Source: a virus. From it: a DNA stretch of 64,000 nt. Shown one piece after another: positions 1 to 64,000 of the stretch (position 1 is its first letter; each line of letters begins with the position of its first letter). Under the pieces are notes generated by a model. It saw only the letters and a program-made list of their open reading frames with translations, did not search any database and had not been told where the DNA came from. The stretch lies in the IMG/VR virus record IMGVR_UViG_3300025133_009393. One strand, given 5' to 3'. The position numbers and the translations under genes were made by a program.

Positions 1-168
1 GATAACCTCCATACAAGTCGATCCGAACCAATCACTAACAACTTCGTCAATAAAATAAACATGATAGGGAAACATCGAATTGATAAGAGTCTCTTGGTTG
101 GGTTCATACCCAATAATCATACCTAAAGAACCGTCACCCGTGTGACGAACCAAATCACCGACTTTCAC
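1..168 (-). CDS. MKVGDLV-family microprotein (KOW/SH3-like), runs off the window edge
   Basis: Manual translation from GTG at 168: MKVGDLVRHTGDGSLGMIIGYEP...WFGSTCMEVI; 14-nt overlap with the upstream stop. Confidence 0.8.
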   Translation of the reverse strand, partial: MKVGDLVRHTGDGSLGMIIGYEPNQETLINSMFPYHVYFIDEVVSDWFGSTCMEVI

Positions 169-340
169 TGATAACCTCGTAATCATTGGCATTTCTCCAG
201 CCGCGCACGTCCGACGTCGTAAACCATAGTTTCGACCCATCACCTCTCAGCGAACGGTCGGATACAACAACAACCAACTTTAGCAGCAAGGTCGACTTGT
301 GCTTGGCGTTCTTGTGTATAACCAAATCACCGACTTTCAT
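155..340 (-). CDS. MKVGDLV-family microprotein
   Basis: MKVGDLVIHK...YEVISESR; start moved to the ATG at 340 inside the junction motif. Confidence 0.8.
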   Translation of the reverse strand: MKVGDLVIHKNAKHKSTLLLKLVVVVSDRSLRGDGSKLWFTTSDVRGWRNANDYEVISESR

Positions 341-494
341 TGAGTATTTCCAACTGAGACTCCGGCCATTGTATTCGTTCGTCGCCACAAATAATTGTAT
401 ACCAACCGCGCCAAGCCTCCGACGAAGAAACTATTAAGCCGAGCCTCTCGCCAGAAAACGAACCAATCAGCTTAACAACATCACCGACTTTCAT
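327..494 (-). CDS. MKVGDLV-family microprotein (55 aa, not in ORF track)
   Basis: Manual translation MKVGDVVKLIGSFSGERLGLIV...QLEILNESR. Confidence 0.8.
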   Translation of the reverse strand: MKVGDVVKLIGSFSGERLGLIVSSSEAWRGWYTIICGDERIQWPESQLEILNESR

Positions 495-663
495 TTAGAG
501 GCTCCAAAAGCTCATGGTCAATAGGATAAAATCCGCTGTGCTGGGGGTTGCCGAACCAATGAATAATAGCATCGTCCCTAAGCCTGTCTTCTGGCATCTT
601 TAGGATAATACCAATATCTTTCGCGTGTGGGTGTGTCCACTTAACCAAGTCGCCTACTTTCAT
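481..663 (-). CDS. MKVGDLV-family microprotein
   Basis: MKVGDLVKW...GIIL...IHW...LNESR. Confidence 0.8.
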   Translation of the reverse strand: MKVGDLVKWTHPHAKDIGIILKMPEDRLRDDAIIHWFGNPQHSGFYPIDHELLEPLNESR

Positions 664-890
664 GCCTTAACCATAGGTACGGATTGTGAGGAGTAAAGAA
701 CTTCGATGTGTCTTCCGTTAACGTCTCGTCGATACGGGTCTGCGTTCGGACAGCTATTCCACTGAACATAATAGAATGGTCGGTAGTCCTTATCAAGTTG
801 CCCTCGATCGACTGCGACCAGAAGACCAACATCGCCCTCGTCAAAGGTATAAGTGTCTTCCGTTGCGATTACAATATCACCTGCTTTCAT
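660..890 (-). CDS. MKVGDLV-family microprotein
   Basis: MKAGDIV...GLLV...YYVQW. Confidence 0.75.
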   Translation of the reverse strand: MKAGDIVIATEDTYTFDEGDVGLLVAVDRGQLDKDYRPFYYVQWNSCPNADPYRRDVNGRHIEVLYSSQSVPMVKA

Positions 891-1065
891 CTAAAATCTC
901 CAACCAGTCAGCCCTCATCCAAGCGGGCTCGTATTCGTCAAACCAATGTATTTTGTAAGGGCAAGCGTTAGGGTTTGCCAACTGCGGCTTGCTTATCTCT
1001 ATTATAATCCCCATTCCGGCTGGGTAAAGGGCATGAATGTTTTTTACCAAGTCACCGACTTTCAC
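877..1065 (-). CDS. MKVGDLV-family microprotein
   Basis: MKVGDLVK...GIII...YKIHW...LEILDESR. Confidence 0.8.
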   Translation of the reverse strand: MKVGDLVKNIHALYPAGMGIIIEISKPQLANPNACPYKIHWFDEYEPAWMRADWLEILDESR

Positions 1066-1246
1066 TTACAACCTCGATAAATCTCTCAGCCATTGGCCCT
1101 CCATAGTGGAAGTTCGCAGATGGAAGCGGGTGCAAGTCCCAATAGGCTACTCGTCCAACATAATCGTCTTCCATATCTGCTCTCCCAATGATAATATAGT
1201 AACCAATCTTCGCTGGTAAAACTTGAACTAAGTCACCGACTTTCAA
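1052..1246 (-). CDS. MKVGDLV-family microprotein (TTG start)
   Basis: MKVGDLVQV...IEVVSESR; GAGGAG upstream. Confidence 0.8.
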   Translation of the reverse strand: MKVGDLVQVLPAKIGYYIIIGRADMEDDYVGRVAYWDLHPLPSANFHYGGPMAERFIEVVSESR

Positions 1247-1421
1247 AGTAACTCCTCAATACCAACTCAAGTTGGTTATGTACCAGAACCTCAATGATTT
1301 TAGCTTCTTCTTCATCTATGTCCAGCCTGAATGGCAAATCCACCTTAGCAGTTATACCGTCTTCGCTGACTCCGATATGAAACCATGCGCCACTTGTTAA
1401 GCATTTCGTTGAGTTAGCCAC
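1233..1421 (-). CDS. hypothetical protein, non-family body with ESR junction tail
   Basis: 62-aa ORF that overlaps both neighbours. Confidence 0.6.
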   Translation of the reverse strand: MANSTKCLTSGAWFHIGVSEDGITAKVDLPFRLDIDEEEAKIIEVLVHNQLELVLRSYFESR

Positions 1422-1713
1422 TAACTTCTTCTAGTACGATTTTGTCTTTGAAACCGCCGCGTTGCAGCTTTTTGGCCGATGCGCGGTTGGCGACTGTCTC
1501 GATATTCATATCGTGCAGAGTACATATTGATAAGAAAACTTCATATATATCAGCAGCTTCCTCTTCACACGGCGTCTCGATGAACTCGGCTATTTCTTCG
1601 CATAGCTTTTCATACAGACGAGTCTTGTATTCATCGTCTTTGGCTATGTGGATCACACACTCTCTGCCGCTTTCTCTAATGATTTCAGGGATTTTGTCTC
1701 TAACTAGCTTCAT
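1414..1713 (-). CDS. MazG-like/PRA-PH nucleotide pyrophosphohydrolase
   Basis: KLVRDKIPEII, EEIAEF...EEAADIYEV and RGGF motifs. Confidence 0.85.
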   Translation of the reverse strand: MKLVRDKIPEIIRESGRECVIHIAKDDEYKTRLYEKLCEEIAEFIETPCEEEAADIYEVFLSICTLHDMNIETVANRASAKKLQRGGFKDKIVLEEVSG

Positions 1714-1900
1714 TGACTACCTCCAAAATGGATAGCTGATAGTTGCCAGGCGCCGTGTATTTGCAAGCCCATTCGATGTAGGCAGCACCGCGTTCTGGCT
1801 GTGACGGATGCGGTGATTCGGGCAAGTCGACTATTCTTAATACAATGCCATGAGGGCTACTCATGTGGTTCCTAAACCTTACTAGGTCACCGATTTTCAT
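1700..1900 (-). CDS. MKVGDLV-family microprotein
   Basis: MKIGDLVRF...GIVL...IEW...LEVVNEAS. Confidence 0.8.
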   Translation of the reverse strand: MKIGDLVRFRNHMSSPHGIVLRIVDLPESPHPSQPERGAAYIEWACKYTAPGNYQLSILEVVNEAS

Positions 1901-2060
1901 AGTGATATTCCACATCGTCAGATTCTATTCCGTCGATTTCCCCATCAGACCACAAACATTCGAGCCAAAAGTTATTTGGCGAGATTCCGTTATATACTTC
2001 CGAAACATCTAAAATGATAGCAAACTCGCCACCACACTTTATCAGGTCACCTGTCTTCAT
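1887..2060 (-). CDS. MKVGDLV-family microprotein (57 aa, not in ORF track)
   Basis: Manual translation MKTGDLIKCGGEFAIIL...CLWSDGE...YENR. Confidence 0.75.
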   Translation of the reverse strand: MKTGDLIKCGGEFAIILDVSEVYNGISPNNFWLECLWSDGEIDGIESDDVEYHYENR

Positions 2061-2255
2061 TTACAATCCCGGGTCTTCAATCGAGCTAACGAGCCTGATC
2101 TCTGAGTATTTGACATTGCGTGTTGCTCCGTCTTTCAAACCTAGCAGCTTGTACGTTCTTTCGCTAAAGCCGCGACTATCTCTTGGTAGTTGCTCTAAAA
2201 CGATGTAATAACGCTTACTTTCATATAGAACGGTAACTAGATCACCTATCCTCAC
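2061..2255 (-). CDS. MKVGDLV-family microprotein
   Basis: MRIGDLVTV... Confidence 0.75.
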   Translation of the reverse strand: MRIGDLVTVLYESKRYYIVLEQLPRDSRGFSERTYKLLGLKDGATRNVKYSEIRLVSSIEDPGL

Positions 2256-2476
2256 GCCCTACTCATTATCCAAAACATATTTCTGGCGCTGCTAAAATCC
2301 TTTGAACTCCACGGGTCAGTAAGTGTCCTGCCGCTACTCCATGCCACTTCTACCATGCATGAGTCATCCGAGATATCGCTATAACGATGATAGGTCGACA
2401 CTACGACACCAACATCACCGTCAGAACATCCAACAATATCACCTACTTTTGGTTCGTTAAGGTCGCAAGGGGGCAT
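2252..2476 (-). CDS. KVGD-family microprotein
   Basis: [15 protein letters not shown]...GVVV...VEVAW; start moved to limit overlap with the GIY-YIG gene. Confidence 0.65.
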
Positions 2477-2717
2477 TGATAGTTTCCTCTTTTTGTTTTC
2501 TAGTGAGGGACTTAAACTTTCTCTCGGCGCGAAGGGCCTCTCCATGTAGAGAGAATCCTTCAACATAGATGAGCTGAACGGGTCTTCTGGCGCGAGTGTA
2601 TTTAGCGCCTCTCTTCGTTTTGTTATGCTCATGCAGTCGTCGTTTTGTATCTGTCGTTATACCTGTATAGTAAGTACCGTCTGCACAAAGTAAAACATAA
2701 AGATACCATTCTTTCAT
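2457..2717 (-). CDS. stand-alone GIY-YIG nuclease (UPF0213/YhbQ-like)
   Basis: [29 protein letters not shown] and A..AE..FK motifs. Confidence 0.9.
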
Positions 2718-2911
2718 CTTGGCGCGTCACTCACCAATAGCAGTTCATCTTCTTTCCACCATTCCGGCGCTTCTTCCCAATGAACCTCGTAATATACTAT
2801 CCCATATTCATCTTCGTAGGTGTCAAGTATCACACCATATTTATAACCCTCTATATTGAGGATCGATTTATAAACCGAAGAGCAAGGCTTTACTATGTCT
2901 CCTACTTTCAT
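2714..2911 (-). CDS. MKVGDLV-family microprotein
   Basis: MKVGDIVK...GVIL...YEVHW...LLLVS. Confidence 0.8.
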
Positions 2912-2921
2912 TACTGATGAA

Positions 2922-2949
2922 AATATAGACACAACTTAGGCATGGTTAA
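2922..2949 (-). promoter_or_regulatory. sigma70-like promoter
   Basis: TTAACC-N16-TATATT ahead of the first microgene run. Confidence 0.5.
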
Positions 2950-3130
2950 GTATTTTAATACCGCCGCCCTTTGTCACGGCAGCAGTTTCTATCCCGTCCT
3001 CTGAAACTACTTGGCAAGGCGTCAAAAAGAATATCCTAGCAGTCTCAGCGCACTCTTCGATTGTGTTACAAGTTATCTTGCGTACATCTGACATGTCTGT
3101 GTCTGGCGTCACAATATATGTTTTCGTCAC
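2936..3130 (-). CDS. hypothetical protein
   Basis: ORF with AGGAG RBS. Confidence 0.6.
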   Translation of the reverse strand: MTKTYIVTPDTDMSDVRKITCNTIEECAETARIFFLTPCQVVSEDGIETAAVTKGGGIKILNHA

Positions 3131-3139
3131 TCTGAACTC

Positions 3140-3424
3140 CTATTCTGCATGGCTAACGAGCATTATTTCCCAATTTTCACGTACTTGGACGCGCGGCGTG
3201 GGAGACGGGTCGACCCATTTTTTGCGCGGAACAGTGTGCGCGGGGCCGAGCCAATGAACTGTCACGTCATAGCGCTCTTTCTTTTTTTGACACAAGAGCT
3301 TGGCTGTGTGCTCCTCTCGAATATGCTGTTTTGAAAGCACAATGCCCTGAACCTTAGAGTTGGGATGCCAAGCCTCGCGGACGATTGATCCCGGCTTCAG
3401 CTTTCTAGCGTCCTTCATATTCAT
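3140..3424 (-). CDS. hypothetical protein, possibly KOW/SH3-like
   Basis: KLKPGSIV...GIVL...YDVTVHW pattern resembles the microprotein family. Confidence 0.6.
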   Translation of the reverse strand: MNMKDARKLKPGSIVREAWHPNSKVQGIVLSKQHIREEHTAKLLCQKKKERYDVTVHWLGPAHTVPRKKWVDPSPTPRVQVRENWEIMLVSHAE

Positions 3425-3717
3425 CGTGCAATCCACCGTTCCTTCGATTGTGAATAATCATCTTCTGTGCGGCGTCGTTTTTCTGCGTTCGCGCTCATTT
3501 GGCTAGTCGTTAGTGGCTCTTTATCCGCCTCGTAGATAGCTTTTTCGGCCTGATATACTGCCTCGGACAACTGCTTTCGCTTGTTATTATTAAATGCGAC
3601 TTCTACCCTCTCCAGATTTTCAGGCCCAGTTGGGTCTGACATACTGAGGACGCGAGAAGAAACCTCTAAAAATGCCTCGACTGTCTCGCGAGGAAGCGTA
3701 ATTGTTTCATCCATCAA
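3421..3717 (-). CDS. hypothetical protein
   Basis: 98-aa ORF, GGAGG RBS. Confidence 0.6.
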   Translation of the reverse strand: MMDETITLPRETVEAFLEVSSRVLSMSDPTGPENLERVEVAFNNNKRKQLSEAVYQAEKAIYEADKEPLTTSQMSANAEKRRRTEDDYSQSKERWIAR

Positions 3718-3728
3718 AACCTCCGTGA

Positions 3729-3756
3729 AAGAACAGTAGGAACAAAGTCCTGCTAG
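3729..3756 (-). terminator. probable intrinsic terminator
   Basis: TAGCAGGA-loop-TCCTACTG followed by TTCTTT. Confidence 0.4.
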
Positions 3757-3764
3757 TAAAGCGA

Positions 3765-4547
3765 TTATTCATCGTAAACGGTACCATGGTAATCATACGG
3801 TCGACTATCATCAAACTCTCCGCTTTCTTTCGCGGCTCGAAGGGCCGACTCGATCGTTAAAAAGTCTTCGGGGGGATTCGACTCTACTGGCGAAACAATC
3901 TCGAAACATCGCCTTTCGAAACGAACAGATACTTCACGATTGTTAATGTTTGAAACACTTGACGGTAACAGAGTACCATACGTTCTTCCGGCAGGGTAAT
4001 GCTCAGTCGATTCAAAAGAGCGAGTGCGTACGATATCGTTGTAATGATTGGGGCTTTCAACAGCCACATTGTGGGTAAACGAACCCCAAAAAATACTCTC
4101 TACCATTGTAAGAACCTTAGAATCACCCCAAGGATCTGTTCGATACCCCAAAGCGCCGAGACCAAAGCCAACTTCCGTCATATTTTCGACGAACTTCTCG
4201 CGGGCCATAACGCACTTGACCGCATACTTATTCATATCGCCCTTACGAAAACTACAGGTTCTACGAGTGTGACCCTCATCTTTGCAGTAAGAGCACTTGC
4301 GATTCTTGCCGCGATTTGCAGTCTTATTAAGTTCGGCCTTGTGACGCTCAAGATTTCGCTTGGCGTAGTTACGCTCCCAATCGTCGGTGAAGTTATCTTC
4401 TGCGAGTTGCTGCTCATATCCAGCAATCTGATCTAAATGACTCTGCTTCTTTATTTTGCAGGAACTCTTGTTGTGACCAGTCTCGTAGCAGTGTCCACAT
4501 CGAACAGAGCGCTTGTAGTTTCCATTCTCATCCATATGATACGACAT
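3765..4547 (-). CDS. protein with two CCHC zinc knuckles
   Basis: CGHCYETGHNKSSC and CSYCKDEGHTRRTC (CX2CX4HX4C twice). Confidence 0.75.
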   Translation of the reverse strand: MSYHMDENGNYKRSVRCGHCYETGHNKSSCKIKKQSHLDQIAGYEQQLAEDNFTDDWERNYAKRNLERHKAELNKTANRGKNRKCSYCKDEGHTRRTCSFRKGDMNKYAVKCVMAREKFVENMTEVGFGLGALGYRTDPWGDSKVLTMVESIFWGSFTHNVAVESPNHYNDIVRTRSFESTEHYPAGRTYGTLLPSSVSNINNREVSVRFERRCFEIVSPVESNPPEDFLTIESALRAAKESGEFDDSRPYDYHGTVYDE

Positions 4548-4578
4548 TTTGATTCTCCGTTGTGTCGTTTACGTTATA

Positions 4579-4606
4579 ACTATAGTTACGCATCTTGAAT
4601 AGACAA
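4579..4606 (-). promoter_or_regulatory. sigma70-like promoter
   Basis: TTGTCT-N16-TATAGT. Confidence 0.55.
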
Positions 4607-5059
4607 GAGCGCATCCAACATATTTACAGCTTTTGCTTTACGTCCATCGTTTCCGACTGGATATACCCAACACCTAGACCCGTACGGGGAGTATATACTT
4701 GTTCCATCTTCAGAAAGAGCCCCTAAAACTTGAGTCATTTCCACGTCTTCGAGGATATAATCATCCTCATCTTCACCTTGCCGGTAAGCAACGCCAGCTT
4801 CTATCAACAGAATCATCATGTATTCGGTCAACTGTACGCCTTCGATTGGCGAGTCCATATGACACACTTCTGCGAAGTATTCATGACAACTGTTATCCTC
4901 GATGCGCGCAGACAACTCTACATAGCCGCTATCAAGCTCTTCGAAGGCATAACCAACGCCATTAGTATACCAGTCCAGAAAACTATCGGTAAAACATTCG
5001 ACTACTTTGGTATAGATATCCTTTCCGTATTTAGGTTTGAAAATCCAAGATTCCATCAT
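4586..5059 (-). CDS. hypothetical acidic protein
   Basis: 157-aa ORF with GAGG RBS. Confidence 0.65.
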   Translation of the reverse strand: MMESWIFKPKYGKDIYTKVVECFTDSFLDWYTNGVGYAFEELDSGYVELSARIEDNSCHEYFAEVCHMDSPIEGVQLTEYMMILLIEAGVAYRQGEDEDDYILEDVEMTQVLGALSEDGTSIYSPYGSRCWVYPVGNDGRKAKAVNMLDALLSIQDA

Positions 5060-5090
5060 TTTTCCTCGCTGTGGGATTTGATTTCTATAG

Positions 5091-5164
5091 TGGACCCTCT
5101 CGGACTTGAACCGAGGACTTCCCCGTTATGAGCGGGGGGCTCTAACCAACTGAGCTAAAGGTCC
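5091..5164 (-). tRNA. tRNA-CAT, most likely Ile2 (lysidine type); no encoded CCA
   Basis: Cloverleaf GGACCTTTAGCTCAGTTGGTTAGAGC...CTCATAA...GGTTCAAGTCC...GGGTCCA; acceptor stem resembles bacterial tRNA-Ile2. Confidence 0.85.
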
Positions 5165-5169
5165 GTGTG

Positions 5170-5246
5170 TGGTTGGCCCAACGGGACTTGAACCCGTGAC
5201 ACCCACTTTATAAGAATGGCGCTCTAACCTACTGAGCTATGGGCCA
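5170..5246 (-). tRNA. tRNA-Ile(TAT)
   Basis: Cloverleaf with anticodon arm CCATT-CTTATAA-AGTGG, T-loop TTCAAGT and an ACCA end. Confidence 0.9.
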
Positions 5247-5265
5247 GCAATCTGCTTACGTCTCA

Positions 5266-5293
5266 ACCATAGGAACGGTTTCTTCATAGTCAA
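5266..5293 (-). promoter_or_regulatory. sigma70-like promoter for the tRNA-Ile pair
   Basis: TTGACT-N16-TATGGT. Confidence 0.55.
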
Positions 5294-5472
5294 GCCTCAG
5301 AAACAAGAATAAGCGTTTCTTCTCGTCTAGGGAGATCTTCACCCTCCAGCACATATAAAGTAGTGGCCTTTCCGGCTCTCTCACTTTGGACAACCTTAAC
5401 AATCATCTTTGGAGGAAATATTTCCCTGTAATTCGAATAACTTGAAGGTATCACTAGATCACCCAGCTTCAT
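5290..5472 (-). CDS. MKVGDLV-family microprotein
   Basis: MKLGDLVI...LILVSEA. Confidence 0.75.
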   Translation of the reverse strand: MKLGDLVIPSSYSNYREIFPPKMIVKVVQSERAGKATTLYVLEGEDLPRREETLILVSEA

Positions 5473-5551
5473 TCAAGATCTCTAGCCAATCGTCGAGCAT
5501 ACATTCCTTCTCGCCGTCATGGTGGTCTTGAACCAGATCACCGACCTTCAC
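5459..5551 (-). CDS. internally shortened MKVGDLV-family cassette (30 aa)
   Basis: MKVGDLVQDHHDGEKECMLDDWLEILNEAG; both junctions intact. Confidence 0.6.
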   Translation of the reverse strand: MKVGDLVQDHHDGEKECMLDDWLEILNEAG

Positions 5552-5729
5552 TGACGACCTCTAAATCATTGATATTAAATGTGTGTTCAGCATCGAAAAC
5601 TGCCTTAACAAAAATAAAGTCGACCGCATCAGCCGGATATATATGTGTGACTACGCCTATCGTGTCTTCGTATGGTCGACCCTTACGAGTCTTTCGCATA
5701 GATAGCCTCACCAAATCACCGACTTTCAT
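5538..5729 (-). CDS. MKVGDLV-family microprotein
   Basis: MKVGDLVRL...LEVVSEGR; start moved to 5729. Confidence 0.8.
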   Translation of the reverse strand: MKVGDLVRLSMRKTRKGRPYEDTIGVVTHIYPADAVDFIFVKAVFDAEHTFNINDLEVVSEGR

Positions 5730-5904
5730 TGTTACACTTTCCCAGTCGACGCATACGGCATCCACACCGATTGTCAATCCACCGTTCGATTGTATTCCCA
5801 ATGACTTCCATTACAGCCCTGAAGTCCTCTTCGTCATCCAGGGAACGAGCATCGCACTTCTGTGCGAGCATGTGTTCGATTTCTTTTACAAGTTCATGCT
5901 TCAC
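5716..5904 (-). CDS. hypothetical helical protein with ESR junction tail
   Basis: MKHELVKEIE...CNNESR from a GTG that overlaps the upstream stop. Confidence 0.55.
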   Translation of the reverse strand: MKHELVKEIEHMLAQKCDARSLDDEEDFRAVMEVIGNTIERWIDNRCGCRMRRLGKCNNESR

Positions 5905-6079
5905 TGAGCAACTCCAGTTCATGTGTTCCGTGAAAAGAAAAATCATCGATCCACTGTATTCTGTGAGAAACAAATCCCTCTTCGGGGTAGTCAGTTATAG
6001 ATGTAATAACGCCATGGCCATAGTAAACACCTTTTATCTGGTATTCCTCTTTGAGCAGGACGATATCACCGACTTTCAC
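5894..6079 (-). CDS. MKVGDLV-family microprotein
   Basis: MKVGDIVL...GVI...IQW...LELLSEA. Confidence 0.8.
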   Translation of the reverse strand: MKVGDIVLLKEEYQIKGVYYGHGVITSITDYPEEGFVSHRIQWIDDFSFHGTHELELLSEA

Positions 6080-6260
6080 TGATTTTTTCCACGCATGTTA
6101 AGGGCGTCCAAGATTCTTGAGGACCATACTCGTCATTAAACCAAAATATCCAAGCACCATCGTTGGTACTCATACTTTCCAATCTAAGCACAATTCCTAT
6201 ATGGCCGACAAGATAGCAGCGCTTTGGATCAGACCATCTCGCTAGGTCGCCAACTTTCAT
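6066..6260 (-). CDS. MKVGDLV-family microprotein
   Basis: MKVGDLARW...GIVL...IFW...VEKISESR. Confidence 0.8.
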   Translation of the reverse strand: MKVGDLARWSDPKRCYLVGHIGIVLRLESMSTNDGAWIFWFNDEYGPQESWTPLTCVEKISESR

Positions 6261-6266
6261 AATTGG

Positions 6267-6294
6267 AATATAAGCACGCAAAATAAAAAGTTAA
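6267..6294 (-). promoter_or_regulatory. sigma70-like promoter, probably giving a leaderless transcript
   Basis: TTAACT-N16-TATATT, 6 nt before the ATG at 6260. Confidence 0.55.
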
Positions 6295-6464
6295 GCATTT
6301 TTTAACGATTCGGAAGCCTCGACAACCAGTTGTCTTATCTTATCAATCCTATCGTTTAGCTTTTCTTCGCTTTCAGTCTTTATTGCGGTCTTCAGAAGAT
6401 AAAGCTGTTTGAGCGACTCTTCTAGTTTCTTTTCGTTTGGATTTGGAACATAAATCCTGGGCAC
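6291..6464 (-). CDS. small coiled-coil protein (57 aa)
   Basis: Manual translation MPRIYVPNPNEKKLEESLKQL...; GGAG RBS. Confidence 0.55.
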   Translation of the reverse strand: MPRIYVPNPNEKKLEESLKQLYLLKTAIKTESEEKLNDRIDKIRQLVVEASESLKNA

Positions 6465-6685
6465 TATTTATCTCTCCTTGTCTTTTGCTTTGTTAACAAT
6501 GTCATATTGTTTTCTTGCAAAAGTAAATTCTCAGACAGCATGCTCCGAAGTTCTTTTGAAAGACGTTCCAGTAAACTCATGGCATCGATGTCTAAAACGA
6601 AAACATTCTTGCTCTTCATTCGAGTAATTTTATGCCTTGCTTCGTTTATCAGTTGAAGTCGTTCGTGAAATTTTTGATTTTTCAT
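6464..6685 (-). CDS. hypothetical coiled-coil protein
   Basis: 73-aa ORF with GGAG RBS. Confidence 0.55.
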   Translation of the reverse strand: MKNQKFHERLQLINEARHKITRMKSKNVFVLDIDAMSLLERLSKELRSMLSENLLLQENNMTLLTKQKTRRDK

Positions 6686-6704
6686 CGCGCGAACTCCCGG
6701 GTGT

Positions 6705-7694
6705 TCAAATTCGGTGTTTTGAGTCTGAAAAATAAATCTCTACATTGGATAATTCTTTCTTTATATACTCTGTCATCTCGTCTTCGGTATCGAACGAGAC
6801 CACTTCTTCACCACTAAATAGTTTCCAAGTATCCAATTCTCTCAATACATCAACTTTATTTAGAATTAACTTGTTTACTGAGTTTATGTTAATGGCCCTT
6901 TTCAAGCTAGCTAGGTTGAGATAGTTACACTGCCGGGCGCGGCCAGTGGTTGCTCCGTATTCTTCACCAGCCTCACGTACGCGAGCAAAAAATTCTTGGT
7001 CGTCAGCTGGCTCAAAGGTCTTCGCTCCGACGTAAGTCTCGTAAACTTTTCCAACACCCCAAACGTCTCGGATCCAAGTATGCGGAATACCGTTCAACAA
7101 GGCGCCTGCAACACCACAGTGACTCGAAGTCACAAACGGATAATCGCCCCAATCTATATCAAGCCCAAAACCCTGAGCGCCTTCGCACAATACATTGATA
7201 TTTTGATCGCTGTAAAATTCCTCATACATATCAATTATATAGTCTTTTAGAGCGGGTACATCCTCTGCCTGAACTCCTAGTCGTGCGTATTTATCGCGAT
7301 ATGCAGGCCCGTTGCCGCGTTTAGTTGTGCCAATTTTTGATTCGCTCTCTTCTTCAAAAATATGTGCGTTAGTAATGACGTGAGTGTTTTTAGCGATAAA
7401 AATCTTTCCTTCGACATCCACACCCCCATCTTTGAGTTCTTGTAATTCGTTAAAAAATTGTTCTGCGTTAACCACACAGCCTGGGCCGATAATGGATTTA
7501 ATCCCATAAAAAACGCCAGCAGGAATATGGTGAGTTACAAATTTCTTACCTTCATGATAGATGGTATGTCCAGCATTGCAACCTCCGTTGAATCTTAAAA
7601 CATGCGTGTAATCCTTGTATTTACATAAATAATGGGTAACTTTACCCTTTGCCTCGTCCCCATGTTGTACACCTATCACTATATCAGCATGCAT
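6705..7694 (-). CDS. purA: adenylosuccinate synthetase (short form)
   Basis: GDEAKGK, GGCNAGHT, EGAQG, YPFVTSS, GATTGR and NKVD motifs. Confidence 0.93.
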   Translation of the reverse strand: MHADIVIGVQHGDEAKGKVTHYLCKYKDYTHVLRFNGGCNAGHTIYHEGKKFVTHHIPAGVFYGIKSIIGPGCVVNAEQFFNELQELKDGGVDVEGKIFIAKNTHVITNAHIFEEESESKIGTTKRGNGPAYRDKYARLGVQAEDVPALKDYIIDMYEEFYSDQNINVLCEGAQGFGLDIDWGDYPFVTSSHCGVAGALLNGIPHTWIRDVWGVGKVYETYVGAKTFEPADDQEFFARVREAGEEYGATTGRARQCNYLNLASLKRAININSVNKLILNKVDVLRELDTWKLFSGEEVVSFDTEDEMTEYIKKELSNVEIYFSDSKHRI

Positions 7695-7774
7695 ATTTTC
7701 TCCTTATAATAAACCCCATTCCCACACCCCAAATCGGGATCCCGCCCACCAAGGGGCCACCACGCATTACACAT

Positions 7775-7802
7775 ATTATATCAACTATAAGAGAAAAGTA
7801 AA
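7775..7802 (-). promoter_or_regulatory. sigma70-like promoter of purA
   Basis: TTTACT-N16-TATAAT. Confidence 0.6.
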
Positions 7803-7803
7803 A

Positions 7804-8064
7804 TTATTTCTTACCTTGGTAAAATATTCCCACAGTATGCTTAGCACTCAACACTTTAAGTCTCTTTTCTAAATTTTTTACCATCTCAAACTCAACCGGC
7901 ACTTCAGATTCGGGAAGCTCATAAATAAAAACTGTTCCTAAATCTCCACATAAGTGATGAAACTCATATTGCGCGCCATTGTCGACAAAAGCAGTCACTG
8001 ACTCTTCTTCAACAATTTTCTTAATCGCCTCTAGTTCTTCTTTCTTTGACATAGTTCCTATCAT
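7804..8064 (-). CDS. hypothetical protein
   Basis: 86-aa ORF. Confidence 0.55.
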   Translation of the reverse strand: MIGTMSKKEELEAIKKIVEEESVTAFVDNGAQYEFHHLCGDLGTVFIYELPESEVPVEFEMVKNLEKRLKVLSAKHTVGIFYQGKK

Positions 8065-8067
8065 ATT

Positions 8068-8143
8068 TGGTACCCCCTGTAGGATTCGAACCTACGACCT
8101 AGCGGTTAAGAGCCGCGTGCTCTACCAACTGAGCTAAGAGGGC
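8068..8143 (-). tRNA. tRNA-Lys(CTT)
   Basis: Cloverleaf, anticodon loop CTCTTAA, CCA end. Confidence 0.92.
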
Positions 8144-8149
8144 AAAAAA

Positions 8150-8359
8150 TTAATATACTCTCACCATTATATGTCGACAAACGCGTACCTTTCTTATAAC
8201 AGTGCCTCGTCGACGAACATATCTCCAATGACACTTAATTCTGGGTTCCATTCTGTACATTCGCTGTGAAGAAATTCTGCTACCGGGGTGGCGTACGTAA
8301 CATGACGCCTGCAAGTTAGCAAAAAATAATAACACTAATAAAAATATAATCTTTTTCAT
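8150..8359 (-). CDS. small Arg-rich protein with signal peptide
   Basis: MKKIIFLLVLLFF hydrophobic N-terminus and basic body. Confidence 0.55.
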   Translation of the reverse strand: MKKIIFLLVLLFFANLQASCYVRHPGSRISSQRMYRMEPRIKCHWRYVRRRGTVIRKVRVCRHIMVRVY

Positions 8360-8366
8360 AATAATC

Positions 8367-8443
8367 TGGTAGCGCAGACGAGATTCGAACTCGCACTCAC
8401 ACGGCTTGAAAGGCCGGTATTTTAACCGTTAAACTACTGCGCC
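8367..8443 (-). tRNA. tRNA-Glu(TTC)
   Basis: Cloverleaf, anticodon loop CTTTCAA, CCA end; 5' end overlaps the stop of the upstream ORF. Confidence 0.85.
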
Positions 8444-8658
8444 TCGTCGCTTAAAACTGCTACTAACTCTTCCTCATTCCAAAACCTAGCCTCCAAATCA
8501 TCTGGAAATAGAACCTCATAACGCTTCTGCTTGCGCCCTCGATGATCATCATCCAAGTGCCAGTCAATTTCTCCAACCACCAGTCCGATTATTGCATTTC
8601 TGCTGAAACCGGAGGGGGAGCGAGAGCGAATGACCAAATCACCAATTTTTAATGCCAT
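8434..8658 (-). CDS. KIGDLV-family microprotein
   Basis: MALKIGDLV...IGLVV...YEVLF...W.EEEL. Confidence 0.7.
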
Positions 8659-8703
8659 GTTTCCATATTATAATAACTAAACATTGCCTTGTAAGGTTTT
8701 TAT

Positions 8704-8780
8704 TGGTGCGCCCGACAGGATTCGAACCTGTGACCCTCGGCTTAGAAGGCCGATGCTCTATCCAGCTGAGCTACGGGCGC
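8704..8780 (-). tRNA. tRNA-Arg(TCT)
   Basis: GCGCCCGTAGCTCAGCTGGATAGAGC...CTTCTAA...ACCA. Confidence 0.95.
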
Positions 8781-8784
8781 GTAA

Positions 8785-8883
8785 TTATAGCCCAAATGCT
8801 ACAAAAATTACTGTGCCAATAACTAAACCAATCATAATCCTTGTGAAAAGCTTATCACTTTCAAAGTGATACATGTCGCTCAT
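8785..8883 (-). CDS. small membrane protein (32 aa)
   Basis: [32 protein letters not shown]; AAGGAG RBS. Confidence 0.5.
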
Positions 8884-8893
8884 TGTTTTCTCC

Positions 8894-9154
8894 TTATTTA
8901 AAATCTGGTGTAGGTATGCAAGTCTCAGGATCAATTACAACTTGATCTTTCTTGTGTGCTTTAATAAAACTTGCAGCTGCTTTTTTGTTCTTAAAGTTGG
9001 TAAGATAAATCATTTTTTCATCTATCTTAAGAATTACCTCGTAACAGCCATGTCTAATATGATTAATAATGTAGTCACTAACCTTTTTGTTTTCTTTTAA
9101 AGTCTTAAAACCTTTCGGCTTTTTTACATAATTTTTCGAACGTTTCTTGCTCAT
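8894..9154 (-). CDS. basic hypothetical protein
   Basis: 86-aa ORF directly after a promoter. Confidence 0.6.
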   Translation of the reverse strand: MSKKRSKNYVKKPKGFKTLKENKKVSDYIINHIRHGCYEVILKIDEKMIYLTNFKNKKAAASFIKAHKKDQVVIDPETCIPTPDFK

Positions 9155-9288
9155 ATATCAATTATAATAACGGCGCGTTTTTCGTCAAGATCTTCTTGCT
9201 CTTGTTTTTCCTTCATTCTTCTGATATATTCTTCCCATTCGGGAGGGGGAAGCGAAACATGAACATACGGCCTTTCTTCTTTATCCAT
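9151..9288 (-). CDS. small hypothetical protein (45 aa)
   Basis: MDKEERPYVHVSLPPPEW...IIIDI; GAGGAG RBS. Confidence 0.5.
   Translation of the reverse strand: MDKEERPYVHVSLPPPEWEEYIRRMKEKQEQEDLDEKRAVIIIDI
9161..9188 (-). promoter_or_regulatory. sigma70-like promoter, probably leaderless
   Basis: TTGACG-N16-TATAAT, 6 nt before the ATG at 9154. Confidence 0.65.
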
Positions 9289-9430
9289 TTTGATACTCCT
9301 CTATGGTTTCCTTAAGTTGTCGATTTTCATTACGCAGTTTGCGTATCAAATCGTACATATCATGAACAGCCTGGATCAGCAACTCATGTCTTTCTTGCAG
9401 ATCCTTATATTGCTGTTCACGCTCACTCAC
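9281..9430 (-). CDS. small coiled-coil protein (49 aa)
   Basis: GTG start overlapping the upstream TGA; GGAGG RBS. Confidence 0.45.
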   Translation of the reverse strand: MSEREQQYKDLQERHELLIQAVHDMYDLIRKLRNENRQLKETIEEYQNG

Positions 9431-9609
9431 CCTCCTTGGCCCCTGTACGGCTTCTTTCGTCGTCGAGCCTTACTCGGGGTACTTCCTGCGCGTGCTCCTC
9501 CGTAAAAGGTCTCTCCGCCTACGTGGGGCGTTCTAGAATATGTGCCATTGCCTTGCGACGTTTTCTTTGGCGCGTAATTTGAACCGGTTTTTGAATTATA
9601 TTTAGCCAT
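9427..9609 (-). CDS. small basic KKTSQG...YRGQG protein typical of T4-like phages
   Basis: KKTSQGNG and C-terminal KPYRGQG. Confidence 0.65.
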   Translation of the reverse strand: MAKYNSKTGSNYAPKKTSQGNGTYSRTPHVGGETFYGGARAGSTPSKARRRKKPYRGQGG

Positions 9610-10047
9610 TTATCTCTCCTTTGCTTGGCGATCGAACATTGTAATACCATCCAGATGATCTATCTCATGTTGCACGCAAACGCACTCCAGAGCATTTTCC
9701 TTGGTACTAAAATATATTATATTCGGATGATTGTCTGCCTTGACAGCAATATCCGCATATCGTTCAGTAATAATATAATCCCCAGGAAACGAAAGACAAC
9801 CTTCTTTGAAATTTATTTTACCAAACTTACCAGCTATTTTTGGATTAACTAAAATAATCGGTTTGACAACTTTAACGACACAAACACGTCTATCGATGCC
9901 CACTTGGTTGGCCGCCAAGCCGACACCTGTTTTGTGAGAATCTAAGATCCCTAAAAGAGTCTTTCCTAGCGCTTCACCTTGTTGTACATCAGAAATTTCT
10001 ACACAAGGCTTCGCCAGGCGGTCTTTTTCGGTAATAATATTATACAT
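9610..10047 (-). CDS. def: peptide deformylase
   Basis: GVGLAANQ, EGCLS and QHEIDHLDG motifs. Confidence 0.95.
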   Translation of the reverse strand: MYNIITEKDRLAKPCVEISDVQQGEALGKTLLGILDSHKTGVGLAANQVGIDRRVCVVKVVKPIILVNPKIAGKFGKINFKEGCLSFPGDYIITERYADIAVKADNHPNIIYFSTKENALECVCVQHEIDHLDGITMFDRQAKER

Positions 10048-10058
10048 CTTACCAGTAA

Positions 10059-10688
10059 TTAGGTTTGAGCAAGGGCTCTGGAGTCAATAAAGAGGCGAGA
10101 GGCATAAAAACTTATAAACGCCAAAACGATTCCTGAAAATACATCCACCAAATAGTGCTGTTTCAAAGTTAAAGTTGATAGTGCTATACCCAAAGCCCAC
10201 AGCAAATACAAAGCTTTTAGCCCCTCGACCTTGCGCGCTAATTCTGTTTTGCAAGCACCCAAAAACATTATCCAAGCGAAGGTTACATGACCAGATGGAA
10301 AAGTGTTATTAGATGCATCAATTTGTCTTGTTAAATATAACATAGCTTCAGAGATTGTGTTGACTTCAAACTCTAAGCGTGGATAAAAACTTGGAAAACA
10401 TAAATAAGATACATTCAAAACTGCAGTTGCTACGATGCAAGCCCAGAAGGTCGTAAGAAAAACCCCTCGACTTTGTACGAGAGACAGCATTGTCAACAGT
10501 ATTACTGGCAGTATGCTATGATATATCCATATATGTTGGGGCATGAAAGGAATGGCGTTATCAAATTCAGTTATAAAATCAAATTCGTGAGTTGTCACGA
10601 AAGCCTGGATTAATCCATATAATCCGAGATACGCAACCAACATCAATGAGATATATTTTACTTTATCACACTTCGGCACTGATGACAC
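10059..10688 (-). CDS. PAP2/AUR1-like membrane lipid phosphatase or phosphotransferase
   Basis: Several TM segments; NTFPSGH and QHYLVD motifs. Confidence 0.85.
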   Translation of the reverse strand: MSSVPKCDKVKYISLMLVAYLGLYGLIQAFVTTHEFDFITEFDNAIPFMPQHIWIYHSILPVILLTMLSLVQSRGVFLTTFWACIVATAVLNVSYLCFPSFYPRLEFEVNTISEAMLYLTRQIDASNNTFPSGHVTFAWIMFLGACKTELARKVEGLKALYLLWALGIALSTLTLKQHYLVDVFSGIVLAFISFYASRLFIDSRALAQT

Positions 10689-10783
10689 TTCCTTCCATCA
10701 AGCTTCATTAGAAGAGACGTACACGTCTGTTATAAATATACTTTTTAAGCCCAAAAGCACTTAAAAAAACAGGGAGATGCAAA

Positions 10784-11149
10784 TTAATTTATAGCCAAAG
10801 ATACATTATATTTCAGCAGCTCTTTCGATACCAAATATCTAGACACCAGAGCAGACTCAACGATCAACATGCCTTCTGCAGATATAAAGACTTGGTTCTT
10901 ATCTTCTTCTTCGTACCCCTCTAGCGCTTCTACTAGGTGCTTGAGTGCGGCGTTAGAAGAAGAATAAAACTCACACAACAAAGAGGTCAACATTCTATTA
11001 ATAGGATCATCGGCCAGCTTCTGTATGAGCACTTCTTCTGAATATCCTAGCTGGGTTTCGCACTCTTCTAGTAGTTCTTGCAGGGCAGCGAGAGGAAGTG
11101 AATAAACTGTTTTCTTTTTCGGATCACTCATCAGCTTCCTGCTTTTCAA
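10784..11149 (-). CDS. hypothetical helical protein
   Basis: 121-aa ORF. Confidence 0.6.
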   Translation of the reverse strand: MKSRKLMSDPKKKTVYSLPLAALQELLEECETQLGYSEEVLIQKLADDPINRMLTSLLCEFYSSSNAALKHLVEALEGYEEEDKNQVFISAEGMLIVESALVSRYLVSKELLKYNVSLAIN

Positions 11150-11375
11150 TCAAATCTGTATAGCCGCCTATAAAGCTATAATCATTCTCGCTCTTTTCGA
11201 AAACCATCGGTACCGTTGACCAACTGTAGGCATCCTTCACGTCTTCTAATATTTTTAAATTCTGGTCGAAGTAAATTGGTTTATAATTTATTTCTTTCAG
11301 GCTTAAAAAGTTCTCAGCTTTTACGCAAAAGGAGCATCCTCTTTTCAAATATAAAATGTACTTATAGTCTTCCAA
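11124..11375 (-). CDS. glutaredoxin
   Basis: CSFC, TVP and IGGYTDL motifs. Confidence 0.9.
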   Translation of the reverse strand: MEDYKYILYLKRGCSFCVKAENFLSLKEINYKPIYFDQNLKILEDVKDAYSWSTVPMVFEKSENDYSFIGGYTDLIEKQEADE

Positions 11376-11389
11376 TAAACTTTCCCTTT

Positions 11390-11629
11390 TTATAATTCGT
11401 AGATATCTTTACTGCTCACATACCAAGTCTCGCCTAAATAATGCACACCAACATGGTCATCTTGAACCTCAGTTACTAGCAAGCTAACGGGCTTTTTCGT
11501 TGTATGGTGCCTCTCTGGTACAGAATAGGCTCGATGGCTGGCTCTGGCCTCGCCCAGCATGCCAAATTTTAATAAACGTACACTTGAAGGTATATATATA
11601 AGCTGCCCTATCTGTATGCTTCTACTCAT
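11390..11629 (-). CDS. small SH3-like hypothetical protein
   Basis: MSRSIQIGQLIYIP...W.V; start overlaps the groEL stop. Confidence 0.55.
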   Translation of the reverse strand: MSRSIQIGQLIYIPSSVRLLKFGMLGEARASHRAYSVPERHHTTKKPVSLLVTEVQDDHVGVHYLGETWYVSSKDIYEL

Positions 11630-13190
11630 TTTCAACAATCGCATAACCAGTCGTGATAATTGTTGAAGCCACAGACACTGCATTAAGCAACGCAATGCGT
11701 GTAACTTTAACTGGATCGATTATGCCCATCTTTAACATAGGAACCAACTCGCCAGAGTTAAAATCCCACCCCTCGTCGGCCTTTGAGTTTCTGACCAGAC
11801 TGGTTATCATATCAGGACTCTCCCCGGCATTTAAAGCCATTTGTCTTAATGGCCCGGCAAGAGACTTGCGTACAATCTCGACGCCCAAGCGTTGATCTTC
11901 GCCATCAACCTCAACATCAAAATCCATACACCTTACAAGACTTGAGCCGCCGCCAGGAACAATTCCGCCTTCGCGAGCAGATTTGACAGCCTCTAGGGCA
12001 TCTTCGATCCTGTGCTTCTTCTCTATCATTTCAACCTCTGTTGGCGCGCCGACTCTGATTATAGCAACGCCGCTAGCAAGTCTAGATATCCTTTCTTGAA
12101 CCCTCTCGCACTCGTGAACATCATCCGTTTGTTTGATTTCCGCCTTGAGAGATTCAATTCGCTCATCAACTTTTTCCCAATCGCAACCATCGCTTATAAG
12201 AGTTGTGAAATTCTTAAGCACCTCTATCTTTTTACAGCGGCCCAAGTGTTCTAGCTTAGTCTCTTTTATATTAATACCCGAAGCTCTGCTTACAAATGTC
12301 GCACCGACAGATAAACAAAGATCCTCTAAGATATTATTCCTCTCCTGACCATAGCGTGGCGCCTTCACTGCTGCGATCTTCATGGTGCCGCGCACAGTAT
12401 TCATAATCAAAGCAGCCAAAGCTTGACCTTCGACCTCTTCAGCAACTATAATCAGCGGGCGGCCTTCTCGTGAAACAACTTCCAAGACGGGCAGAATATC
12501 TTCCACCAGTTCAATCTTGTGATTAGTCACCAGTACCATGGCATCATCATATTCGACCGCTGCTTTTCTCTCATCAGTAACAAAGGCAGAGGCAAAGTAT
12601 CCAGAATCAAACCTAAAGCCTTCGGTAATATCAACAGTTGTCTCCATTGATCTGCCGTTCTGAATCGTTATTGAACCATCCTTTCCTGCTTGATCAACTG
12701 CCATGGCAATCATCTTTCCAATAGCAGTGTCTCCATTCGCGGAGATGGTGGCTACATGTTCTATGTCGTCTGTGGAAGATAGAGGATGCGCCATGTCCTT
12801 GAGTCTATCCATAATCACTTCAACTGATTTGTCCATCCCGCGTTTAAGTTCGACTGGCGATGCTCCTGCGGCTAGGTATTTCTGAGCGTTATTTAGAATT
12901 GATCTGGCTAGAACAGTGGAAGTAGTTGTTCCATCACCCGCCTTCAAATTTGTTTGGGACGCGGCCTGTTTTATAATCTGCGCGCCAGCATTCTCGAAAG
13001 GATCGTCAAGCTCAATAAACTCAGCAACCGTGACGCCATCCTTCGTGATGATTGGTCGACCACCTTTCTTATGCAATATTACATTTCGACCTTTCGGGCC
13101 GAGGGTAGAAGCTACATTGTCTGCCAGCTTGTTTACCCCATCAATTATACGAACTTGCAAATCTTTGCCGTTCTGATAGTTCTTAGACAT
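11622..13190 (-). CDS. groEL: chaperonin GroEL
   Basis: TLGPKGRNV, TKDGVTVA, GDGTTT and GIVPGGG motifs; no GGM tail. Confidence 0.97.
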   Translation of the reverse strand: MSKNYQNGKDLQVRIIDGVNKLADNVASTLGPKGRNVILHKKGGRPIITKDGVTVAEFIELDDPFENAGAQIIKQAASQTNLKAGDGTTTSTVLARSILNNAQKYLAAGASPVELKRGMDKSVEVIMDRLKDMAHPLSSTDDIEHVATISANGDTAIGKMIAMAVDQAGKDGSITIQNGRSMETTVDITEGFRFDSGYFASAFVTDERKAAVEYDDAMVLVTNHKIELVEDILPVLEVVSREGRPLIIVAEEVEGQALAALIMNTVRGTMKIAAVKAPRYGQERNNILEDLCLSVGATFVSRASGINIKETKLEHLGRCKKIEVLKNFTTLISDGCDWEKVDERIESLKAEIKQTDDVHECERVQERISRLASGVAIIRVGAPTEVEMIEKKHRIEDALEAVKSAREGGIVPGGGSSLVRCMDFDVEVDGEDQRLGVEIVRKSLAGPLRQMALNAGESPDMITSLVRNSKADEGWDFNSGELVPMLKMGIIDPVKVTRIALLNAVSVASTIITTGYAIVENE

Positions 13191-13227
13191 ATGACCTCAC
13201 TATTATATTCTAATTCTTACACATATT

Positions 13228-13256
13228 AGTATAAGAACGATAACTATTTAAGTCAA
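13228..13256 (-). promoter_or_regulatory. sigma70-like promoter of groEL
   Basis: TTGACT-N17-TATACT. Confidence 0.65.
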
Positions 13257-13265
13257 TTAAATAAT

Positions 13266-14777
13266 TTACTCGCCGGGGCCGGGGCGACGTGTTGGTGGCG
13301 AAACGGAATAATCCATATGTGTTTCTCCGCCAGATCCTCCGCCTTCGATCGATTGAACTGCATTTGAAGTTGCTTGCTGCAGTTTCTCTGCATCCCCAAT
13401 TGCATCCAAGGCAAACTGCTTTCTGTTCTGCCCTTCTTCAGTTGTAGCTAAGAAATAGTTATTTACATTTCCAGTGAAAGTCTGAAGTGTTGCGTAGACA
13501 GGACCAATAGTTTCTTTTAGGAGATCGGCATAAGCAGCCCAAGTTTGTTTCATATATTGTTCGCCAATCATTAGAGTTCCAACGGAGCGAAAACCACGAA
13601 TCGATTCAGCCTGATGTCTAGTAAATTCAAACTGTTGGTTTTGTTTATATCCCGGTGTCTGTCTTAGGGAATCAATAATAGCCTCTTTATTGCCTGACTC
13701 GATGTTTCTCTTTAAAATATCAACAACAGCCATTGAACCAAACAATTTTGAGGCTTTGGTGCCTTCAAATCTTTGATCTGAGTGGTTAATTGTAAAGGGA
13801 GCATATTCTTGTAGCTCTTCGTCTGACATCTGCACTACTTTATTTAATATTTTATTAAGAGAATCACCCGTGACCTTCACTTCATTCAACGGCAAAGATC
13901 TTCCAGACGGCGAAAATCCGAAATCAGTGGCGCGCTCGCCAGGAACAAAGCCAACCTTGCCAAATCTAATAAACTTGACTGGCTTGCCCTCAGAATCTAA
14001 TTTTTTAAGGAGATCTTTCATTGCTGCAGCCGTCTCGACTTTAACCCCCTTGGCAGTAACAGTTTTCAACAAAGGGGTAACAAAAACATCCAAGAAGTTT
14101 TCTAAAGTAATTATAAACTCGCCAAACTCAAGGCCTTGGTCTTTGCCGACCCGGCGTGCATCCAAGTAAATGACATGATCCAACTGAGCAAAGTGTTCTA
14201 CCATGTTGGCAAAAGACCCCTTAACGCCCGTTGACTGGCCTAAAAGTTTAAGTGAATAATGCTTATCGTTTAATACCACATCTGTAATTGGCTTCCCTGA
14301 AGCGTCCATTCCCTCAATCTCTTCGGGGCTGGTAATTTGCACAGATTCGCCACCAAACAATCCAGCAAGAAAGCCCTCAAAAATAAAACCACCAGCTGAT
14401 TCTGTGAACTCTCTGATGATTGAAGAAAGTATTTCACAAACAACCATGCTAGAGAGAATTTCTGATATGGTTGCAGATTCTTTCTTTTCAGAGATGATGG
14501 TATTAATACTAGCTATCTTTTCTTCCAAAGAGTTTCCGCCAATACGGCTAGAAAAACTCTCGATGATGGCGCGGTCTTTGGAATTCATCTTACCCCAATC
14601 TTCAGTGATCTTGATTGTTGGCAATGATATATTGATATTTGAGTAATCAATCGTAGCAGTTTCGTCTTCGGTTAAAACATTGATGGCTGACATTTGTTGT
14701 TCAACCATTTCCATCAGCGATTCAAGGTTTAACTTTGAGGTAGTTTTACTATTTAATACTTTCTTTTCTGAATTCAT
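13266..14777 (-). CDS. late protein with putative PD-(D/E)xK nuclease-like core
   Basis: GFIFEGFLAGLFGG...ITDVV...YSLKL; CTAATTA directly upstream. Confidence 0.55.
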   Translation of the reverse strand: MNSEKKVLNSKTTSKLNLESLMEMVEQQMSAINVLTEDETATIDYSNINISLPTIKITEDWGKMNSKDRAIIESFSSRIGGNSLEEKIASINTIISEKKESATISEILSSMVVCEILSSIIREFTESAGGFIFEGFLAGLFGGESVQITSPEEIEGMDASGKPITDVVLNDKHYSLKLLGQSTGVKGSFANMVEHFAQLDHVIYLDARRVGKDQGLEFGEFIITLENFLDVFVTPLLKTVTAKGVKVETAAAMKDLLKKLDSEGKPVKFIRFGKVGFVPGERATDFGFSPSGRSLPLNEVKVTGDSLNKILNKVVQMSDEELQEYAPFTINHSDQRFEGTKASKLFGSMAVVDILKRNIESGNKEAIIDSLRQTPGYKQNQQFEFTRHQAESIRGFRSVGTLMIGEQYMKQTWAAYADLLKETIGPVYATLQTFTGNVNNYFLATTEEGQNRKQFALDAIGDAEKLQQATSNAVQSIEGGGSGGETHMDYSVSPPTRRPGPGE

Positions 14778-14785
14778 AATAATAA

Positions 14786-15658
14786 TTAGCTCCTTTCTTT
14801 CTTAATAGATTCAATAATTTCATCAACTTTTAAACCAGCAGTATCAATTTTACCTCTAGTCAAATTGTAATGATTGATTACACCCTTAAATTTACCCTTC
14901 ACGGCATCGCGATATACACCAGTACATAAACTTCCATCGTCATTTTTCGGATATTCTAGGGGAATTCCTAGCTCCTTGTTCAGAAAGTCAATTAACACTT
15001 TATATGCCTCTAACTGCGCAGGATAATAGCCCAAATGCGGCTTAAGGCGGCGACCATGGACTCTGCTATCCATGAGAACCGGACGGGCTTCTAGGCCCAT
15101 TCTCTTATAGCGTGGGCGATACTTTAAATAATAAGCATTAGATAAGTCAATACCAATTGAATTGTTGTTTGACCCTCTGGCATGCCAAGCAATATTATTG
15201 GCATCAACTAGTTGAACAATCGTTCCATCGTTGTCGATTACAAAATGTGTGGAAATGCCCCTCTTCTCTAATACTCTCTTGCAAGAATCAGCAGAAGTAC
15301 AAACATCCCAATGAGTTACGATAACATGAGGCTTTCTTTGTTTTCTAGAAGTCTTATAACATTTTGAGGGAAGCAAGTCTCTTCTTACTTTCGGCCAAGC
15401 GATCGGTATTAATTTACCGTTTACCATCAGACTACTCATACCTTCAATCGAGTCTTGGTGCATTTCATGATGCAGCTGTAAGCGTCTAAAAGTGTTGGTT
15501 CCAACCATCCCGTCAACCTTAAGGTCGTGGGCTTTTTGGAAATCCTTAACTTCCCTTTCTAGTTCTGAGTTATATTTCTCAACATTAAACCATGTTGGAT
15601 CCCATCCAAACTTCTTGGCCGATCTCTTGTTATAATTGTTTATCCACCATCCCATCAT
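14786..15658 (-). CDS. N-acetylmuramoyl-L-alanine amidase with peptidoglycan-binding domain (endolysin candidate)
   Basis: FQKAHDLKVDGMVG (PG-binding), IVTH, STHFVIDNDGTI, AWHA and NSIGI. Confidence 0.88.
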   Translation of the reverse strand: MMGWWINNYNKRSAKKFGWDPTWFNVEKYNSELEREVKDFQKAHDLKVDGMVGTNTFRRLQLHHEMHQDSIEGMSSLMVNGKLIPIAWPKVRRDLLPSKCYKTSRKQRKPHVIVTHWDVCTSADSCKRVLEKRGISTHFVIDNDGTIVQLVDANNIAWHARGSNNNSIGIDLSNAYYLKYRPRYKRMGLEARPVLMDSRVHGRRLKPHLGYYPAQLEAYKVLIDFLNKELGIPLEYPKNDDGSLCTGVYRDAVKGKFKGVINHYNLTRGKIDTAGLKVDEIIESIKKERS

Positions 15659-15664
15659 TTTCTC

Positions 15665-16300
15665 CTAGACGATAATATCTGCAATGCCCAATTCTACAGC
15701 TTCTTTCGCGTCAATATAAACATTGGTCTTTCTCTGAATTAATTTGCGAAGATGGCTCTCTGTCATATTTGTTTCGCTAGCTAACGCCTTAACATATAAC
15801 TTTTGAGTGATCTTTGCTTCTTCAAACTCATTCTCAACGTCGTGTAAGTGGCCGTGCTGACCAGAAATGACACCATGAATCATTACTCTGCAATTCTTGC
15901 CAATTCTTCTTTCGCCTTTTGTACCGGCGGCGAGCAGCAGGACGCCGGCGGACATCACCTTCCCCATTCCGACAGTCTGAATTGGACAATATTCTCTAAT
16001 TTCCCTCATGGTGTCATAGACAGCGAACATATCCATAGCCGAGCCACCATAGGTTGAAATGCAAAACTCAATTGGTTCTCCATATGGAGGCTTCTCTTCT
16101 GAGTCTTCTGGTGGGGGGTCGCTGCACAGCATCAAATACTTAAGGCCGTATATTGCTTCAGAACATCTTTCTTCGTTAATGTCGCCATATATACCAACCG
16201 TCCTAATCTTTGGCGCTTCGGAGAGGGCCGAATCTAAATCTGCCAAGCTTATTGAAGCTTCAGGCTCTTCTTTCTTGTCCTTTTTACTAATATTCAGCAT
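15665..16300 (-). CDS. clpP: ClpP-like protease
   Basis: ISTYGG, GKVMSAG, VMIH and EAVELGIAD motifs. Confidence 0.88.
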   Translation of the reverse strand: MLNISKKDKKEEPEASISLADLDSALSEAPKIRTVGIYGDINEERCSEAIYGLKYLMLCSDPPPEDSEEKPPYGEPIEFCISTYGGSAMDMFAVYDTMREIREYCPIQTVGMGKVMSAGVLLLAAGTKGERRIGKNCRVMIHGVISGQHGHLHDVENEFEEAKITQKLYVKALASETNMTESHLRKLIQRKTNVYIDAKEAVELGIADIIV

Positions 16301-16682
16301 CTTCTATTCCTTTTTTATTTAAATATTTCATAGCGCCCCTCCAATCATCAAACACGATCATCGCTCGAAATCTCTTGGGGGTCATGTTAACTATATTAAT
16401 CACTGCCAGTCTGCGCCAAAACTCCAGCGCTTTCTGGTCTCCATCGCGAGCATGGTTAGCTCCTTCGCGATCAGACTCTGCTCTGTTCTCATACGCGTGA
16501 TTGCTAGCTAATTCGTAGTTGTCGCTTGCATGCTTGAGAAGAGCGATCGAGCTAAGTAACGCTTCTTGAAAAAGAGCCAAAGATGCGATAAGATTCAACA
16601 CCTTTGATATAATTTTATAAGAAAATATACCCATTAAGTACCAGAAGAGGGCATTAAACATATCAAAATCTATCGACTCCAT
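16287..16682 (-). CDS. hypothetical protein with N-terminal TM helix
   Basis: Hydrophobic N-terminus; GGAG RBS. Confidence 0.6.
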   Translation of the reverse strand: MESIDFDMFNALFWYLMGIFSYKIISKVLNLIASLALFQEALLSSIALLKHASDNYELASNHAYENRAESDREGANHARDGDQKALEFWRRLAVINIVNMTPKRFRAMIVFDDWRGAMKYLNKKGIEDAEY

Positions 16683-16693
16683 AATTTATCTCC

Positions 16694-16728
16694 AAAAAAA
16701 AACCTGCTAGTTTATTCTAGCAGGTTTT
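16694..16728 (-). terminator. intrinsic terminator
   Basis: AAAACCTGCTAG/CTAGCAGGTTTT stem plus a T run. Confidence 0.85.
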
Positions 16729-16754
16729 GTAGTTCTATTTAAACTATTTAACGA

Positions 16755-17261
16755 TTACTCTTTCTTGCTGGCCTTAACCAATCTTTTTGTAACTCTACGC
16801 AGAGTCTCTTTGACAAGCCACTCTTCTCTATCATCAGCTAGTTGAATATTGGCCTCGTTTAAAGCCTCTTCAACGCCATCGTCTTCCTCTAGTGCGGTGT
16901 CAGCTTCCATGACAGGTCCTTCATCTTCTACCGGAAGGGCATCGTCCACAGGGGGTTCTTCGGCTGGGCCATCGTTCGCGACGGACATCTGACAACCAGT
17001 TGCCTGCTCAATCGCAGCAGCAATTGCGTCGACTAGCGAAACAACATCGTCCGTGCAGCCTTCGCCTTCGGGTTCGGCGTCGAGGGTTGCCTCTTCGTCA
17101 CCCATCTCAGGCTCACCCATCTCAGGCTCACCCGTTCCAAGAGCGTCCATCCCAACTTCGGGATCTTCTTCTTCTTCGAAGTAGCCCTCTTTGATAGGCT
17201 GCAAGTTGGCTAACTTCATAAATCTGCGAGTTGTCTCTTCTTTAAGCAATCGCTTTTTCAT
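16755..17261 (-). CDS. acidic late protein (probable prohead core or internal protein)
   Basis: MKKRLLKE..RRFMKLA N-terminus, acidic body, GEPEM repeat, CTATTTA upstream. Confidence 0.65.
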   Translation of the reverse strand: MKKRLLKEETTRRFMKLANLQPIKEGYFEEEEDPEVGMDALGTGEPEMGEPEMGDEEATLDAEPEGEGCTDDVVSLVDAIAAAIEQATGCQMSVANDGPAEEPPVDDALPVEDEGPVMEADTALEEDDGVEEALNEANIQLADDREEWLVKETLRRVTKRLVKASKKE

Positions 17262-17339
17262 AATTTTTCTCCTTTAAAAAACAGAAATACGGTTTAAATT
17301 AAATAGTATGCAAATAATACAAATGCACTTTTTACTAAT

Positions 17340-17576
17340 TTAAATAGTATCCTTCTTGATCATTTTGCTTAGTTTTTTTAATGCTTTTTCTTCTATCTGT
17401 TTAATTCTTACAAAACTAACGCCTAGACGCTCTGAAACTTCTCTTAATGTCATGTTTCCATTCTTTCTTATGGCCTCGTGAATACAATTCAAATCTTCTT
17501 CATACTCAATCCACGATCTACACTCTTTCACCGAACAAGGAAAGTTTACTTGCCGACACACTTTTAAGCACTTCAT
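17340..17576 (-). CDS. stand-alone sigma70 region-4 HTH protein with Cys-rich N-terminus
   Basis: MTLREVSERLGVSFVRIKQIEEKALKKL. Confidence 0.8.
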   Translation of the reverse strand: MKCLKVCRQVNFPCSVKECRSWIEYEEDLNCIHEAIRKNGNMTLREVSERLGVSFVRIKQIEEKALKKLSKMIKKDTI

Positions 17577-17914
17577 AGTTCCGGGTGCTCCTCTGCAATC
17601 AGATCAAATACATTTTCAATATCGTTTTTATCCAAAGCAAATATCTTTTTGGTCTCCGCTCCCTTCTTTATGAGTCTTTCGGAAGCCTGTCTTTTGTTTA
17701 TTCCCTGTATATTGTTATCACCCCTATAGCGGCTTAAGTAGGAAACTATATCTGGATCGTTTTCCAAATATCCAGTTATCATAGCGCGAAAGAAGTGAGA
17801 CTGATTCAGGCCGTCGTGTCGCAAACGTATTCTCAAATCAGCCTGTCTCTTTTCTGTATCGTAAAACATGAATTTTTTTCGTGTTTTAGGATCTGGTATC
17901 GTCGGATCTTTCAA
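17573..17914 (-). CDS. hypothetical protein, possibly ribbon-helix-helix
   Basis: KKFMFY...LRIRL..DGLNQSHFFRAMITGYL. Confidence 0.55.
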   Translation of the reverse strand: MKDPTIPDPKTRKKFMFYDTEKRQADLRIRLRHDGLNQSHFFRAMITGYLENDPDIVSYLSRYRGDNNIQGINKRQASERLIKKGAETKKIFALDKNDIENVFDLIAEEHPEL

Positions 17915-18936
17915 CTATACCTCCGGAGAATATGAGTGTTGCTTTCTAGTTGGCTTGAATTTGTCTGTCGTAAGAAATCTGCTTTACATCGAAGTTCTGA
18001 CAAGTTGTGTACACCTGAATAAGAAAGGCCGCTGCGAATGCCGCCACTAATATTTTGAAGGATATGCTCAACACCTCCTTTATACGGAACGGTAGTCGAT
18101 ATCCCCTCCGGAGTTGATGACTTTCCTCTCCAATCGATTTGCGCGGCAGAGGAGGCCATACCTCTGTATACTTTATACTTTTTCCCTGAGTTACTGGAAA
18201 AGGTTTCACCGGGAGTCTCCTTAGTTCCCGCCAGCATCGACCCTATCATGACAAAGTCTGCGCCGGCAGCATAGGCTTTAACCATATCTCCTGTGGTTTT
18301 TATACCGCCATCTGCTATTATCTTCGAACTATAAGTAGTCTGTGATATCTCCAAAAGACTCTGAAAGGTTGGAATTCCATGTCCCGTAACCAAACGTGTT
18401 GAGCATATAGAGCCGCCTCCAATTCCGACTCGAATTGAGTCCGCTCCCCAGGAGGCCAGAGCGTCAAAACCCTTAAGTGTCGCGACGTTTCCGGCCATCA
18501 GATGGATTGACTCTCCGAACCTATCTTTGAGAGTTTTTAAGCACCTTTCCATCACCGAATGATGGCCGTGAGCGACGTCGACGCAAAGTACTTGTGCTCC
18601 GACGGCCCTAAGAGCCATGGCGCGGATCTCGTAATCATCCGTCATACCGATCGCAGCACCAACAGTAGCTTTCGTATCTTTTGCTAAAACTAACGCAACA
18701 TGTTTAACCTGCTCTTCGATACTATTATAACGATGAACCAAGCCTAGGCCGCCGGCGTGGTGCATAGCTAGCGCCATATCACTTTCGGTGATAGTATCCA
18801 TTGGGCTTGAAACAACCGGCAAATTAAAATGAAGATGCTCGCCTAGATCACTTCCAATATCAACCTGCCTTCTACTTTCTATGTCACTGTATTGTGGTAC
18901 CAGCAACACATCATCATATGATAATCCCTTCTTCAC
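17911..18936 (-). CDS. guaB: IMP dehydrogenase/GMP reductase (no CBS domains)
   Basis: LSYDDVLLVP, SPMDT, GIGGGSICSTR, IIADGG and YRGMAS motifs. Confidence 0.9.
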   Translation of the reverse strand: MKKGLSYDDVLLVPQYSDIESRRQVDIGSDLGEHLHFNLPVVSSPMDTITESDMALAMHHAGGLGLVHRYNSIEEQVKHVALVLAKDTKATVGAAIGMTDDYEIRAMALRAVGAQVLCVDVAHGHHSVMERCLKTLKDRFGESIHLMAGNVATLKGFDALASWGADSIRVGIGGGSICSTRLVTGHGIPTFQSLLEISQTTYSSKIIADGGIKTTGDMVKAYAAGADFVMIGSMLAGTKETPGETFSSNSGKKYKVYRGMASSAAQIDWRGKSSTPEGISTTVPYKGGVEHILQNISGGIRSGLSYSGVHNLSELRCKADFLRQTNSSQLESNTHILRRYS

Positions 18937-18945
18937 CCTTCCTCC

Positions 18946-19416
18946 TTATTTTGAGTGCCTGTCTGCTATTGAAGATGCAGCAAAAGCTTCAGGTTTAACC
19001 TTACAATCAAAACCATTTCCTTTCGTATACCCAATCAGCATATCCGAGAACTTGCTCGTTTTAGTATTCTTGTTTGCACTGCTTACATCTAAGTGCAACT
19101 CAATGTTAATCTGTGGGCAATGTCGCATAAGTTTCATTCCAACATCAATAGAGTTTTGAACTTCTGTTGCAATCCTAACCATCAAGACTGAGAATCTTCC
19201 TGCCCCAAAGGTCAGTCTCTTGACGAAGTATCGGCCGCCTTTCTGTCCTTCGGCTTTGTGCAGGCATATTGCTGTCGAAAACACACACTGTTTCTTATGA
19301 AGAAAACTGTCGCTGCCAACGTATACTGTACCTTTTGCTTCTGAGTGCTTTTTAACAATCTTCAGTATCTCGTCAAAGGATATTGGCTCTCCAGATCCGG
19401 TGAGCCACTCAGTCAT
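18946..19416 (-). CDS. RNase H-like YkuK family protein
   Basis: VYVGSDS, ELHLDV and KPEAFAASSIAD motifs. Confidence 0.8.
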   Translation of the reverse strand: MTEWLTGSGEPISFDEILKIVKKHSEAKGTVYVGSDSFLHKKQCVFSTAICLHKAEGQKGGRYFVKRLTFGAGRFSVLMVRIATEVQNSIDVGMKLMRHCPQINIELHLDVSSANKNTKTSKFSDMLIGYTKGNGFDCKVKPEAFAASSIADRHSK

Positions 19417-19669
19417 TATCTATTACTTCAAGATATCTTTCTAGATACCAAATTGCTTTTTCAATATCTTGCCTGCCATTCTCTTTGTATTTGTGCCGGC
19501 CAATGTACTTGATTGCATTTCCACAGTGAAAGCCCAAATTCCAATCTTCAATAATGTCTATAACTTCATATTTACCATGGTTATAGTGTGAGGGATGATT
19601 AACGTACGGGATCTCCAACGAATCTGAGTGGCTGAACATTTCTTGCCACTGCTCCTTATTAACCTTCAT
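19409..19669 (-). CDS. DUF3310 family protein
   Basis: VNHPSHY, GNAIKY..R and DIEKAIWYL motifs. Confidence 0.88.
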   Translation of the reverse strand: MKVNKEQWQEMFSHSDSLEIPYVNHPSHYNHGKYEVIDIIEDWNLGFHCGNAIKYIGRHKYKENGRQDIEKAIWYLERYLEVIDND

Positions 19670-20163
19670 TAAAATCCACCGACAGGGATATCATTTAAAG
19701 GATGCGCCGGGGGCTGGTCGGTACTGCCCAGAGCGCCGGCTCCTCGGCTGCTAATAGTCAAGCCTTGGTGCTCATATAGATTTCTCGTATCGCTTTGGCG
19801 CGCGCGAAAATGAACTACTGGTACTAAAACTAGTTGTGCTATCTTGTCTTGATTATTAATCAATTGACTTTCGCAACCTATGTTATGAAGATCGATAAAG
19901 ACTTCACCATCATACCCCGAGTCAATAATATGCGCTCCTACGATCAGGGAACGTTTCGCGCCCATACTGGACCTATTACAAACCTGAAGCATATAGCCGT
20001 GAGGAATTCCAAATCGTAATCCAGTGGGGATCGTTCTGTTTTTGCCCGGGCTAATCGTAATAGATTCCGGTAAATTTGCATATACATCCAAGCCCGCGTC
20101 AGACGGATTAGATCTGCTCGGTGACTTAACTTCGTTGTCTTTTTTCGCATACTCAATTATCAT
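19669..20163 (-). CDS. dut: trimeric dUTPase
   Basis: AGLDV, RSS, IDSGYDGE, IAQL and RGAGALGST motifs. Confidence 0.93.
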   Translation of the reverse strand: MIIEYAKKDNEVKSPSRSNPSDAGLDVYANLPESITISPGKNRTIPTGLRFGIPHGYMLQVCNRSSMGAKRSLIVGAHIIDSGYDGEVFIDLHNIGCESQLINNQDKIAQLVLVPVVHFRARQSDTRNLYEHQGLTISSRGAGALGSTDQPPAHPLNDIPVGGF

Positions 20164-20416
20164 TCATGTCTCCCAGTTGTTTAATTACGTCTTTTGCTCT
20201 CTGCCAACAATCAGGGCAGTATAAGCGGACCTCTCCCTTGTCGCGGCGGACGACTACATTCCAAGTCTGTACTTGCTCTTTAGAGGTCTTGTCGAATGGT
20301 TCCTGACAAACCAGGCATTCATCTCCCAGCTTGTCAAACATGCCAAGCTTAGTTTTAAGTTCTTTCTCCGCGCGCTTCTTTTTCTTGCGCGCTATCTTTC
20401 GCTTTAAACTTCCCAT
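20153..20416 (-). CDS. small Zn-ribbon protein
   Basis: CLVC...CPDC with a basic N-terminus. Confidence 0.7.
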   Translation of the reverse strand: MGSLKRKIARKKKKRAEKELKTKLGMFDKLGDECLVCQEPFDKTSKEQVQTWNVVVRRDKGEVRLYCPDCWQRAKDVIKQLGDMNDN

Positions 20417-20424
20417 TCTTCTTT

Positions 20425-20452
20425 ATTATACTATCGAAAGTTTTAAAGTCAA
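20425..20452 (-). promoter_or_regulatory. sigma70-like promoter
   Basis: TTGACT-N16-TATAAT. Confidence 0.7.
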
Positions 20453-20455
20453 GAA

Positions 20456-20641
20456 CTAATCTTCTTTTTTAGTAAAAAGTTTTCTTCTAGGCTTTTTAGT
20501 TTTCTTTGCTGTGGCAGGCGGTGTGGCAGGCGCAGGGGACTCACTAGTCTTAACATCCTGAGCTGTCGCCCGGGCTGCTGCTGCGGCTGCTGCTTGCTCA
20601 GCTTCGTGTCTTCTATCTCTACGTTTTTTTGGACCAGGCAT
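20456..20641 (-). CDS. small basic Ala/Lys/Pro-rich late protein
   Basis: MPGPKKRR...AAAAAAA...KKTKKPRRK; AAGGAG RBS and CTAATTA upstream. Confidence 0.6.
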   Translation of the reverse strand: MPGPKKRRDRRHEAEQAAAAAAARATAQDVKTSESPAPATPPATAKKTKKPRRKLFTKKED

Positions 20642-20696
20642 AATCTTCTCCTTTCGCAAATAAATCTGCTAACTTAATTAGCATCCAAGATTCATT

Positions 20697-23600
20697 TTAT
20701 CCCAACAATTTGAAGTTGTGATGCATAGAACGCGTTGAGAAACCCCAAGTGTCATTGTAATCTAACTTTGCCATGTAAGGACGGTTAAGCTGAATTTGGT
20801 CTGAATCTCTCACACCCCAGCACCTAATCTTTGTAATCTCTGACGTCGTATCGATAACATTGAGAATCCAGTATGGCTTGCCATTCTTGGTTTTCTTGCG
20901 TACGACTTCGCGGGGAACAAACCAAGCAACACCCAGGTCTGAATCCCAATTGCCAAGTGGAGGTACAAGATACTTTTCTAAGCTCTCCACAATGTTTTCA
21001 TCCATCACCAGTTCAAACGGAAAGATACCAGTTAAAGAGCTAATCTGACTAATCCGCTCAGCTTTTGTGAAATCTCCCATTTCTTCATATATTTCTAGGT
21101 GTTCCTTGAACTTCTTGTTATTCTTTGGCCTATCATCTACGACGGACGCCCAAAAATGCTTTAAGCCAGCGAAACGTTCATCAATTAAGTCGTCCAACGC
21201 TCCGCTTAGACATAAAACATTTAAAGCCTTCTTATTCAATTTAGAATAAGTGATCTCTGGGCTGAACAGAAGATCCTCTACCGTATTAAAAGGACGATTG
21301 TTGGCTATCTGTTCGATGGCCTTGTCACCCAAACCCTTAATAGAACTCAAGGGCTGAATTAATGTCTTTCCGTCTTCACTTATTTCCCATTGCTTACCTG
21401 AAGTGTTGATATCCAATGGCGCGATTATAAAGCCATACTTTTTTGCCAAGCTAATGGCAGCTTCTTTGCGTGACTCTGGCTCTTTATCCAAGAACGCCGC
21501 AGTCCAGCACTCAGGATAGTAATTTAGAAGCCAAGCGCACTGGTATGAGAGGATAGAGTAAGAAACAGCATGAGACTTATTAAAGCCATATCCAGAGAAA
21601 TATTCAAAATTCTGCCATATTTGGCCGGCAGTGGTTCGATCGATGGAGCTTTGTATACACCCTCGAATAAACTTCTCTCTAATCTTATCTTTTTGTTCAT
21701 GTCCTTTTCCTGTGCCCTTCTTAGTTAAGAGCTTTCTTAGTTTGTTTCCCTCTTCTAGAGAGATACCATCGCCTAGTTTGTGCGCCAGTAAAGCAATTTG
21801 CTCCTGAAAGATTAAGAAACCAGCGGTTTCTTCTGTCACTTCTTTCACAATATTGTTTATGTAATGAATATCATTTGGATTATTCTTTGCTTTTGTGTAT
21901 AATTTATCTACGTTGGCACTTAATGGGCCCGGTCTATAAATAGATGTAATTGCAGAAATATCAATTATATCTTTAGGTTTCGCACTTTTGCAGAACCTCT
22001 GTGCGCCGTCGTTGGTGAACTGAAATACACCAACAAACTTTCCTTTACCGAAGATATTATCATAAACATTCTTATCGTTTAGATCTAAAACATCCGGATG
22101 TAATTTATTGTTATAGTAATCGCTGATGTCTTCAAAGGTTGGATTTTCTATTCCCTCGTATCTCTTCAATACGTGGCCGATTGCCGACTCGATCATCTCT
22201 AGAGTAGAGAGACCTAGCAAGTCAAACTTAATAAAACCTAGCGGCTCTAAATGCCTAACGTTTTGACCTTCTGCCCAGGGTGTCTGAATAACGCCGCCGC
22301 GATTGATGAGTGGCATATGCTTATCCAGATTCTCTCCGATAACAACACCACCAGCATGTCGACTAACAGAGCGTACCTGTCCGTAAAGCGCCTCAACATG
22401 CGTTTTGATGTGAGGATATTTCTTAAGAAAGCTCTGTAAGCTATCAGAAAACTCCATCACCTCTTCAAAGGTCGGGACATAGAGACCAGCCTTGATCCCG
22501 TTCTTAGCCTTAGCTCCCGGGGTGGCTTCTCTAACCATCACATTTGTAACTTTATTAACTTCTGCAAATGGAACTTCATAAAACTTGCCGATGTCCTTAA
22601 TCAGAGAGCGCAGCTGCAAAGTATTATAATTTGAAATAGGTACAACAGTCGATTCTCCCCACTCTTCGGCTAAGATCTCTTTTAGACCAAAGGCGTCACT
22701 AACATCATAATCAATATCTGGGTAGTCAGTAGTGTCAGACCTCAGAAAGCGACTGAAAAGAAGGCCATATTTGATTGGATCTACTTGCGTGATACCCAAG
22801 ACATAAGCGACAAGAGAACCTGCAGCCGAGCCTCTTCCGGGGCCCGAAAGCATGTTGTCGTTCGCTTTGTCAGCAATTGCCTTCATCGTCAAGAAGTACT
22901 TTGAAAAGCCCCTATCTACAATTACGTTTAGTTCGTGCTGTAGGCGATCAGTGTACTCTTTATTCCCCCCCAGGTGTAATGCTCGGAGGCCGGCAATTGA
23001 TACTTTGAGCAATGCCTCATCCGCAGTTTCTCCTTCCGGTACAACAAAGTTTGGTAGGCGAACTGTCTCGTCTGGCATAAAGCTCTCAATACGTTCATTC
23101 GCAATATAATGTGTCTTTACGATTGAATCATAAATAAGATCATCATCATAAACTACTTGACATTCCTCAGAGTACTTCTTATAAGACTCCCACATTTGAT
23201 CGCCATTTTTTGGATAAAGCTCCATGCCCACCTCATCAACATCAATTGGTAACTCTGACGTCAGCCATTCCGGCTTGTTGGGACGGTTAAGAAAGCCCAA
23301 ACGCTTATATAGCTCACGGTCCTTGAATGCTTCTGGGCTTGGATAGTGACTATCCGCCGTGGAGATAAGCTCAAGTCCAGTCTCCTGATGTATCTGTACG
23401 ACATATTGGTTTAGTTCGTGCTGCTCTGGTACATTATTCCATTGTAATTCGCCATACCAACGATCACCAAGAATGCTCTGCATTTTACTGGTTGTGTCGC
23501 GCATAGCGCTCAAAATAGCATCGGGACCATCATCACGATTATCCCAATAATCGCCTGCGTAAACACCGCCTAGGCAAGCAGACGAGGCAATAATTCCATC

Positions 23601-24131
23601 ATTATATTTCTCCAGTAATTTATAATCTACGCGAGGGTAACGATAAAAGTGATCGCCCTGGTGCGTCTCTGATACAATCTTAAAGATATTGTTCAATCCA
23701 GTTTGGTTTTGCGCAATCAATACCAAGTGTCGACGGGCTTTGATAATGTTATTCTTCTGCTTCGAAGCTCCCTCGTCCTCGGTTACCAAACGACCATCGT
23801 TCTTTTCAAGGCCACGAGCTGTTTTCTTATCAGCTTTGGCTTCTTCATAAGCCTCTTTCCATTTGGCAATCGAAGGTATAAAGTAGGCCTCAACACCAAA
23901 AATTGGCTTAAACTCTTTACCCTCGGCCTTCATCTTCTTGGCGTGAAGCACCTGATAAGAAGTGCCATTCATATTGCCATGGTCGGTCAGGGCCAGCGCG
24001 TGGGAGCCATTCTCATATGCAAAATCCATATGATCTTGTGGATATCCAAACCCATCAAACGGGGATCCTACGACACTATGTGCATGCAACCCTACAAATG
24101 GAATCTTGCTCTTTGTTCTGCTCGTCTTCAT
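20697..24131 (-). CDS. dnaE: DNA polymerase III alpha subunit
   Basis: PHP domain (LHAHS, LTDHG), GRGSAAGSL, PDIDYD, KFDLLGL and YGFNKSH. Confidence 0.97.
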   Translation of the reverse strand: MKTSRTKSKIPFVGLHAHSVVGSPFDGFGYPQDHMDFAYENGSHALALTDHGNMNGTSYQVLHAKKMKAEGKEFKPIFGVEAYFIPSIAKWKEAYEEAKADKKTARGLEKNDGRLVTEDEGASKQKNNIIKARRHLVLIAQNQTGLNNIFKIVSETHQGDHFYRYPRVDYKLLEKYNDGIIASSACLGGVYAGDYWDNRDDGPDAILSAMRDTTSKMQSILGDRWYGELQWNNVPEQHELNQYVVQIHQETGLELISTADSHYPSPEAFKDRELYKRLGFLNRPNKPEWLTSELPIDVDEVGMELYPKNGDQMWESYKKYSEECQVVYDDDLIYDSIVKTHYIANERIESFMPDETVRLPNFVVPEGETADEALLKVSIAGLRALHLGGNKEYTDRLQHELNVIVDRGFSKYFLTMKAIADKANDNMLSGPGRGSAAGSLVAYVLGITQVDPIKYGLLFSRFLRSDTTDYPDIDYDVSDAFGLKEILAEEWGESTVVPISNYNTLQLRSLIKDIGKFYEVPFAEVNKVTNVMVREATPGAKAKNGIKAGLYVPTFEEVMEFSDSLQSFLKKYPHIKTHVEALYGQVRSVSRHAGGVVIGENLDKHMPLINRGGVIQTPWAEGQNVRHLEPLGFIKFDLLGLSTLEMIESAIGHVLKRYEGIENPTFEDISDYYNNKLHPDVLDLNDKNVYDNIFGKGKFVGVFQFTNDGAQRFCKSAKPKDIIDISAITSIYRPGPLSANVDKLYTKAKNNPNDIHYINNIVKEVTEETAGFLIFQEQIALLAHKLGDGISLEEGNKLRKLLTKKGTGKGHEQKDKIREKFIRGCIQSSIDRTTAGQIWQNFEYFSGYGFNKSHAVSYSILSYQCAWLLNYYPECWTAAFLDKEPESRKEAAISLAKKYGFIIAPLDINTSGKQWEISEDGKTLIQPLSSIKGLGDKAIEQIANNRPFNTVEDLLFSPEITYSKLNKKALNVLCLSGALDDLIDERFAGLKHFWASVVDDRPKNNKKFKEHLEIYEEMGDFTKAERISQISSLTGIFPFELVMDENIVESLEKYLVPPLGNWDSDLGVAWFVPREVVRKKTKNGKPYWILNVIDTTSEITKIRCWGVRDSDQIQLNRPYMAKLDYNDTWGFSTRSMHHNFKLLG

Positions 24132-24846
24132 ATTTTTCTACCCTTTCCTTCATCTTAATATAAGTACCGTTATCAATTTCGCAACCAATAAAGTTTCTCT
24201 TTGTTTTTAAAGCCGCAACGGCTGTTGTTCCTGAGCCTAGAAAGCAATCAACAACCAAATCGCCTTCGTTGGAATGTTTCTCAATCAACTCCTCAAATAG
24301 TTTTAGACTCTTCTGTGTATCATGAAATCTATCTTTGCCGTGATAGATTGGATATCGATATATGCCGTTGTCGTATTCACTATTAAAGGTAGGTTTGCTC
24401 TTCTTGACTGCCGTTAGGGCAATTTCTCTAGAATTTGTTAGGTAATTTATCTTGCTATTAAGTGGAACTGGGTTTGTCTTAACCCACTCTAGGAACCTGA
24501 TTTGTTTAAACTTTGAAGCTTCCATCGCGTTCTTTAATGTTTCGATCTTCCACAGATCGTAGAACATGATTAACGTGCCAGAAGGTTTTAACACTCTGTG
24601 CATCTCTTGTAGAAATGGCAAAAGATTCAGGTTTTGCTTGTCCCACTCACCAAAATCCAAATCAACCGCAAACCTTCGAATTGTTCTTTCGGACTGCGGA
24701 GTGCCATCGGGCTTCGTCAAACTAGAGATATAGCCTGACGGTCTAGAAATTTCATAGGGCGGATCTGTTAAAATTAAATCAACAGAATCTTTATCTAGAG
24801 TTTTTAAAAATTCATATGCCTCTTGCTCTCTTAGATCTATATTCAT
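24076..24846 (-). CDS. orphan beta-class N6A/N4C DNA methyltransferase
   Basis: TDPPY precedes HDTQK and DCFLGSGTT. Confidence 0.92.
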   Translation of the reverse strand: MNIDLREQEAYEFLKTLDKDSVDLILTDPPYEISRPSGYISSLTKPDGTPQSERTIRRFAVDLDFGEWDKQNLNLLPFLQEMHRVLKPSGTLIMFYDLWKIETLKNAMEASKFKQIRFLEWVKTNPVPLNSKINYLTNSREIALTAVKKSKPTFNSEYDNGIYRYPIYHGKDRFHDTQKSLKLFEELIEKHSNEGDLVVDCFLGSGTTAVAALKTKRNFIGCEIDNGTYIKMKERVEKYEDEQNKEQDSICRVACT

Positions 24847-24860
24847 ATTATTTCCTTATT

Positions 24861-24887
24861 AAAAAGCCCCCTTGTGAGGGGGCTTTT
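24861..24887 (-). terminator. intrinsic terminator
   Basis: AAAAGCCCCCT/AGGGGGCTTTT stem plus a T run. Confidence 0.85.
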
Positions 24888-24891
24888 GTTT

Positions 24892-25929
24892 TTACCAACC
24901 AGAGGTTGGAATACTGTCAGGGTCAAAATCGCCGGTGCGATTAGACTTCTTCTTCACCTTAAAGAAGCTATCTTCAGCACAGCCATCTTCAATCTTGTGG
25001 GGTGAAAAGAGAATCTCATCAATCAACTTTGCCTTCAAAATCTTATTAGCATTATTGATCTTGTTAACATCCGCTACTCGATCTCTCCTCCACTTGTCCA
25101 GCTTGGCACCATCCATACCTTCAAGGTTTGAACAATTAAAAATAACACTATTGTTAATATTATTATTGTTAATCTTTCTATTGAGAGAATTGCCAGCCAA
25201 TTGTGGAAAAATGTGACCAGCTTGACCACAAGTAGTCAGCCACCAACCATTTGATTCTTCCTTTGCTCTGACGCCATTCCATTTGGTAACTTTGCTGCAG
25301 CCGGCGGCTTTAACAAGATCGCTCATCATATGATTTTTAAATTTGCTGCCCGGGGCTGATTGGACAGCTCTTCGGACTAGCTTTTTAATTGTGTTGGCAT
25401 TCATATTTAAATCGCTAAAATTGTTTTTGACACGCTCTACGAGCAATTCGTAGTTAGTGCAATCATCGTGATAATTATCCCAGGTAATATCTCCATATCT
25501 GCCATCTTGAAGATTTTTGACAATCACATCAACATAGTCTTCATCCGTACTGGCTTTGCAGGGCGGGTGTTTATTATTTACAAGCTGGTATTTTTGTCTT
25601 TCTTCCGGAGATGAGAAAGTGCGCCTGTAAACCTTAATCATATCCCAATCTCCGCCGGGCTCTTCTTGATTTAATTGTTTGAAGGCTGTGAGACGATGAT
25701 TGCCATCGATAGCCGTGAAATCCTCATCATCTATTGTAATAGGCACCAAGAGGCCGCGAGCCTTAATATCTGCCATCAACTTCTTTACATTTCCTGAACA
25801 GATACCGCCCTTTCGGACTTGACCTTTCAAGTCTGATATAGAAATATTCTCAACTGAGACTAGTTCGATGTTATTTCTGTACCAATCTCTATCTGAACGT
25901 AGCTTCTCGTTCAATTCACTTGAATACAT
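24892..25929 (-). CDS. ParB/Srx N-terminal domain protein
   Basis: GLLVPITID...IDGNHRL.A motif. Confidence 0.75.
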   Translation of the reverse strand: MYSSELNEKLRSDRDWYRNNIELVSVENISISDLKGQVRKGGICSGNVKKLMADIKARGLLVPITIDDEDFTAIDGNHRLTAFKQLNQEEPGGDWDMIKVYRRTFSSPEERQKYQLVNNKHPPCKASTDEDYVDVIVKNLQDGRYGDITWDNYHDDCTNYELLVERVKNNFSDLNMNANTIKKLVRRAVQSAPGSKFKNHMMSDLVKAAGCSKVTKWNGVRAKEESNGWWLTTCGQAGHIFPQLAGNSLNRKINNNNINNSVIFNCSNLEGMDGAKLDKWRRDRVADVNKINNANKILKAKLIDEILFSPHKIEDGCAEDSFFKVKKKSNRTGDFDPDSIPTSGW

Positions 25930-25995
25930 GTGTATTCTCCTTGCTCATTATCTTGAGCGGTTAGGGTTGAAGCACTATATCGCCTCAACATATAC

Positions 25996-26023
25996 ACTAT
26001 AAGAACTTTTTCGCGAAGGTAAA
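25996..26023 (-). promoter_or_regulatory. sigma70-like promoter of the ParB-like gene
   Basis: TTTACC-N16-TATAGT. Confidence 0.55.
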
Positions 26024-26031
26024 AGATAAAT

Positions 26032-26892
26032 CTAGAATAAACTCATGTATCTTTCGCCGCGGTCGCATAAAAAGGTAACTGCGGCGCCGTTGATATCGTT
26101 CTTTTCAAGCCAGCGCTCTGCGCCGAGGACATTCGCTCCCGCGCTGATTCCAACAAACAAGCCATTTTCTCTTGCCAAGCGTTTGGCTCTTTGCATCGCA
26201 TCATGCGTGCTTATTTTGATTTCTTCGTCAATTAGCGATCGATCAACTAAAAAGTCAGCGCCGTCGTTAATTCCCTGAATTCCGTGAGTTTTTGCGTCTT
26301 CTGCGGGAGCAACAAGGACCGTGGACATTGTCCTGTCTAATCTAATTAAAGCCCTTCTAACGCCCATAATTGTGCCCCCTGTGCCGGCTCCACAAATCAA
26401 GGCAGATATGTTCTTTTTCTCCTCAATAAAAAGCTGACGTATGATCTCCCTAGCAGTTGTCTTCTCATGACATTCTATGTTATAAGGATTCTCAAATTGT
26501 TTAGGAGACCAGAGGTTTGAATCTTCTGAGAGCATTTGATCTCGAAGTTTAATCGCATCTTGAAAGGCATTGTCGCCTACTTCGATAATCTCTGCGCCAA
26601 AATGACGCATCATCTGTTTACGTTCGTCGCTCATATTGCGAGGCATAATTATCTTGACTTTGTGGCCCCTTACAGAGCCCAACATAGCAATAGCAATACC
26701 AGTATTCCCGCTAGTGGCTTCAATAATCGTGTCACACTGTTTAAGCTGACCTTGCTGTCTCGCTTTTGTGAGAGTATAAAGCGCCAGTCTGTCTTTAATG
26801 CTTCCGGTGGGATTAGATGTTTCAAGCTTGGCATATAATTTTTCTCCTAGTTTTATCAATGGCGTGTTGCCAATTGCTTTTTCGATGCACAT
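26032..26892 (-). CDS. cysK: cysteine synthase (PLP-dependent, CysK/CysM family)
   Basis: IGNTPL, KLE..NPTGSIKDR, EATSGNTG, GAGTGGT and DRGERY motifs. Confidence 0.9.
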   Translation of the reverse strand: MCIEKAIGNTPLIKLGEKLYAKLETSNPTGSIKDRLALYTLTKARQQGQLKQCDTIIEATSGNTGIAIAMLGSVRGHKVKIIMPRNMSDERKQMMRHFGAEIIEVGDNAFQDAIKLRDQMLSEDSNLWSPKQFENPYNIECHEKTTAREIIRQLFIEEKKNISALICGAGTGGTIMGVRRALIRLDRTMSTVLVAPAEDAKTHGIQGINDGADFLVDRSLIDEEIKISTHDAMQRAKRLARENGLFVGISAGANVLGAERWLEKNDINGAAVTFLCDRGERYMSLF

Positions 26893-26901
26893 ATTTCCTC
26901 T

Positions 26902-27762
26902 TTAATCGTCCAAGCCTATTTCGTTCCACTCTTTATAAGTTAAGACTGAACGCGGGATTGGCTTACAATCTGCGCCTTTTTCTGCAATGTAGGCGCAGTA
27001 ATCTTCCCAATTGTCAATTCTATAATAATGTGGCAACTCTTTTACGGTTGCATTTTCTGTTGTAAGAGTATCATATACTTCCTCCAACTTAAAGAAGCGA
27101 TATGAGAATCTTTCATCCATCGAGAGCCTTTCTGTCCTCTCTTCGTCTCTGTAAATTCCAGTTGATTTAACTTTGACTTCTGAAGCTAACTTCTTATAAT
27201 CTTCGTAATCAAATGTAAACCCTATATACTCTCCGTCAATAACAGTTTTGCCATTATGTGAGAAAAAGAACTGTTTTGATGAAGATATGTCTTTTCTATG
27301 TTCTCTCGGTAGCCAATGATCATAGACGCCATATGGAAAGGCAACATAAAAGCGCTCTGGACGTAACCATGTACTTAAGCTTCTAGAGATCTTATCGGCG
27401 GTCCAAGCTCCATATAATACACTCCAGCTTAAACAATCTCTCTTTTTTCGATCCCTCGGATGGATGGGCACATAATGAATCGAAATAGGCTTCTGGTGAG
27501 CCTTTTTATCAAATTCAAAATGGCGATGCGTCCAGACAGGATCGTTCACATACTCGCCAAGTCGATGGCGGATTAGAGGCTGCATGTCATCATTACACAC
27601 AACCCAAATCGTCTCACAGCCGGCATATGCACACTCTAGCACTGCGCGCTCGACTGCCAAATAGTCTTGGCCAATTGGCATCAAACAGTCATGCCATGGC
27701 ATATTAAAATCTAAAGGCTGCCCAGCAACGGGAACAATGCCGGCTAAATGAAAGCCACTCAA
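26902..27762 (-). CDS. divergent sugar-nucleotidyltransferase-like protein
   Basis: LAGIVPVAG...LMPIG...AGCETIWVV; lacks the G.G.R motif. Confidence 0.6.
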   Translation of the reverse strand: MSGFHLAGIVPVAGQPLDFNMPWHDCLMPIGQDYLAVERAVLECAYAGCETIWVVCNDDMQPLIRHRLGEYVNDPVWTHRHFEFDKKAHQKPISIHYVPIHPRDRKKRDCLSWSVLYGAWTADKISRSLSTWLRPERFYVAFPYGVYDHWLPREHRKDISSSKQFFFSHNGKTVIDGEYIGFTFDYEDYKKLASEVKVKSTGIYRDEERTERLSMDERFSYRFFKLEEVYDTLTTENATVKELPHYYRIDNWEDYCAYIAEKGADCKPIPRSVLTYKEWNEIGLDD

Positions 27763-27802
27763 TTTTACCTCGCTTTAAGACCTAAAGCTATTGACGATCC
27801 AG

Positions 27803-28069
27803 TCACGTCTCATGAACTGGCGCTGCTTCTTCATGTGCGTCGGGGCCACAACCAGAACGTCCATATTCTCCAACCAGTTCTTCCAAGTCTTTATGATATT
27901 GACAAGCATCGCTTTCGGGGTCAGACTCGCAAGCTCTCCAATTACGAAGAAGATATTCCAAGCGATCAAGAAGAGTTTCAGGCTCTGGTAGATTAACCGG
28001 CGGGGGCTCTGCAAATCTTTCAAGCTCTTCGCTAATAAGCCGCTTAAGTTTTGATTTTGTTATTTTCAT
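27803..28069 (-). CDS. MKITKSKLKRLISEEL-type late protein (probable internal head protein)
   Basis: N-terminal motif shared with 39863..40216. Confidence 0.6.
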   Translation of the reverse strand: MKITKSKLKRLISEELERFAEPPPVNLPEPETLLDRLEYLLRNWRACESDPESDACQYHKDLEELVGEYGRSGCGPDAHEEAAPVHET

Positions 28070-28079
28070 AAGACGATCC

Positions 28080-28388
28080 CTATTCTTTTGTGGGGGGCCA
28101 GAGCAAGTCGACTGGCTTATTGGGGTTCCCGCGGTGGCCTTGGCCATACTGGGAAGAGCCAATTATCCGAATTAGTTCCTGCACTGCTTGTGCTACGTCT
28201 GTCAGATGCTCCACCCTGTATACAGAAGGAGTGCCTGAACTGTCGGTCTGATTGACAAGGCTAATCAAGGCTTCAACCTTGGGTGTTACCGTAAGATCGC
28301 TCTCTTGCAACTTATCCAGCCCTCCCTCCGCAGTTTCATTTAAGAAATATCTGGGATCAACTCTCTTCTTGTTCTTAATTGGTTTCAT
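28080..28388 (-). CDS. late hypothetical protein
   Basis: DPRYFLNE N-terminal motif; CTAATTA upstream. Confidence 0.6.
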   Translation of the reverse strand: MKPIKNKKRVDPRYFLNETAEGGLDKLQESDLTVTPKVEALISLVNQTDSSGTPSVYRVEHLTDVAQAVQELIRIIGSSQYGQGHRGNPNKPVDLLWPPTKE

Positions 28389-29143
28389 AATACAATTCCC
28401 TCTTCTGTATAATTAGTTACTTTTATAGGTAAAACCTCTCTTTTTTGAAGTTCTATTCTGAGGGGTAGATTATAACCATTTCCGTGACCGGTACCCTTGA
28501 TTCCAGCATCTTTCATCATTTGAAGTATTTTCAACCTTGATATAGAGTCTGAATAATCAACATTGCTCAGCTGCCTCTTCGTTAAAAATGATTCTGCAAC
28601 CAAATCTTTATATTGCTTATTTCCGTGTATTCTGGGTGATATATAAAAATGTATCTTCTTGACAAACTCGGAATCATCGTAAAGATAGTCATATTCGTGT
28701 TTTGTGCCAGATTTAACTGCATACCAGTCAAATACCCGATACTGTTCTATCTCGAAATCAGGGAAAGGTAGGCCATGAACGTTATCCGTATCAAAAATAT
28801 GCAAAGTCGAAAATCTCAATTTTTGGCCGGAAAAAAATCTGGAGGACATCGATATTTCGTTTTCGTCTAAATTGACTCGGATAGAGTCGAGCTTTTCGCC
28901 AAAGGGGTGTAGACCTCTAGAGTTCAGATTATAAGACAAATACTCCCAAACCTCAAGCTCAGAAGTACCTTTGTCAAACTTTATATCCCCCAAATCAACT
29001 TCATGAATGAGGGCGTCGAAAGGAAATATAGTAGCCAGATTATTAAAGAGTATGTGGCTGCTTGTTTTGTATGCGTATATGATAGCATCTAATTTACTCC
29101 CGACAACAACGCTGTCGAAGTTATATACATGATCCCTCAGCAA
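28385..29143 (-). CDS. hypothetical protein with degenerate Rossmann-like N-terminus
   Basis: FDSVVVGSKLDAIIYA beta-alpha start. Confidence 0.55.
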   Translation of the reverse strand: MLRDHVYNFDSVVVGSKLDAIIYAYKTSSHILFNNLATIFPFDALIHEVDLGDIKFDKGTSELEVWEYLSYNLNSRGLHPFGEKLDSIRVNLDENEISMSSRFFSGQKLRFSTLHIFDTDNVHGLPFPDFEIEQYRVFDWYAVKSGTKHEYDYLYDDSEFVKKIHFYISPRIHGNKQYKDLVAESFLTKRQLSNVDYSDSISRLKILQMMKDAGIKGTGHGNGYNLPLRIELQKREVLPIKVTNYTEEGIVL

Positions 29144-29778
29144 CCGTCGCCTTTTTTAATTGTAGGAACCCTCTGCAAATATTCTCTTTCGTCCAGGGCG
29201 CGTTCCTTTTCTATGTTTTTGTGCCACTTCTTAAGCAGTCTTAAGTGGGTGGGTCTTTCTTTGCACCTACCGCCAACTTTTTTAGATCTAATCCCGGTAA
29301 CCCAAGCAGCAACCCATACCTTTTCTTCCGTGCGGTATCTACATTGACGCTTGACTTTCGGTATCTTTTTAACAATGTGGCCCATCCAAGCCCTCGCGGC
29401 GGCGGCGGGATTGGTTCTATCTAGGCCAGGATACATCTTCTCATAGATCTTCCACATTTGAAGAATACCAATAGCCATTGGTGTCTTTTTGTCCCTGCTG
29501 AACTTCTTGTCGCCCTTGGCGTTGGGATTGTAGCCGCTTTCTTTGCATGCGGCGGCCAAGATCATGCCTCTTAAGCTAGAAGGAACGCCGGCTTCTTGCT
29601 CAACTTTCACCAACTCCCATAATAAAGCCGGCTTAATGTTGATATCTCTTGCATGCGGGCAGTTTTTCATCGCCTGTCCCATTATCTCATCATAAGTTAC
29701 GGGGCGCCGGTCAGAGCCCTGTGCTGGGCTGGTAAATAAAAGTATAGCGATACTGCTAAATATAGTAATCATCTTCAT
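29137..29778 (-). CDS. secreted lytic transglycosylase (SLT-like)
   Basis: Signal peptide; KESGYNPNA and AIGILQM motifs. Confidence 0.75.
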   Translation of the reverse strand: MKMITIFSSIAILLFTSPAQGSDRRPVTYDEIMGQAMKNCPHARDINIKPALLWELVKVEQEAGVPSSLRGMILAAACKESGYNPNAKGDKKFSRDKKTPMAIGILQMWKIYEKMYPGLDRTNPAAAARAWMGHIVKKIPKVKRQCRYRTEEKVWVAAWVTGIRSKKVGGRCKERPTHLRLLKKWHKNIEKERALDEREYLQRVPTIKKGDGC

Positions 29779-30485
29779 TGACTAATCTCTCTCCTGTTAT
29801 TGTGATAAGAACTGACTGCTGTTGGCCAAAGCTCAGATGCTATCTGAAGTACTGCCTCTGCAACCTTTTGAATCTCCCATTGAGCACCGTCGTGCATTCT
29901 TAAATTTATAAATTTAAATAGGTTGTTTAAATTGCAAGTGCCATAATATTCTGTGTATAAATTTTGCGGAAGAACTCCGCGAGCTTGCTCGCGGCACACC
30001 CCGTTTTTAATTAATTTGTCATACAGATTCAAAGATTTAATGTGGTGATCGCGCACAGTATAAGAAGCCGATCTACCTCCATGTATTGCCTCTGGATCCA
30101 GTATGGGATCTTGCAGATCATCTGTATTGCTAGCCTGTCTGTTGGAAATATGCTGTGTTCTAAATTTCTTTGGCTCATAAAAGGCCAAATCAATATCCGT
30201 ATAGCGGCGGCTAATTTCATTATACGACCACGTTCTATGACGATGGTGCTGGCTGCGTACAAATAAAGGTACTTTAAACCTAAAAGTGGCAGTATTGTGC
30301 TCAAACGTTGAAGTATGGCGATGCTTAACTAAATAATCTATCAACAAGCAGTCCTTTTTGTCAAGGACTTTCTTGTGTTTGCCAAAGGATACACGGGCAG
30401 AGTTAACAATTGTCAAATCACTTCCCATATAATCAACCAATTCAACAGAACCTATTCCATCTTCATAGAGATCAATTTTTCTCAC
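29775..30485 (-). CDS. thyX: flavin-dependent thymidylate synthase
   Basis: ARVS, HTSTFEH, RHRTWSYNEISRRY and AQWEI motifs. Confidence 0.95.
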   Translation of the reverse strand: MRKIDLYEDGIGSVELVDYMGSDLTIVNSARVSFGKHKKVLDKKDCLLIDYLVKHRHTSTFEHNTATFRFKVPLFVRSQHHRHRTWSYNEISRRYTDIDLAFYEPKKFRTQHISNRQASNTDDLQDPILDPEAIHGGRSASYTVRDHHIKSLNLYDKLIKNGVCREQARGVLPQNLYTEYYGTCNLNNLFKFINLRMHDGAQWEIQKVAEAVLQIASELWPTAVSSYHNNRREISQ

Positions 30486-30757
30486 GCAACACACAATATA
30501 TAATTTTCTAAAATCATTTGATGAGTATCGCTGCCTAAATTAATCTCTTCAAGCATTGAATTTTGGTATACCACACACTCGCCAACAAGAACGTCGACTG
30601 TGCAATCAGCTGCCATGGCTAGAACTTTAGCCTTGCCATACACGGGCTTAACAGAGTATTCTTCTGGCAACAAAATACCGGATTGGTCTTTTTCTTGTTC
30701 TTCCGCACAAACCTCTAAAATCAAACGTCGGTTGCAAGGCCTAAGTACACCATCCAT
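30482..30757 (-). CDS. groES: co-chaperonin GroES-like protein
   Basis: LRP.NRRL..E, SGILLP and final ENYIL. Confidence 0.7.
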   Translation of the reverse strand: MDGVLRPCNRRLILEVCAEEQEKDQSGILLPEEYSVKPVYGKAKVLAMAADCTVDVLVGECVVYQNSMLEEINLGSDTHQMILENYILCVA

Positions 30758-30758
30758 C

Positions 30759-31007
30759 TTACATTCCTACCTTGGCTGAAATTTTAGAATAGATATCACT
30801 AAACTGGTTGAAATCTTCTCCCGACTTCATCATTCGATAAGCCTTGACTGCAAAACGCAGCTCCTCCTTAGATATCCACCCATTCTCAACGTAGTTCTTT
30901 TTAAGATCTCGACGGTGCTCCTTATAGGGCTCCATCTCATCCTCGACGGCCTTAAATGCCTTAATAAACTCAATAATGTATTCTTCTGTAGTCTTCTCGT
31001 CGCTCAC
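30759..31007 (-). CDS. small helical protein, possibly T4 DsbA/GapR-like DNA-binding
   Basis: Coiled coil followed by a G.....L..AVKAYR pattern. Confidence 0.45.
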   Translation of the reverse strand: MSDEKTTEEYIIEFIKAFKAVEDEMEPYKEHRRDLKKNYVENGWISKEELRFAVKAYRMMKSGEDFNQFSDIYSKISAKVGM

Positions 31008-31031
31008 TGTTTCCTCCTTATAAGCAACTAT

Positions 31032-31059
31032 AGTATAACAACCCTTTCAAGGAAGTCAA
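31032..31059 (-). promoter_or_regulatory. sigma70-like promoter
   Basis: TTGACT-N16-TATACT. Confidence 0.7.
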
Positions 31060-31068
31060 TAATTATTT

Positions 31069-32925
31069 TTACACTACTTCACAGCTTCCGCCGCTGCATG
31101 CTAATTCGCCGGCAAGATTTGTATCGTCTTCATACTCAACAACCTGTGTTAAATCAACTTCCTTTAACGCCTCTAGAAGTACTTGATACTTTTCAGGCGA
31201 ACAGTCTTCGAAGGGTGCTTGCTTGTATGTGTGATCGCTGAAGGGCAAAACCGACAAGCCATTATAGCAATCACGGTTCTCCCACATCCAATCTCCCACA
31301 TCGGTCCACTCATCCGGACGAATAGATATTGTCGCTGATACATTATGTGTATTCTGGCCACGATTGTGGCCGGGCTTAATCCATTGTTGATTAATTTTCC
31401 TCACTCTCTTCAAAAGTTGGAGAGCGCTTTCATCGCGCGTGATTGAGCCTTCGGGAGAGCTTTGCGGAACAGAAATAATAGCCGTATCATGTGGTCTAAA
31501 GTATTCATCCTCAATTAATTCCGGATGGTGCAATAACAAATGCATATAAATAGGTTCACTCTTGCCAACCCTAATACGTCTAATATAATAATTACTATGC
31601 CAGGCATGTACTCCGCTTGAGGTTCCTAGAGTTAAAGAGGTTGTTCCAGCTGGCTTTACACATGTCGTCCTAGACGCAGGCTTGATTCCAATCAAAGATG
31701 CAACTCGACGATTCTCCTGCTTGACCACGCCAGAGGCTGCTTTCATATCTAATTCCAGCACTCTTCCAGAGGCAATACCCGTCATCGAAACTCCGATCAA
31801 TGCATCCTTCTCTGTGTTTCTACGCCATATCTCTCGCAAATAATGAAAGTCAGTATATCCTGCTTGTAGTGTTGCAATGAGTGTGGCTGATTTGACACGA
31901 GATTCGTACTCTTCTTGACTCCGCAAGTCAGAAGCATTAACTTCGACCAAATTACAAAACTGATATGGTCTTAGAGCTATCTCACAACAAGGATTAGTAC
32001 CCCAATCCTTATCGTTGGTAAAATAAAAGCCTGGCTCTCCAGAGCCAGAGGCCTTCACGCGCTCCCAAAGTTCCTCAAAGTATTCCTTTGTAATCCTGTG
32101 GCGCATTAGGGCGACCGAGTTGTTCGCTCTTCCCCTTTGTGGATTAGCCTCCCACCAATTTCCCGCTTTCGCTGCAAGCATTTCCTCATCATCGGCTGAA
32201 AATAGTGAAATAAGTGCAGCGCGGCGAATGCCACCAGCGAGGACGGCATCGGCGATATGACAAATAATATCATGTACCTCGATAGGTTCAAATTTATCCC
32301 CGTTCTCTTTCTCTTCTAGTATGCCCTGAATCTTGACCAAACATTCCTTAAGCGGCTGGGGGCCGGGCGCCTTGCCGCCACTTGTTATCAACTTCGCCCC
32401 TTTGGCTCGAATATCAGAGAAGTCAAAGCGAATTTTTGAACCGCCCTTGAAATAAGAGTTCATCAGAGCTTTAACTGCATCTGCCCAGCCCTCGATCGAA
32501 TCAGCAATAAGAAATCTTCTCGTCCTTTTAGAGTTTGGCTTTTGTATTTCCGAGAGTTTCTCCACATGATGCTTTTGAACTGAGTATCCAACACCAGTCC
32601 CGCCAAGCAGGAGAAACATGCACTCACTAAAAGCACTAGTGTGATCAACAGGAAGAAAAGCACAGTTGTAAATCCTGTTAGGTGCCACTTCAATCGGCTT
32701 GCCGCCGAACTGCATGGAGCGCATTGATGGTAATACTTTTTTCTCATAGACATGTTTGTAAGCCTCCTCTATATCTTCTTTAAGATCCGGATACTTCTTA
32801 ATATGCATTTTTTTGTTGCGAGTAACTAGCTCCTTCCATGTCTCGCGTCTCTTTTTTTTCGGCAAATATCTTGCGTACTTCATATACACTGCAATGTCTG
32901 ATAAAATTTTGTTTGGTAATTCCAC
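31069..32925 (-). CDS. nrdJ: class II (B12-dependent) ribonucleotide reductase
   Basis: YNCAF, GGIRRAA, NPCCEI, TCVKPAGT and C-terminal CSGGSC; no nrdB in the window. Confidence 0.88.
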   Translation of the reverse strand: MELPNKILSDIAVYMKYARYLPKKKRRETWKELVTRNKKMHIKKYPDLKEDIEEAYKHVYEKKVLPSMRSMQFGGKPIEVAPNRIYNCAFLPVDHTSAFSECMFLLLGGTGVGYSVQKHHVEKLSEIQKPNSKRTRRFLIADSIEGWADAVKALMNSYFKGGSKIRFDFSDIRAKGAKLITSGGKAPGPQPLKECLVKIQGILEEKENGDKFEPIEVHDIICHIADAVLAGGIRRAALISLFSADDEEMLAAKAGNWWEANPQRGRANNSVALMRHRITKEYFEELWERVKASGSGEPGFYFTNDKDWGTNPCCEIALRPYQFCNLVEVNASDLRSQEEYESRVKSATLIATLQAGYTDFHYLREIWRRNTEKDALIGVSMTGIASGRVLELDMKAASGVVKQENRRVASLIGIKPASRTTCVKPAGTTSLTLGTSSGVHAWHSNYYIRRIRVGKSEPIYMHLLLHHPELIEDEYFRPHDTAIISVPQSSPEGSITRDESALQLLKRVRKINQQWIKPGHNRGQNTHNVSATISIRPDEWTDVGDWMWENRDCYNGLSVLPFSDHTYKQAPFEDCSPEKYQVLLEALKEVDLTQVVEYEDDTNLAGELACSGGSCEVV

Positions 32926-32937
32926 CCCTGTTACTCC

Positions 32938-34305
32938 TTATGTTTGAGTCTTTTGATTTTTAAATTTCTTGTATGATTCCTTCAAATTTTCTCGTTCTCT
33001 TTTTGCGGCCTTGAGATTTAAATCCTCAATAGAATCATTGGTTTCCTCTAGCACCTCAATTTTTACATTGCTTGGATTCATGAAGATAGGAAAGATAATC
33101 CCATCAGGACCATTCCTGTTTTTAGCCACGAATAATCTGCCGCCATTTACTTTCTTGTCTTCGATTGTTCGGGAAATAGAGAAAATAAAATCGGCAACAA
33201 AACATTTATTAAATGCTTCGGAAATAGACTCCATTGTAATAACTTCTGCGTTCAATCCTGACCTATTAGTTTGAGATGCGGTCCAGACGGGACAGTCATA
33301 TTCTTGCGACAAAGCCCTTAGACCTTCATAAATAGACTCTAGTTCCTCTCTTTTCTCCCTGTATCTTGATGTGGTTTTCAGCAAATCAGCGTAATCTACT
33401 AGAATCATATCGATTTTTCTATCACATTTTTTTAATTTTTCTAAGTGGGCGCGCAACGTACTGACGGATGCAGATTTTGTAGGATATTCTTTGATGATCA
33501 ACTCGCCCTCAACATCAAGGCAGGTTTCATAAACCTGCTCTTTCATCCCAAACAATTCTGAAAGATGGACTCCGCTAATACAGCTATCGTATCTCTGGCC
33601 AGTTCTTTCTGCAGATAACTCTAGAGTATAATGCACAACGTTCTTGCCTGCTTTCAGGGCGACGGATCCTAAGTGTGATAAAACCATAGACTTGCCTGCG
33701 CCAGTGGGGGCAATAACCACGCCAAGCTCTCCTCGGCCCAAGCCATCCTTACATACATCATCTAATTTTTCCCACCCTGTGCTAACTGGGTTTCTAGAAG
33801 TTAAAAGATAGCGGCTTTCAAAGTCTTTCTTGAAGTCATGGCCAAAATTATTATCTGTTCCAAGTCTCAAAGCTGTAGTTATGATTCTTTCAATCTCATC
33901 GTATGAAGATGCCTGCAACAAATCAACAGACTTGATCATCGCTTCTTTTAACTTTTGCTTCTTGCAAAAGTCCAAACTAGTATCTTTAATATATTCTTCG
34001 TCTGTTGCTGAGCACGCGCAGGTTCTGGCAAAATAATCTCTCACTTGTTTTTGGATTACTTCGCTTTCGTCATCCATTTCTGTACGTAAAATAGTGGCTA
34101 AGATTTTTTTGGTTGGATGTACATTATATTTGCCCCTATAATCGTAAATCTTTTTGACAAAAGATCTTAAATACTTTAGTTCGAAAAATGTTATGTCCAA
34201 TACTTCTTCAATTTGATCCGAGAATGGTCGGTCTTCCAAGATTAACTGTGCTAGTGTCTCTTGAAATGACTTTCCATACCTAGAAAAGCTAATCTCTTCT
34301 GTCAT
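32938..34305 (-). CDS. dnaB: replicative DnaB-like helicase
   Basis: APTGAGKS, LVDYADL, ASQTNR and KNRNG motifs. Confidence 0.92.
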   Translation of the reverse strand: MTEEISFSRYGKSFQETLAQLILEDRPFSDQIEEVLDITFFELKYLRSFVKKIYDYRGKYNVHPTKKILATILRTEMDDESEVIQKQVRDYFARTCACSATDEEYIKDTSLDFCKKQKLKEAMIKSVDLLQASSYDEIERIITTALRLGTDNNFGHDFKKDFESRYLLTSRNPVSTGWEKLDDVCKDGLGRGELGVVIAPTGAGKSMVLSHLGSVALKAGKNVVHYTLELSAERTGQRYDSCISGVHLSELFGMKEQVYETCLDVEGELIIKEYPTKSASVSTLRAHLEKLKKCDRKIDMILVDYADLLKTTSRYREKREELESIYEGLRALSQEYDCPVWTASQTNRSGLNAEVITMESISEAFNKCFVADFIFSISRTIEDKKVNGGRLFVAKNRNGPDGIIFPIFMNPSNVKIEVLEETNDSIEDLNLKAAKRERENLKESYKKFKNQKTQT

Positions 34306-34334
34306 TTCTACTCTCTTTTGTATGAATTATATGA

Positions 34335-34362
34335 ATTATAGTGACTCAGGCTTGATTGTCAA
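34335..34362 (-). promoter_or_regulatory. sigma70-like promoter
   Basis: TTGACA-N16-TATAAT (perfect hexamers). Confidence 0.75.
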
Positions 34363-35317
34363 GCGCGATTCTTCTAAAGCTCGCCTGAAGTTCTGTCCAG
34401 TCAACATCGCCGAAGCCGTCGATTGTCATCATCTTTAAAACTTCTGTCTTGTTGAAAGAAATATCTGCTTCTTTCATTATCTCGCGAATCATTTTTTTGG
34501 CAGCAATGTTTAAGCTTGGCACATAAAGCTGCATCATTTGATAGTTACGTTCTAAAATGTCCTTCTTCTCTAGAACATTTTGATAAACTTTAAGACTATT
34601 TTCCCGCAATTGATCTTTAGAATAGTCTACTACTTGAGTGATTGTCTTGCTTTTCTCTTCTGAAAGAAAAGGAAACCTCTTGCTGACCGTCTTAAGGCCG
34701 GCGCCGCCAATACCCTCTAAATTATCTGATCGATCCCCAGCCATGGCTCGGGCCATGGCAAAATTGTTAGGATGAATTTTGAACTGCTCTAAGATATTAT
34801 TTTTATTTAATATTTGCTTTTGGATCGGCCTGTATAAGACAGTGTTCTCGCCCAAGAGCTGAAAGAAATCTTTATCGCTTGATACTATAACTTTTTGCCA
34901 GTCCTTATACTCCGGCATGTGTACTATCTGCGCAATGATATCATCAGCTTCTATTCCGTCAAAGATCAGCTGAACCAATGGCATACAATTAAAGTACTCC
35001 ACAATCCTTTGCATCTGCCAAATCTTATTTGTCCTCTCTTCTGACTCAGAGAGATTTCTTATATCTCTGTTGAGGCGAATCGGTTTTCTTCCAGCTTTGT
35101 AGTCTTTGTTCATCAGCTTTCGCTTTTTTGAGCCGCCTTCGCCATCCCAACAGATCACAATTTTATCTGGTCTAGTTTCCCTACAGATCTTCTGTAAAGA
35201 TTTAACGACTCCAACCAAGCCACCGATCGGCTGCCCGTTAGCAGACAGCGAAGGGTTGACTATATAAGAGCGAAAAAACAAGTTAAGCTGATCGATGATC
35301 AGTAAACGCTTCTGCAT
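34346..35317 (-). CDS. 5'-3' exonuclease/flap endonuclease (Pol I N-terminal or T4 RNase H-like)
   Basis: LIID, YKAGR, EADDII, SSDKDF and GDRSDN motifs. Confidence 0.93.
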   Translation of the reverse strand: MQKRLLIIDQLNLFFRSYIVNPSLSANGQPIGGLVGVVKSLQKICRETRPDKIVICWDGEGGSKKRKLMNKDYKAGRKPIRLNRDIRNLSESEERTNKIWQMQRIVEYFNCMPLVQLIFDGIEADDIIAQIVHMPEYKDWQKVIVSSDKDFFQLLGENTVLYRPIQKQILNKNNILEQFKIHPNNFAMARAMAGDRSDNLEGIGGAGLKTVSKRFPFLSEEKSKTITQVVDYSKDQLRENSLKVYQNVLEKKDILERNYQMMQLYVPSLNIAAKKMIREIMKEADISFNKTEVLKMMTIDGFGDVDWTELQASFRRIALDNQA

Positions 35318-35331
35318 ATAACACCTTTTTT

Positions 35332-35688
35332 TTATCCAGCATAAACTAGATTTTGATTAATATCATAAATCTGTTTAATTACAATTCTAAATGCACCTTC
35401 AATCATGGTGACTTTTCTTTGTAGCAGCTTTCGAAAACTATTGAAAGAGTGTCCTTTTCCAACTAGAAACTTAATCCTGAGAACGGTTCTTTCCTTGCTG
35501 GGTCCAGTTTTTATTGCCGGCTCAAGCACCGTGACGATTGTTATACCCTCGACAGATCTTAATTCTGTCAAGATATCAGTCAAGTTTTCTGCCGGATCTG
35601 AAACGAGATCACACCTAGCTTCAAAATAGTAAGGAGCTAGCTCGGTTTCGTTTAGTAAACGTTTAACCCTTTCTTCTATCAACTTCAT
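35332..35688 (-). CDS. late hypothetical protein
   Basis: KRLLNE N-terminus; CTAATTA upstream. Confidence 0.6.
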   Translation of the reverse strand: MKLIEERVKRLLNETELAPYYFEARCDLVSDPAENLTDILTELRSVEGITIVTVLEPAIKTGPSKERTVLRIKFLVGKGHSFNSFRKLLQRKVTMIEGAFRIVIKQIYDINQNLVYAG

Positions 35689-35717
35689 GAAATTCCCCGT
35701 GTAAACTAATTAGATCT

Positions 35718-36164
35718 TTAAAGTTTATAACACTCAATTTCATTTTCATTTTTAGTGTACACAACCTTCTTGATGCCACAAAACTTCAATATTTCATGAC
35801 ACATCAGACAAGGTTTCGAAAGACGATACTCTCCCTTTTTGTTAATTCGTACAACATAAACTGTAGAACCAACTGTTTTCGATCGATCTACTCCTAGGAC
35901 GCAACCCAACTCTGCATGGTGTGTTGCGGGGCCTAGGCCTTGTTTGCGAAAACGATTTCCAAAAGCACTAAACTTATCCTTGTTAAAGGAAGCGCTTATT
36001 ATCGAGCCACCTTTTACTAATACGGCGCCGTGTCTTATTTTGCCATAGCTACTTTGAACAGCCATGCTTTTAGCTGTCTTCAAGAAACTATTTGTCTTTA
36101 GACTTGGCTCAACCGTATAGCCGGGCAAGTGATTGCGTCGCTTAAATGGTTCTTCGCTTTCCAT
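35718..36164 (-). CDS. Zn-dependent cytidine/dCMP deaminase family protein
   Basis: HGAVL, HAE and PCLMC motifs. Confidence 0.88.
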   Translation of the reverse strand: MESEEPFKRRNHLPGYTVEPSLKTNSFLKTAKSMAVQSSYGKIRHGAVLVKGGSIISASFNKDKFSAFGNRFRKQGLGPATHHAELGCVLGVDRSKTVGSTVYVVRINKKGEYRLSKPCLMCHEILKFCGIKKVVYTKNENEIECYKL

Positions 36165-36170
36165 ACATTA

Positions 36171-36198
36171 AAGATAGTAACACAAAGCGTTGTGTAAA
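36171..36198 (-). promoter_or_regulatory. sigma70-like promoter, probably leaderless
   Basis: TTTACA-N16-TATCTT, 6 nt before the ATG. Confidence 0.5.
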
Positions 36199-37314
36199 CT
36201 ATTTTTCTTCTTTATCGATATCATAATAAGCTTTGGCATCTCCAGATCTATTCTCAAACTTTAAAATAATATCCTCGTCCATGATCTCCAATACCCTAGT
36301 CTTAAATTTCTCGTTCTTGAGCTTTTCTAACCATTTGCTGGCTTGGAATTTTTCTGTGCTTCCATCCTTATACACCAAATTATACCAAGCTCCTGATTGG
36401 TTCAATGATTCTGATCCTTTGATAGCTTCTAGCCAGCTTTCTTGATCTTGAATTCCAACGTCACCGCCCCACAAGATCTTAAAAGTACACTGACGGCCTT
36501 CGGTGCCGAAGCGACTCTTCTTCAACGTTGCTTTGACCTCGCAGCCAACTCGATATCCATTCTCGTCGGTAATGAAAGAGGCCTTTGCCTTGCGTTTCGT
36601 AAGCCATATACGCAGCGAGTAAGCATAATGCATTGCTTTTCCGCCAGGTGTAACATAGGGTGTGGTCATTGCTTCCGCAACGTTGCTAGTAATGTTTGTC
36701 TTTAGCTGATTCAATACCAAAAACGTTGATTTTGATGCAGCAATAGGCACTGTTAGCTTTGCCATACCCTTCGCCAGAATTCTAGGCTTAACTGCCATCG
36801 ATGATTGCGGGTTAAAGTCGCCTTCGACGTCGCTGACCGATGGTGTTAAAGCTAGAGAGTCCCATATAAAAAGCATACGATTGTCGTTTGAACCCAGTAG
36901 CTCTTCAATCGTCTCTAAAACATACTCCACACTAGGCGGCTGTAAATAAAGAATATTATTAACATCGCAGCCGGCGCTAGCTAGAAATTGAGGATCTATT
37001 GCTGATTCAGAATCAAAATATACAACATCAATTCCCATTTTTTGAGCATTCGCGGCGATTTGTGCAGCCATGTAAGACTTGCCTGAACCTTCCAAGCCAG
37101 CGATCTCTACTACCTTGCCCATGGGAATTCCCGCCAGCTGGCCCCTGCAAGTGATGCAGTCTAGCCAACGAGATCCGGTCGGGATCCAGTCTTTAACTTG
37201 TGTTGGATTATCCTTGGTCAAATCAAAGGCAACTTCCATTCCCGCCTTCTTGTTAATGAGATTTCTCATCTCTCCAATACTTAGCCTTCCCAGCTTCTTT
37301 GTCTTCTTAGCCAT
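36199..37314 (-). CDS. recA: RecA/UvsX-like recombinase
   Basis: GLEGSGKS, IWDSL, LNQL, TPGGKAM and GAWY motifs. Confidence 0.93.
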   Translation of the reverse strand: MAKKTKKLGRLSIGEMRNLINKKAGMEVAFDLTKDNPTQVKDWIPTGSRWLDCITCRGQLAGIPMGKVVEIAGLEGSGKSYMAAQIAANAQKMGIDVVYFDSESAIDPQFLASAGCDVNNILYLQPPSVEYVLETIEELLGSNDNRMLFIWDSLALTPSVSDVEGDFNPQSSMAVKPRILAKGMAKLTVPIAASKSTFLVLNQLKTNITSNVAEAMTTPYVTPGGKAMHYAYSLRIWLTKRKAKASFITDENGYRVGCEVKATLKKSRFGTEGRQCTFKILWGGDVGIQDQESWLEAIKGSESLNQSGAWYNLVYKDGSTEKFQASKWLEKLKNEKFKTRVLEIMDEDIILKFENRSGDAKAYYDIDKEEK

Positions 37315-37607
37315 TCTTCCTCTTTTAAATTTAACTCTTCCGTTAGTGATTCATACTCTGGTAATTCCATAGTACGATCCGGATCTTGTACACCATAGTC
37401 AATGTATGTTGGATTTCGAACAATACATTCGACTTTCTCAGCGAGAGAGATAGAAATTTCTTCTATTGCCTCTCTACTAAACTCTCCTGTCGTCTGTATG
37501 ATGTACTCTCTTTTACATGCTGTTAGTCTATTTTCTAAAATAGCTCCGGTGGCCACACCCAGTAAAAAAACAGAAATGGTTACGGCTGTGATTAATAAAG
37601 TCTCCAT
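37281..37607 (-). CDS. late membrane-anchored hypothetical protein
   Basis: N-terminal TM helix; CTAATTA upstream. Confidence 0.55.
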   Translation of the reverse strand: METLLITAVTISVFLLGVATGAILENRLTACKREYIIQTTGEFSREAIEEISISLAEKVECIVRNPTYIDYGVQDPDRTMELPEYESLTEELNLKEEEWLRRQRSWEG

Positions 37608-37665
37608 TGTACTAAAGTAATTAGCGCGCTTGAAGCATTTTTCAACTCGGAGTTAGTTTAGAGGC

Positions 37666-38106
37666 CTAGGCCACACCCAGTAGCTCGATTTCAAATGTAA
37701 GTGATTGGCCGGCGAGCACATGATTAAAGTCGACTGTAACATCCTTCTCGCCTACCTGCTCTACGCGTGCCTGCAGGGGGCGGCCGTCTTGATCTTGCGA
37801 AAAGACTACCGTGCCCTCTTCTATATTTTCATAGTCGGCAAACTGTTCGTTGGGAACTACATGAATCAAGTCTTCTCGTGGAAAACCATAAGCTTCTTCC
37901 GGATCCAACTTAAAACTCTTAGTTTCTCCTACCTTTAGCGAAGAGACTGCATTGTTAAATGCAGATAACATCCCTCCTTCGCCTATCGTAAAAACCAACG
38001 GCTCATTCCGCTTACGAGAGTTATCAAACTCTGTTCCATCGTCTAGTGTACCAACATAATGCACACTAACTTCTTGTCCATTTTCTAACTTCTGTTCTTC
38101 GCTCAT
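37666..38106 (-). CDS. FKBP-type peptidyl-prolyl isomerase (SlyD/FkpB-like)
   Basis: VHYVGTLDDGTEFD, PEEAYG and DFNHVLAGQSLTF motifs. Confidence 0.93.
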   Translation of the reverse strand: MSEEQKLENGQEVSVHYVGTLDDGTEFDNSRKRNEPLVFTIGEGGMLSAFNNAVSSLKVGETKSFKLDPEEAYGFPREDLIHVVPNEQFADYENIEEGTVVFSQDQDGRPLQARVEQVGEKDVTVDFNHVLAGQSLTFEIELLGVA

Positions 38107-38169
38107 TATATATTAATCCTTTTTAAATAATAAGGCACCTGTAATCCCGTGCCTTCCTGCGGCTTAACT

Positions 38170-38907
38170 TTATGACAAAAGTTCGTTGAACGCCTTGTCA
38201 ACTGCATTCTGAGAGCCACCAGAGGAGTACTTTGTAGTCTCCTCAGAGGAAGCTTCCTCTCCCAGCAAGAACTCATCCAGCATAGCCTGTACTTGTTCCG
38301 GAGTCTTACGCTCAAACAACGTATTAAAATCAGGAATCTGATCCAGAGCAGCTGCTGTTGCCTCCTCGGTAGGCATTAAGCCAGAAGATCGACGTCGGGG
38401 AGTGATACTAGTCTGCGGAAATTGTGCTCCCGGCGGCTTTCCGTAGTTAATCACCAAGTCTGTACCATTCTCGGAATCAGTGATATCACCATAATCAGGG
38501 TTTAAGACCAGATTAAGCAACTCAGCATATGCTGTTTTGCCAAAGCCCCACACACGTACACCCTTCTCTTCCTCGCCTCGTACAATGACGGGTGAAAAGA
38601 AGCGTTGGCGAGCCGAAAGAGACTTAGCCATCTTGATGCTCTCTTCTGTACCTTCGTTGTACAGATTACGCACGAATGAATCGAGCGGATCATCTTCTCC
38701 GAAGTTTCTCTTCGGGCTTAAGAAGCCCGGGTTCTTACCCACGTTGTAGTGGAACCAAAAATCCTTGAAAGGGTCGCCATCTGGAGTTGGGACAATACGA
38801 ATTGTCGTCTCTCCGTCCTGCGGACGCCAAAATAGTTCCTTGTTGCCGTTTCCTTTATTTTGGAGAGCTGCGGCCTTTGCTCTCATCTTTTCCATATCAA
38901 TACCCAT
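38170..38907 (-). CDS. gp32-like single-stranded DNA-binding protein
   Basis: IRIVP..DGDPF, GV.VWGFG, D...GTDL and an acidic tail; start moved to the ATG after AAGGAG. Confidence 0.8.
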   Translation of the reverse strand: MGIDMEKMRAKAAALQNKGNGNKELFWRPQDGETTIRIVPTPDGDPFKDFWFHYNVGKNPGFLSPKRNFGEDDPLDSFVRNLYNEGTEESIKMAKSLSARQRFFSPVIVRGEEEKGVRVWGFGKTAYAELLNLVLNPDYGDITDSENGTDLVINYGKPPGAQFPQTSITPRRRSSGLMPTEEATAAALDQIPDFNTLFERKTPEQVQAMLDEFLLGEEASSEETTKYSSGGSQNAVDKAFNELLS

Positions 38908-38966
38908 AATAATCTCCTTTTTAGGTAGAGTGTACTCGGTCAATCTCCCGAGCACCTGTTGAATTC

Positions 38967-38994
38967 AATATAATCACTCTTTAAAGATAGTAAA
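38967..38994 (-). promoter_or_regulatory. sigma70-like promoter of the SSB gene
   Basis: TTTACT-N16-TATATT. Confidence 0.55.
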
Positions 38995-39002
38995 ATGTTT
39001 TT

Positions 39003-39842
39003 TTATATTTCTATTTCTTGAATCATGCTGGCGTGTTGCACAATATACGCATAATTCTGAGAATAATTATTTGAGTATATGCCATACGAAACCTTCAAGT
39101 TTTCATCGTCGTTATCTTTTACTTGTTCTGTAATCTTTTTAAGAAGTGTGCCATCAGACTCTAATTGTTTTGAATCGACTGAATAATAGTATATCATTTC
39201 TCTTGGCATATTCAAAGGATAAAATAACTTTTTTTCACCTGTCTCAATGTCAAGTAATCCGATAGTTGATATCTTGGCTGGAGACACCGGATCAGAAGCT
39301 GTACTCATGACCGGATCTGTGTTGCTAAAGATGTTTATCATATGTACTGTGCTGGCAATAACCTCGTTGAGCGCATCGTAGTATTTTGTAATCGGCACAT
39401 CTCCTACGATATCTTCCAGAATCGAATTTGATATTATAAACAGCCTCTTCAGTGCTGCAGAGCGCGCGTACTCTTGCAAGACATTGAAAACAATACGTTC
39501 TTGCATTTTTTTTGTGTGAGACAATAGCGATGTATCTGGCTTTATATATAATACAAATATATCTTTGCTGCTCAGTTGTTCCATTATTCGCAAAGTCGCG
39601 CCACTGATTGCTCCGCTTCCACCAACAATAAAAAGATAGGGAGGCTTCGCATCTTTAAAAAATCTCTTGAAAGAAGGGCATGAAATTTCATAATCCTCGA
39701 AAGAGGTACTAGGTTTCAAGTACTTGAACTTTGCGCCCGGTCTCTTTTCAGAATCAATCCTATAGATATTATACTGTGGATACTGAGCGAACTTCTCAGA
39801 TATGTTACAGCCGGCCTGACCTAGACCGATAATAGTTTCCAT
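39003..39842 (-). CDS. tubulin/FtsZ-like protein (PhuZ/TubZ-like, divergent)
   Basis: IIGLGQAGCNI, GGSGAISG and IISN...N..IA motifs. Confidence 0.7.
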   Translation of the reverse strand: METIIGLGQAGCNISEKFAQYPQYNIYRIDSEKRPGAKFKYLKPSTSFEDYEISCPSFKRFFKDAKPPYLFIVGGSGAISGATLRIMEQLSSKDIFVLYIKPDTSLLSHTKKMQERIVFNVLQEYARSAALKRLFIISNSILEDIVGDVPITKYYDALNEVIASTVHMINIFSNTDPVMSTASDPVSPAKISTIGLLDIETGEKKLFYPLNMPREMIYYYSVDSKQLESDGTLLKKITEQVKDNDDENLKVSYGIYSNNYSQNYAYIVQHASMIQEIEI

Positions 39843-39862
39843 TTATGCCTCTAGGCTTAATG

Positions 39863-40216
39863 TTATTCTGGAGCTACGTGTCTTTCTTTTCTGTGGCTCT
39901 CGTCATCCTGCGCTTCAGGCTCGGGATTCTTAGCCATCTCGGCGAGGCCGGCCATTAAACGTTCCAGACCCATGCGAACTTTACTATTAGTATCCATCGC
40001 TCCTTCGCCGGCAGCTGCCGACAGCGCATCAAGAAGGGCCTTTACCATCTGATCTTCGGCCGGACTACCCGTTCTAATAAGTAATACGATTCTTTTACAT
40101 AGCTCTATCGGGCTAGTTGGATCTGGGGCAGCTTCCTCTAAAGAGCCTTCCATGGACACTTCTTGTGCCAACTCTTCTTTGATTAATTGAATTAGTTTTT
40201 TTCTGGTAATGCGCAT
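39863..40216 (-). CDS. MRITRKKLIQLIKEEL-type late protein (probable internal head protein)
   Basis: N-terminal motif; CTAATTA upstream. Confidence 0.6.
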   Translation of the reverse strand: MRITRKKLIQLIKEELAQEVSMEGSLEEAAPDPTSPIELCKRIVLLIRTGSPAEDQMVKALLDALSAAAGEGAMDTNSKVRMGLERLMAGLAEMAKNPEPEAQDDESHRKERHVAPE

Positions 40217-40242
40217 GATGCAAAAATCTCCTTTTCTACTTA

Positions 40243-41433
40243 TTAATTAGTACTAATTTGTCTCATATTTCCAAAATCTTTTCCGATACTTAAATTAACT
40301 TTAAAGCTTCCGAAATAAGTATCAGAAAAAATTCTTATTATCTCTTCCAAAATATCTCTATTATCTCTCTTCAAATCAACAACAAAGCTGTCGTGTATGC
40401 TGAAAGCAATATGCGAATCTGTATTCTTAATAATCCGATCAGCTTTGATCATCTGCCTCAAGAACATATCACTGGTTGTGCTTTGGATTATATAATTTAA
40501 AGCGTGATGTTGATCTGATTTGATTTTTCTTCCAAACGGCGTACTAATATATTCACCATCATAATATTTCTCTAATATTCTGCCCTTGTTGAATAGTTTT
40601 TCTAGTTTAACATTTTCTGCTTGAGGATTGTATAGCCAAGCAAAAACTTTCTTCTTGACCATATCTCTAGATAAACCACCCTTAAAGACACTTTGGCCTA
40701 TCCAAGCATGGATGTCCCCTTTTGGTTGCGGAATGCCTAAAAGGCCTAAAAACACCCGCAATTCAGCAGCGTTATAATCTAGCTCTACAAAAACATCATT
40801 GTTGGGTTTCAAGATGGAGCGATGATCCCTGTCTAATGTCATGATGGGGAAGCTATTTGGGAGCGTGGTTAGCCTTCCGGTTTTTGTACCAAATATATTG
40901 TAATCAATATACGGATTTAAGCTAGATATTTTTTTCACAAATTGACGCGTCTTGTATTTACCAAAGTTATTTTTTATTCTATCGACGTCGACATTTAGTT
41001 GGTGTTTTCTTATAGATTCAACAAGTCTGGTTATGTCCAAAAGAAAATCATAATTTTCAGGCTCGGGGAAATTATTGTATACATATTCAGTAATCTGGTT
41101 TTTAAGATCAAAGTACTGTAATAGGAATATTTCTGGTATACTATCGTAAAAACATATATCTTCTAAATTAATCTTGGCTAACTCGAAGGTGCGCATATAA
41201 GCTCGGAGCTTCTGTGTCACCCGCCCCCACTCTTCTTTTAGGTCGTCTGGACATACCTCTCCTAGAGTTTTTCCTGCGCAATATAAATTAACAAATTTTA
41301 AATCATCAACGCTACTCAAATATTGTACATACTTCCAAGTTGCGGTGGGCGAATTCGGCGGACGTTCATTGAGGGTGTCCTCATAATAAAACAATCTACA
41401 CTCTTGCTTTTTGTCCAGTGGTTGAAAAAACAT
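40243..41433 (-). CDS. minimal family A DNA polymerase domain
   Basis: TKTGRL, motif A LDYNAAELR, motif B R...K...F...Y, ALNY.IQ and motif C IHDS. Confidence 0.8.
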   Translation of the reverse strand: MFFQPLDKKQECRLFYYEDTLNERPPNSPTATWKYVQYLSSVDDLKFVNLYCAGKTLGEVCPDDLKEEWGRVTQKLRAYMRTFELAKINLEDICFYDSIPEIFLLQYFDLKNQITEYVYNNFPEPENYDFLLDITRLVESIRKHQLNVDVDRIKNNFGKYKTRQFVKKISSLNPYIDYNIFGTKTGRLTTLPNSFPIMTLDRDHRSILKPNNDVFVELDYNAAELRVFLGLLGIPQPKGDIHAWIGQSVFKGGLSRDMVKKKVFAWLYNPQAENVKLEKLFNKGRILEKYYDGEYISTPFGRKIKSDQHHALNYIIQSTTSDMFLRQMIKADRIIKNTDSHIAFSIHDSFVVDLKRDNRDILEEIIRIFSDTYFGSFKVNLSIGKDFGNMRQISTN

Positions 41434-41471
41434 CTTGCTCCAACATTAAACTAAGAACGAAAACAAAAAAG

Positions 41472-42971
41472 TTAATAGCTGCCGGCGCCAGAAGTAGATC
41501 CGATATCAGGCAAGGTACTTATTTCTACAGCCACAGTATCTTCAGAGGCAGAAGGAGCAATTGTTTCAACCGGAGTGCCGGTTTCTATAACTTTTCCAGT
41601 CGGCATTTGAATTCTAAATCTCTTGGCTGGATCTTCTCCTACTTCCATGCTTCTATCTAGCCACCGTTTACCACCCAAAACATTAAATTTTGTTTTCTCG
41701 TGGCCTGCAACCCTCTTGTTTATATGTTCGAGGGCATGAATAAAAGTTTTTTTGCGTATAATCTTTGCTATGTGAAAAAACTCTTTTTCTATATTTGGTT
41801 TAACGCCAATCTCAGCAAAGCGTGCTCTCATATATATTAGCAACCAAAAGTTAGGACCATACCTCTCTATGAAACTATCTGGCATTCCGCCGTTGATATC
41901 TATTTCTCCTATCTCTTCTCTAAAGAATTTAAGTGTAGGGTGATCTAGAGTTCTACTATAGATAGACATCGAAGGTCCGTGGCCTCTTATTTTTGCACAC
42001 TGATTTTGGCTAAAAAGAACATATGGCGAAGAAGCAATAAAAGAGTTATAAAATTGAAACATAAATCTTCTAAATAAAAAGATATCGCCGCCGCTCAAAT
42101 CGTTCCACTCATCCCCCAGGTGTGTCTTATAATATAATTGTTCATGGGCTGTCATTCCAGAATTAACATACTTATTTATGTATTGATATAAACCACTTTC
42201 CTCCTCCCTGTCTGGAAAATTAGCCTGCGAAGGAAAAGGCTTGACTTTGTATTTATGCCTTGAATTTAAATTAGCTACCAAAGTCCAAGGAGCATTTTTG
42301 TCGATGTAAAAGCCAAACTTTCTAGCAGCATTTCGAAAGAAAGCATAATTTGGATCATCATATATGGTGCTGCGATGTTTGGCATACTCATCATGATCGA
42401 ACCCGGCAATTTCAACGACCAAGCCGCTAACATGAGGGGGGCATCTGCTAGATTTGACAAATGCAGTTCTAGTAAATGGAATATCTGGCGCAAGCTGCTC
42501 GACATACTGCATGAATACTTCCATAAATTTCGTAAAATTAGTAATTCTTTTGCTTCTTCCTCTTTTCTTGAGATAGGAGCCAACAAAGTTTTGATAAATC
42601 TCTGCCATATGATCCAAATATAAATTTGGAAGACTTTGCCATCCTTTTTTCGGTCTCAGCGTTACAAAGTGAGTTGGCAAATTCGTAGGTATCTTGCCAT
42701 AATAAGCTGCTTTCGCAAAATGCTTGCGCAAGTCTTTAAAAGCATCGGCTACAAAGTTTACTGCGTATACATCTTTTAAGCCGCCTTGTAGTTGTCTAAT
42801 ATTGCTCTCCCTCAGACACAAAGAATCGCCATTTGAGTCGATCTTACCATAAAGAGATTGCTCGTAAAAGAAGTCAATATATTCATAATCGTTTGGATAT
42901 GTTGTAGAAAAATTATCAAAGCTAGCCTTGAAAGCTTTCTCATCTTCAAATTTATCCAAAGTAGTGGTCAT
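41472..42971 (-). CDS. late hypothetical protein next to the baseplate cluster
   Basis: 499-aa ORF; CTATTTA upstream. Confidence 0.6.
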   Translation of the reverse strand: MTTTLDKFEDEKAFKASFDNFSTTYPNDYEYIDFFYEQSLYGKIDSNGDSLCLRESNIRQLQGGLKDVYAVNFVADAFKDLRKHFAKAAYYGKIPTNLPTHFVTLRPKKGWQSLPNLYLDHMAEIYQNFVGSYLKKRGRSKRITNFTKFMEVFMQYVEQLAPDIPFTRTAFVKSSRCPPHVSGLVVEIAGFDHDEYAKHRSTIYDDPNYAFFRNAARKFGFYIDKNAPWTLVANLNSRHKYKVKPFPSQANFPDREEESGLYQYINKYVNSGMTAHEQLYYKTHLGDEWNDLSGGDIFLFRRFMFQFYNSFIASSPYVLFSQNQCAKIRGHGPSMSIYSRTLDHPTLKFFREEIGEIDINGGMPDSFIERYGPNFWLLIYMRARFAEIGVKPNIEKEFFHIAKIIRKKTFIHALEHINKRVAGHEKTKFNVLGGKRWLDRSMEVGEDPAKRFRIQMPTGKVIETGTPVETIAPSASEDTVAVEISTLPDIGSTSGAGSY

Positions 42972-43017
42972 TGCGCTTGCCCTCGTTATATTCTAAATAG
43001 CATGCCATGTGAATTAT

Positions 43018-46000
43018 TTACTTAGGACCCATATAGTGTGGAGAATTTGGATCTTGAGAGGGCGGAAGTTGTTGGGCAATAGAAGGAGGGGGCGTTGAAG
43101 CCGGCTGGGCGTTGCCGGCGGTGGCGAAGGCGAGGCCCAAATCTTTTGCAGAAGCGTTGAACTCGGCCGTCGTCTTTGCGACGGCGGCCTCATCAGCTAA
43201 TTTCTGTTTGTGGGCTTCCGGAATAGAACTCTTATCTCCGCGGGCGAGGGCCATGGCCTTGGCCGCCTGCCGGCCCTCAGCAGTTCTTGGATCAACATTC
43301 GCCTCGACACCCTGTTCTACTACTGATCCTCTGCTGGCCGTAAGACGCTTAGGTCTTTTTATTTTCGAGCCTCCTCGGCCGCCAATAATGCCATCATTAA
43401 TGCCCTCCAGGCGCGTCTCAAATCGGCCTGGCTCAATTATATTCTCAACCTTTGTGATAAAGACATAGCCAGCCATTCCTAATTTCATGGTTAAAGAGTT
43501 TCTCCTCGCCGGGCCTCCGCCGGCAACGCGAGGGTGAATATAAGCATATTGGCCAGGCCTGAACATAGTTGATCCAATCGATTTTATGCTAACTTTATAT
43601 TGTTCTCTAAGCTGTGCGCTAATAGGGTCAATTCCCTCCATTTCAGATCTGGCCTCTTTCACGTAAGGTTGATCAGTTTTTTCATAAGATATGGATTTCA
43701 ATAATCCGCGATCTGCACCGATAAAAAAGTGATATATACCAGAAACTGAATCTCTTTTAACATTTCCCGTCAACCCTGGAGATGGGGCATTGTGAGCATA
43801 AATAAAATTATAAGAAAACAAACGCCCAGCTCCGGTAGTAGTGGCTACATGAATATTGGGATGCTTACCGATTTTTGATATACTATTTATCCTCCTGTTA
43901 CGAGGCACCCTGTCCCTATTTAATTTTTTACCTTCGCCCGGGCCTTCTAAGTAACTTACATGTAGTTTTGGCTTTGTGGGGTACCCCATAAAACAAGAAG
44001 GACTGAGGGCGGAAAGAACTAGATCGTTAATAACGTCTTTTATGAAGAGATCGATTGGCCATGTCTCTCTTTGTGGCTTGATCGCTTTATTGTTGTACCA
44101 CTGTAAAAATAAGATTAGTGATACCGGAACATCTGCTAAATTAAATGCGCGAACGGCACCTGTTAGCGGATCAATAAAACTAACCTCACCTAACAAATAG
44201 CGAAGTGTGGCGGACGCAGGCTTTTCTTGGCCTAGAGTATTACCTAGCAAACTGAAAGCAACTTCTAACAAATCGCCTAGAAAAAAGAAATTAATTCTAT
44301 ATTGCCCTGCTGGTTTTCCTGCCTGCAATATTGTCTGTGCCGAATCAACATTCGCGTTCAACGCATCTTCGCGACCCTTGTCGGTTTCGGCTTCCTTTTC
44401 CGGAATTCCTCCACTGGCGTTCTGCATGGCCTTCGCAACGTTACCGGCGGCCGTGCCGGCTTGTCCAGCTGTGGCTTGAAGATTTCCTCCTCCCGGATTT
44501 GCTTTTTGAATTATAATATTTTGTGGTCGTGTTCTAGGGGGTGATTTTTCCTTTCCTTTTGTCTTAGCTAAACCATACTTTCTTAGCATAGCAGATTGCT
44601 TTCTAGAGTTTTGGCCCTTTACCATCAAGCCTATATCTTCTGCTGTGACATCAATATAACGCATCGTACCCTTTTCATACAGCCTCTTTAGCAAAAGCTG
44701 ATATCTCGATGATTTTTGGTCGGATACAAATTTGTCCATGTCTTCTTCTAACCGTTCTACCTCCTCCATGTCGCGGGCAGCTTTGGTACTTAAACTAACA
44801 TTATCTTTACCTTGAACGCTTTCTGATCCGAGCGCGTCCAGAGCGTAGTCCTGCGCGCGTTCGAGGCCTTGGCCGATTTTATTCAGAAAGCCCTCGGTTT
44901 GCTCGGCGCGTGTTGTCGATTTCTCCGCTTTTGTGCGAGCTTTTTTTAATACCGCTCTCTTCTTTTCGACCGCTTTCTTGAAACTCTTGCCTAGATTAAA
45001 AATATCTGAATTTACATGACTTGTGTACGCCTCGATGATTCCTTGAAATTCAATTTCAACAGTACCAGAGCCATCCTCTTTAAAATTGAAGGCATGCTTT
45101 CGTAAAATCAACTGCATTGTAGTACTCTGCGATCTTAAAAAAGATTTCAGGGCAGCGCTGGCCATATCGTCGTCCTGTGTTGGTACCGACCAGCCGACAA
45201 GCACCTTGATTTCGAAAGCAGAAGGATCCCACTCATCCAGAGCCATTCCATATGGAGTTTTTACTTTTCTTACTCTGCCTCCAGGCTGATAAAGCAGCAT
45301 ATCCATAACCGTAGCATACTTTTTTCTGTCCAGGTCGGAAGGTTGTAAATCTTCTAAGTTGCGAAAAGACAAAACCAACTTGGCTTCAATATTTCTATCC
45401 ACTTCTACATCAGATCTACCAATAAAGCTCCAAACAAAACTTTTTATGCCAACGCCATCGTGGCGTCCCTTTGCGTTTGAAAAATATTCATCAATGCTTT
45501 TCTTTTTGGTATGATCTGAGAAAAGAATTTCTTTTGTTCTACCATATCTACTTTTTACGTAATCGACTTTAAAAAATCTAAGCTGCGGGTGTGAGCCTGC
45601 CACCTCAAACGGCTGTAAGTCTACAAAAGGCTGTATTTCTTCTGTCGTAGATATTCTAGTAACGACTCTCGAAGGATCTGCGGAAATACAAGTAAAGTAT
45701 TTCCCATAAGGAGTGTACATATTGGTAGGAACTATCTTCTCGTAATTATCGATCAGGAAACATTGCTCTTGAAAGCGCTGCTCAAGTCGGGCTTGTTCGC
45801 TATCTTTTATATATTTAGTTGTTTCTTCACCGGCAGCATTTGTTTCTGTGGTTTGATCTGATTTATCAGATTTATCTTTTTCTTCTATGGCGGCATCGAG
45901 GCCATTGACAGCATCTTTGAATGCTGGTATGCCGTTGCCGTCTCCTCCTGGGGGGCCCTTGGAAATATATGTTTCTAAGGGCAGGCCGGCCGCGTCGGCG

Positions 46001-46284
46001 AGGGGGCGACCGGACGCGTCAACGCTACCAACGGCGACATAAGTTCCAGAGGCGCCCGACTTGCGGATCGCTTCTTTGACTGCCTTCCGCATCACTTCTT
46101 TGTTTAAATGCTGCGCGCGGGCTTCGCCCTCACCTTGGCCGACGATCCCTTCAGAATATTTATCATAATTCTGAATCGCTAGTTTATTAGCTTCTTGGGT
46201 TATTTCCCCGATTGGAATCTGACTGGGTGGTGTTCCAGTTGTTTTTGAAGCTGAAGGCTCAATATATGTAAATTCTCTTGTCAT
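43018..46284 (-). CDS. probable baseplate hub protein
   Basis: Position after the LysM-like wedge gene; C-terminal G...FRPGQY.YI...GY..ITKV...I..GRFET pattern. Confidence 0.6.
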   Translation of the reverse strand: MTREFTYIEPSASKTTGTPPSQIPIGEITQEANKLAIQNYDKYSEGIVGQGEGEARAQHLNKEVMRKAVKEAIRKSGASGTYVAVGSVDASGRPLADAAGLPLETYISKGPPGGDGNGIPAFKDAVNGLDAAIEEKDKSDKSDQTTETNAAGEETTKYIKDSEQARLEQRFQEQCFLIDNYEKIVPTNMYTPYGKYFTCISADPSRVVTRISTTEEIQPFVDLQPFEVAGSHPQLRFFKVDYVKSRYGRTKEILFSDHTKKKSIDEYFSNAKGRHDGVGIKSFVWSFIGRSDVEVDRNIEAKLVLSFRNLEDLQPSDLDRKKYATVMDMLLYQPGGRVRKVKTPYGMALDEWDPSAFEIKVLVGWSVPTQDDDMASAALKSFLRSQSTTMQLILRKHAFNFKEDGSGTVEIEFQGIIEAYTSHVNSDIFNLGKSFKKAVEKKRAVLKKARTKAEKSTTRAEQTEGFLNKIGQGLERAQDYALDALGSESVQGKDNVSLSTKAARDMEEVERLEEDMDKFVSDQKSSRYQLLLKRLYEKGTMRYIDVTAEDIGLMVKGQNSRKQSAMLRKYGLAKTKGKEKSPPRTRPQNIIIQKANPGGGNLQATAGQAGTAAGNVAKAMQNASGGIPEKEAETDKGREDALNANVDSAQTILQAGKPAGQYRINFFFLGDLLEVAFSLLGNTLGQEKPASATLRYLLGEVSFIDPLTGAVRAFNLADVPVSLILFLQWYNNKAIKPQRETWPIDLFIKDVINDLVLSALSPSCFMGYPTKPKLHVSYLEGPGEGKKLNRDRVPRNRRINSISKIGKHPNIHVATTTGAGRLFSYNFIYAHNAPSPGLTGNVKRDSVSGIYHFFIGADRGLLKSISYEKTDQPYVKEARSEMEGIDPISAQLREQYKVSIKSIGSTMFRPGQYAYIHPRVAGGGPARRNSLTMKLGMAGYVFITKVENIIEPGRFETRLEGINDGIIGGRGGSKIKRPKRLTASRGSVVEQGVEANVDPRTAEGRQAAKAMALARGDKSSIPEAHKQKLADEAAVAKTTAEFNASAKDLGLAFATAGNAQPASTPPPSIAQQLPPSQDPNSPHYMGPK

Positions 46285-46318
46285 GGCATTTTTCCTTTGT
46301 TAACCATATCTTAATCGT

Positions 46319-46657
46319 CTATAGTTGTATGGTCTCCAAAAAAACTTCCAATTCAAGTGGTATTAAAATTTCGTCGCCGAACTCTAAATGCGCCTCAGTT
46401 GGAGCTTGATTTAGCCAGGCAATAACCCACCACAACTTTGGATCTCCATAGTGATAGTGCGCCAATTTAAAATATCTATCGCCCTGTTTCCACACATGCG
46501 TCAAGGTAGCCATATCTGCCACCTCCTCTACAGTAGGATGTCTTAGTTCCGGCGTAGAATAATGCCTGATGTATGGCACTCCTCTCTTGCGAAAATGCTC
46601 TTTATACATTCTCTCGCTATTTAAAACCTCATCTTGTAATACATATCTAGAAGTCAT
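46319..46657 (-). CDS. baseplate wedge LysM-like protein (gp53/tail X-like)
   Basis: GDRYFKLAHYHYGDPKLWWVIAWLN motif. Confidence 0.8.
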   Translation of the reverse strand: MTSRYVLQDEVLNSERMYKEHFRKRGVPYIRHYSTPELRHPTVEEVADMATLTHVWKQGDRYFKLAHYHYGDPKLWWVIAWLNQAPTEAHLEFGDEILIPLELEVFLETIQL

Positions 46658-47676
46658 TATTTCGTTTCCCTCGTGCCGCCCTGATCAGAGCCAAAAACTT
46701 TCTTTTGCATTTTCTTTAGCAAACTGACAGATTTCTTATGTCGCCTTTTTTCTCTCTTTGACTTGTTGGCTCCCTTGCTATGTTTTTCTTTATATTTTCG
46801 CTCTTTTTCTGGCTGGCTTTCCTTACGAGCAAGGTCTGATCTAGCGGACGATCTGGAAGATTTTCTACCAGGAATAACTTCTTCACCAGATTCGGAGCCT
46901 TTATGAGCTGGATTGCCATCGAATTCTTCTTTCCCAGAGGTTGTGTCTCTAATAGCCTGCGCGTTACGAGCTTCAGAGGCTGAGTCGACAGCAGCATATC
47001 TTTGAGTTGGGCTAGTTGGTGCCGGGACCGAGTTATTTAAATTGTATGGAAACCTATTCATGCCCTCTTCAAGATTGCCTTTCGAATCACTTCTGGTCTG
47101 CCTTCCCGACCACCCCAGGCTATGTTGATGTATCACGGCAAAATCGCAACTAAGCTCAATCAGTTTTGGATAAAGCATTTGGTTGCCACCCTCATCTCCC
47201 AAGACAAATCCTGGATCTAATACTGGATTAATTTGCAGGCCGCTCATCGCACCGGCCAATCCACAATCTGCTGCGGAACCGCCGGAAATACCAGCAGAAG
47301 TATCGACTATTAAATTTGCAAATTTGATTTTTATTATCGGAGTGCCTTTAATTGCAGCTGCATTGCCTCGGGATCGCTCATAAGCAGGGTATAGCATAGA
47401 GGCCAAAAGAGAACATCTGCGCAAATTCTCTCTTGCCTCCTCTGCAGAGTAAGCAGGTATCTGCCAAGCAAGCGACATCCTTCTTTTTGTACCCTGATAG
47501 ATTTGAAATGGATCCATGCGTCCGTATACCGCCTCCTCGTTATATGTACTCTGAAACGAATCAGTCATACCGGTTAAAAAAGCCTTAAAGGCAACGCGAG
47601 TGGTCGAAGGAACATGATAAAAGTCTAGTACTGTGCCACCTCCGCGCTTATAATATGAATTTGATGCATCAGCCAC
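46657..47676 (-). CDS. tail tube initiator/baseplate protein with basic C-terminal tail
   Basis: F.AFLT...D......VYGRMDP...Y.GT.R motif; follows the tape measure gene. Confidence 0.65.
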   Translation of the reverse strand: MADASNSYYKRGGGTVLDFYHVPSTTRVAFKAFLTGMTDSFQSTYNEEAVYGRMDPFQIYQGTKRRMSLAWQIPAYSAEEARENLRRCSLLASMLYPAYERSRGNAAAIKGTPIIKIKFANLIVDTSAGISGGSAADCGLAGAMSGLQINPVLDPGFVLGDEGGNQMLYPKLIELSCDFAVIHQHSLGWSGRQTRSDSKGNLEEGMNRFPYNLNNSVPAPTSPTQRYAAVDSASEARNAQAIRDTTSGKEEFDGNPAHKGSESGEEVIPGRKSSRSSARSDLARKESQPEKERKYKEKHSKGANKSKREKRRHKKSVSLLKKMQKKVFGSDQGGTRETK

Positions 47677-47695
47677 TTATAATTTCCTCTTTCAA

Positions 47696-50482
47696 CTAGG
47701 CTCCGGAGGCCTGCTTGACAGCTTTTTTAACCAAGGGAACGAAATCATGCTCTCCTATTTGTAAGTAGAACGTATACTCGTTTTTGCCAATACCTGCTTG
47801 GCCGCGGCCAGTTGTTGTTCCAGGAGCTGCAGCCGTCGTAAGGGCACCAGGGCGGTTGGGGCCCTCGGCAGCTGACATCGCTCCTGGCGCAAACTTAGTT
47901 GCCATAGCTGGAGATGTTATTTTTTCAGCTGCAAATCCAAATTTTTCAGTGGCATTTGCAAATTCAATATAAGTATTGATCTTTTTACCTTCCATACCTT
48001 CAGCCAAGCTAGCCAATTCAGTGACATGTTCTTTCATATTAGCCAAGTTTACGCCGCCGGCTTTTGCGATCTTGCCTAGTCCGCCAAACATTTCTCCCAG
48101 AGCAGCCACACCGTTATTATCAAACGTTTTCATAGCTAGGCCAATCATGGCAATACCAGCTGCCATTGCTGCGAAGCCGCCAAGAGCAAGATACGCGACG
48201 ATGGCCATCTTTGCAGCTGTGAAAGCAAGAATTGCCATACCAGCTGACATTGCTAGCATGCCCAAGCCAGCTTCAATTGCGTTGTTACCTAGCATTGTAA
48301 AACCTAGAGCTATTAAATAGATACTACCACCGATCATTAACATCGCAGCGCCGACGGCCAACAAGGGCAGCGAAGCAATAGCGCCGGCTTTGGCCACAAA
48401 CAGCATGCCTATGGCCAGCGCACCCATTGCCCCAATCAGACCAAAAATTACTGGAATGGCGGCTCCGGCGCCTTTGTCAAATTGTTGAAAAGCGCTGGCA
48501 AGAGTAAAGAATGCCTCTGCAACCAAATATACAGCAGCGCCGAAGCCGGCTAACGCAACACCAACAGCAGCAATTGTTGCCGCCTTGCCCAACATGGCTG
48601 CATTTTTAGCAGCTCCAGCAGCTCCAGCTACGCCGCCGGCTGTTTGTGCAGCATTAAGCTCAGTCTGCGCGACGACTTCTGCCTGTATCAATCCAATTCG
48701 TGTATTTCTTGCAGCTACATCGGTTGCATCATCAACTTTTCTTTCAGTGGCGGCCGCCATGCGCGCAATATTCTTGACCATGTCGGCGGCTGTTTCGGCG
48801 GCTGTGAGGGCGAGGCCTCTTTTTTTCCACAGCACTATCCCTCGCCACACGACGGCCATGAAGACCAAACTAGGCACCAACCCGCCGGAGAGCATATCAT
48901 TGAGTTTTGAAAATCCTACAAGAAGGTCGCGGGCCTTCTCGACGATTGGCTGAAGGTCGGCAGCAAAATTTTGCAAGATAACTTGTCCCATTTTAAATGT
49001 ATCCATAGCCTTCGAGGCCTGCTCTTCCATTCGTTTTGTCGAAGCAGCATTTAAGTTTTGTTTAGATATCATGTCATCATAACCAGACAAGCCCTGCTTA
49101 AGCATTGTTTGCGCCAAAGCCATATCCTTGATACCGGCAGCTGCCGCAAAAGCTTTAGGTCCAAATTTCGTTGCCAACAATTCAGCCTGCATGCCTGAAG
49201 CTTCAATTGATTCCAGGGTCATTCTTATTCTTTCTTCTTCGCTAGCTTGCATCATTTCAACAGTGCCTATATACTGGCCGCCTAAGAGCGCATTCATTCT
49301 AGCAGCTGCTGTGGCGGCGCCTTCAAATTGATCAAATTGAGATGTAAAGTCTAGCTGCGCACCTACTGTAGTTTTCAACGCAACAGCAGAAGCCGATATT
49401 TTGCCAAAAACTTCCATCATTTGATCGCCATAATGAGCCAGCTGGCTAGCAGCCTGAGCGAAATCTTCTTGTATTGCTTTGGCTGATTTTCCAATACTGT
49501 CTGCCAATCCGTATAACTGTTTTGTTAGTTTTTCAGCTTGTGGGCCTGTTTTTCCTAGGGCACCCATCATAAAATTGATGTTCTTTGATGCAATGCCGGC
49601 ATCAACACCCGATTTTTCTATGACGGCGACCAAATTTGACATTGAGTCTTGTGCCTCTTTCGCCATAAAGCGAAATCCACCAATAGTAGAATCCAATGCC
49701 GCATAAGCAGCTGCCGATTCCTGCACGGAAATTCCATTCCTCTGGTTAGAGAAGGCCATTCGTCGTATTTGCTCATCATACTGGCCGCCCGAAGAAGTTG
49801 CTTTTTCAAATCCAGCAATTGCAGTTGCATTTGTCACCATAAGCGACAATGTCGCTTCTTGTAACTTCATTGCAGCTGAGCCGGCAATATTATCCATATT
49901 GAACTGTACTCTCAAGCTCTTGCCGACTTCTTTAATTGTCTGTCCAAATGAAGCAGTACCGGTTTTGGCAACTAGAAAGCTGCCTACCAGTGTTCCCTTC
50001 CAAGATTCAGTAACCGTTGCCAGTTCGCCGACAGCATCAGCTATTTTTTCAGCTTGGCTAACCAGCGCTGCTTTTGCTCTAATCTGCTCATGGTGGAGCG
50101 CGATTTGTTTTTGGAGATTTTCCAGTTGTTGGTCGTCAAGTGCTAGAATCTCACTCATCATATTGCGTTGTTCAATGAGCGCTGCGCGCTCGGTTGAACT
50201 CAACTTGGCCATCTCTTCTGCATTTTGCTGTAATTTGTTTATGCTTTTCAGCTCGACGGCAGCTTTTTCTTTGACGGTTTCGAGGTCGCCTTCTACGAGA
50301 CTATGCATTTTCTCTGCATTTTCAACCAAACTTTGAAGAGTTTCTAATTCAGCTTGGCGGCCTAGAAATATTTCGCCTTGCATTTCTCGCAAACGAACAT
50401 TAGCATCAGCAAGAGTTCTTGTACTCTCTACTTGCTGGGCTAGTAAATCTGCCTTTAGTTGTTCAACTGTTTCGTCGGCCAT
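47696..50482 (-). CDS. tape measure protein
   Basis: Long Ala/Gly-rich helical protein with hydrophobic segments, downstream of tube and chaperone. Confidence 0.8.
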   Translation of the reverse strand: MADETVEQLKADLLAQQVESTRTLADANVRLREMQGEIFLGRQAELETLQSLVENAEKMHSLVEGDLETVKEKAAVELKSINKLQQNAEEMAKLSSTERAALIEQRNMMSEILALDDQQLENLQKQIALHHEQIRAKAALVSQAEKIADAVGELATVTESWKGTLVGSFLVAKTGTASFGQTIKEVGKSLRVQFNMDNIAGSAAMKLQEATLSLMVTNATAIAGFEKATSSGGQYDEQIRRMAFSNQRNGISVQESAAAYAALDSTIGGFRFMAKEAQDSMSNLVAVIEKSGVDAGIASKNINFMMGALGKTGPQAEKLTKQLYGLADSIGKSAKAIQEDFAQAASQLAHYGDQMMEVFGKISASAVALKTTVGAQLDFTSQFDQFEGAATAAARMNALLGGQYIGTVEMMQASEEERIRMTLESIEASGMQAELLATKFGPKAFAAAAGIKDMALAQTMLKQGLSGYDDMISKQNLNAASTKRMEEQASKAMDTFKMGQVILQNFAADLQPIVEKARDLLVGFSKLNDMLSGGLVPSLVFMAVVWRGIVLWKKRGLALTAAETAADMVKNIARMAAATERKVDDATDVAARNTRIGLIQAEVVAQTELNAAQTAGGVAGAAGAAKNAAMLGKAATIAAVGVALAGFGAAVYLVAEAFFTLASAFQQFDKGAGAAIPVIFGLIGAMGALAIGMLFVAKAGAIASLPLLAVGAAMLMIGGSIYLIALGFTMLGNNAIEAGLGMLAMSAGMAILAFTAAKMAIVAYLALGGFAAMAAGIAMIGLAMKTFDNNGVAALGEMFGGLGKIAKAGGVNLANMKEHVTELASLAEGMEGKKINTYIEFANATEKFGFAAEKITSPAMATKFAPGAMSAAEGPNRPGALTTAAAPGTTTGRGQAGIGKNEYTFYLQIGEHDFVPLVKKAVKQASGA

Positions 50483-50495
50483 AGAAGTTTAAATC

Positions 50496-50840
50496 CTATT
50501 CAAATGGCCATTTAAGACCAGTCTTTCTTTCAAATTTGCGCGTAGCTTGATCAAGCTTAGCTTTGCTCTTATAAGTTTTTGCATCGTTTAAACCAAATTC
50601 AGAAACTGCATCTAAATATTTTTTCTCTCCTACCAGCGCGGTGCTAAAAGCCTGAACCTGGGAAGGGGTACCTTTGATTCGAACGTTGGAAGGGATTCCA
50701 GCTTCTCTCCAAAACATTCTTCGAAGAATATGCTTAATTCCGTATCCCAACAATCCTAAAAAGCTCTCGTTTACTTCGCCTCTGCTTTTTGCATTTAAAT
50801 CAATTACGATTGGGGCAAAATTATCTTCTTTAATATCCAT
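50496..50840 (-). CDS. late hypothetical protein
   Basis: 114-aa ORF ending FERKTGLKWPF; CTATTTA upstream. Confidence 0.65.
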   Translation of the reverse strand: MDIKEDNFAPIVIDLNAKSRGEVNESFLGLLGYGIKHILRRMFWREAGIPSNVRIKGTPSQVQAFSTALVGEKKYLDAVSEFGLNDAKTYKSKAKLDQATRKFERKTGLKWPFE

Positions 50841-50884
50841 AAAATGTCTCCAACTCTTATAGAATAAATAGTTGTTTATAAAAT

Positions 50885-50911
50885 AAAAGACCAGACATAA
50901 GCCTGGCCTTT
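50885..50911 (-). terminator. intrinsic terminator
   Basis: AAAGGCCAGGC/GTCTGGTCTTT stem plus a T run. Confidence 0.65.
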
Positions 50912-51101
50912 ATCTTCTTGCCTTTGAGGCCGCTTCTTCATGAGCCTCTTTTTCCATCTCAAATTGCTTTTGCAATCTTTGTACATACCACATTCGAATT
51001 ATAGTTGGCAAGTTATATGCTTCCAAGAAACCCCATCCACCATGGTATTTCAATAAAAACAATTGCTCATATACATTCTGAATATAATCACTACTTAGGC
51101 C
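50910..51101 (-). CDS. probable frameshift extension of the tail assembly chaperone
   Basis: 63 open codons GLSSDYIQNVYEQLFLLKYHGGWGFLEAYNLP...; no RBS or ATG at its start; begins at a T7 run. Confidence 0.65.
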   Translation of the reverse strand, partial: GLSSDYIQNVYEQLFLLKYHGGWGFLEAYNLPTIIRMWYVQRLQKQFEMEKEAHEEAASKARR

Positions 51102-51957
51102 AAAAAAAGTCCGAGGTAAACGGCACCTCCATGTCTTTCTCGTAGAAGCACGTCGAACACGTGAACGGTTGCGTCAAGTCAACCGTTGGAATACTTTTAG
51201 CATATTCTTTTCTTAGAAATCTTGAATCCATCGCCGGCATATTGTCAACGAAGTCATTAATAAAATGCTGATTTGTATTCTCATTAATTGAAGTAATAAT
51301 CATCTTCAATTGGTTAGTAAGCAAAGACGAAACTTTCTCAGTATTCTTGTTTCTAATATTGCTTTTGTTAATTAGCTGATTTTCTTCCTTGCCTGTTAAC
51401 ATGCGCACTGAAACTGTTGCGTTTGTTCTGGGCAATTGCACTTCAACGAAGCCTTCCTCGTTTATTTCTATTCCCTGTTCTGATAGGGCATCTGCCGTAA
51501 CTACTTTTGCATCTTCAAGATCAAACTCGTGATCTTGCGAAGACCCGCATGCAGGACAAGAAACCTTTGTTTGATATTGCGGACCATAGCCAGTCACTCT
51601 GGCGCGAATAACAAGCGCATTCTTATCACACACCAGCATATCATTTACTTTCACTCTCTTGTCAAGCACTATATTTTGTAGAAATCTATCTAAAGCAATT
51701 CCTTTTCGCAATAAAGCCTGTGAAGTTAATATATCCTCATCTTTAGCTGTCATGAATCGAATTTCTAAGCTATCTTGGCCGGCCAAAGGATGGCCCTCTG
51801 GATAAAATTTACCCTGAGATGGCAAATCAACAAACTCTGTTGGAGCTGGCATCTGAAAAGATGCCGGTTGATTCTCTTGCTTAAGAAGATCGGGCATGGG
51901 AAGATCGGACGGGGTGTTCAGTGCGCCCGTGCGTTCTTCATTATTTCTCGCACCCAT
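51091..51957 (-). CDS. tail assembly chaperone/baseplate hub assembly protein (T4 gp26-like)
   Basis: VDLPSQG..Y, MTAKDEDIL, two CxxC pairs and terminal FFWP; lies between tube and TMP. Confidence 0.78.
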   Translation of the reverse strand: MGARNNEERTGALNTPSDLPMPDLLKQENQPASFQMPAPTEFVDLPSQGKFYPEGHPLAGQDSLEIRFMTAKDEDILTSQALLRKGIALDRFLQNIVLDKRVKVNDMLVCDKNALVIRARVTGYGPQYQTKVSCPACGSSQDHEFDLEDAKVVTADALSEQGIEINEEGFVEVQLPRTNATVSVRMLTGKEENQLINKSNIRNKNTEKVSSLLTNQLKMIITSINENTNQHFINDFVDNMPAMDSRFLRKEYAKSIPTVDLTQPFTCSTCFYEKDMEVPFTSDFFWPK

Positions 51958-52035
51958 TTTTACCTCTTTTGTCTTTTTCTAATATACAATATTTTAATAA
52001 AACTTTAAAGTCTTTTAAAATAATTATTGAAAATC

Positions 52036-52617
52036 TTACCTGGGAGTTTTGTCTCCCGCGGTGTTGACCGCCCAGTCATAACGGAAAGTAACATCTAGAG
52101 AAACCATTCCGTCTCCGGAATAATCTAGATCTCCCCACTTTATGTCGGTAGGCCAAGCATTCTGAAGCCACCAACTTTCTGAAGTCTCAGTGTTGGGGCT
52201 GCGTTCGGAAGACGGGCCACCCTTGGAGGTCAAAGTTTTAATCTGAATCATGTTAAATGCACTAGTAGCGTCTGCTTTTGTGATGGTTCTCTCTGTGACC
52301 AGTTGAGCATTAGTCGGTATGACATATCCCATGTTAAGAAGTGACTCATAAAGACCGCGAGTCATATCGTTTTGGCCGCCTGGGTCAACAAACGATATCG
52401 TAACCGGCTCCCACTCCGCAACACCTGGATAATAAAAAGTATGATTTAAATATTTATGTGGAGTCTCCCCAATCTTTACGCCCGGTCGGGAGGCTTTGGT
52501 AGCATAAAATTGTCCATTGCCGGGGAGGCCTGGAATCATGACGATAAATTTATATTGTCTCTTTGGCTCTACGTGGGCTTGCGCCCAGAAGAAGCTATTT
52601 CCTGGTTTTCCTGCCAT
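52036..52617 (-). CDS. tail tube protein (gp19-like)
   Basis: EPKRQYKF, WWLQNAWP...WGDLDY and VTFRYDWA; follows the sheath gene. Confidence 0.88.
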   Translation of the reverse strand: MAGKPGNSFFWAQAHVEPKRQYKFIVMIPGLPGNGQFYATKASRPGVKIGETPHKYLNHTFYYPGVAEWEPVTISFVDPGGQNDMTRGLYESLLNMGYVIPTNAQLVTERTITKADATSAFNMIQIKTLTSKGGPSSERSPNTETSESWWLQNAWPTDIKWGDLDYSGDGMVSLDVTFRYDWAVNTAGDKTPR

Positions 52618-52678
52618 TTTCTACTACCCTCCAAAGGTGTTTCTATAATTAACTAGTTCTCTCCACTGTTTTTTTATT

Positions 52679-55663
52679 TTAATCTTCAAACGAAGCGCCG
52701 GATCTTGTGATTACGAAATCAAGTGCAATGAACTCGATGGCTCGGGCAGGCTTGAGGAAGATCTTTGCATACATGATGTTTCTATCAATCAAGTCTTCGG
52801 TCGTAGTTGTCTTGTCCAGCACAACCCTGAAATCGGTTAACCCTAGTCCAATCTTAATCTCTTGCAAGAACGGCACGGCTCGACCGGTAAAGTTAGCCCA
52901 AGTTGCAGGAACGTTCTGTTCAAATAAGGTAGTTGCTGCAATTCGTGATATCTCTTTCTTGATGAAGATCATCAATCTTCTCACATTGATTCTATCTAGC
53001 GCAGAACGAGTCACCTGAAGCGTCTTTTGGCCGAAGATTACAATACCTTCTGCCGGGAAAGTGGCAATTGGGTTAATGTTTGCCTCATAAAGATCGTCTC
53101 GCATTTCTGATGTCAGGCGTTCACGGACAGCGATGACTGGAACGCCGGCAGAGCCTTCTGTTAAGCCGCCGCGAGTAAATCCTGCGGGAGCGAACCATAA
53201 AGCTGATTTTGCCTGTGAGCTGGCCATCGTACCAATGCCGGCAATTGATGGCGGTACCCACAACATTGCGCCGTTGATCGTATCTCGAATTCGAATCCAG
53301 GGATAGTACGCACAAGCGTAACTTGAATTCATCGAGCGATCTTTTAGGTTATCAATGGTGGCGGTGCTGCCACCAAAGGTCTCGGTACCAGATTCCCAAG
53401 TAGGCTGATACCCACCCTTAAGGTCGACAACGGCTATAGCGTCGCCACGGTCCTCACAAGTATTTATCAGATGACTGGTGAGGCCTTCGTGCCAAATCCC
53501 AGGCATTGAAGCCATGTTCATCTCCACAACTTCAGGATCAGAGATACTATCGATTGCTTTCTTGACGCTGTGGAAGGGGCTACTAGTCTTCTGACTAGTG
53601 TCTTCCATACTCGTGTTATTGAAAGGATCTCTTTCGGTGATATTTACACCATCGAAGCCGCCGGCCAGAGGCATAGTAAAGCGATCATAGCCGGCATCAA
53701 GAATATCCTTGTAGGATCCAGACCAGGCAGTAACCGAATTTCCAGTACTGCGACTTCCGCTTGAATAATGTACCAAGCCGTCTTCGTCTGCGCGCAAATC
53801 ATCTAGCGTAAAGATAAATGAAGTTTCTTTTGAGGCGTCGGCCATATCGGTCGACAATCGTCGGGCAACGTCTCGGTTACTTCGATCAAAATTAACGCCG
53901 TCGGCCGTCTCTCTAGAATCATATCCCCAATAAGCATCTTTCTCGCTGCCCAAGTTGCTATCAACAGACCCACTTCGTAAAGTGAATCTTGGGAATTCAA
54001 GTTTAATATCTACGCCTTCTGCGGGGCCGTCGTAGTTGACACCGCCGGTCCCAGCGTCATTGTTCAAGCTCATAACAGCGAAAGCTGTTGGCGAGGAAGA
54101 TGCCATCTGCGCGGTATTAGCGTTGTTGGCTGCAATTTGAAGCGCTTTGACAACTGTTGCAGCACCCATAACATAGGCGTCGGAGTAAGCAGTCGCTTGA
54201 TTGTGCTTGTCCATGGCTGTAACTTTAGTAGATACAAGCTTAAAGTCTTTTGGTTTTTCTGGGCCGTAGTAGCCGAATGGAAGAAGCAGGGGATCTGCCG
54301 TACCAGCATCGACATCGGAAGCTAATTGAACACGAATGTATTTCGACTGATTCCTATAGTTGCCGTACTCAATATATCTCTTAGTGCCCTCATCCCAGTC
54401 AGTATAGGCGTCGCCTATTTTTTTGCCGACATAATTTACAGAATTCGGATTCAAGTTGCAGCTGGTAAATCTTTCCAATACTTTGACGGCCCCGTCGTTG
54501 TCGTCAAGTCTTCTCACGATGACAGTGAAGGAGCCATATGGATCTGCTGCGCTTCTAGCTAGTTTGACATCTTGAACCGAAATCTTAAGATTGTTCTGTG
54601 CCCACTCTCCACTGTCTAACGTCACTAATCTAAACAACTTTGAAGTATGGCTTGGGTGCGTAGTGGGGTCGAAGCCGCCTTCGGGGACATTGACGCCGGC
54701 AGCATCAGAGTGTGACCGTAAATCCTGTGAAATAACCCAACCGGTTGTGGCTCGCTGTGCGCCTTCTCTGTGGTGTTGCCAGCCTGAAGTACCGTTGCCT
54801 AGGCCAAAAACCACACCAACAGATTCGCCGGCAGCAGTGCCGGTCGATAAGTCATTCACAGCTTTATCGTAAGTCTCGCCTAGCCAATAAGTTTCTCTAT
54901 TTTCTCTATTCCTAGCCTGATTGCTGGTCAAAATTGGATTAGTGTTTAAAACTTTACGAATGTATTTGTTGCTATTCTTGTTGAAGTTAAAATCAGTCTT
55001 CTTAATAATAGCACCGTCAGCGTCTCTAATCACTCCGGTAAAAGTATTTTTAGCTGCCTTATTGTAAATAAGGGTACAATTGGCTTCGGCCTTGGCCTCG
55101 GCGGCTCCCGGAATGGTACCGCTAAGAGCAAAAGATCCTTCTGTCAAATAAATGACAGCAGCTAATGAGCCGGTGACATCGCCGGCACCACCATTTGTAG
55201 CACCCGAGCCAGAAGGAGCAATGAACAAGCCGTATGCACCACCTTTGGTGGCCGGGGCCGTACCAATTTCTGCGCTGGTACCAACGGCGCCTTGGAGCCA
55301 AGTTTCCCAGCCACCATAGCCAGAATAAGCCTGTTTTTGAGGGTGTTCTTCACCTAGGAGACGTACGTATGTTAAAGGAGCAGCATTTCGTAACCAAGCT
55401 TGAGCGGCATACATGCCATACATCGGGGTAGTATTGTTTCCTTCCCTCCAAACGTCGCCACCCTGTCCTCCGGGGACAGGTGTGCCGAAGACATCTACGA
55501 ATTCGGAAAATGACTCAACCCTAACAGGTCGCATGCTCGGACCTTTGGGGGCGCGGCCAATAATTACGGGACCTATGGGGTCGCCAATATCAGGTAATTG
55601 GGAATTATCGATCTCATCGATAAAAATGCCGGGGGATACAAACTTAAATTTTTTAACAGACAT
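52679..55663 (-). CDS. tail sheath protein (gp18-like)
   Basis: FVSPGIFIDEID, WFAPAG..RG, INPI and ALDRINVRRL motifs. Confidence 0.95.
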   Translation of the reverse strand: MSVKKFKFVSPGIFIDEIDNSQLPDIGDPIGPVIIGRAPKGPSMRPVRVESFSEFVDVFGTPVPGGQGGDVWREGNNTTPMYGMYAAQAWLRNAAPLTYVRLLGEEHPQKQAYSGYGGWETWLQGAVGTSAEIGTAPATKGGAYGLFIAPSGSGATNGGAGDVTGSLAAVIYLTEGSFALSGTIPGAAEAKAEANCTLIYNKAAKNTFTGVIRDADGAIIKKTDFNFNKNSNKYIRKVLNTNPILTSNQARNRENRETYWLGETYDKAVNDLSTGTAAGESVGVVFGLGNGTSGWQHHREGAQRATTGWVISQDLRSHSDAAGVNVPEGGFDPTTHPSHTSKLFRLVTLDSGEWAQNNLKISVQDVKLARSAADPYGSFTVIVRRLDDNDGAVKVLERFTSCNLNPNSVNYVGKKIGDAYTDWDEGTKRYIEYGNYRNQSKYIRVQLASDVDAGTADPLLLPFGYYGPEKPKDFKLVSTKVTAMDKHNQATAYSDAYVMGAATVVKALQIAANNANTAQMASSSPTAFAVMSLNNDAGTGGVNYDGPAEGVDIKLEFPRFTLRSGSVDSNLGSEKDAYWGYDSRETADGVNFDRSNRDVARRLSTDMADASKETSFIFTLDDLRADEDGLVHYSSGSRSTGNSVTAWSGSYKDILDAGYDRFTMPLAGGFDGVNITERDPFNNTSMEDTSQKTSSPFHSVKKAIDSISDPEVVEMNMASMPGIWHEGLTSHLINTCEDRGDAIAVVDLKGGYQPTWESGTETFGGSTATIDNLKDRSMNSSYACAYYPWIRIRDTINGAMLWVPPSIAGIGTMASSQAKSALWFAPAGFTRGGLTEGSAGVPVIAVRERLTSEMRDDLYEANINPIATFPAEGIVIFGQKTLQVTRSALDRINVRRLMIFIKKEISRIAATTLFEQNVPATWANFTGRAVPFLQEIKIGLGLTDFRVVLDKTTTTEDLIDRNIMYAKIFLKPARAIEFIALDFVITRSGASFED

Positions 55664-55757
55664 TAATCAGCTCTCCTTTTGGAAAAATAAAACAGTATAG
55701 AAATCCAATATTATTTCTTAAATAAATAGTGTTATGTTTAACCAAAAACCAAAATTA

Positions 55758-56639
55758 TTAATCTCTGTAAAAAGCATCTTTCTCTAGATTTTCGTTGATG
55801 TCTCCCAAAATAACCCTTTCCCTGGGTATCTTTACTTCAACTGCATTTTCTCTAACAACGACGCGTGGCTTTGTTTGGTTTTTATCTTCACCCACTAAAT
55901 AACCCATGACTTTGATGTTTATTTTGGTCTGAAACTTTCTTTCTTCTTCGGCTAAGTTATTAATATTATTATCTAATGCGAAATCACCCTCAATAAAAGT
56001 CTCATAATGATGGCCGTCCTCATATATAAAAACAGAGTTAATTCCACGAGGTTGAGGGAGTGTTGCAAAGGGGCCAATCAGGTCATTCATGTGCTGTTGG
56101 TATTCTGTTCTTAGCGTCACCGCATAGCTAACTTCAACAAAAACCGGAGCAGGGGCCGATATTGTTTGATAAACAACTTTATTATTTTTTCTTGGAAAAT
56201 TAAGCTGCCCCCTCTTATACTTGGCACCAGCTCTTGCAAAATTTCTAGTTTTTTCTTGATTGATTCTCCTAGACACAACAATGGAGCCGCCTTGCTCATC
56301 GTTAACTTCCATGGTATTTCCAAAAAACCTCTTCGTAAGGTCTTTATTGAAGCTAGTTCTCTCCAGTGTTATGACTGGCAGATTAAAAGAACCATCTCTA
56401 TCATTTCTTAGACTCTTTTCTTGCTTGACATTAAAAGATCTTTCTGTGCCAGTCCACAAAACTGGCACTTTCTTCCAGCCTTTGTTTTTTTGAACTCGCA
56501 AATCTAAAGTTTCATCAATCCAATTATATAAAGCTTTGTCGATAGTTTCAATAGTGGAAGGTGTGATGATTTTTTCATGAATTATTGTTGGATCATCTAC
56601 TTCGGCATAATCATGATTTTCATCTTTGCTACGTGGCAT
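55758..56639 (-). CDS. tail completion/terminator-like protein
   Basis: Lies between neck and sheath genes; LPVITLER...P..V...Y pattern. Confidence 0.6.
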   Translation of the reverse strand: MPRSKDENHDYAEVDDPTIIHEKIITPSTIETIDKALYNWIDETLDLRVQKNKGWKKVPVLWTGTERSFNVKQEKSLRNDRDGSFNLPVITLERTSFNKDLTKRFFGNTMEVNDEQGGSIVVSRRINQEKTRNFARAGAKYKRGQLNFPRKNNKVVYQTISAPAPVFVEVSYAVTLRTEYQQHMNDLIGPFATLPQPRGINSVFIYEDGHHYETFIEGDFALDNNINNLAEEERKFQTKINIKVMGYLVGEDKNQTKPRVVVRENAVEVKIPRERVILGDINENLEKDAFYRD

Positions 56640-57120
56640 CGAACAAACCCTCCCTAGCTCTAATGGCCCGGGCAGATATCTCAATTCTATGATCAACCTG
56701 GCCAAACAACTGCTTTGGCTCTTTTAAAGTAACCAATTCATAGTAATAATCTCCATACAAAACAAAATCTCCCTCTCTAACGAACAGGTCTTGATCTTCT
56801 GTTAATCGTCTTTTGTGAAAATGTACTGTTATAGAGGCTTTTTTGTCTACTCCATAGTGATCTGTGAAAGTTTCTGGGCCTTCCCATTCAACTAAGGCAT
56901 AAACCCTTACAGGGGGCAAAAAAGTCTTATTGATCGCTTCGCCATATAAAGGATGAAAATCAGTAATCTCCAAATCGATTGGATAATATAAAACTTGCTG
57001 GCCTATCACCCTCTCTATAAGCTCATCATTGACTTGTTTTACCAAATCCCTCTCTTTTTTCCCCAAAAACATTGGAGGAGGAGGAGCTGATGGCTGCGAC
57101 CATTTATCTTTTTCTGCCAT
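56629..57120 (-). CDS. neck/head-closure protein (gp14-like)
   Basis: HPLYGEA..K.F and EGDFV.Y motifs; position. Confidence 0.65.
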   Translation of the reverse strand: MAEKDKWSQPSAPPPPMFLGKKERDLVKQVNDELIERVIGQQVLYYPIDLEITDFHPLYGEAINKTFLPPVRVYALVEWEGPETFTDHYGVDKKASITVHFHKRRLTEDQDLFVREGDFVLYGDYYYELVTLKEPKQLFGQVDHRIEISARAIRAREGLFDAT

Positions 57121-57130
57121 CTTTTACCCC

Positions 57131-58405
57131 CTATCCGACAAAGACGCCCAATGGTGCATTCATAAGTATTTCATTGGCTGCTTTGGCAGTTTCTGATTGT
57201 TTTACTGTAAGCTTATTATAAGTCAACTCATCTAATATAGTTTTAAGCTCCTCTCTTAATTTTTCTTGTTCTTCTTTTGCTTGCGAAAGCAATTCGGAAT
57301 GATTTAAAGTAACAGATTCTCCTGGGATTGGAATAGTCGAAAACTTTCCGCGAATCTGTCCCAACATTTCTTTAGTCAAGGCCAAGCCAAAACGTCGAAT
57401 CCATTGTTTACCAATGCTATTGATGCTTTTATATGGAATATTAGCAAAAGGCAGTGTGTTTAAATTATTAATGCCAGAAACACCAACTCTTCTATCCTCA
57501 TCTTCTTCCCAAGCATTTTTATGAATAGTAAACTGAACCCACATCTTTCCAACCTGTGAACTTCTTGGTTGCGGATAAATTCGAATTTTATTATTTTTCA
57601 ATTCATAACTATAGTGTGAGTTTCTTGTCCAAATGGCATCTTCATAGGCCATGGCCTGTAATTTATTCTGATAAGGAGGAATAACTTCGAAAGTAGAGTC
57701 ATCCGCGAACATGCCATAAGTTGATAAATTACCAACTGAATTCATTCCGCCATAATAACCAAAGAACCTCCACATTGCATGTGGCGTTTTAAAGAAAACT
57801 TTTTTAATATTTATTTTCTTATCATTGATAAGCAAACTGCCCGAAAAGCTGCTGCTGATGACAGATTGTAAATCATAATCCTGCACCTTATCTTCAATAT
57901 CAAAAGAAGCAGAATACTCATTTTCGTATCCATCGAGGCCAATCTCTGTGCCGATCCCGTCTGCGACGCGGCCTGCATAAGCTAGCCTAAATTTAGGATA
58001 TTTTAATTCTATGTTTGTGCCGGGAGAAACATCATCTGATGATCCAGACAAAAGACCGTCATGGTCAAAAGAGCCAGTTGTGTCACCCAGCATATTTGGT
58101 AAAGAATTTTTAGCTTGATGAATATTAATAATATAAGAATATTCCAAAACTGCTTCTTCATATGCTGAATATACATTTTGCTCTGTTAACTCGATATCTA
58201 AAACATCGCCGCCTAGCTTTTTAAAGGTATAGGATACTTGATCGATGGCGCCAGAAACAAAGTTTGCATCGTATAATGAGGAGTTTGTGTCAGCATATAT
58301 GCCGAACGCATAGCTTGTAATAGTCTCCGCAGTAGATCGGGTACCCGTGACAGGTAAAACAATCGTACTAGTCTGACTAGTCGGTGTTAAGGTGGGTGTT
58401 GCCAT
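57131..58405 (-). CDS. neck protein (gp13-like)
   Basis: KLGG..LDIEL and WIRRF.LAL.KEMLGQIRGKF motifs. Confidence 0.78.
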   Translation of the reverse strand: MATPTLTPTSQTSTIVLPVTGTRSTAETITSYAFGIYADTNSSLYDANFVSGAIDQVSYTFKKLGGDVLDIELTEQNVYSAYEEAVLEYSYIINIHQAKNSLPNMLGDTTGSFDHDGLLSGSSDDVSPGTNIELKYPKFRLAYAGRVADGIGTEIGLDGYENEYSASFDIEDKVQDYDLQSVISSSFSGSLLINDKKINIKKVFFKTPHAMWRFFGYYGGMNSVGNLSTYGMFADDSTFEVIPPYQNKLQAMAYEDAIWTRNSHYSYELKNNKIRIYPQPRSSQVGKMWVQFTIHKNAWEEDEDRRVGVSGINNLNTLPFANIPYKSINSIGKQWIRRFGLALTKEMLGQIRGKFSTIPIPGESVTLNHSELLSQAKEEQEKLREELKTILDELTYNKLTVKQSETAKAANEILMNAPLGVFVG

Positions 58406-58445
58406 TCATGAAGCCTCCGATGTAGTAATTAGTTTATAAAATTAG

Positions 58446-58480
58446 AAAACCCCGCCTCAGAATTCCAAGACGGGGTTTTT
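58446..58480 (-). terminator. intrinsic terminator after the capsid gene
   Basis: AAAACCCCGTC/GGCGGGGTTTT stem. Confidence 0.8.
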
Positions 58481-58500
58481 GCTCTAATTAGCAGATCTTA

Positions 58501-60294
58501 TTAGACAAGATCTTTGACGACAACCAAGCCATACATATCAGGTCGGACCATCTGTTTGGCATAGCGAGTCATCACGCCCTTACGGGGCACGAAGTCCTCG
58601 GTACCGAAGATCGTCGGAGTGACCTGGAGAGGTACGTACGGAGCGTAAACATAGCCGCTTTCAAGGAAGCTTCCACCTTTACGGCCGACAAGAATAAGGT
58701 TGCGTAGGAAGTACGGATCAACATACACGTCCCATTTCTTGCTAATGCTGCCAGTCTTTAGCGCACCAACAGTGCCTCTGTCAGTATCAACACCAACGTT
58801 GGCGCGGAATCCAGAGGTAAACTCAAGGAGGTTGGCAACTTCAGGTGAGGTCACGATGAAGTTAGCTCCGCCACGAAGAGTCTTTCTGTGGATAGCCGCC
58901 GACACATCGTTAATGGTCTCGACAAGAGTCTCATACCACTCACTGACAGTACCGGTGAAGTCCGGGCCGGCGATGTTGGCGGCGACTGCATGGTCAGCAC
59001 CTGTTTCGCGGTTGACGAAACGGCCGGGCATGCGGGACCAGTAAAGAGTACCACCGGTCGCACCAACGACAAGATCCTCAAGAATCTCACGATCAATCTC
59101 TAGAGCAATGTGCTCGGAAAGAATTGAAGTAAGCTCGACCTCGGCATCCAAGTTGTGGTAGGCGTTAAGATCCTGACCAAGCTCTGGAGTCCACTTAGCT
59201 TTGAGCTTTCTGGTGATCGCCGTGACAGCCACGGAATCGACACGAATGTCAATCTCGGGAATATCAGTGCTAACCTCGTTAGTAAACGGGCCGGCCGGCG
59301 TGGTCGCATGCGATTCAAGCAACCACTCTGAAGCACCCTTGACTGCACCAAGTGCATTCGCGGGGTCGAAGTTATCAGCCGTTGCATATTCCCAAACTAG
59401 TGCCGCGCCGTTTCCGCCCAAAGTACCAGAAAGAGTCGTCATGGTGACACCAGTGTTGGGGGTAATAACAAAACGAATAACGGTTTTGCCCATGCCCGGT
59501 GCAAAAGAGGTCAAGCGACGCTGGAGCGTTCCGCCCGTAGCCGCGACGTTAATAGCCGACAAATTATCTAGATTAAGCTCTTCTCCGCCGTCCTGGAATA
59601 GACTAGCCGAAAGGTCATAGATCATAGCTGCTGAACCGGAAAGATCCGGATCAAAGCGAACCAGTTTGCCAAAGTCATGAGCGCTGATGACGGTACCACC
59701 GACGCCAGAAATAATGCCGGCGGCGAGAACACCCTTGAGATCAGAAGCACCATCTGTAGCACCATTAACAGTGCCAGTTGCGTGGAGATAGATACCATCT
59801 CCAATCGTCACGTTCGCCAACGGAGCAGAATATCCATTGCGCAAGTTGTAGAATCCGCCGCCGTCATTCGTGGAAAGATCAACACCACCAGTTACCTGGC
59901 TAGCGACCACGTTACCGCCATAGAGCGATGTCTGGGCGCTGTCACCTAGGCGCTCGTCAGTTTGGGTAAAGTCGAGGAAGAAGATGAGGCCTGACGGCAA
60001 ACTCATCGGTTGCACGGAAACAAGGTCGTTGGCGACCAAGGATCCGAAAACTCGGCGGACGATCGGGAACGCTACAGAAGCGAAACCCTCAACACCACCA
60101 CCAGCCATTGTGCTGGCCTCTTTTAATAGTTGTGAAGCCTGATTCTCAAGGAGTCGGGCCATTGCATTCTTGGTATGATCAGCTCCGAGGCCTTCCAAGA
60201 GTCCAGTGCGTTCCCATTTATCCATTAGGGCAGCACCTTCTCTTTTTAGGTCGCGGCTAACAATACCTTCAGTTAATTTATCTAAGACAGACAT
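58501..60294 (-). CDS. major capsid protein (T4 gp23 superfamily)
   Basis: VSVQPMSLPSGLIFF, RKLKAKWT.E..QDL, EIDREIL, YAPYVPL and MTRY; start at the ATG after AGGAGG. Confidence 0.96.
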   Translation of the reverse strand: MSVLDKLTEGIVSRDLKREGAALMDKWERTGLLEGLGADHTKNAMARLLENQASQLLKEASTMAGGGVEGFASVAFPIVRRVFGSLVANDLVSVQPMSLPSGLIFFLDFTQTDERLGDSAQTSLYGGNVVASQVTGGVDLSTNDGGGFYNLRNGYSAPLANVTIGDGIYLHATGTVNGATDGASDLKGVLAAGIISGVGGTVISAHDFGKLVRFDPDLSGSAAMIYDLSASLFQDGGEELNLDNLSAINVAATGGTLQRRLTSFAPGMGKTVIRFVITPNTGVTMTTLSGTLGGNGAALVWEYATADNFDPANALGAVKGASEWLLESHATTPAGPFTNEVSTDIPEIDIRVDSVAVTAITRKLKAKWTPELGQDLNAYHNLDAEVELTSILSEHIALEIDREILEDLVVGATGGTLYWSRMPGRFVNRETGADHAVAANIAGPDFTGTVSEWYETLVETINDVSAAIHRKTLRGGANFIVTSPEVANLLEFTSGFRANVGVDTDRGTVGALKTGSISKKWDVYVDPYFLRNLILVGRKGGSFLESGYVYAPYVPLQVTPTIFGTEDFVPRKGVMTRYAKQMVRPDMYGLVVVKDLV

Positions 60295-60317
60295 GTTTAA
60301 ACCTCCTATATATGTTT

Positions 60318-61367
60318 TTATGTTAAGCCTGCTAAGATTTTCCATCTCGAAAGAGATGAATCATCTTTCTTTGTTGCTTTTTGGTTTCTACCATGCAACA
60401 ATAATCCAGCTGAAGAACTTTTCACGACTTCACTCAGTGATTGTGGCTGTTTTTTAGTTTTTGTGCTGCCCACTGCGTTTTGAAGAGTTTCGTAAATAAC
60501 TTTTGCTTCTTCAACTGTTTCGGTTATTGATATAGCTTCGACAATTTTATTTTTTTGCCGCTCATTCAACGAGTCGCTAATCAAAACCTTATTCGTATAT
60601 AATAATTTCGCACTAGACAAAGAAGATTCAGTTAATTTATCTCTTAAGAGGTAAATCACTTCCTTCATTTCTTCTTTTTCTTTTGCATGAGTTTTATTTT
60701 CAAGTTTTAGACCTTCTAGTGCTTTCTTCATGGCCTCAAGTTCTTCTTTTACTTTGGTATCTTGGGCCCGGGCTAAAACTTGTTCTTGCGCATGATCTAA
60801 GTGCGCGGTGGGGACACCATTATTGCCCCAACCAGAAGAAGTGGGCTCTATATCGACAACCAACTCCTCCAGAATTGACGAAAGAATATCCTCGTCTAAT
60901 TCAATTTCTTCCTCTAAACTTTCAACCTCTTCCTGCAAAGCACGGGGCTCGTCTTCTGGGACTTCATCGCCTAGAATATCGGCCGCGAGATCTTCTTGGC
61001 TTTCTCCCGGGGGAGCGAGACCTTCTTCGTCCTGCATTTTCTTTGTCAGCTCGTCAAAGTCAATTTCGATTTCCTCTTCTTCCTCCGGACAGGGACAAAG
61101 CTTTTCGCCATCGACAGTAACAACAGGCATATCTTTAAGAGCAGAATCTTCTTCTGGGGGATCCATCTCCAAGCCTGGTTCTTCCAAGCCCATCCCTTCT
61201 TCTTCGGCGCCTAGAGCCATTGGATCTTCCGGCTGCTCTAATAGGGCTTCAACTGCTTCTTTGATTTGATTTGAATACTTTTCTACTATCATGTCTTCGG
61301 CATTTTTGAGAGCTGCTTCGCGAAGAGCCTCTGCGTCGACTATAGCTTGTTCTAACATTGATGACAT
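60318..61367 (-). CDS. prohead scaffolding/core protein
   Basis: Acidic coiled coil immediately upstream of the capsid gene; many L.E sites; terminal RWKILAG. Confidence 0.8.
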   Translation of the reverse strand: MSSMLEQAIVDAEALREAALKNAEDMIVEKYSNQIKEAVEALLEQPEDPMALGAEEEGMGLEEPGLEMDPPEEDSALKDMPVVTVDGEKLCPCPEEEEEIEIDFDELTKKMQDEEGLAPPGESQEDLAADILGDEVPEDEPRALQEEVESLEEEIELDEDILSSILEELVVDIEPTSSGWGNNGVPTAHLDHAQEQVLARAQDTKVKEELEAMKKALEGLKLENKTHAKEKEEMKEVIYLLRDKLTESSLSSAKLLYTNKVLISDSLNERQKNKIVEAISITETVEEAKVIYETLQNAVGSTKTKKQPQSLSEVVKSSSAGLLLHGRNQKATKKDDSSLSRWKILAGLT

Positions 61368-61523
61368 TTATAATCTCCCGGGTTGAAAACGTAAATTATC
61401 AGAATAAATAGTATTGTAATAGAACAAAAGAAAATATTTATATACCCGTGACCTAGCAGGATAACGGATTGGCTAAAAAACGCTTCATAGGTTTATATAA
61501 TATAGCGTGAAAAAGCACATTAT

Positions 61524-62477
61524 TTAATCTTTTATCTCTTCTAAAACCATTTTATATATTTTTCCTGTTTTATTATTTCTTATACTTAAATACTCTTCTT
61601 CCTCAATAACTGTCCAATCACCTCTATCATTTTTAAGATGTAAGTCGCCAGTATATAAATTTGCCCAACGTCTGGACGGCGATCCTAAATCATGCGAGTT
61701 ATCACTGCCCGGTACTACATTGCCGGCTACTTCAAGTTTCTCTGTTGGGCTCGTAGTTCCGATGCCGACATAGCCAGACTGATCAACGACCAAGTGGTTT
61801 TCATTTGCATTGGCGCTGATTGCAAGGTGATTTAATAAGTTATTAGTAACATCACATCTAATGTTTGCCATCGTCGACCCGTCGCCACTCTGAAATATAA
61901 TTTGGCCGTCGCCGTCGTCGGCGCTGCGAAGAAGAAGTTTGGGGTGTTCATCATTAAGCTCCAGCAGGGCACCTGGAGAAGTTGTACCAATCCCAACCCG
62001 GCCGGAAGGGTCAATAACAAAATGATCCTCGGCTGTGCCGGCACTAAATGCAAAATGATTTAATGTGTTAGACGTGGTGTCGCAACGCATATTGAAAAGT
62101 TGCGTGCTGGCCGCATTTTTAAATAAAATTTGGGAGTCGCCATGAGAATGGTTTGTTTTGAAAAGAAGCTTAGGGTGTTCGTCATTAATCTCCAATGATG
62201 CACCAGGAGAAACTGTTCCAATTCCAATCTTGCCAGTAAAACTATGTATATCGTCATCAGAATCACCAAAACTAGTGCTGCCGGTGGCGCTAATATTTGT
62301 AACTTGCTGGTTAACAACATTGACTTTTAATTCATTGGCTACCAGAGTGCCAGAGACTTCTACGTCGCCCTTGAAAAAACTAGAACCAGTGATTTGATGT
62401 CTGGCAGTTGAAGAATCTCCAAAACGCGTGCTACCGGAAATAAGGAGCGCATTTTTTATAACTATCTTATCTGGCAT
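61524..62477 (-). CDS. fibre/virion appendage protein with ~77-aa repeats
   Basis: Three GIGT.SP...L repeats; C-terminal LGS...RWANLYTGDLHL.N. Confidence 0.75.
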   Translation of the reverse strand: MPDKIVIKNALLISGSTRFGDSSTARHQITGSSFFKGDVEVSGTLVANELKVNVVNQQVTNISATGSTSFGDSDDDIHSFTGKIGIGTVSPGASLEINDEHPKLLFKTNHSHGDSQILFKNAASTQLFNMRCDTTSNTLNHFAFSAGTAEDHFVIDPSGRVGIGTTSPGALLELNDEHPKLLLRSADDGDGQIIFQSGDGSTMANIRCDVTNNLLNHLAISANANENHLVVDQSGYVGIGTTSPTEKLEVAGNVVPGSDNSHDLGSPSRRWANLYTGDLHLKNDRGDWTVIEEEEYLSIRNNKTGKIYKMVLEEIKD

Positions 62478-62494
62478 GCGTCAAGCTCCTATTG

Positions 62495-64000
62495 TTAAGT
62501 AGAAGCCATGCCAGTGACTACCCACTGCATCATGCTGGCATTCGCTCCGACACATACAATATCAACATAGTCGCCTACTACGCATTGACTGCCAGAAAAA
62601 TACAAGAAATCCTTGCCGTCGCCGGAAGGTCCGGTCCCGTCAAAAGATATTGCACCTGGGGTTCCATTGCTGGAAGCATCATTGATATAGCCAAAAAGGT
62701 AATCATTTGTTTCATCGCCTCTAGCGATTTTTATTGAACCAACGTTGGCATTTACTATCATTGCACGGAAATGATAACCCATGAATTGAAATGCCTGGTT
62801 GGTATTAACAGCTGTGGGCAAAGTAATGGTGGCAACACTGGCGCCGCCGTTGGATGCCTGGGTTTGAGTTAACTTAAAGATGCCGCCACTATAGCCCATC
62901 GCAGAAGTTACGTGCATGCTGGACAGATTTAAATCAGATCCACTGATTGCGGTCATCGTCTTCTTGGACATCCAGCCGCCATAAGCTCCATTATCTGCAG
63001 ATGCCGCGTTAAAAACACCGTCATAGGTCTGGAATCGTATAGCAGCATGCGTATCGCCGAGCGTTGCTCCGCGGGAGTGTCGGAAATCGACATAAGGGCT
63101 GGTACTGGCAGTTGAATCCAAATTAACGGACAACATGGCGGTACCGCCATGTTTAAAGTTAATGTTCGCCGCCCCAGCATCTAAATTAATATCGCCGTCG
63201 ACATCAAAAGTGAGATCTGCATTAGCTCCCTCGCTATCAAAAGTGGTAAGGGTTGTTGATCCGCTGCCGGCAACTTTTAAAGAAGCCCAGGCGCTGTGAT
63301 TAGCAGCAATGCCGCTAGCTGCACCAGGCTGTGGTCGTGTCCATATCTTAAAAGATCCTGAAGTTGTTTCAAAGTCAAAGGCAGAGCTGCCGTCGTTGTT
63401 GATTGCTACTCGGCCTGATTCTGTATCTAGCTCGATATCTCCATCGACGTTAAAATATAAATCAGCGTTATCTGCATCGTCGTCAACAGTTGAAATTGTC
63501 GTTGCGCCATGTTGCGCAACCTGAATTTTAAATAAATCACCCGTATCCTGATCATCATAAATCGTAAATGCTGTATTATCACAGTCAAGTAAGAAATGAG
63601 GATCTTTGTTGTCTTTGATGTATACTTGACCGCCGTCTGAATCAAGGTAAATATCACCTGAAGATGAAAGAACTAAATTGCCGGTGCTGGTTGAAGCGCT
63701 AACATATGTGGTACCAGTACTCCAGCCAACTTTATGGCCGAGTGGAAGGAGTATTCCACTGGTGCCAAATCTAAACGATTCGTCGCTATTTACGTCGGAA
63801 AATAACACGGCGTCGGCAGTTGCTACGTTAATAGAGCCTCTTAGGGTACCGCCTCCTTTCAAGTCGATTGTGTCGCCGGCAGCATCTAAAATAATATCTC
63901 CCGACGCATCAATTATTGCATCTGTAGCTGCCCATGTTGTATCGCCGTCACTAGCCACTGTAAAAGTCGAAGCGTTAGAGTCATCATATGACAATTTAAG
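62495..64000 (-). CDS. fibre-like virion protein, 5' end outside the window
   Basis: G/S/T/D-rich beta repeats (D..GDI.LD); frame open to the window edge. Confidence 0.7.
   Translation of the reverse strand, partial: LKLSYDDSNASTFTVASDGDTTWAATDAIIDASGDIILDAAGDTIDLKGGGTLRGSINVATADAVLFSDVNSDESFRFGTSGILLPLGHKVGWSTGTTYVSASTSTGNLVLSSSGDIYLDSDGGQVYIKDNKDPHFLLDCDNTAFTIYDDQDTGDLFKIQVAQHGATTISTVDDDADNADLYFNVDGDIELDTESGRVAINNDGSSAFDFETTSGSFKIWTRPQPGAASGIAANHSAWASLKVAGSGSTTLTTFDSEGANADLTFDVDGDINLDAGAANINFKHGGTAMLSVNLDSTASTSPYVDFRHSRGATLGDTHAAIRFQTYDGVFNAASADNGAYGGWMSKKTMTAISGSDLNLSSMHVTSAMGYSGGIFKLTQTQASNGGASVATITLPTAVNTNQAFQFMGYHFRAMIVNANVGSIKIARGDETNDYLFGYINDASSNGTPGAISFDGTGPSGDGKDFLYFSGSQCVVGDYVDIVCVGANASMMQWVVTGMAST

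Follow-up and report, generated by a model that had tools for sequence, protein, structure and literature searches.

Short boundary motifs that drive the modular shuffling of genes are already known from coliphage and vibriophage relatives of T4, where they were described as the promoter-early stem-loop (PeSL) cassettes of T4-type phages (Arbiol et al. 2010, PMC2839356; Comeau et al. 2014, PMC4122927). The PeSL is intergenic and places a sigma70-like promoter and a stem-loop terminator at the boundaries, so that every cassette is transcribed separately, while its 3' end contains a Shine-Dalgarno (SD) sequence and a start codon; furthermore, PeSL mini-circles have been demonstrated (PMC2839356, PMC4122927).

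The locus discussed below would add to this picture a shuffling motif that is itself coding, in two frames, with recombination, translation signals and protein sequence packed into a single repeated element. The reading preferred here, with a probability of roughly 65%, is that a translationally coupled chain of genes is joined by a coding junction that would act as a hotspot of homologous recombination, and thus as a coding counterpart to the PeSL shuffling of T4.

The gene array and its protein family

The window, i.e., the whole stretch of 64,000 nt that was analysed (IMG/VR record IMGVR_UViG_3300025133_009393), belongs to an uncultured marine T4-like myovirus, with a gene set that includes the Gp23 capsid protein, tail sheath, DnaE, GroEL and RecA/UvsX. 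With the RecA/UvsX-like gene, the phage encodes homologous-recombination machinery of its own. Positions 1-6260 probably belong to the single hyperplastic region of this phage, which would extend beyond the window start.

The original prediction described about 17 short genes with the N-terminus MK[VIAL]GD[LIV]V or a similar one, and its counts and coordinates all hold; a six-frame motif scan returned 17 sites of the [MVL]K.GD type, every one on the minus strand and within 1-8652. With R (MRIGDLV) added and Q (internal PKVGD) counted, there are 17 family microgenes of 30-76 aa in 1-6260, all on the minus strand, plus one outlier (Table 1). Orthologs of member A occur in the relatives L036 and L120, and a full-length gene of L036 has a 5' end that matches the 5' half of the remnant D. 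The tail of member J is extended because the junction stop was lost. Among the cargo genes, X opens with family-like codons (MKHELV) and its L036 ortholog starts with MKPGD, while the 99-aa protein has no sequence match in Pfam or PDB.

Table 1. Features of the array and its surroundings in the window
Feature	Position	Strand	Remarks
Member N	1..168	-	truncated by window start; 66 aa in L126/L128
Member M	155..340	-	61 aa
Member L	327..494	-	55 aa
Member K	481..663	-	60 aa
Member J	660..890	-	76 aa; 4-nt ATGA overlap with K
Member I	877..1065	-	62 aa; protein used for the structure model
H/I junction, example (~32 nt)	1043..1075	-	consensus tTGGAGGT.ATCA followed by GTGAAAGTCGGTGATTTGGT
Member H	1052..1246	-	64 aa; TTG start
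Cargo Y62	1233..1421	-	62 aa; non-family; tail FESR
99-aa cargo gene	1414..1713	-	99 aa; non-family
Member G	1700..1900	-	66 aa
Member F	1887..2060	-	57 aa
Member R	2061..2255	-	64 aa; MRIGDLV
Member Q	2252..2476	-	74 aa; 8-residue leader, then family domain
GIY-YIG nuclease domain gene	2457..2717	-	86 aa; inside the array; PF01541, E 3e-18
Member P	2714..2911	-	65 aa
Member E	5290..5472	-	60 aa; closes the upstream chain
tRNA-Ile, tRNA-Met			after member E, the last gene in the upstream chain
Member D	5459..5551	-	30-aa remnant; both junctions retained
Member C	5538..5729	-	63 aa
Cargo X	5716..5904	-	62 aa; non-family body; tail NNESR
Member B	5894..6079	-	61 aa; GTG start
Member A	6066..6260	-	64 aa; MKVGDLA...; tail SESR; 14-nt overlap with B
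Outlying member	8434..8658	-	74 aa; amid tRNA genes
RecA/UvsX-like recombinase	36199..37314	-	PF00154, E 1e-35

At 50% identity the family falls into about 6,700 clusters, none of them named; it has no Pfam or PHROG assignment, and dN/dS values of 0.1-0.37 indicate purifying selection on its bodies. The AF2 model of member I (pLDDT 87) has strands at residues 6-9, 18-24, 37-41, 48-50 and 55-59, and its alignment with known structures (VIA-align) gave Z scores of 9.4 for PsaE, 8.8 for the Spt5 KOW domain (rmsd 1.6 over 56 residues), 7.8 for Tudor and 7.5 for NdhS. The top Foldseek rows are all SH3-like, though none at E<=0.001. The predicted structure thus supports a five-stranded, partly open SH3-like barrel, which bears out the SH3-like half of the "KOW/SH3-like" label given earlier to these genes. 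The other half, Pfam KOW membership, is not supported: ten window members had no match to PF00467 at E<=1, and among 136 members only two matched, with a best E of 0.0031, both below the gathering threshold. A family profile searched against PDB sequences had faint similarity to uL24 and NusG (E 0.03-0.1).

The stop/start junction

The exact 13-mer TGAAAGTCGGTGA occurs seven times on the minus strand, at 155, 327, 481, 1052, 1233, 5716 and 6066, reproducing the original count; the expected number is 0, with none in 100 shuffles. The variant junctions proposed at 877, 1887, 5459 and 5538 are also real according to the table of overlaps. At 11 boundaries where a family member starts the overlap is 14 nt, and there the E-S-R-stop of the upstream gene is, as had been proposed, the start of the next gene read in another frame. 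G and the 99-aa gene likewise overlap by 14 nt, where the stop is TAG, and the remaining overlaps are of 11, 8, 4 or 0 nt.

The C-terminal tails read ...LE[VI]x[SN]ESR, and the sequence logo places the SD sequence GGAGGT inside the Leu-Glu-Val codons, at -12..-6, confirming that these codons supply the ribosome binding site (RBS). The A/G/TTG start lies 5 nt past GGAGGT, and the upstream TGA falls within Gly4-Asp5 of the next gene (GGT GAy). The logo and the overlaps together give the layout of translational coupling, namely an upstream stop that overlaps or adjoins the downstream start and an SD within the upstream ORF. GTG starts account for 53% of the overlapped genes vs 12% of the non-overlapped ones, and GTG or TTG starts for 55% vs 15%. 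The consensus is a direct, non-palindromic coding sequence; pairing probabilities gave no conserved RNA structure at the junction, and no promoter-like or terminator-like matches were found there. Judged by this organization, the array would most likely be read as a polycistronic mRNA with termination-reinitiation coupling.

The nucleotides of the junction are conserved beyond what codon bias and dual coding ask for, a possibility raised in the original prediction. Gene bodies use AAA, GTC and GGT at 0.50, 0.17 and 0.27, from which about 2% of MKVGD genes are expected to carry the exact 13-mer, vs 7 of the 12 KVGD members that do. Val3 is GTC in 79% of 198 overlapped genes vs 17% in gene bodies, and GTC:GTA stands at 127:17 vs an expected share of 36%; in the other frame, CGG is favoured together with GTC, though it is the rarest Arg codon (8%). 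These codon counts are not independent events, because the members share descent. At loci found independently of the pattern, the Val3 wobble is C in 24 of 25 junctions (p 7e-18; background 17%), and it is not explained by codon bias and dual coding.

These data bear on a conventional alternative, in which the genes are ordinary tandem paralogs, selection on MKVGDLV, the LEVI strand and initiation keeps the junction, and generic rearrangements are purged whenever they break genes or coupling. The enrichment of AAA at codon 2, equal in overlapped and non-overlapped members (83% and 79%), fits such an effect of initiation, and GGT at Gly4 is dictated by the TGA. However, the C wobble of Val3 (GTC/CGG vs GTA/AGG) is needed in neither frame and goes against codon usage. 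On the preferred reading, the junction bases would probably be held by dual coding, by constraints of translation initiation and by homogenisation through crossovers.

The motif is found on >119 IMG/VR contigs, with at least five members at 34 loci, and the capsid proteins of related array-bearing marine phages of the same clade are 79%, 61% and 50% identical. A complete genome of 293 kb has 26 forward and 0 reverse junction matches, clustered at 16-32 kb, and a 159-kb genome (88% complete) has 18 forward and 0 reverse. As read from these assemblies, arrays and junction occur in one hyperplastic region per related marine phage genome.

Gene order and breakpoints in relatives

Gene order is not identical in relatives, with no more than 3 of 19 adjacencies shared between them and the window. 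The order of orthologs differs among L036, L120 and L121, with collinearity retained in the flanking blocks, and the block ends vs L120 and L121 nearly all fall in the junction. For example, the window has the order B-X-C and L121 has C-B-X, with block ends that overlap only within the junction. At strain level, 8 of the 11 distinct internal ends of BLAST blocks (>=93% identity) lie at -3..+37 nt from a family start codon, a statistic that is partly built in, because block ends are unresolvable within shared sequence and selection for intact genes also yields whole-gene units.

Individual switches are sharp. L126 and L128 are 100% identical over 2,040 nt and unrelated immediately past the junction, strains 100% identical upstream part ways just past the 3' junction of member N, and L134 matches the window at 99.6% over 6,873 nt until divergence starts exactly at the F/G junction. 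The breakpoint in L129 lies at the start codon of member I, to which a 77%-identical allele of the 99-aa gene is fused straight via a ...LEEVIESR-stop/TTG junction. Single genes also form islands: member M is 98% identical in L122-L125, with junctions on both flanks and unrelated neighbours, and member J is 94% identical in L122. The body of B is nearly identical in L121 (dN 0.009, dS 0), and in the same strain a second copy of B (B', 96.6% nt), which begins at a junction, lies past the window start. Within one genome pair, dS is 0 for B, 0.15 for L, 0.33 for C, 1.4 for K and 1.3 for J.

Three strain-level events lie off the junction, at a tRNA edge, at a gene boundary right after the stop codon and at a 171-nt indel flanked by 15-nt direct repeats, indicating that these phages also recombine outside the junction. 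Such events, the deletion at direct repeats included, and the purifying selection on gene bodies are compatible with ordinary tandem paralogs. On the other hand, strains identical for 2-7 kb turn unrelated exactly within the junction, single genes form 98%-identical islands and neighbouring genes range in dS from 0 to >1.3; together with the Val3 wobble, these observations require exchange with endpoints at the junction, so that the conventional alternative is unlikely. Because these endpoints lie between non-homologous bodies, their source is most simply a homology-dependent crossover.

Another source would be a dedicated enzyme, for instance the 86-aa GIY-YIG protein, for which the junction would be the recognition or cleavage site, with breaks that stimulate homing-like or site-specific exchange. 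The conservation of junction nucleotides beyond coding needs would suit such an enzyme, and a GIY-YIG gene is embedded in the array in the window and in L120, lies in or near that of L036, and is found 4 kb from the array in the 293-kb genome. However, this nuclease is a bare catalytic domain, without a DNA-binding module, it was not found in the 88%-complete 159-kb genome despite its 18 junctions, and the junction is not palindromic. Moreover, crossovers reach +37 nt into the shared N-terminal codons, which is expected of homology and not of a fixed site, and a dedicated enzyme is considered very improbable.

Finally, the mosaics might be artefacts, since the strain-level contigs are short metagenome assemblies that could be chimeric at a repeated junction. 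This is extremely unlikely: the exact shared stretch of ~20-32 nt is far under the final assembly k (k141 in contig names), identical variant contexts turn up again in independent samples and with different assemblers (L122/L123/L124; L127-L130, from JGI and ENA), and order differs among long IMG/VR contigs (69-293 kb) as well.

Taken together, the scrambled order, the breakpoints at the junction and its excess identity make it well supported that junction-to-junction recombination moves whole in-frame genes. The earlier interpretation is thereby supported in part, in its proposal that such recombination inserts, deletes and reorders genes. The mechanism, probable on the comparison of relatives, would start from a large, old paralog family of ~60-aa SH3-like barrels and a few unrelated cargo genes, chained by the ~32-nt junction, in which the Leu-Glu-Val codons from the last beta-strand would supply GGAGGT for the next gene. 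As the only sequence common to otherwise saturated paralogs, the junction would be where homologous or microhomology recombination crosses over, both inside one phage genome and between those of co-infecting phages. Crossovers would then add, remove, duplicate, replace and rearrange whole genes, with frame, RBS and stop preserved.

Because this unannotated family changes from strain to strain in ocean phage populations, it is likely to be an arms-race interface, and the most plausible guess is that its proteins are small binders of host factors. A more tentative suggestion is that the junction might be a selected module (RBS, stop, start and recombination handle) of an integrase-free cassette system, which would keep a rapidly changing repertoire of SH3-like binders directed at host factors or defence systems. 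Exchange, duplication and capture would be continual in this clade of large marine phages, and non-family cargo (X, the 99-aa gene) would gain the junction or family-like first codons.

Comparison with known systems

The five-stranded barrel and the K-x-G-D-x-V first strand are common to the family and the KOW/SH3-like barrels (NusG, Spt5, uL24, PsaE, NdhS, Tudor). KOW domains are parts of transcription and ribosomal proteins, whereas the family consists of free-standing proteins of 55-75 aa.

Like integron cassettes, the array holds small promoterless genes on the same strand, with membership and order that vary between close relatives. However, identity with an integron is rejected: a scan of the ten non-family proteins from 1-6 kb found no integrase or recombinase domain, and there are no attC-type inverted repeats, the junction being a direct repeat and attC an imperfect palindrome. 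Unlike in an integron, exchange in the array presumably occurs by general homologous recombination.

The array also resembles coupled bacterial and phage genes, with a stop near or past the downstream start, an SD in the upstream gene and weak starts tolerated. Overlaps between such genes are usually of 1 or 4 nt; the array differs by a fixed 14-nt overlap and sequence, which recur dozens of times in a genome and persist in phages with capsid proteins only 50% identical.

The array is not of the PeSL type proper, given the 14-nt coding overlaps and junctions with no promoter, terminator or conserved structure. There is no intergenic DNA, the junction codes in two frames without a promoter or stem-loop signal, the genes are chained for what would be coupled translation, and the cassettes are mostly paralogs of one fold, whereas PeSL cassettes are unrelated ORFans. 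Nevertheless, each consists of a short conserved motif, repeated where small non-essential genes of T4-like hyperplastic regions meet, each carries expression signals, and in both, without an integrase, the endpoints of indels, replacements and reordering between close relatives fall within the motif, as do 8 of the 11 strain-level ends here.

Anatomy and conservation of the stop/start junction

An ORF listing and a motif scan located 17 sites of the form [MVL]-K-x-G-D-[LIV]-x within positions 1-8652 of the window, every one of them on the minus strand. When gene R (start MRIGDLV) is counted, the family has 17 members in the main array (A, B, C, D, E, P, Q, R, F, G, H, I, J, K, L, M and N) and a further one outside it (see table). 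According to the boundary table, eleven boundaries with a family member downstream are 14-nt overlaps, as is the boundary between gene G and the 99-aa gene, where the stop is TAG; the remaining boundaries overlap by 11, 8, 4 or 0 nt. The same table bears out the reading of the E-S-R tail as the next start in another frame, since the E-S-R-TGA that closes the upstream gene is the A/G/TTG-AAA-GTC-GGT-GA that opens the downstream one. The minus strand has seven copies of the exact 13-mer TGAAAGTCGGTGA, one at each position in the original prediction; 100 shuffled sequences contained none.

When 198 overlapped junctions, taken from the window and from related loci, were combined in a logo, the consensus was tTGGAGGT.ATCA|GTGAAAGTCGGTGATTTGGT, which spans -12 to +20. 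One stretch of about 32 nt therefore holds the Shine-Dalgarno sequence (within the Leu-Glu-Val codons of the upstream gene) and that gene's stop, along with the start and first beta-strand of the next, as had been proposed. No signal of RNA structure was found at the junction. The chain is presumably polycistronic and translationally coupled.

The synonymous positions of the junction carry a further signal. GTC accounts for 17% of the Val codons in gene bodies (CGG, for 8% of Arg) compared with 79% at Val3 of the overlapped genes, counts that are not independent events because the members share descent. GTA at Val3 also reads as Arg (AGG) in the other frame; the GTC to GTA ratio was 127:17, against an expected GTC share of 36%. 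In the pattern-independent loci L120-L125, 24 of the 25 Val3 codons are GTC (p 7e-18), and Val7 has no GTC bias of this kind. On these counts, amino-acid constraint and codon bias do not fully account for the identity of the junction. GTG starts are found in 53% of overlapped and 12% of non-overlapped genes. Other positions have simpler explanations: GGT at Gly4 is forced by TGA, and AAA at codon 2 is equally enriched with or without overlap, which suggests an initiation effect. Positions -5, +9 and +18 vary between genomes (p 2e-4 to 8e-3), which hints at within-genome homogenisation, but this variation is confounded by genome codon bias and was set aside as evidence.

Features of the array and of related contigs (window positions unless a contig is named)
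Feature	Coordinates	Remarks
Main family array	1-6260	
Further family member	8434-8658	
Y62	1233-1421	non-family gene in the chain
99-aa gene	1414-1713	non-family gene in the chain
GIY-YIG nuclease	2457-2717	non-family gene in the chain
260-aa gene	3765-4547	CxxC...H...C knuckle-like repeats; weak zf-C2H2_10 match only
X	5716-5904	non-family gene in the chain
PurA	6705-7694	auxiliary metabolic gene
Five tRNAs	5086-5246, 8068-8780	amid the arrays; Met-CAT, Ile-TAT, Lys-CTT, Glu-TTC, Arg-TCT; 5 nt between the CAT and TAT genes
Other auxiliary metabolic genes	9610-10688, 11622-13190, 17911-18936, 26032-26892	many in this phage; among them peptide deformylase and PAP2 phosphatase (both via the L126 gene table), GroEL, an IMPDH/GMP-reductase-family enzyme and a PLP-dependent enzyme
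Array continuation	L126:10665-10917	beyond the window start; N, then a 58-aa member and a second B copy
171-nt indel	L127:7370-7541, L128:7022-7036	inside a non-family gene; 15-nt direct repeat (AGAAATCGACG.C)
tRNA-edge breakpoint	L133:1-981, window 8704-8780	99.8% identity to the window downstream of tRNA-Arg; other genes upstream, including one for a PagL (lipid A deacylase) domain protein

A microprotein family and its phage clade

Ten family members had no match in Pfam or PHROGs. An AlphaFold2 model of gene I, built from a 136-sequence family alignment, has five strands (pLDDT 87) and aligns structurally with PsaE (Z 9.4) and the Spt5 KOW domain (Z 8.8), as well as with Tudor, NdhS, R67 DHFR and SPbeta YorP, and Foldseek returned weak rows only, every one SH3-like. 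Together with the missing Pfam and PHROG matches, these alignments point to an unclassified SH3-like barrel. The SH3-like half of the original KOW/SH3-like assignment is thus upheld by the predicted model, whereas Pfam KOW is touched by only 2 of the 136 members scanned, both under threshold. The E-S-R tail is modeled with low confidence, which would fit a by-product of the overlap. With dN/dS of 0.1-0.37 over gene bodies in ortholog pairs, the family genes encode real proteins.

A profile search of 1.84 billion representatives yielded 6,693 clusters at E<=0.001, most of them 50-75 aa long and starting at residue 1, and a few with in-frame multi-domain forms. Distant relatives P0121 and P0124 carry the domain in in-frame tandem (MKFKVGDKV...LELV(K)EE, 3-5 copies per protein), and P0122 is a two-domain fusion with a junction turned in-frame (...LEVVKQVKVGDLV...). 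None of the clusters, and none of 254 matches from a homolog search of 5.8 billion proteins, had a functional name or Pfam domain. The Atlas search gave viral clusters only, all unnamed; the nearest named clusters, DsrB and R67 DHFR, are SH3-like and serve as leads only.

The window derives from a large T4-like myovirus, which encodes a Gp23-type capsid protein, tail sheath, DnaE, DnaB, class II RNR, GroEL, RecA/UvsX, a 5'-3' exonuclease, an IMPDH-family enzyme and five tRNAs. By capsid protein its closest isolates are Microcystis phage Mel-JY01 and Flavobacterium phage immuto (36-45% identity). GenBank phages gave no match to window 1-8000 (megablast), member K (tblastn) or the junction (blastn), and no cultured representative with the family or junction was found among them. 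A scan of IMG/VR for ATGAAAGTCGGTGA recovered at least 119 contigs and at least 34 loci with five or more members (up to 24 in 15 kb), whose tails and overlaps are like those of the window. The array-bearing contigs belong to the same clade as the window phage, with capsid identities of 79%, 61% and 50%. A complete 293-kb genome contains the degenerate junction pattern 26 times in forward orientation, clustered at 16-32 kb, and never in reverse; a 159-kb genome contains it 18 times, again only forward. This points to an old architecture, of which each genome keeps a single hyperplastic region.

Rearrangement among relatives

In the species-level relatives L036, L120 and L121, orthologs are readily recognised (40-90% aa identity) and their order is scrambled, with at most 3 of the window's 19 adjacencies kept in any one relative. 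The flanking PurA block and the 157-aa/260-aa block are collinear across relatives; in the latter, the 260-aa gene is conserved and syntenic with the 157-aa gene in all of them and forms the stable core between the two variable chains. The order B-X-C in the window is C-B-X in L121, at about 90% nt identity, and the overlap of two rearranged window/L121 blocks is confined to the junction. Between these two contigs B has a dS of 0, L of 0.15 and C of 0.33, and both J and K exceed 1.3, which is gene-by-gene mosaicism.

The non-family genes sit in the same chain. The first residues of X are MKHELV in the window and MKPGD in L036, so that its opening codons resemble those of the family although its body is unrelated. 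Gene D, a remnant of 30 aa, retains both junctions and matches a full-length gene of L036 over its 5' half. A MazG-like identity for the 99-aa gene was dropped, as it had no Pfam or PDB sequence match. The embedded GIY-YIG nuclease could in principle target the exchanges, but it co-occurs inconsistently with the arrays, and we consider this explanation very unlikely.

Strain-level contigs (L122-L135), retrieved via exact protein matches, locate the changes more finely. L122 has two islands of high identity, M at 98% and J at 94%, separated by about seven genes rather than the two of the window. L126, which is the same strain as the window (99.96% identity across 10.7 kb), is identical to L128 for 2,040 nt and unrelated directly past the N junction. 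The second B copy in L126 (96.6% nt to window 6078-5990) has similarity starting at the junction; beyond the window start L128 and L130 carry instead 61-, 68- and 66-aa members, followed by a 216-aa gene and by genes for an AAA_5 ATPase and a DUF2201 (VWA-like) protein. L129 matches L128 at 99.8% from the I start codon onward, and upstream of it the 99-aa gene is present as an allele of 77% identity, joined directly by a ...LEEVIESR-stop/TTG junction. L134 follows the window for 6.9 kb at 99.6% identity and diverges at the F/G junction. Assembly chimeras would produce such mosaics, but the assembly k far exceeds the length of the repeat and the same variants recur in several samples, so that this origin is very unlikely.

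Breakpoints had been predicted to fall in the junction, and 8 of the 11 distinct internal block ends indeed fall between -3 and +37 nt relative to the start of a family gene. With such intervals making up about 18% of the array and about 6% of the DNA compared, this is a large enrichment, although partly built in, as the junction is the sole homology between paralogs and BLAST cannot resolve ends inside shared sequence. The most serious alternative, an ordinary array of paralogs in which selection keeps genes intact, is unlikely. Of the other three ends, one is a tRNA edge and one a gene boundary just past a stop codon; the third is an indel of 171 nt flanked by 15-nt direct repeats, which shows microhomology-mediated deletion elsewhere in these phages.

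From the observed anatomy, clade-wide recurrence, wobble conservation and breakpoint positions, the best-supported reading is that the coding junction of a translationally coupled chain is a crossover point for homologous or microhomology recombination. The phage's own machinery would run these crossovers, by either route, leading to gain, loss, duplication, replacement and reordering at the cassette level. This pathway, any selection for evolvability and the function of the proteins are what we infer.

Relation to known shuffling systems

The chain with its junction is a real feature and occurs widely in a clade of uncultured marine phages, and no description of the family or junction was found in the literature, including work on hyperplastic regions. 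Unlike an integron, the array has no attC-like palindrome and no integrase domain among the ten non-family proteins scanned in 1-6 kb, and it is therefore not one. The closest described system is the modular shuffling mediated by promoter-early stem-loops (PeSLs) in T4-type phages (PMC2839356, PMC4122927), with which the chain shares a common logic and genomic niche. PeSLs, however, are intergenic promoter-terminator motifs (PMC2839356, PMC4122927), whereas the junction is a dual-frame coding overlap with no promoter or stem-loop signals. The chain adds a form of known phage genome plasticity that rests on an unannotated SH3-like microprotein family.
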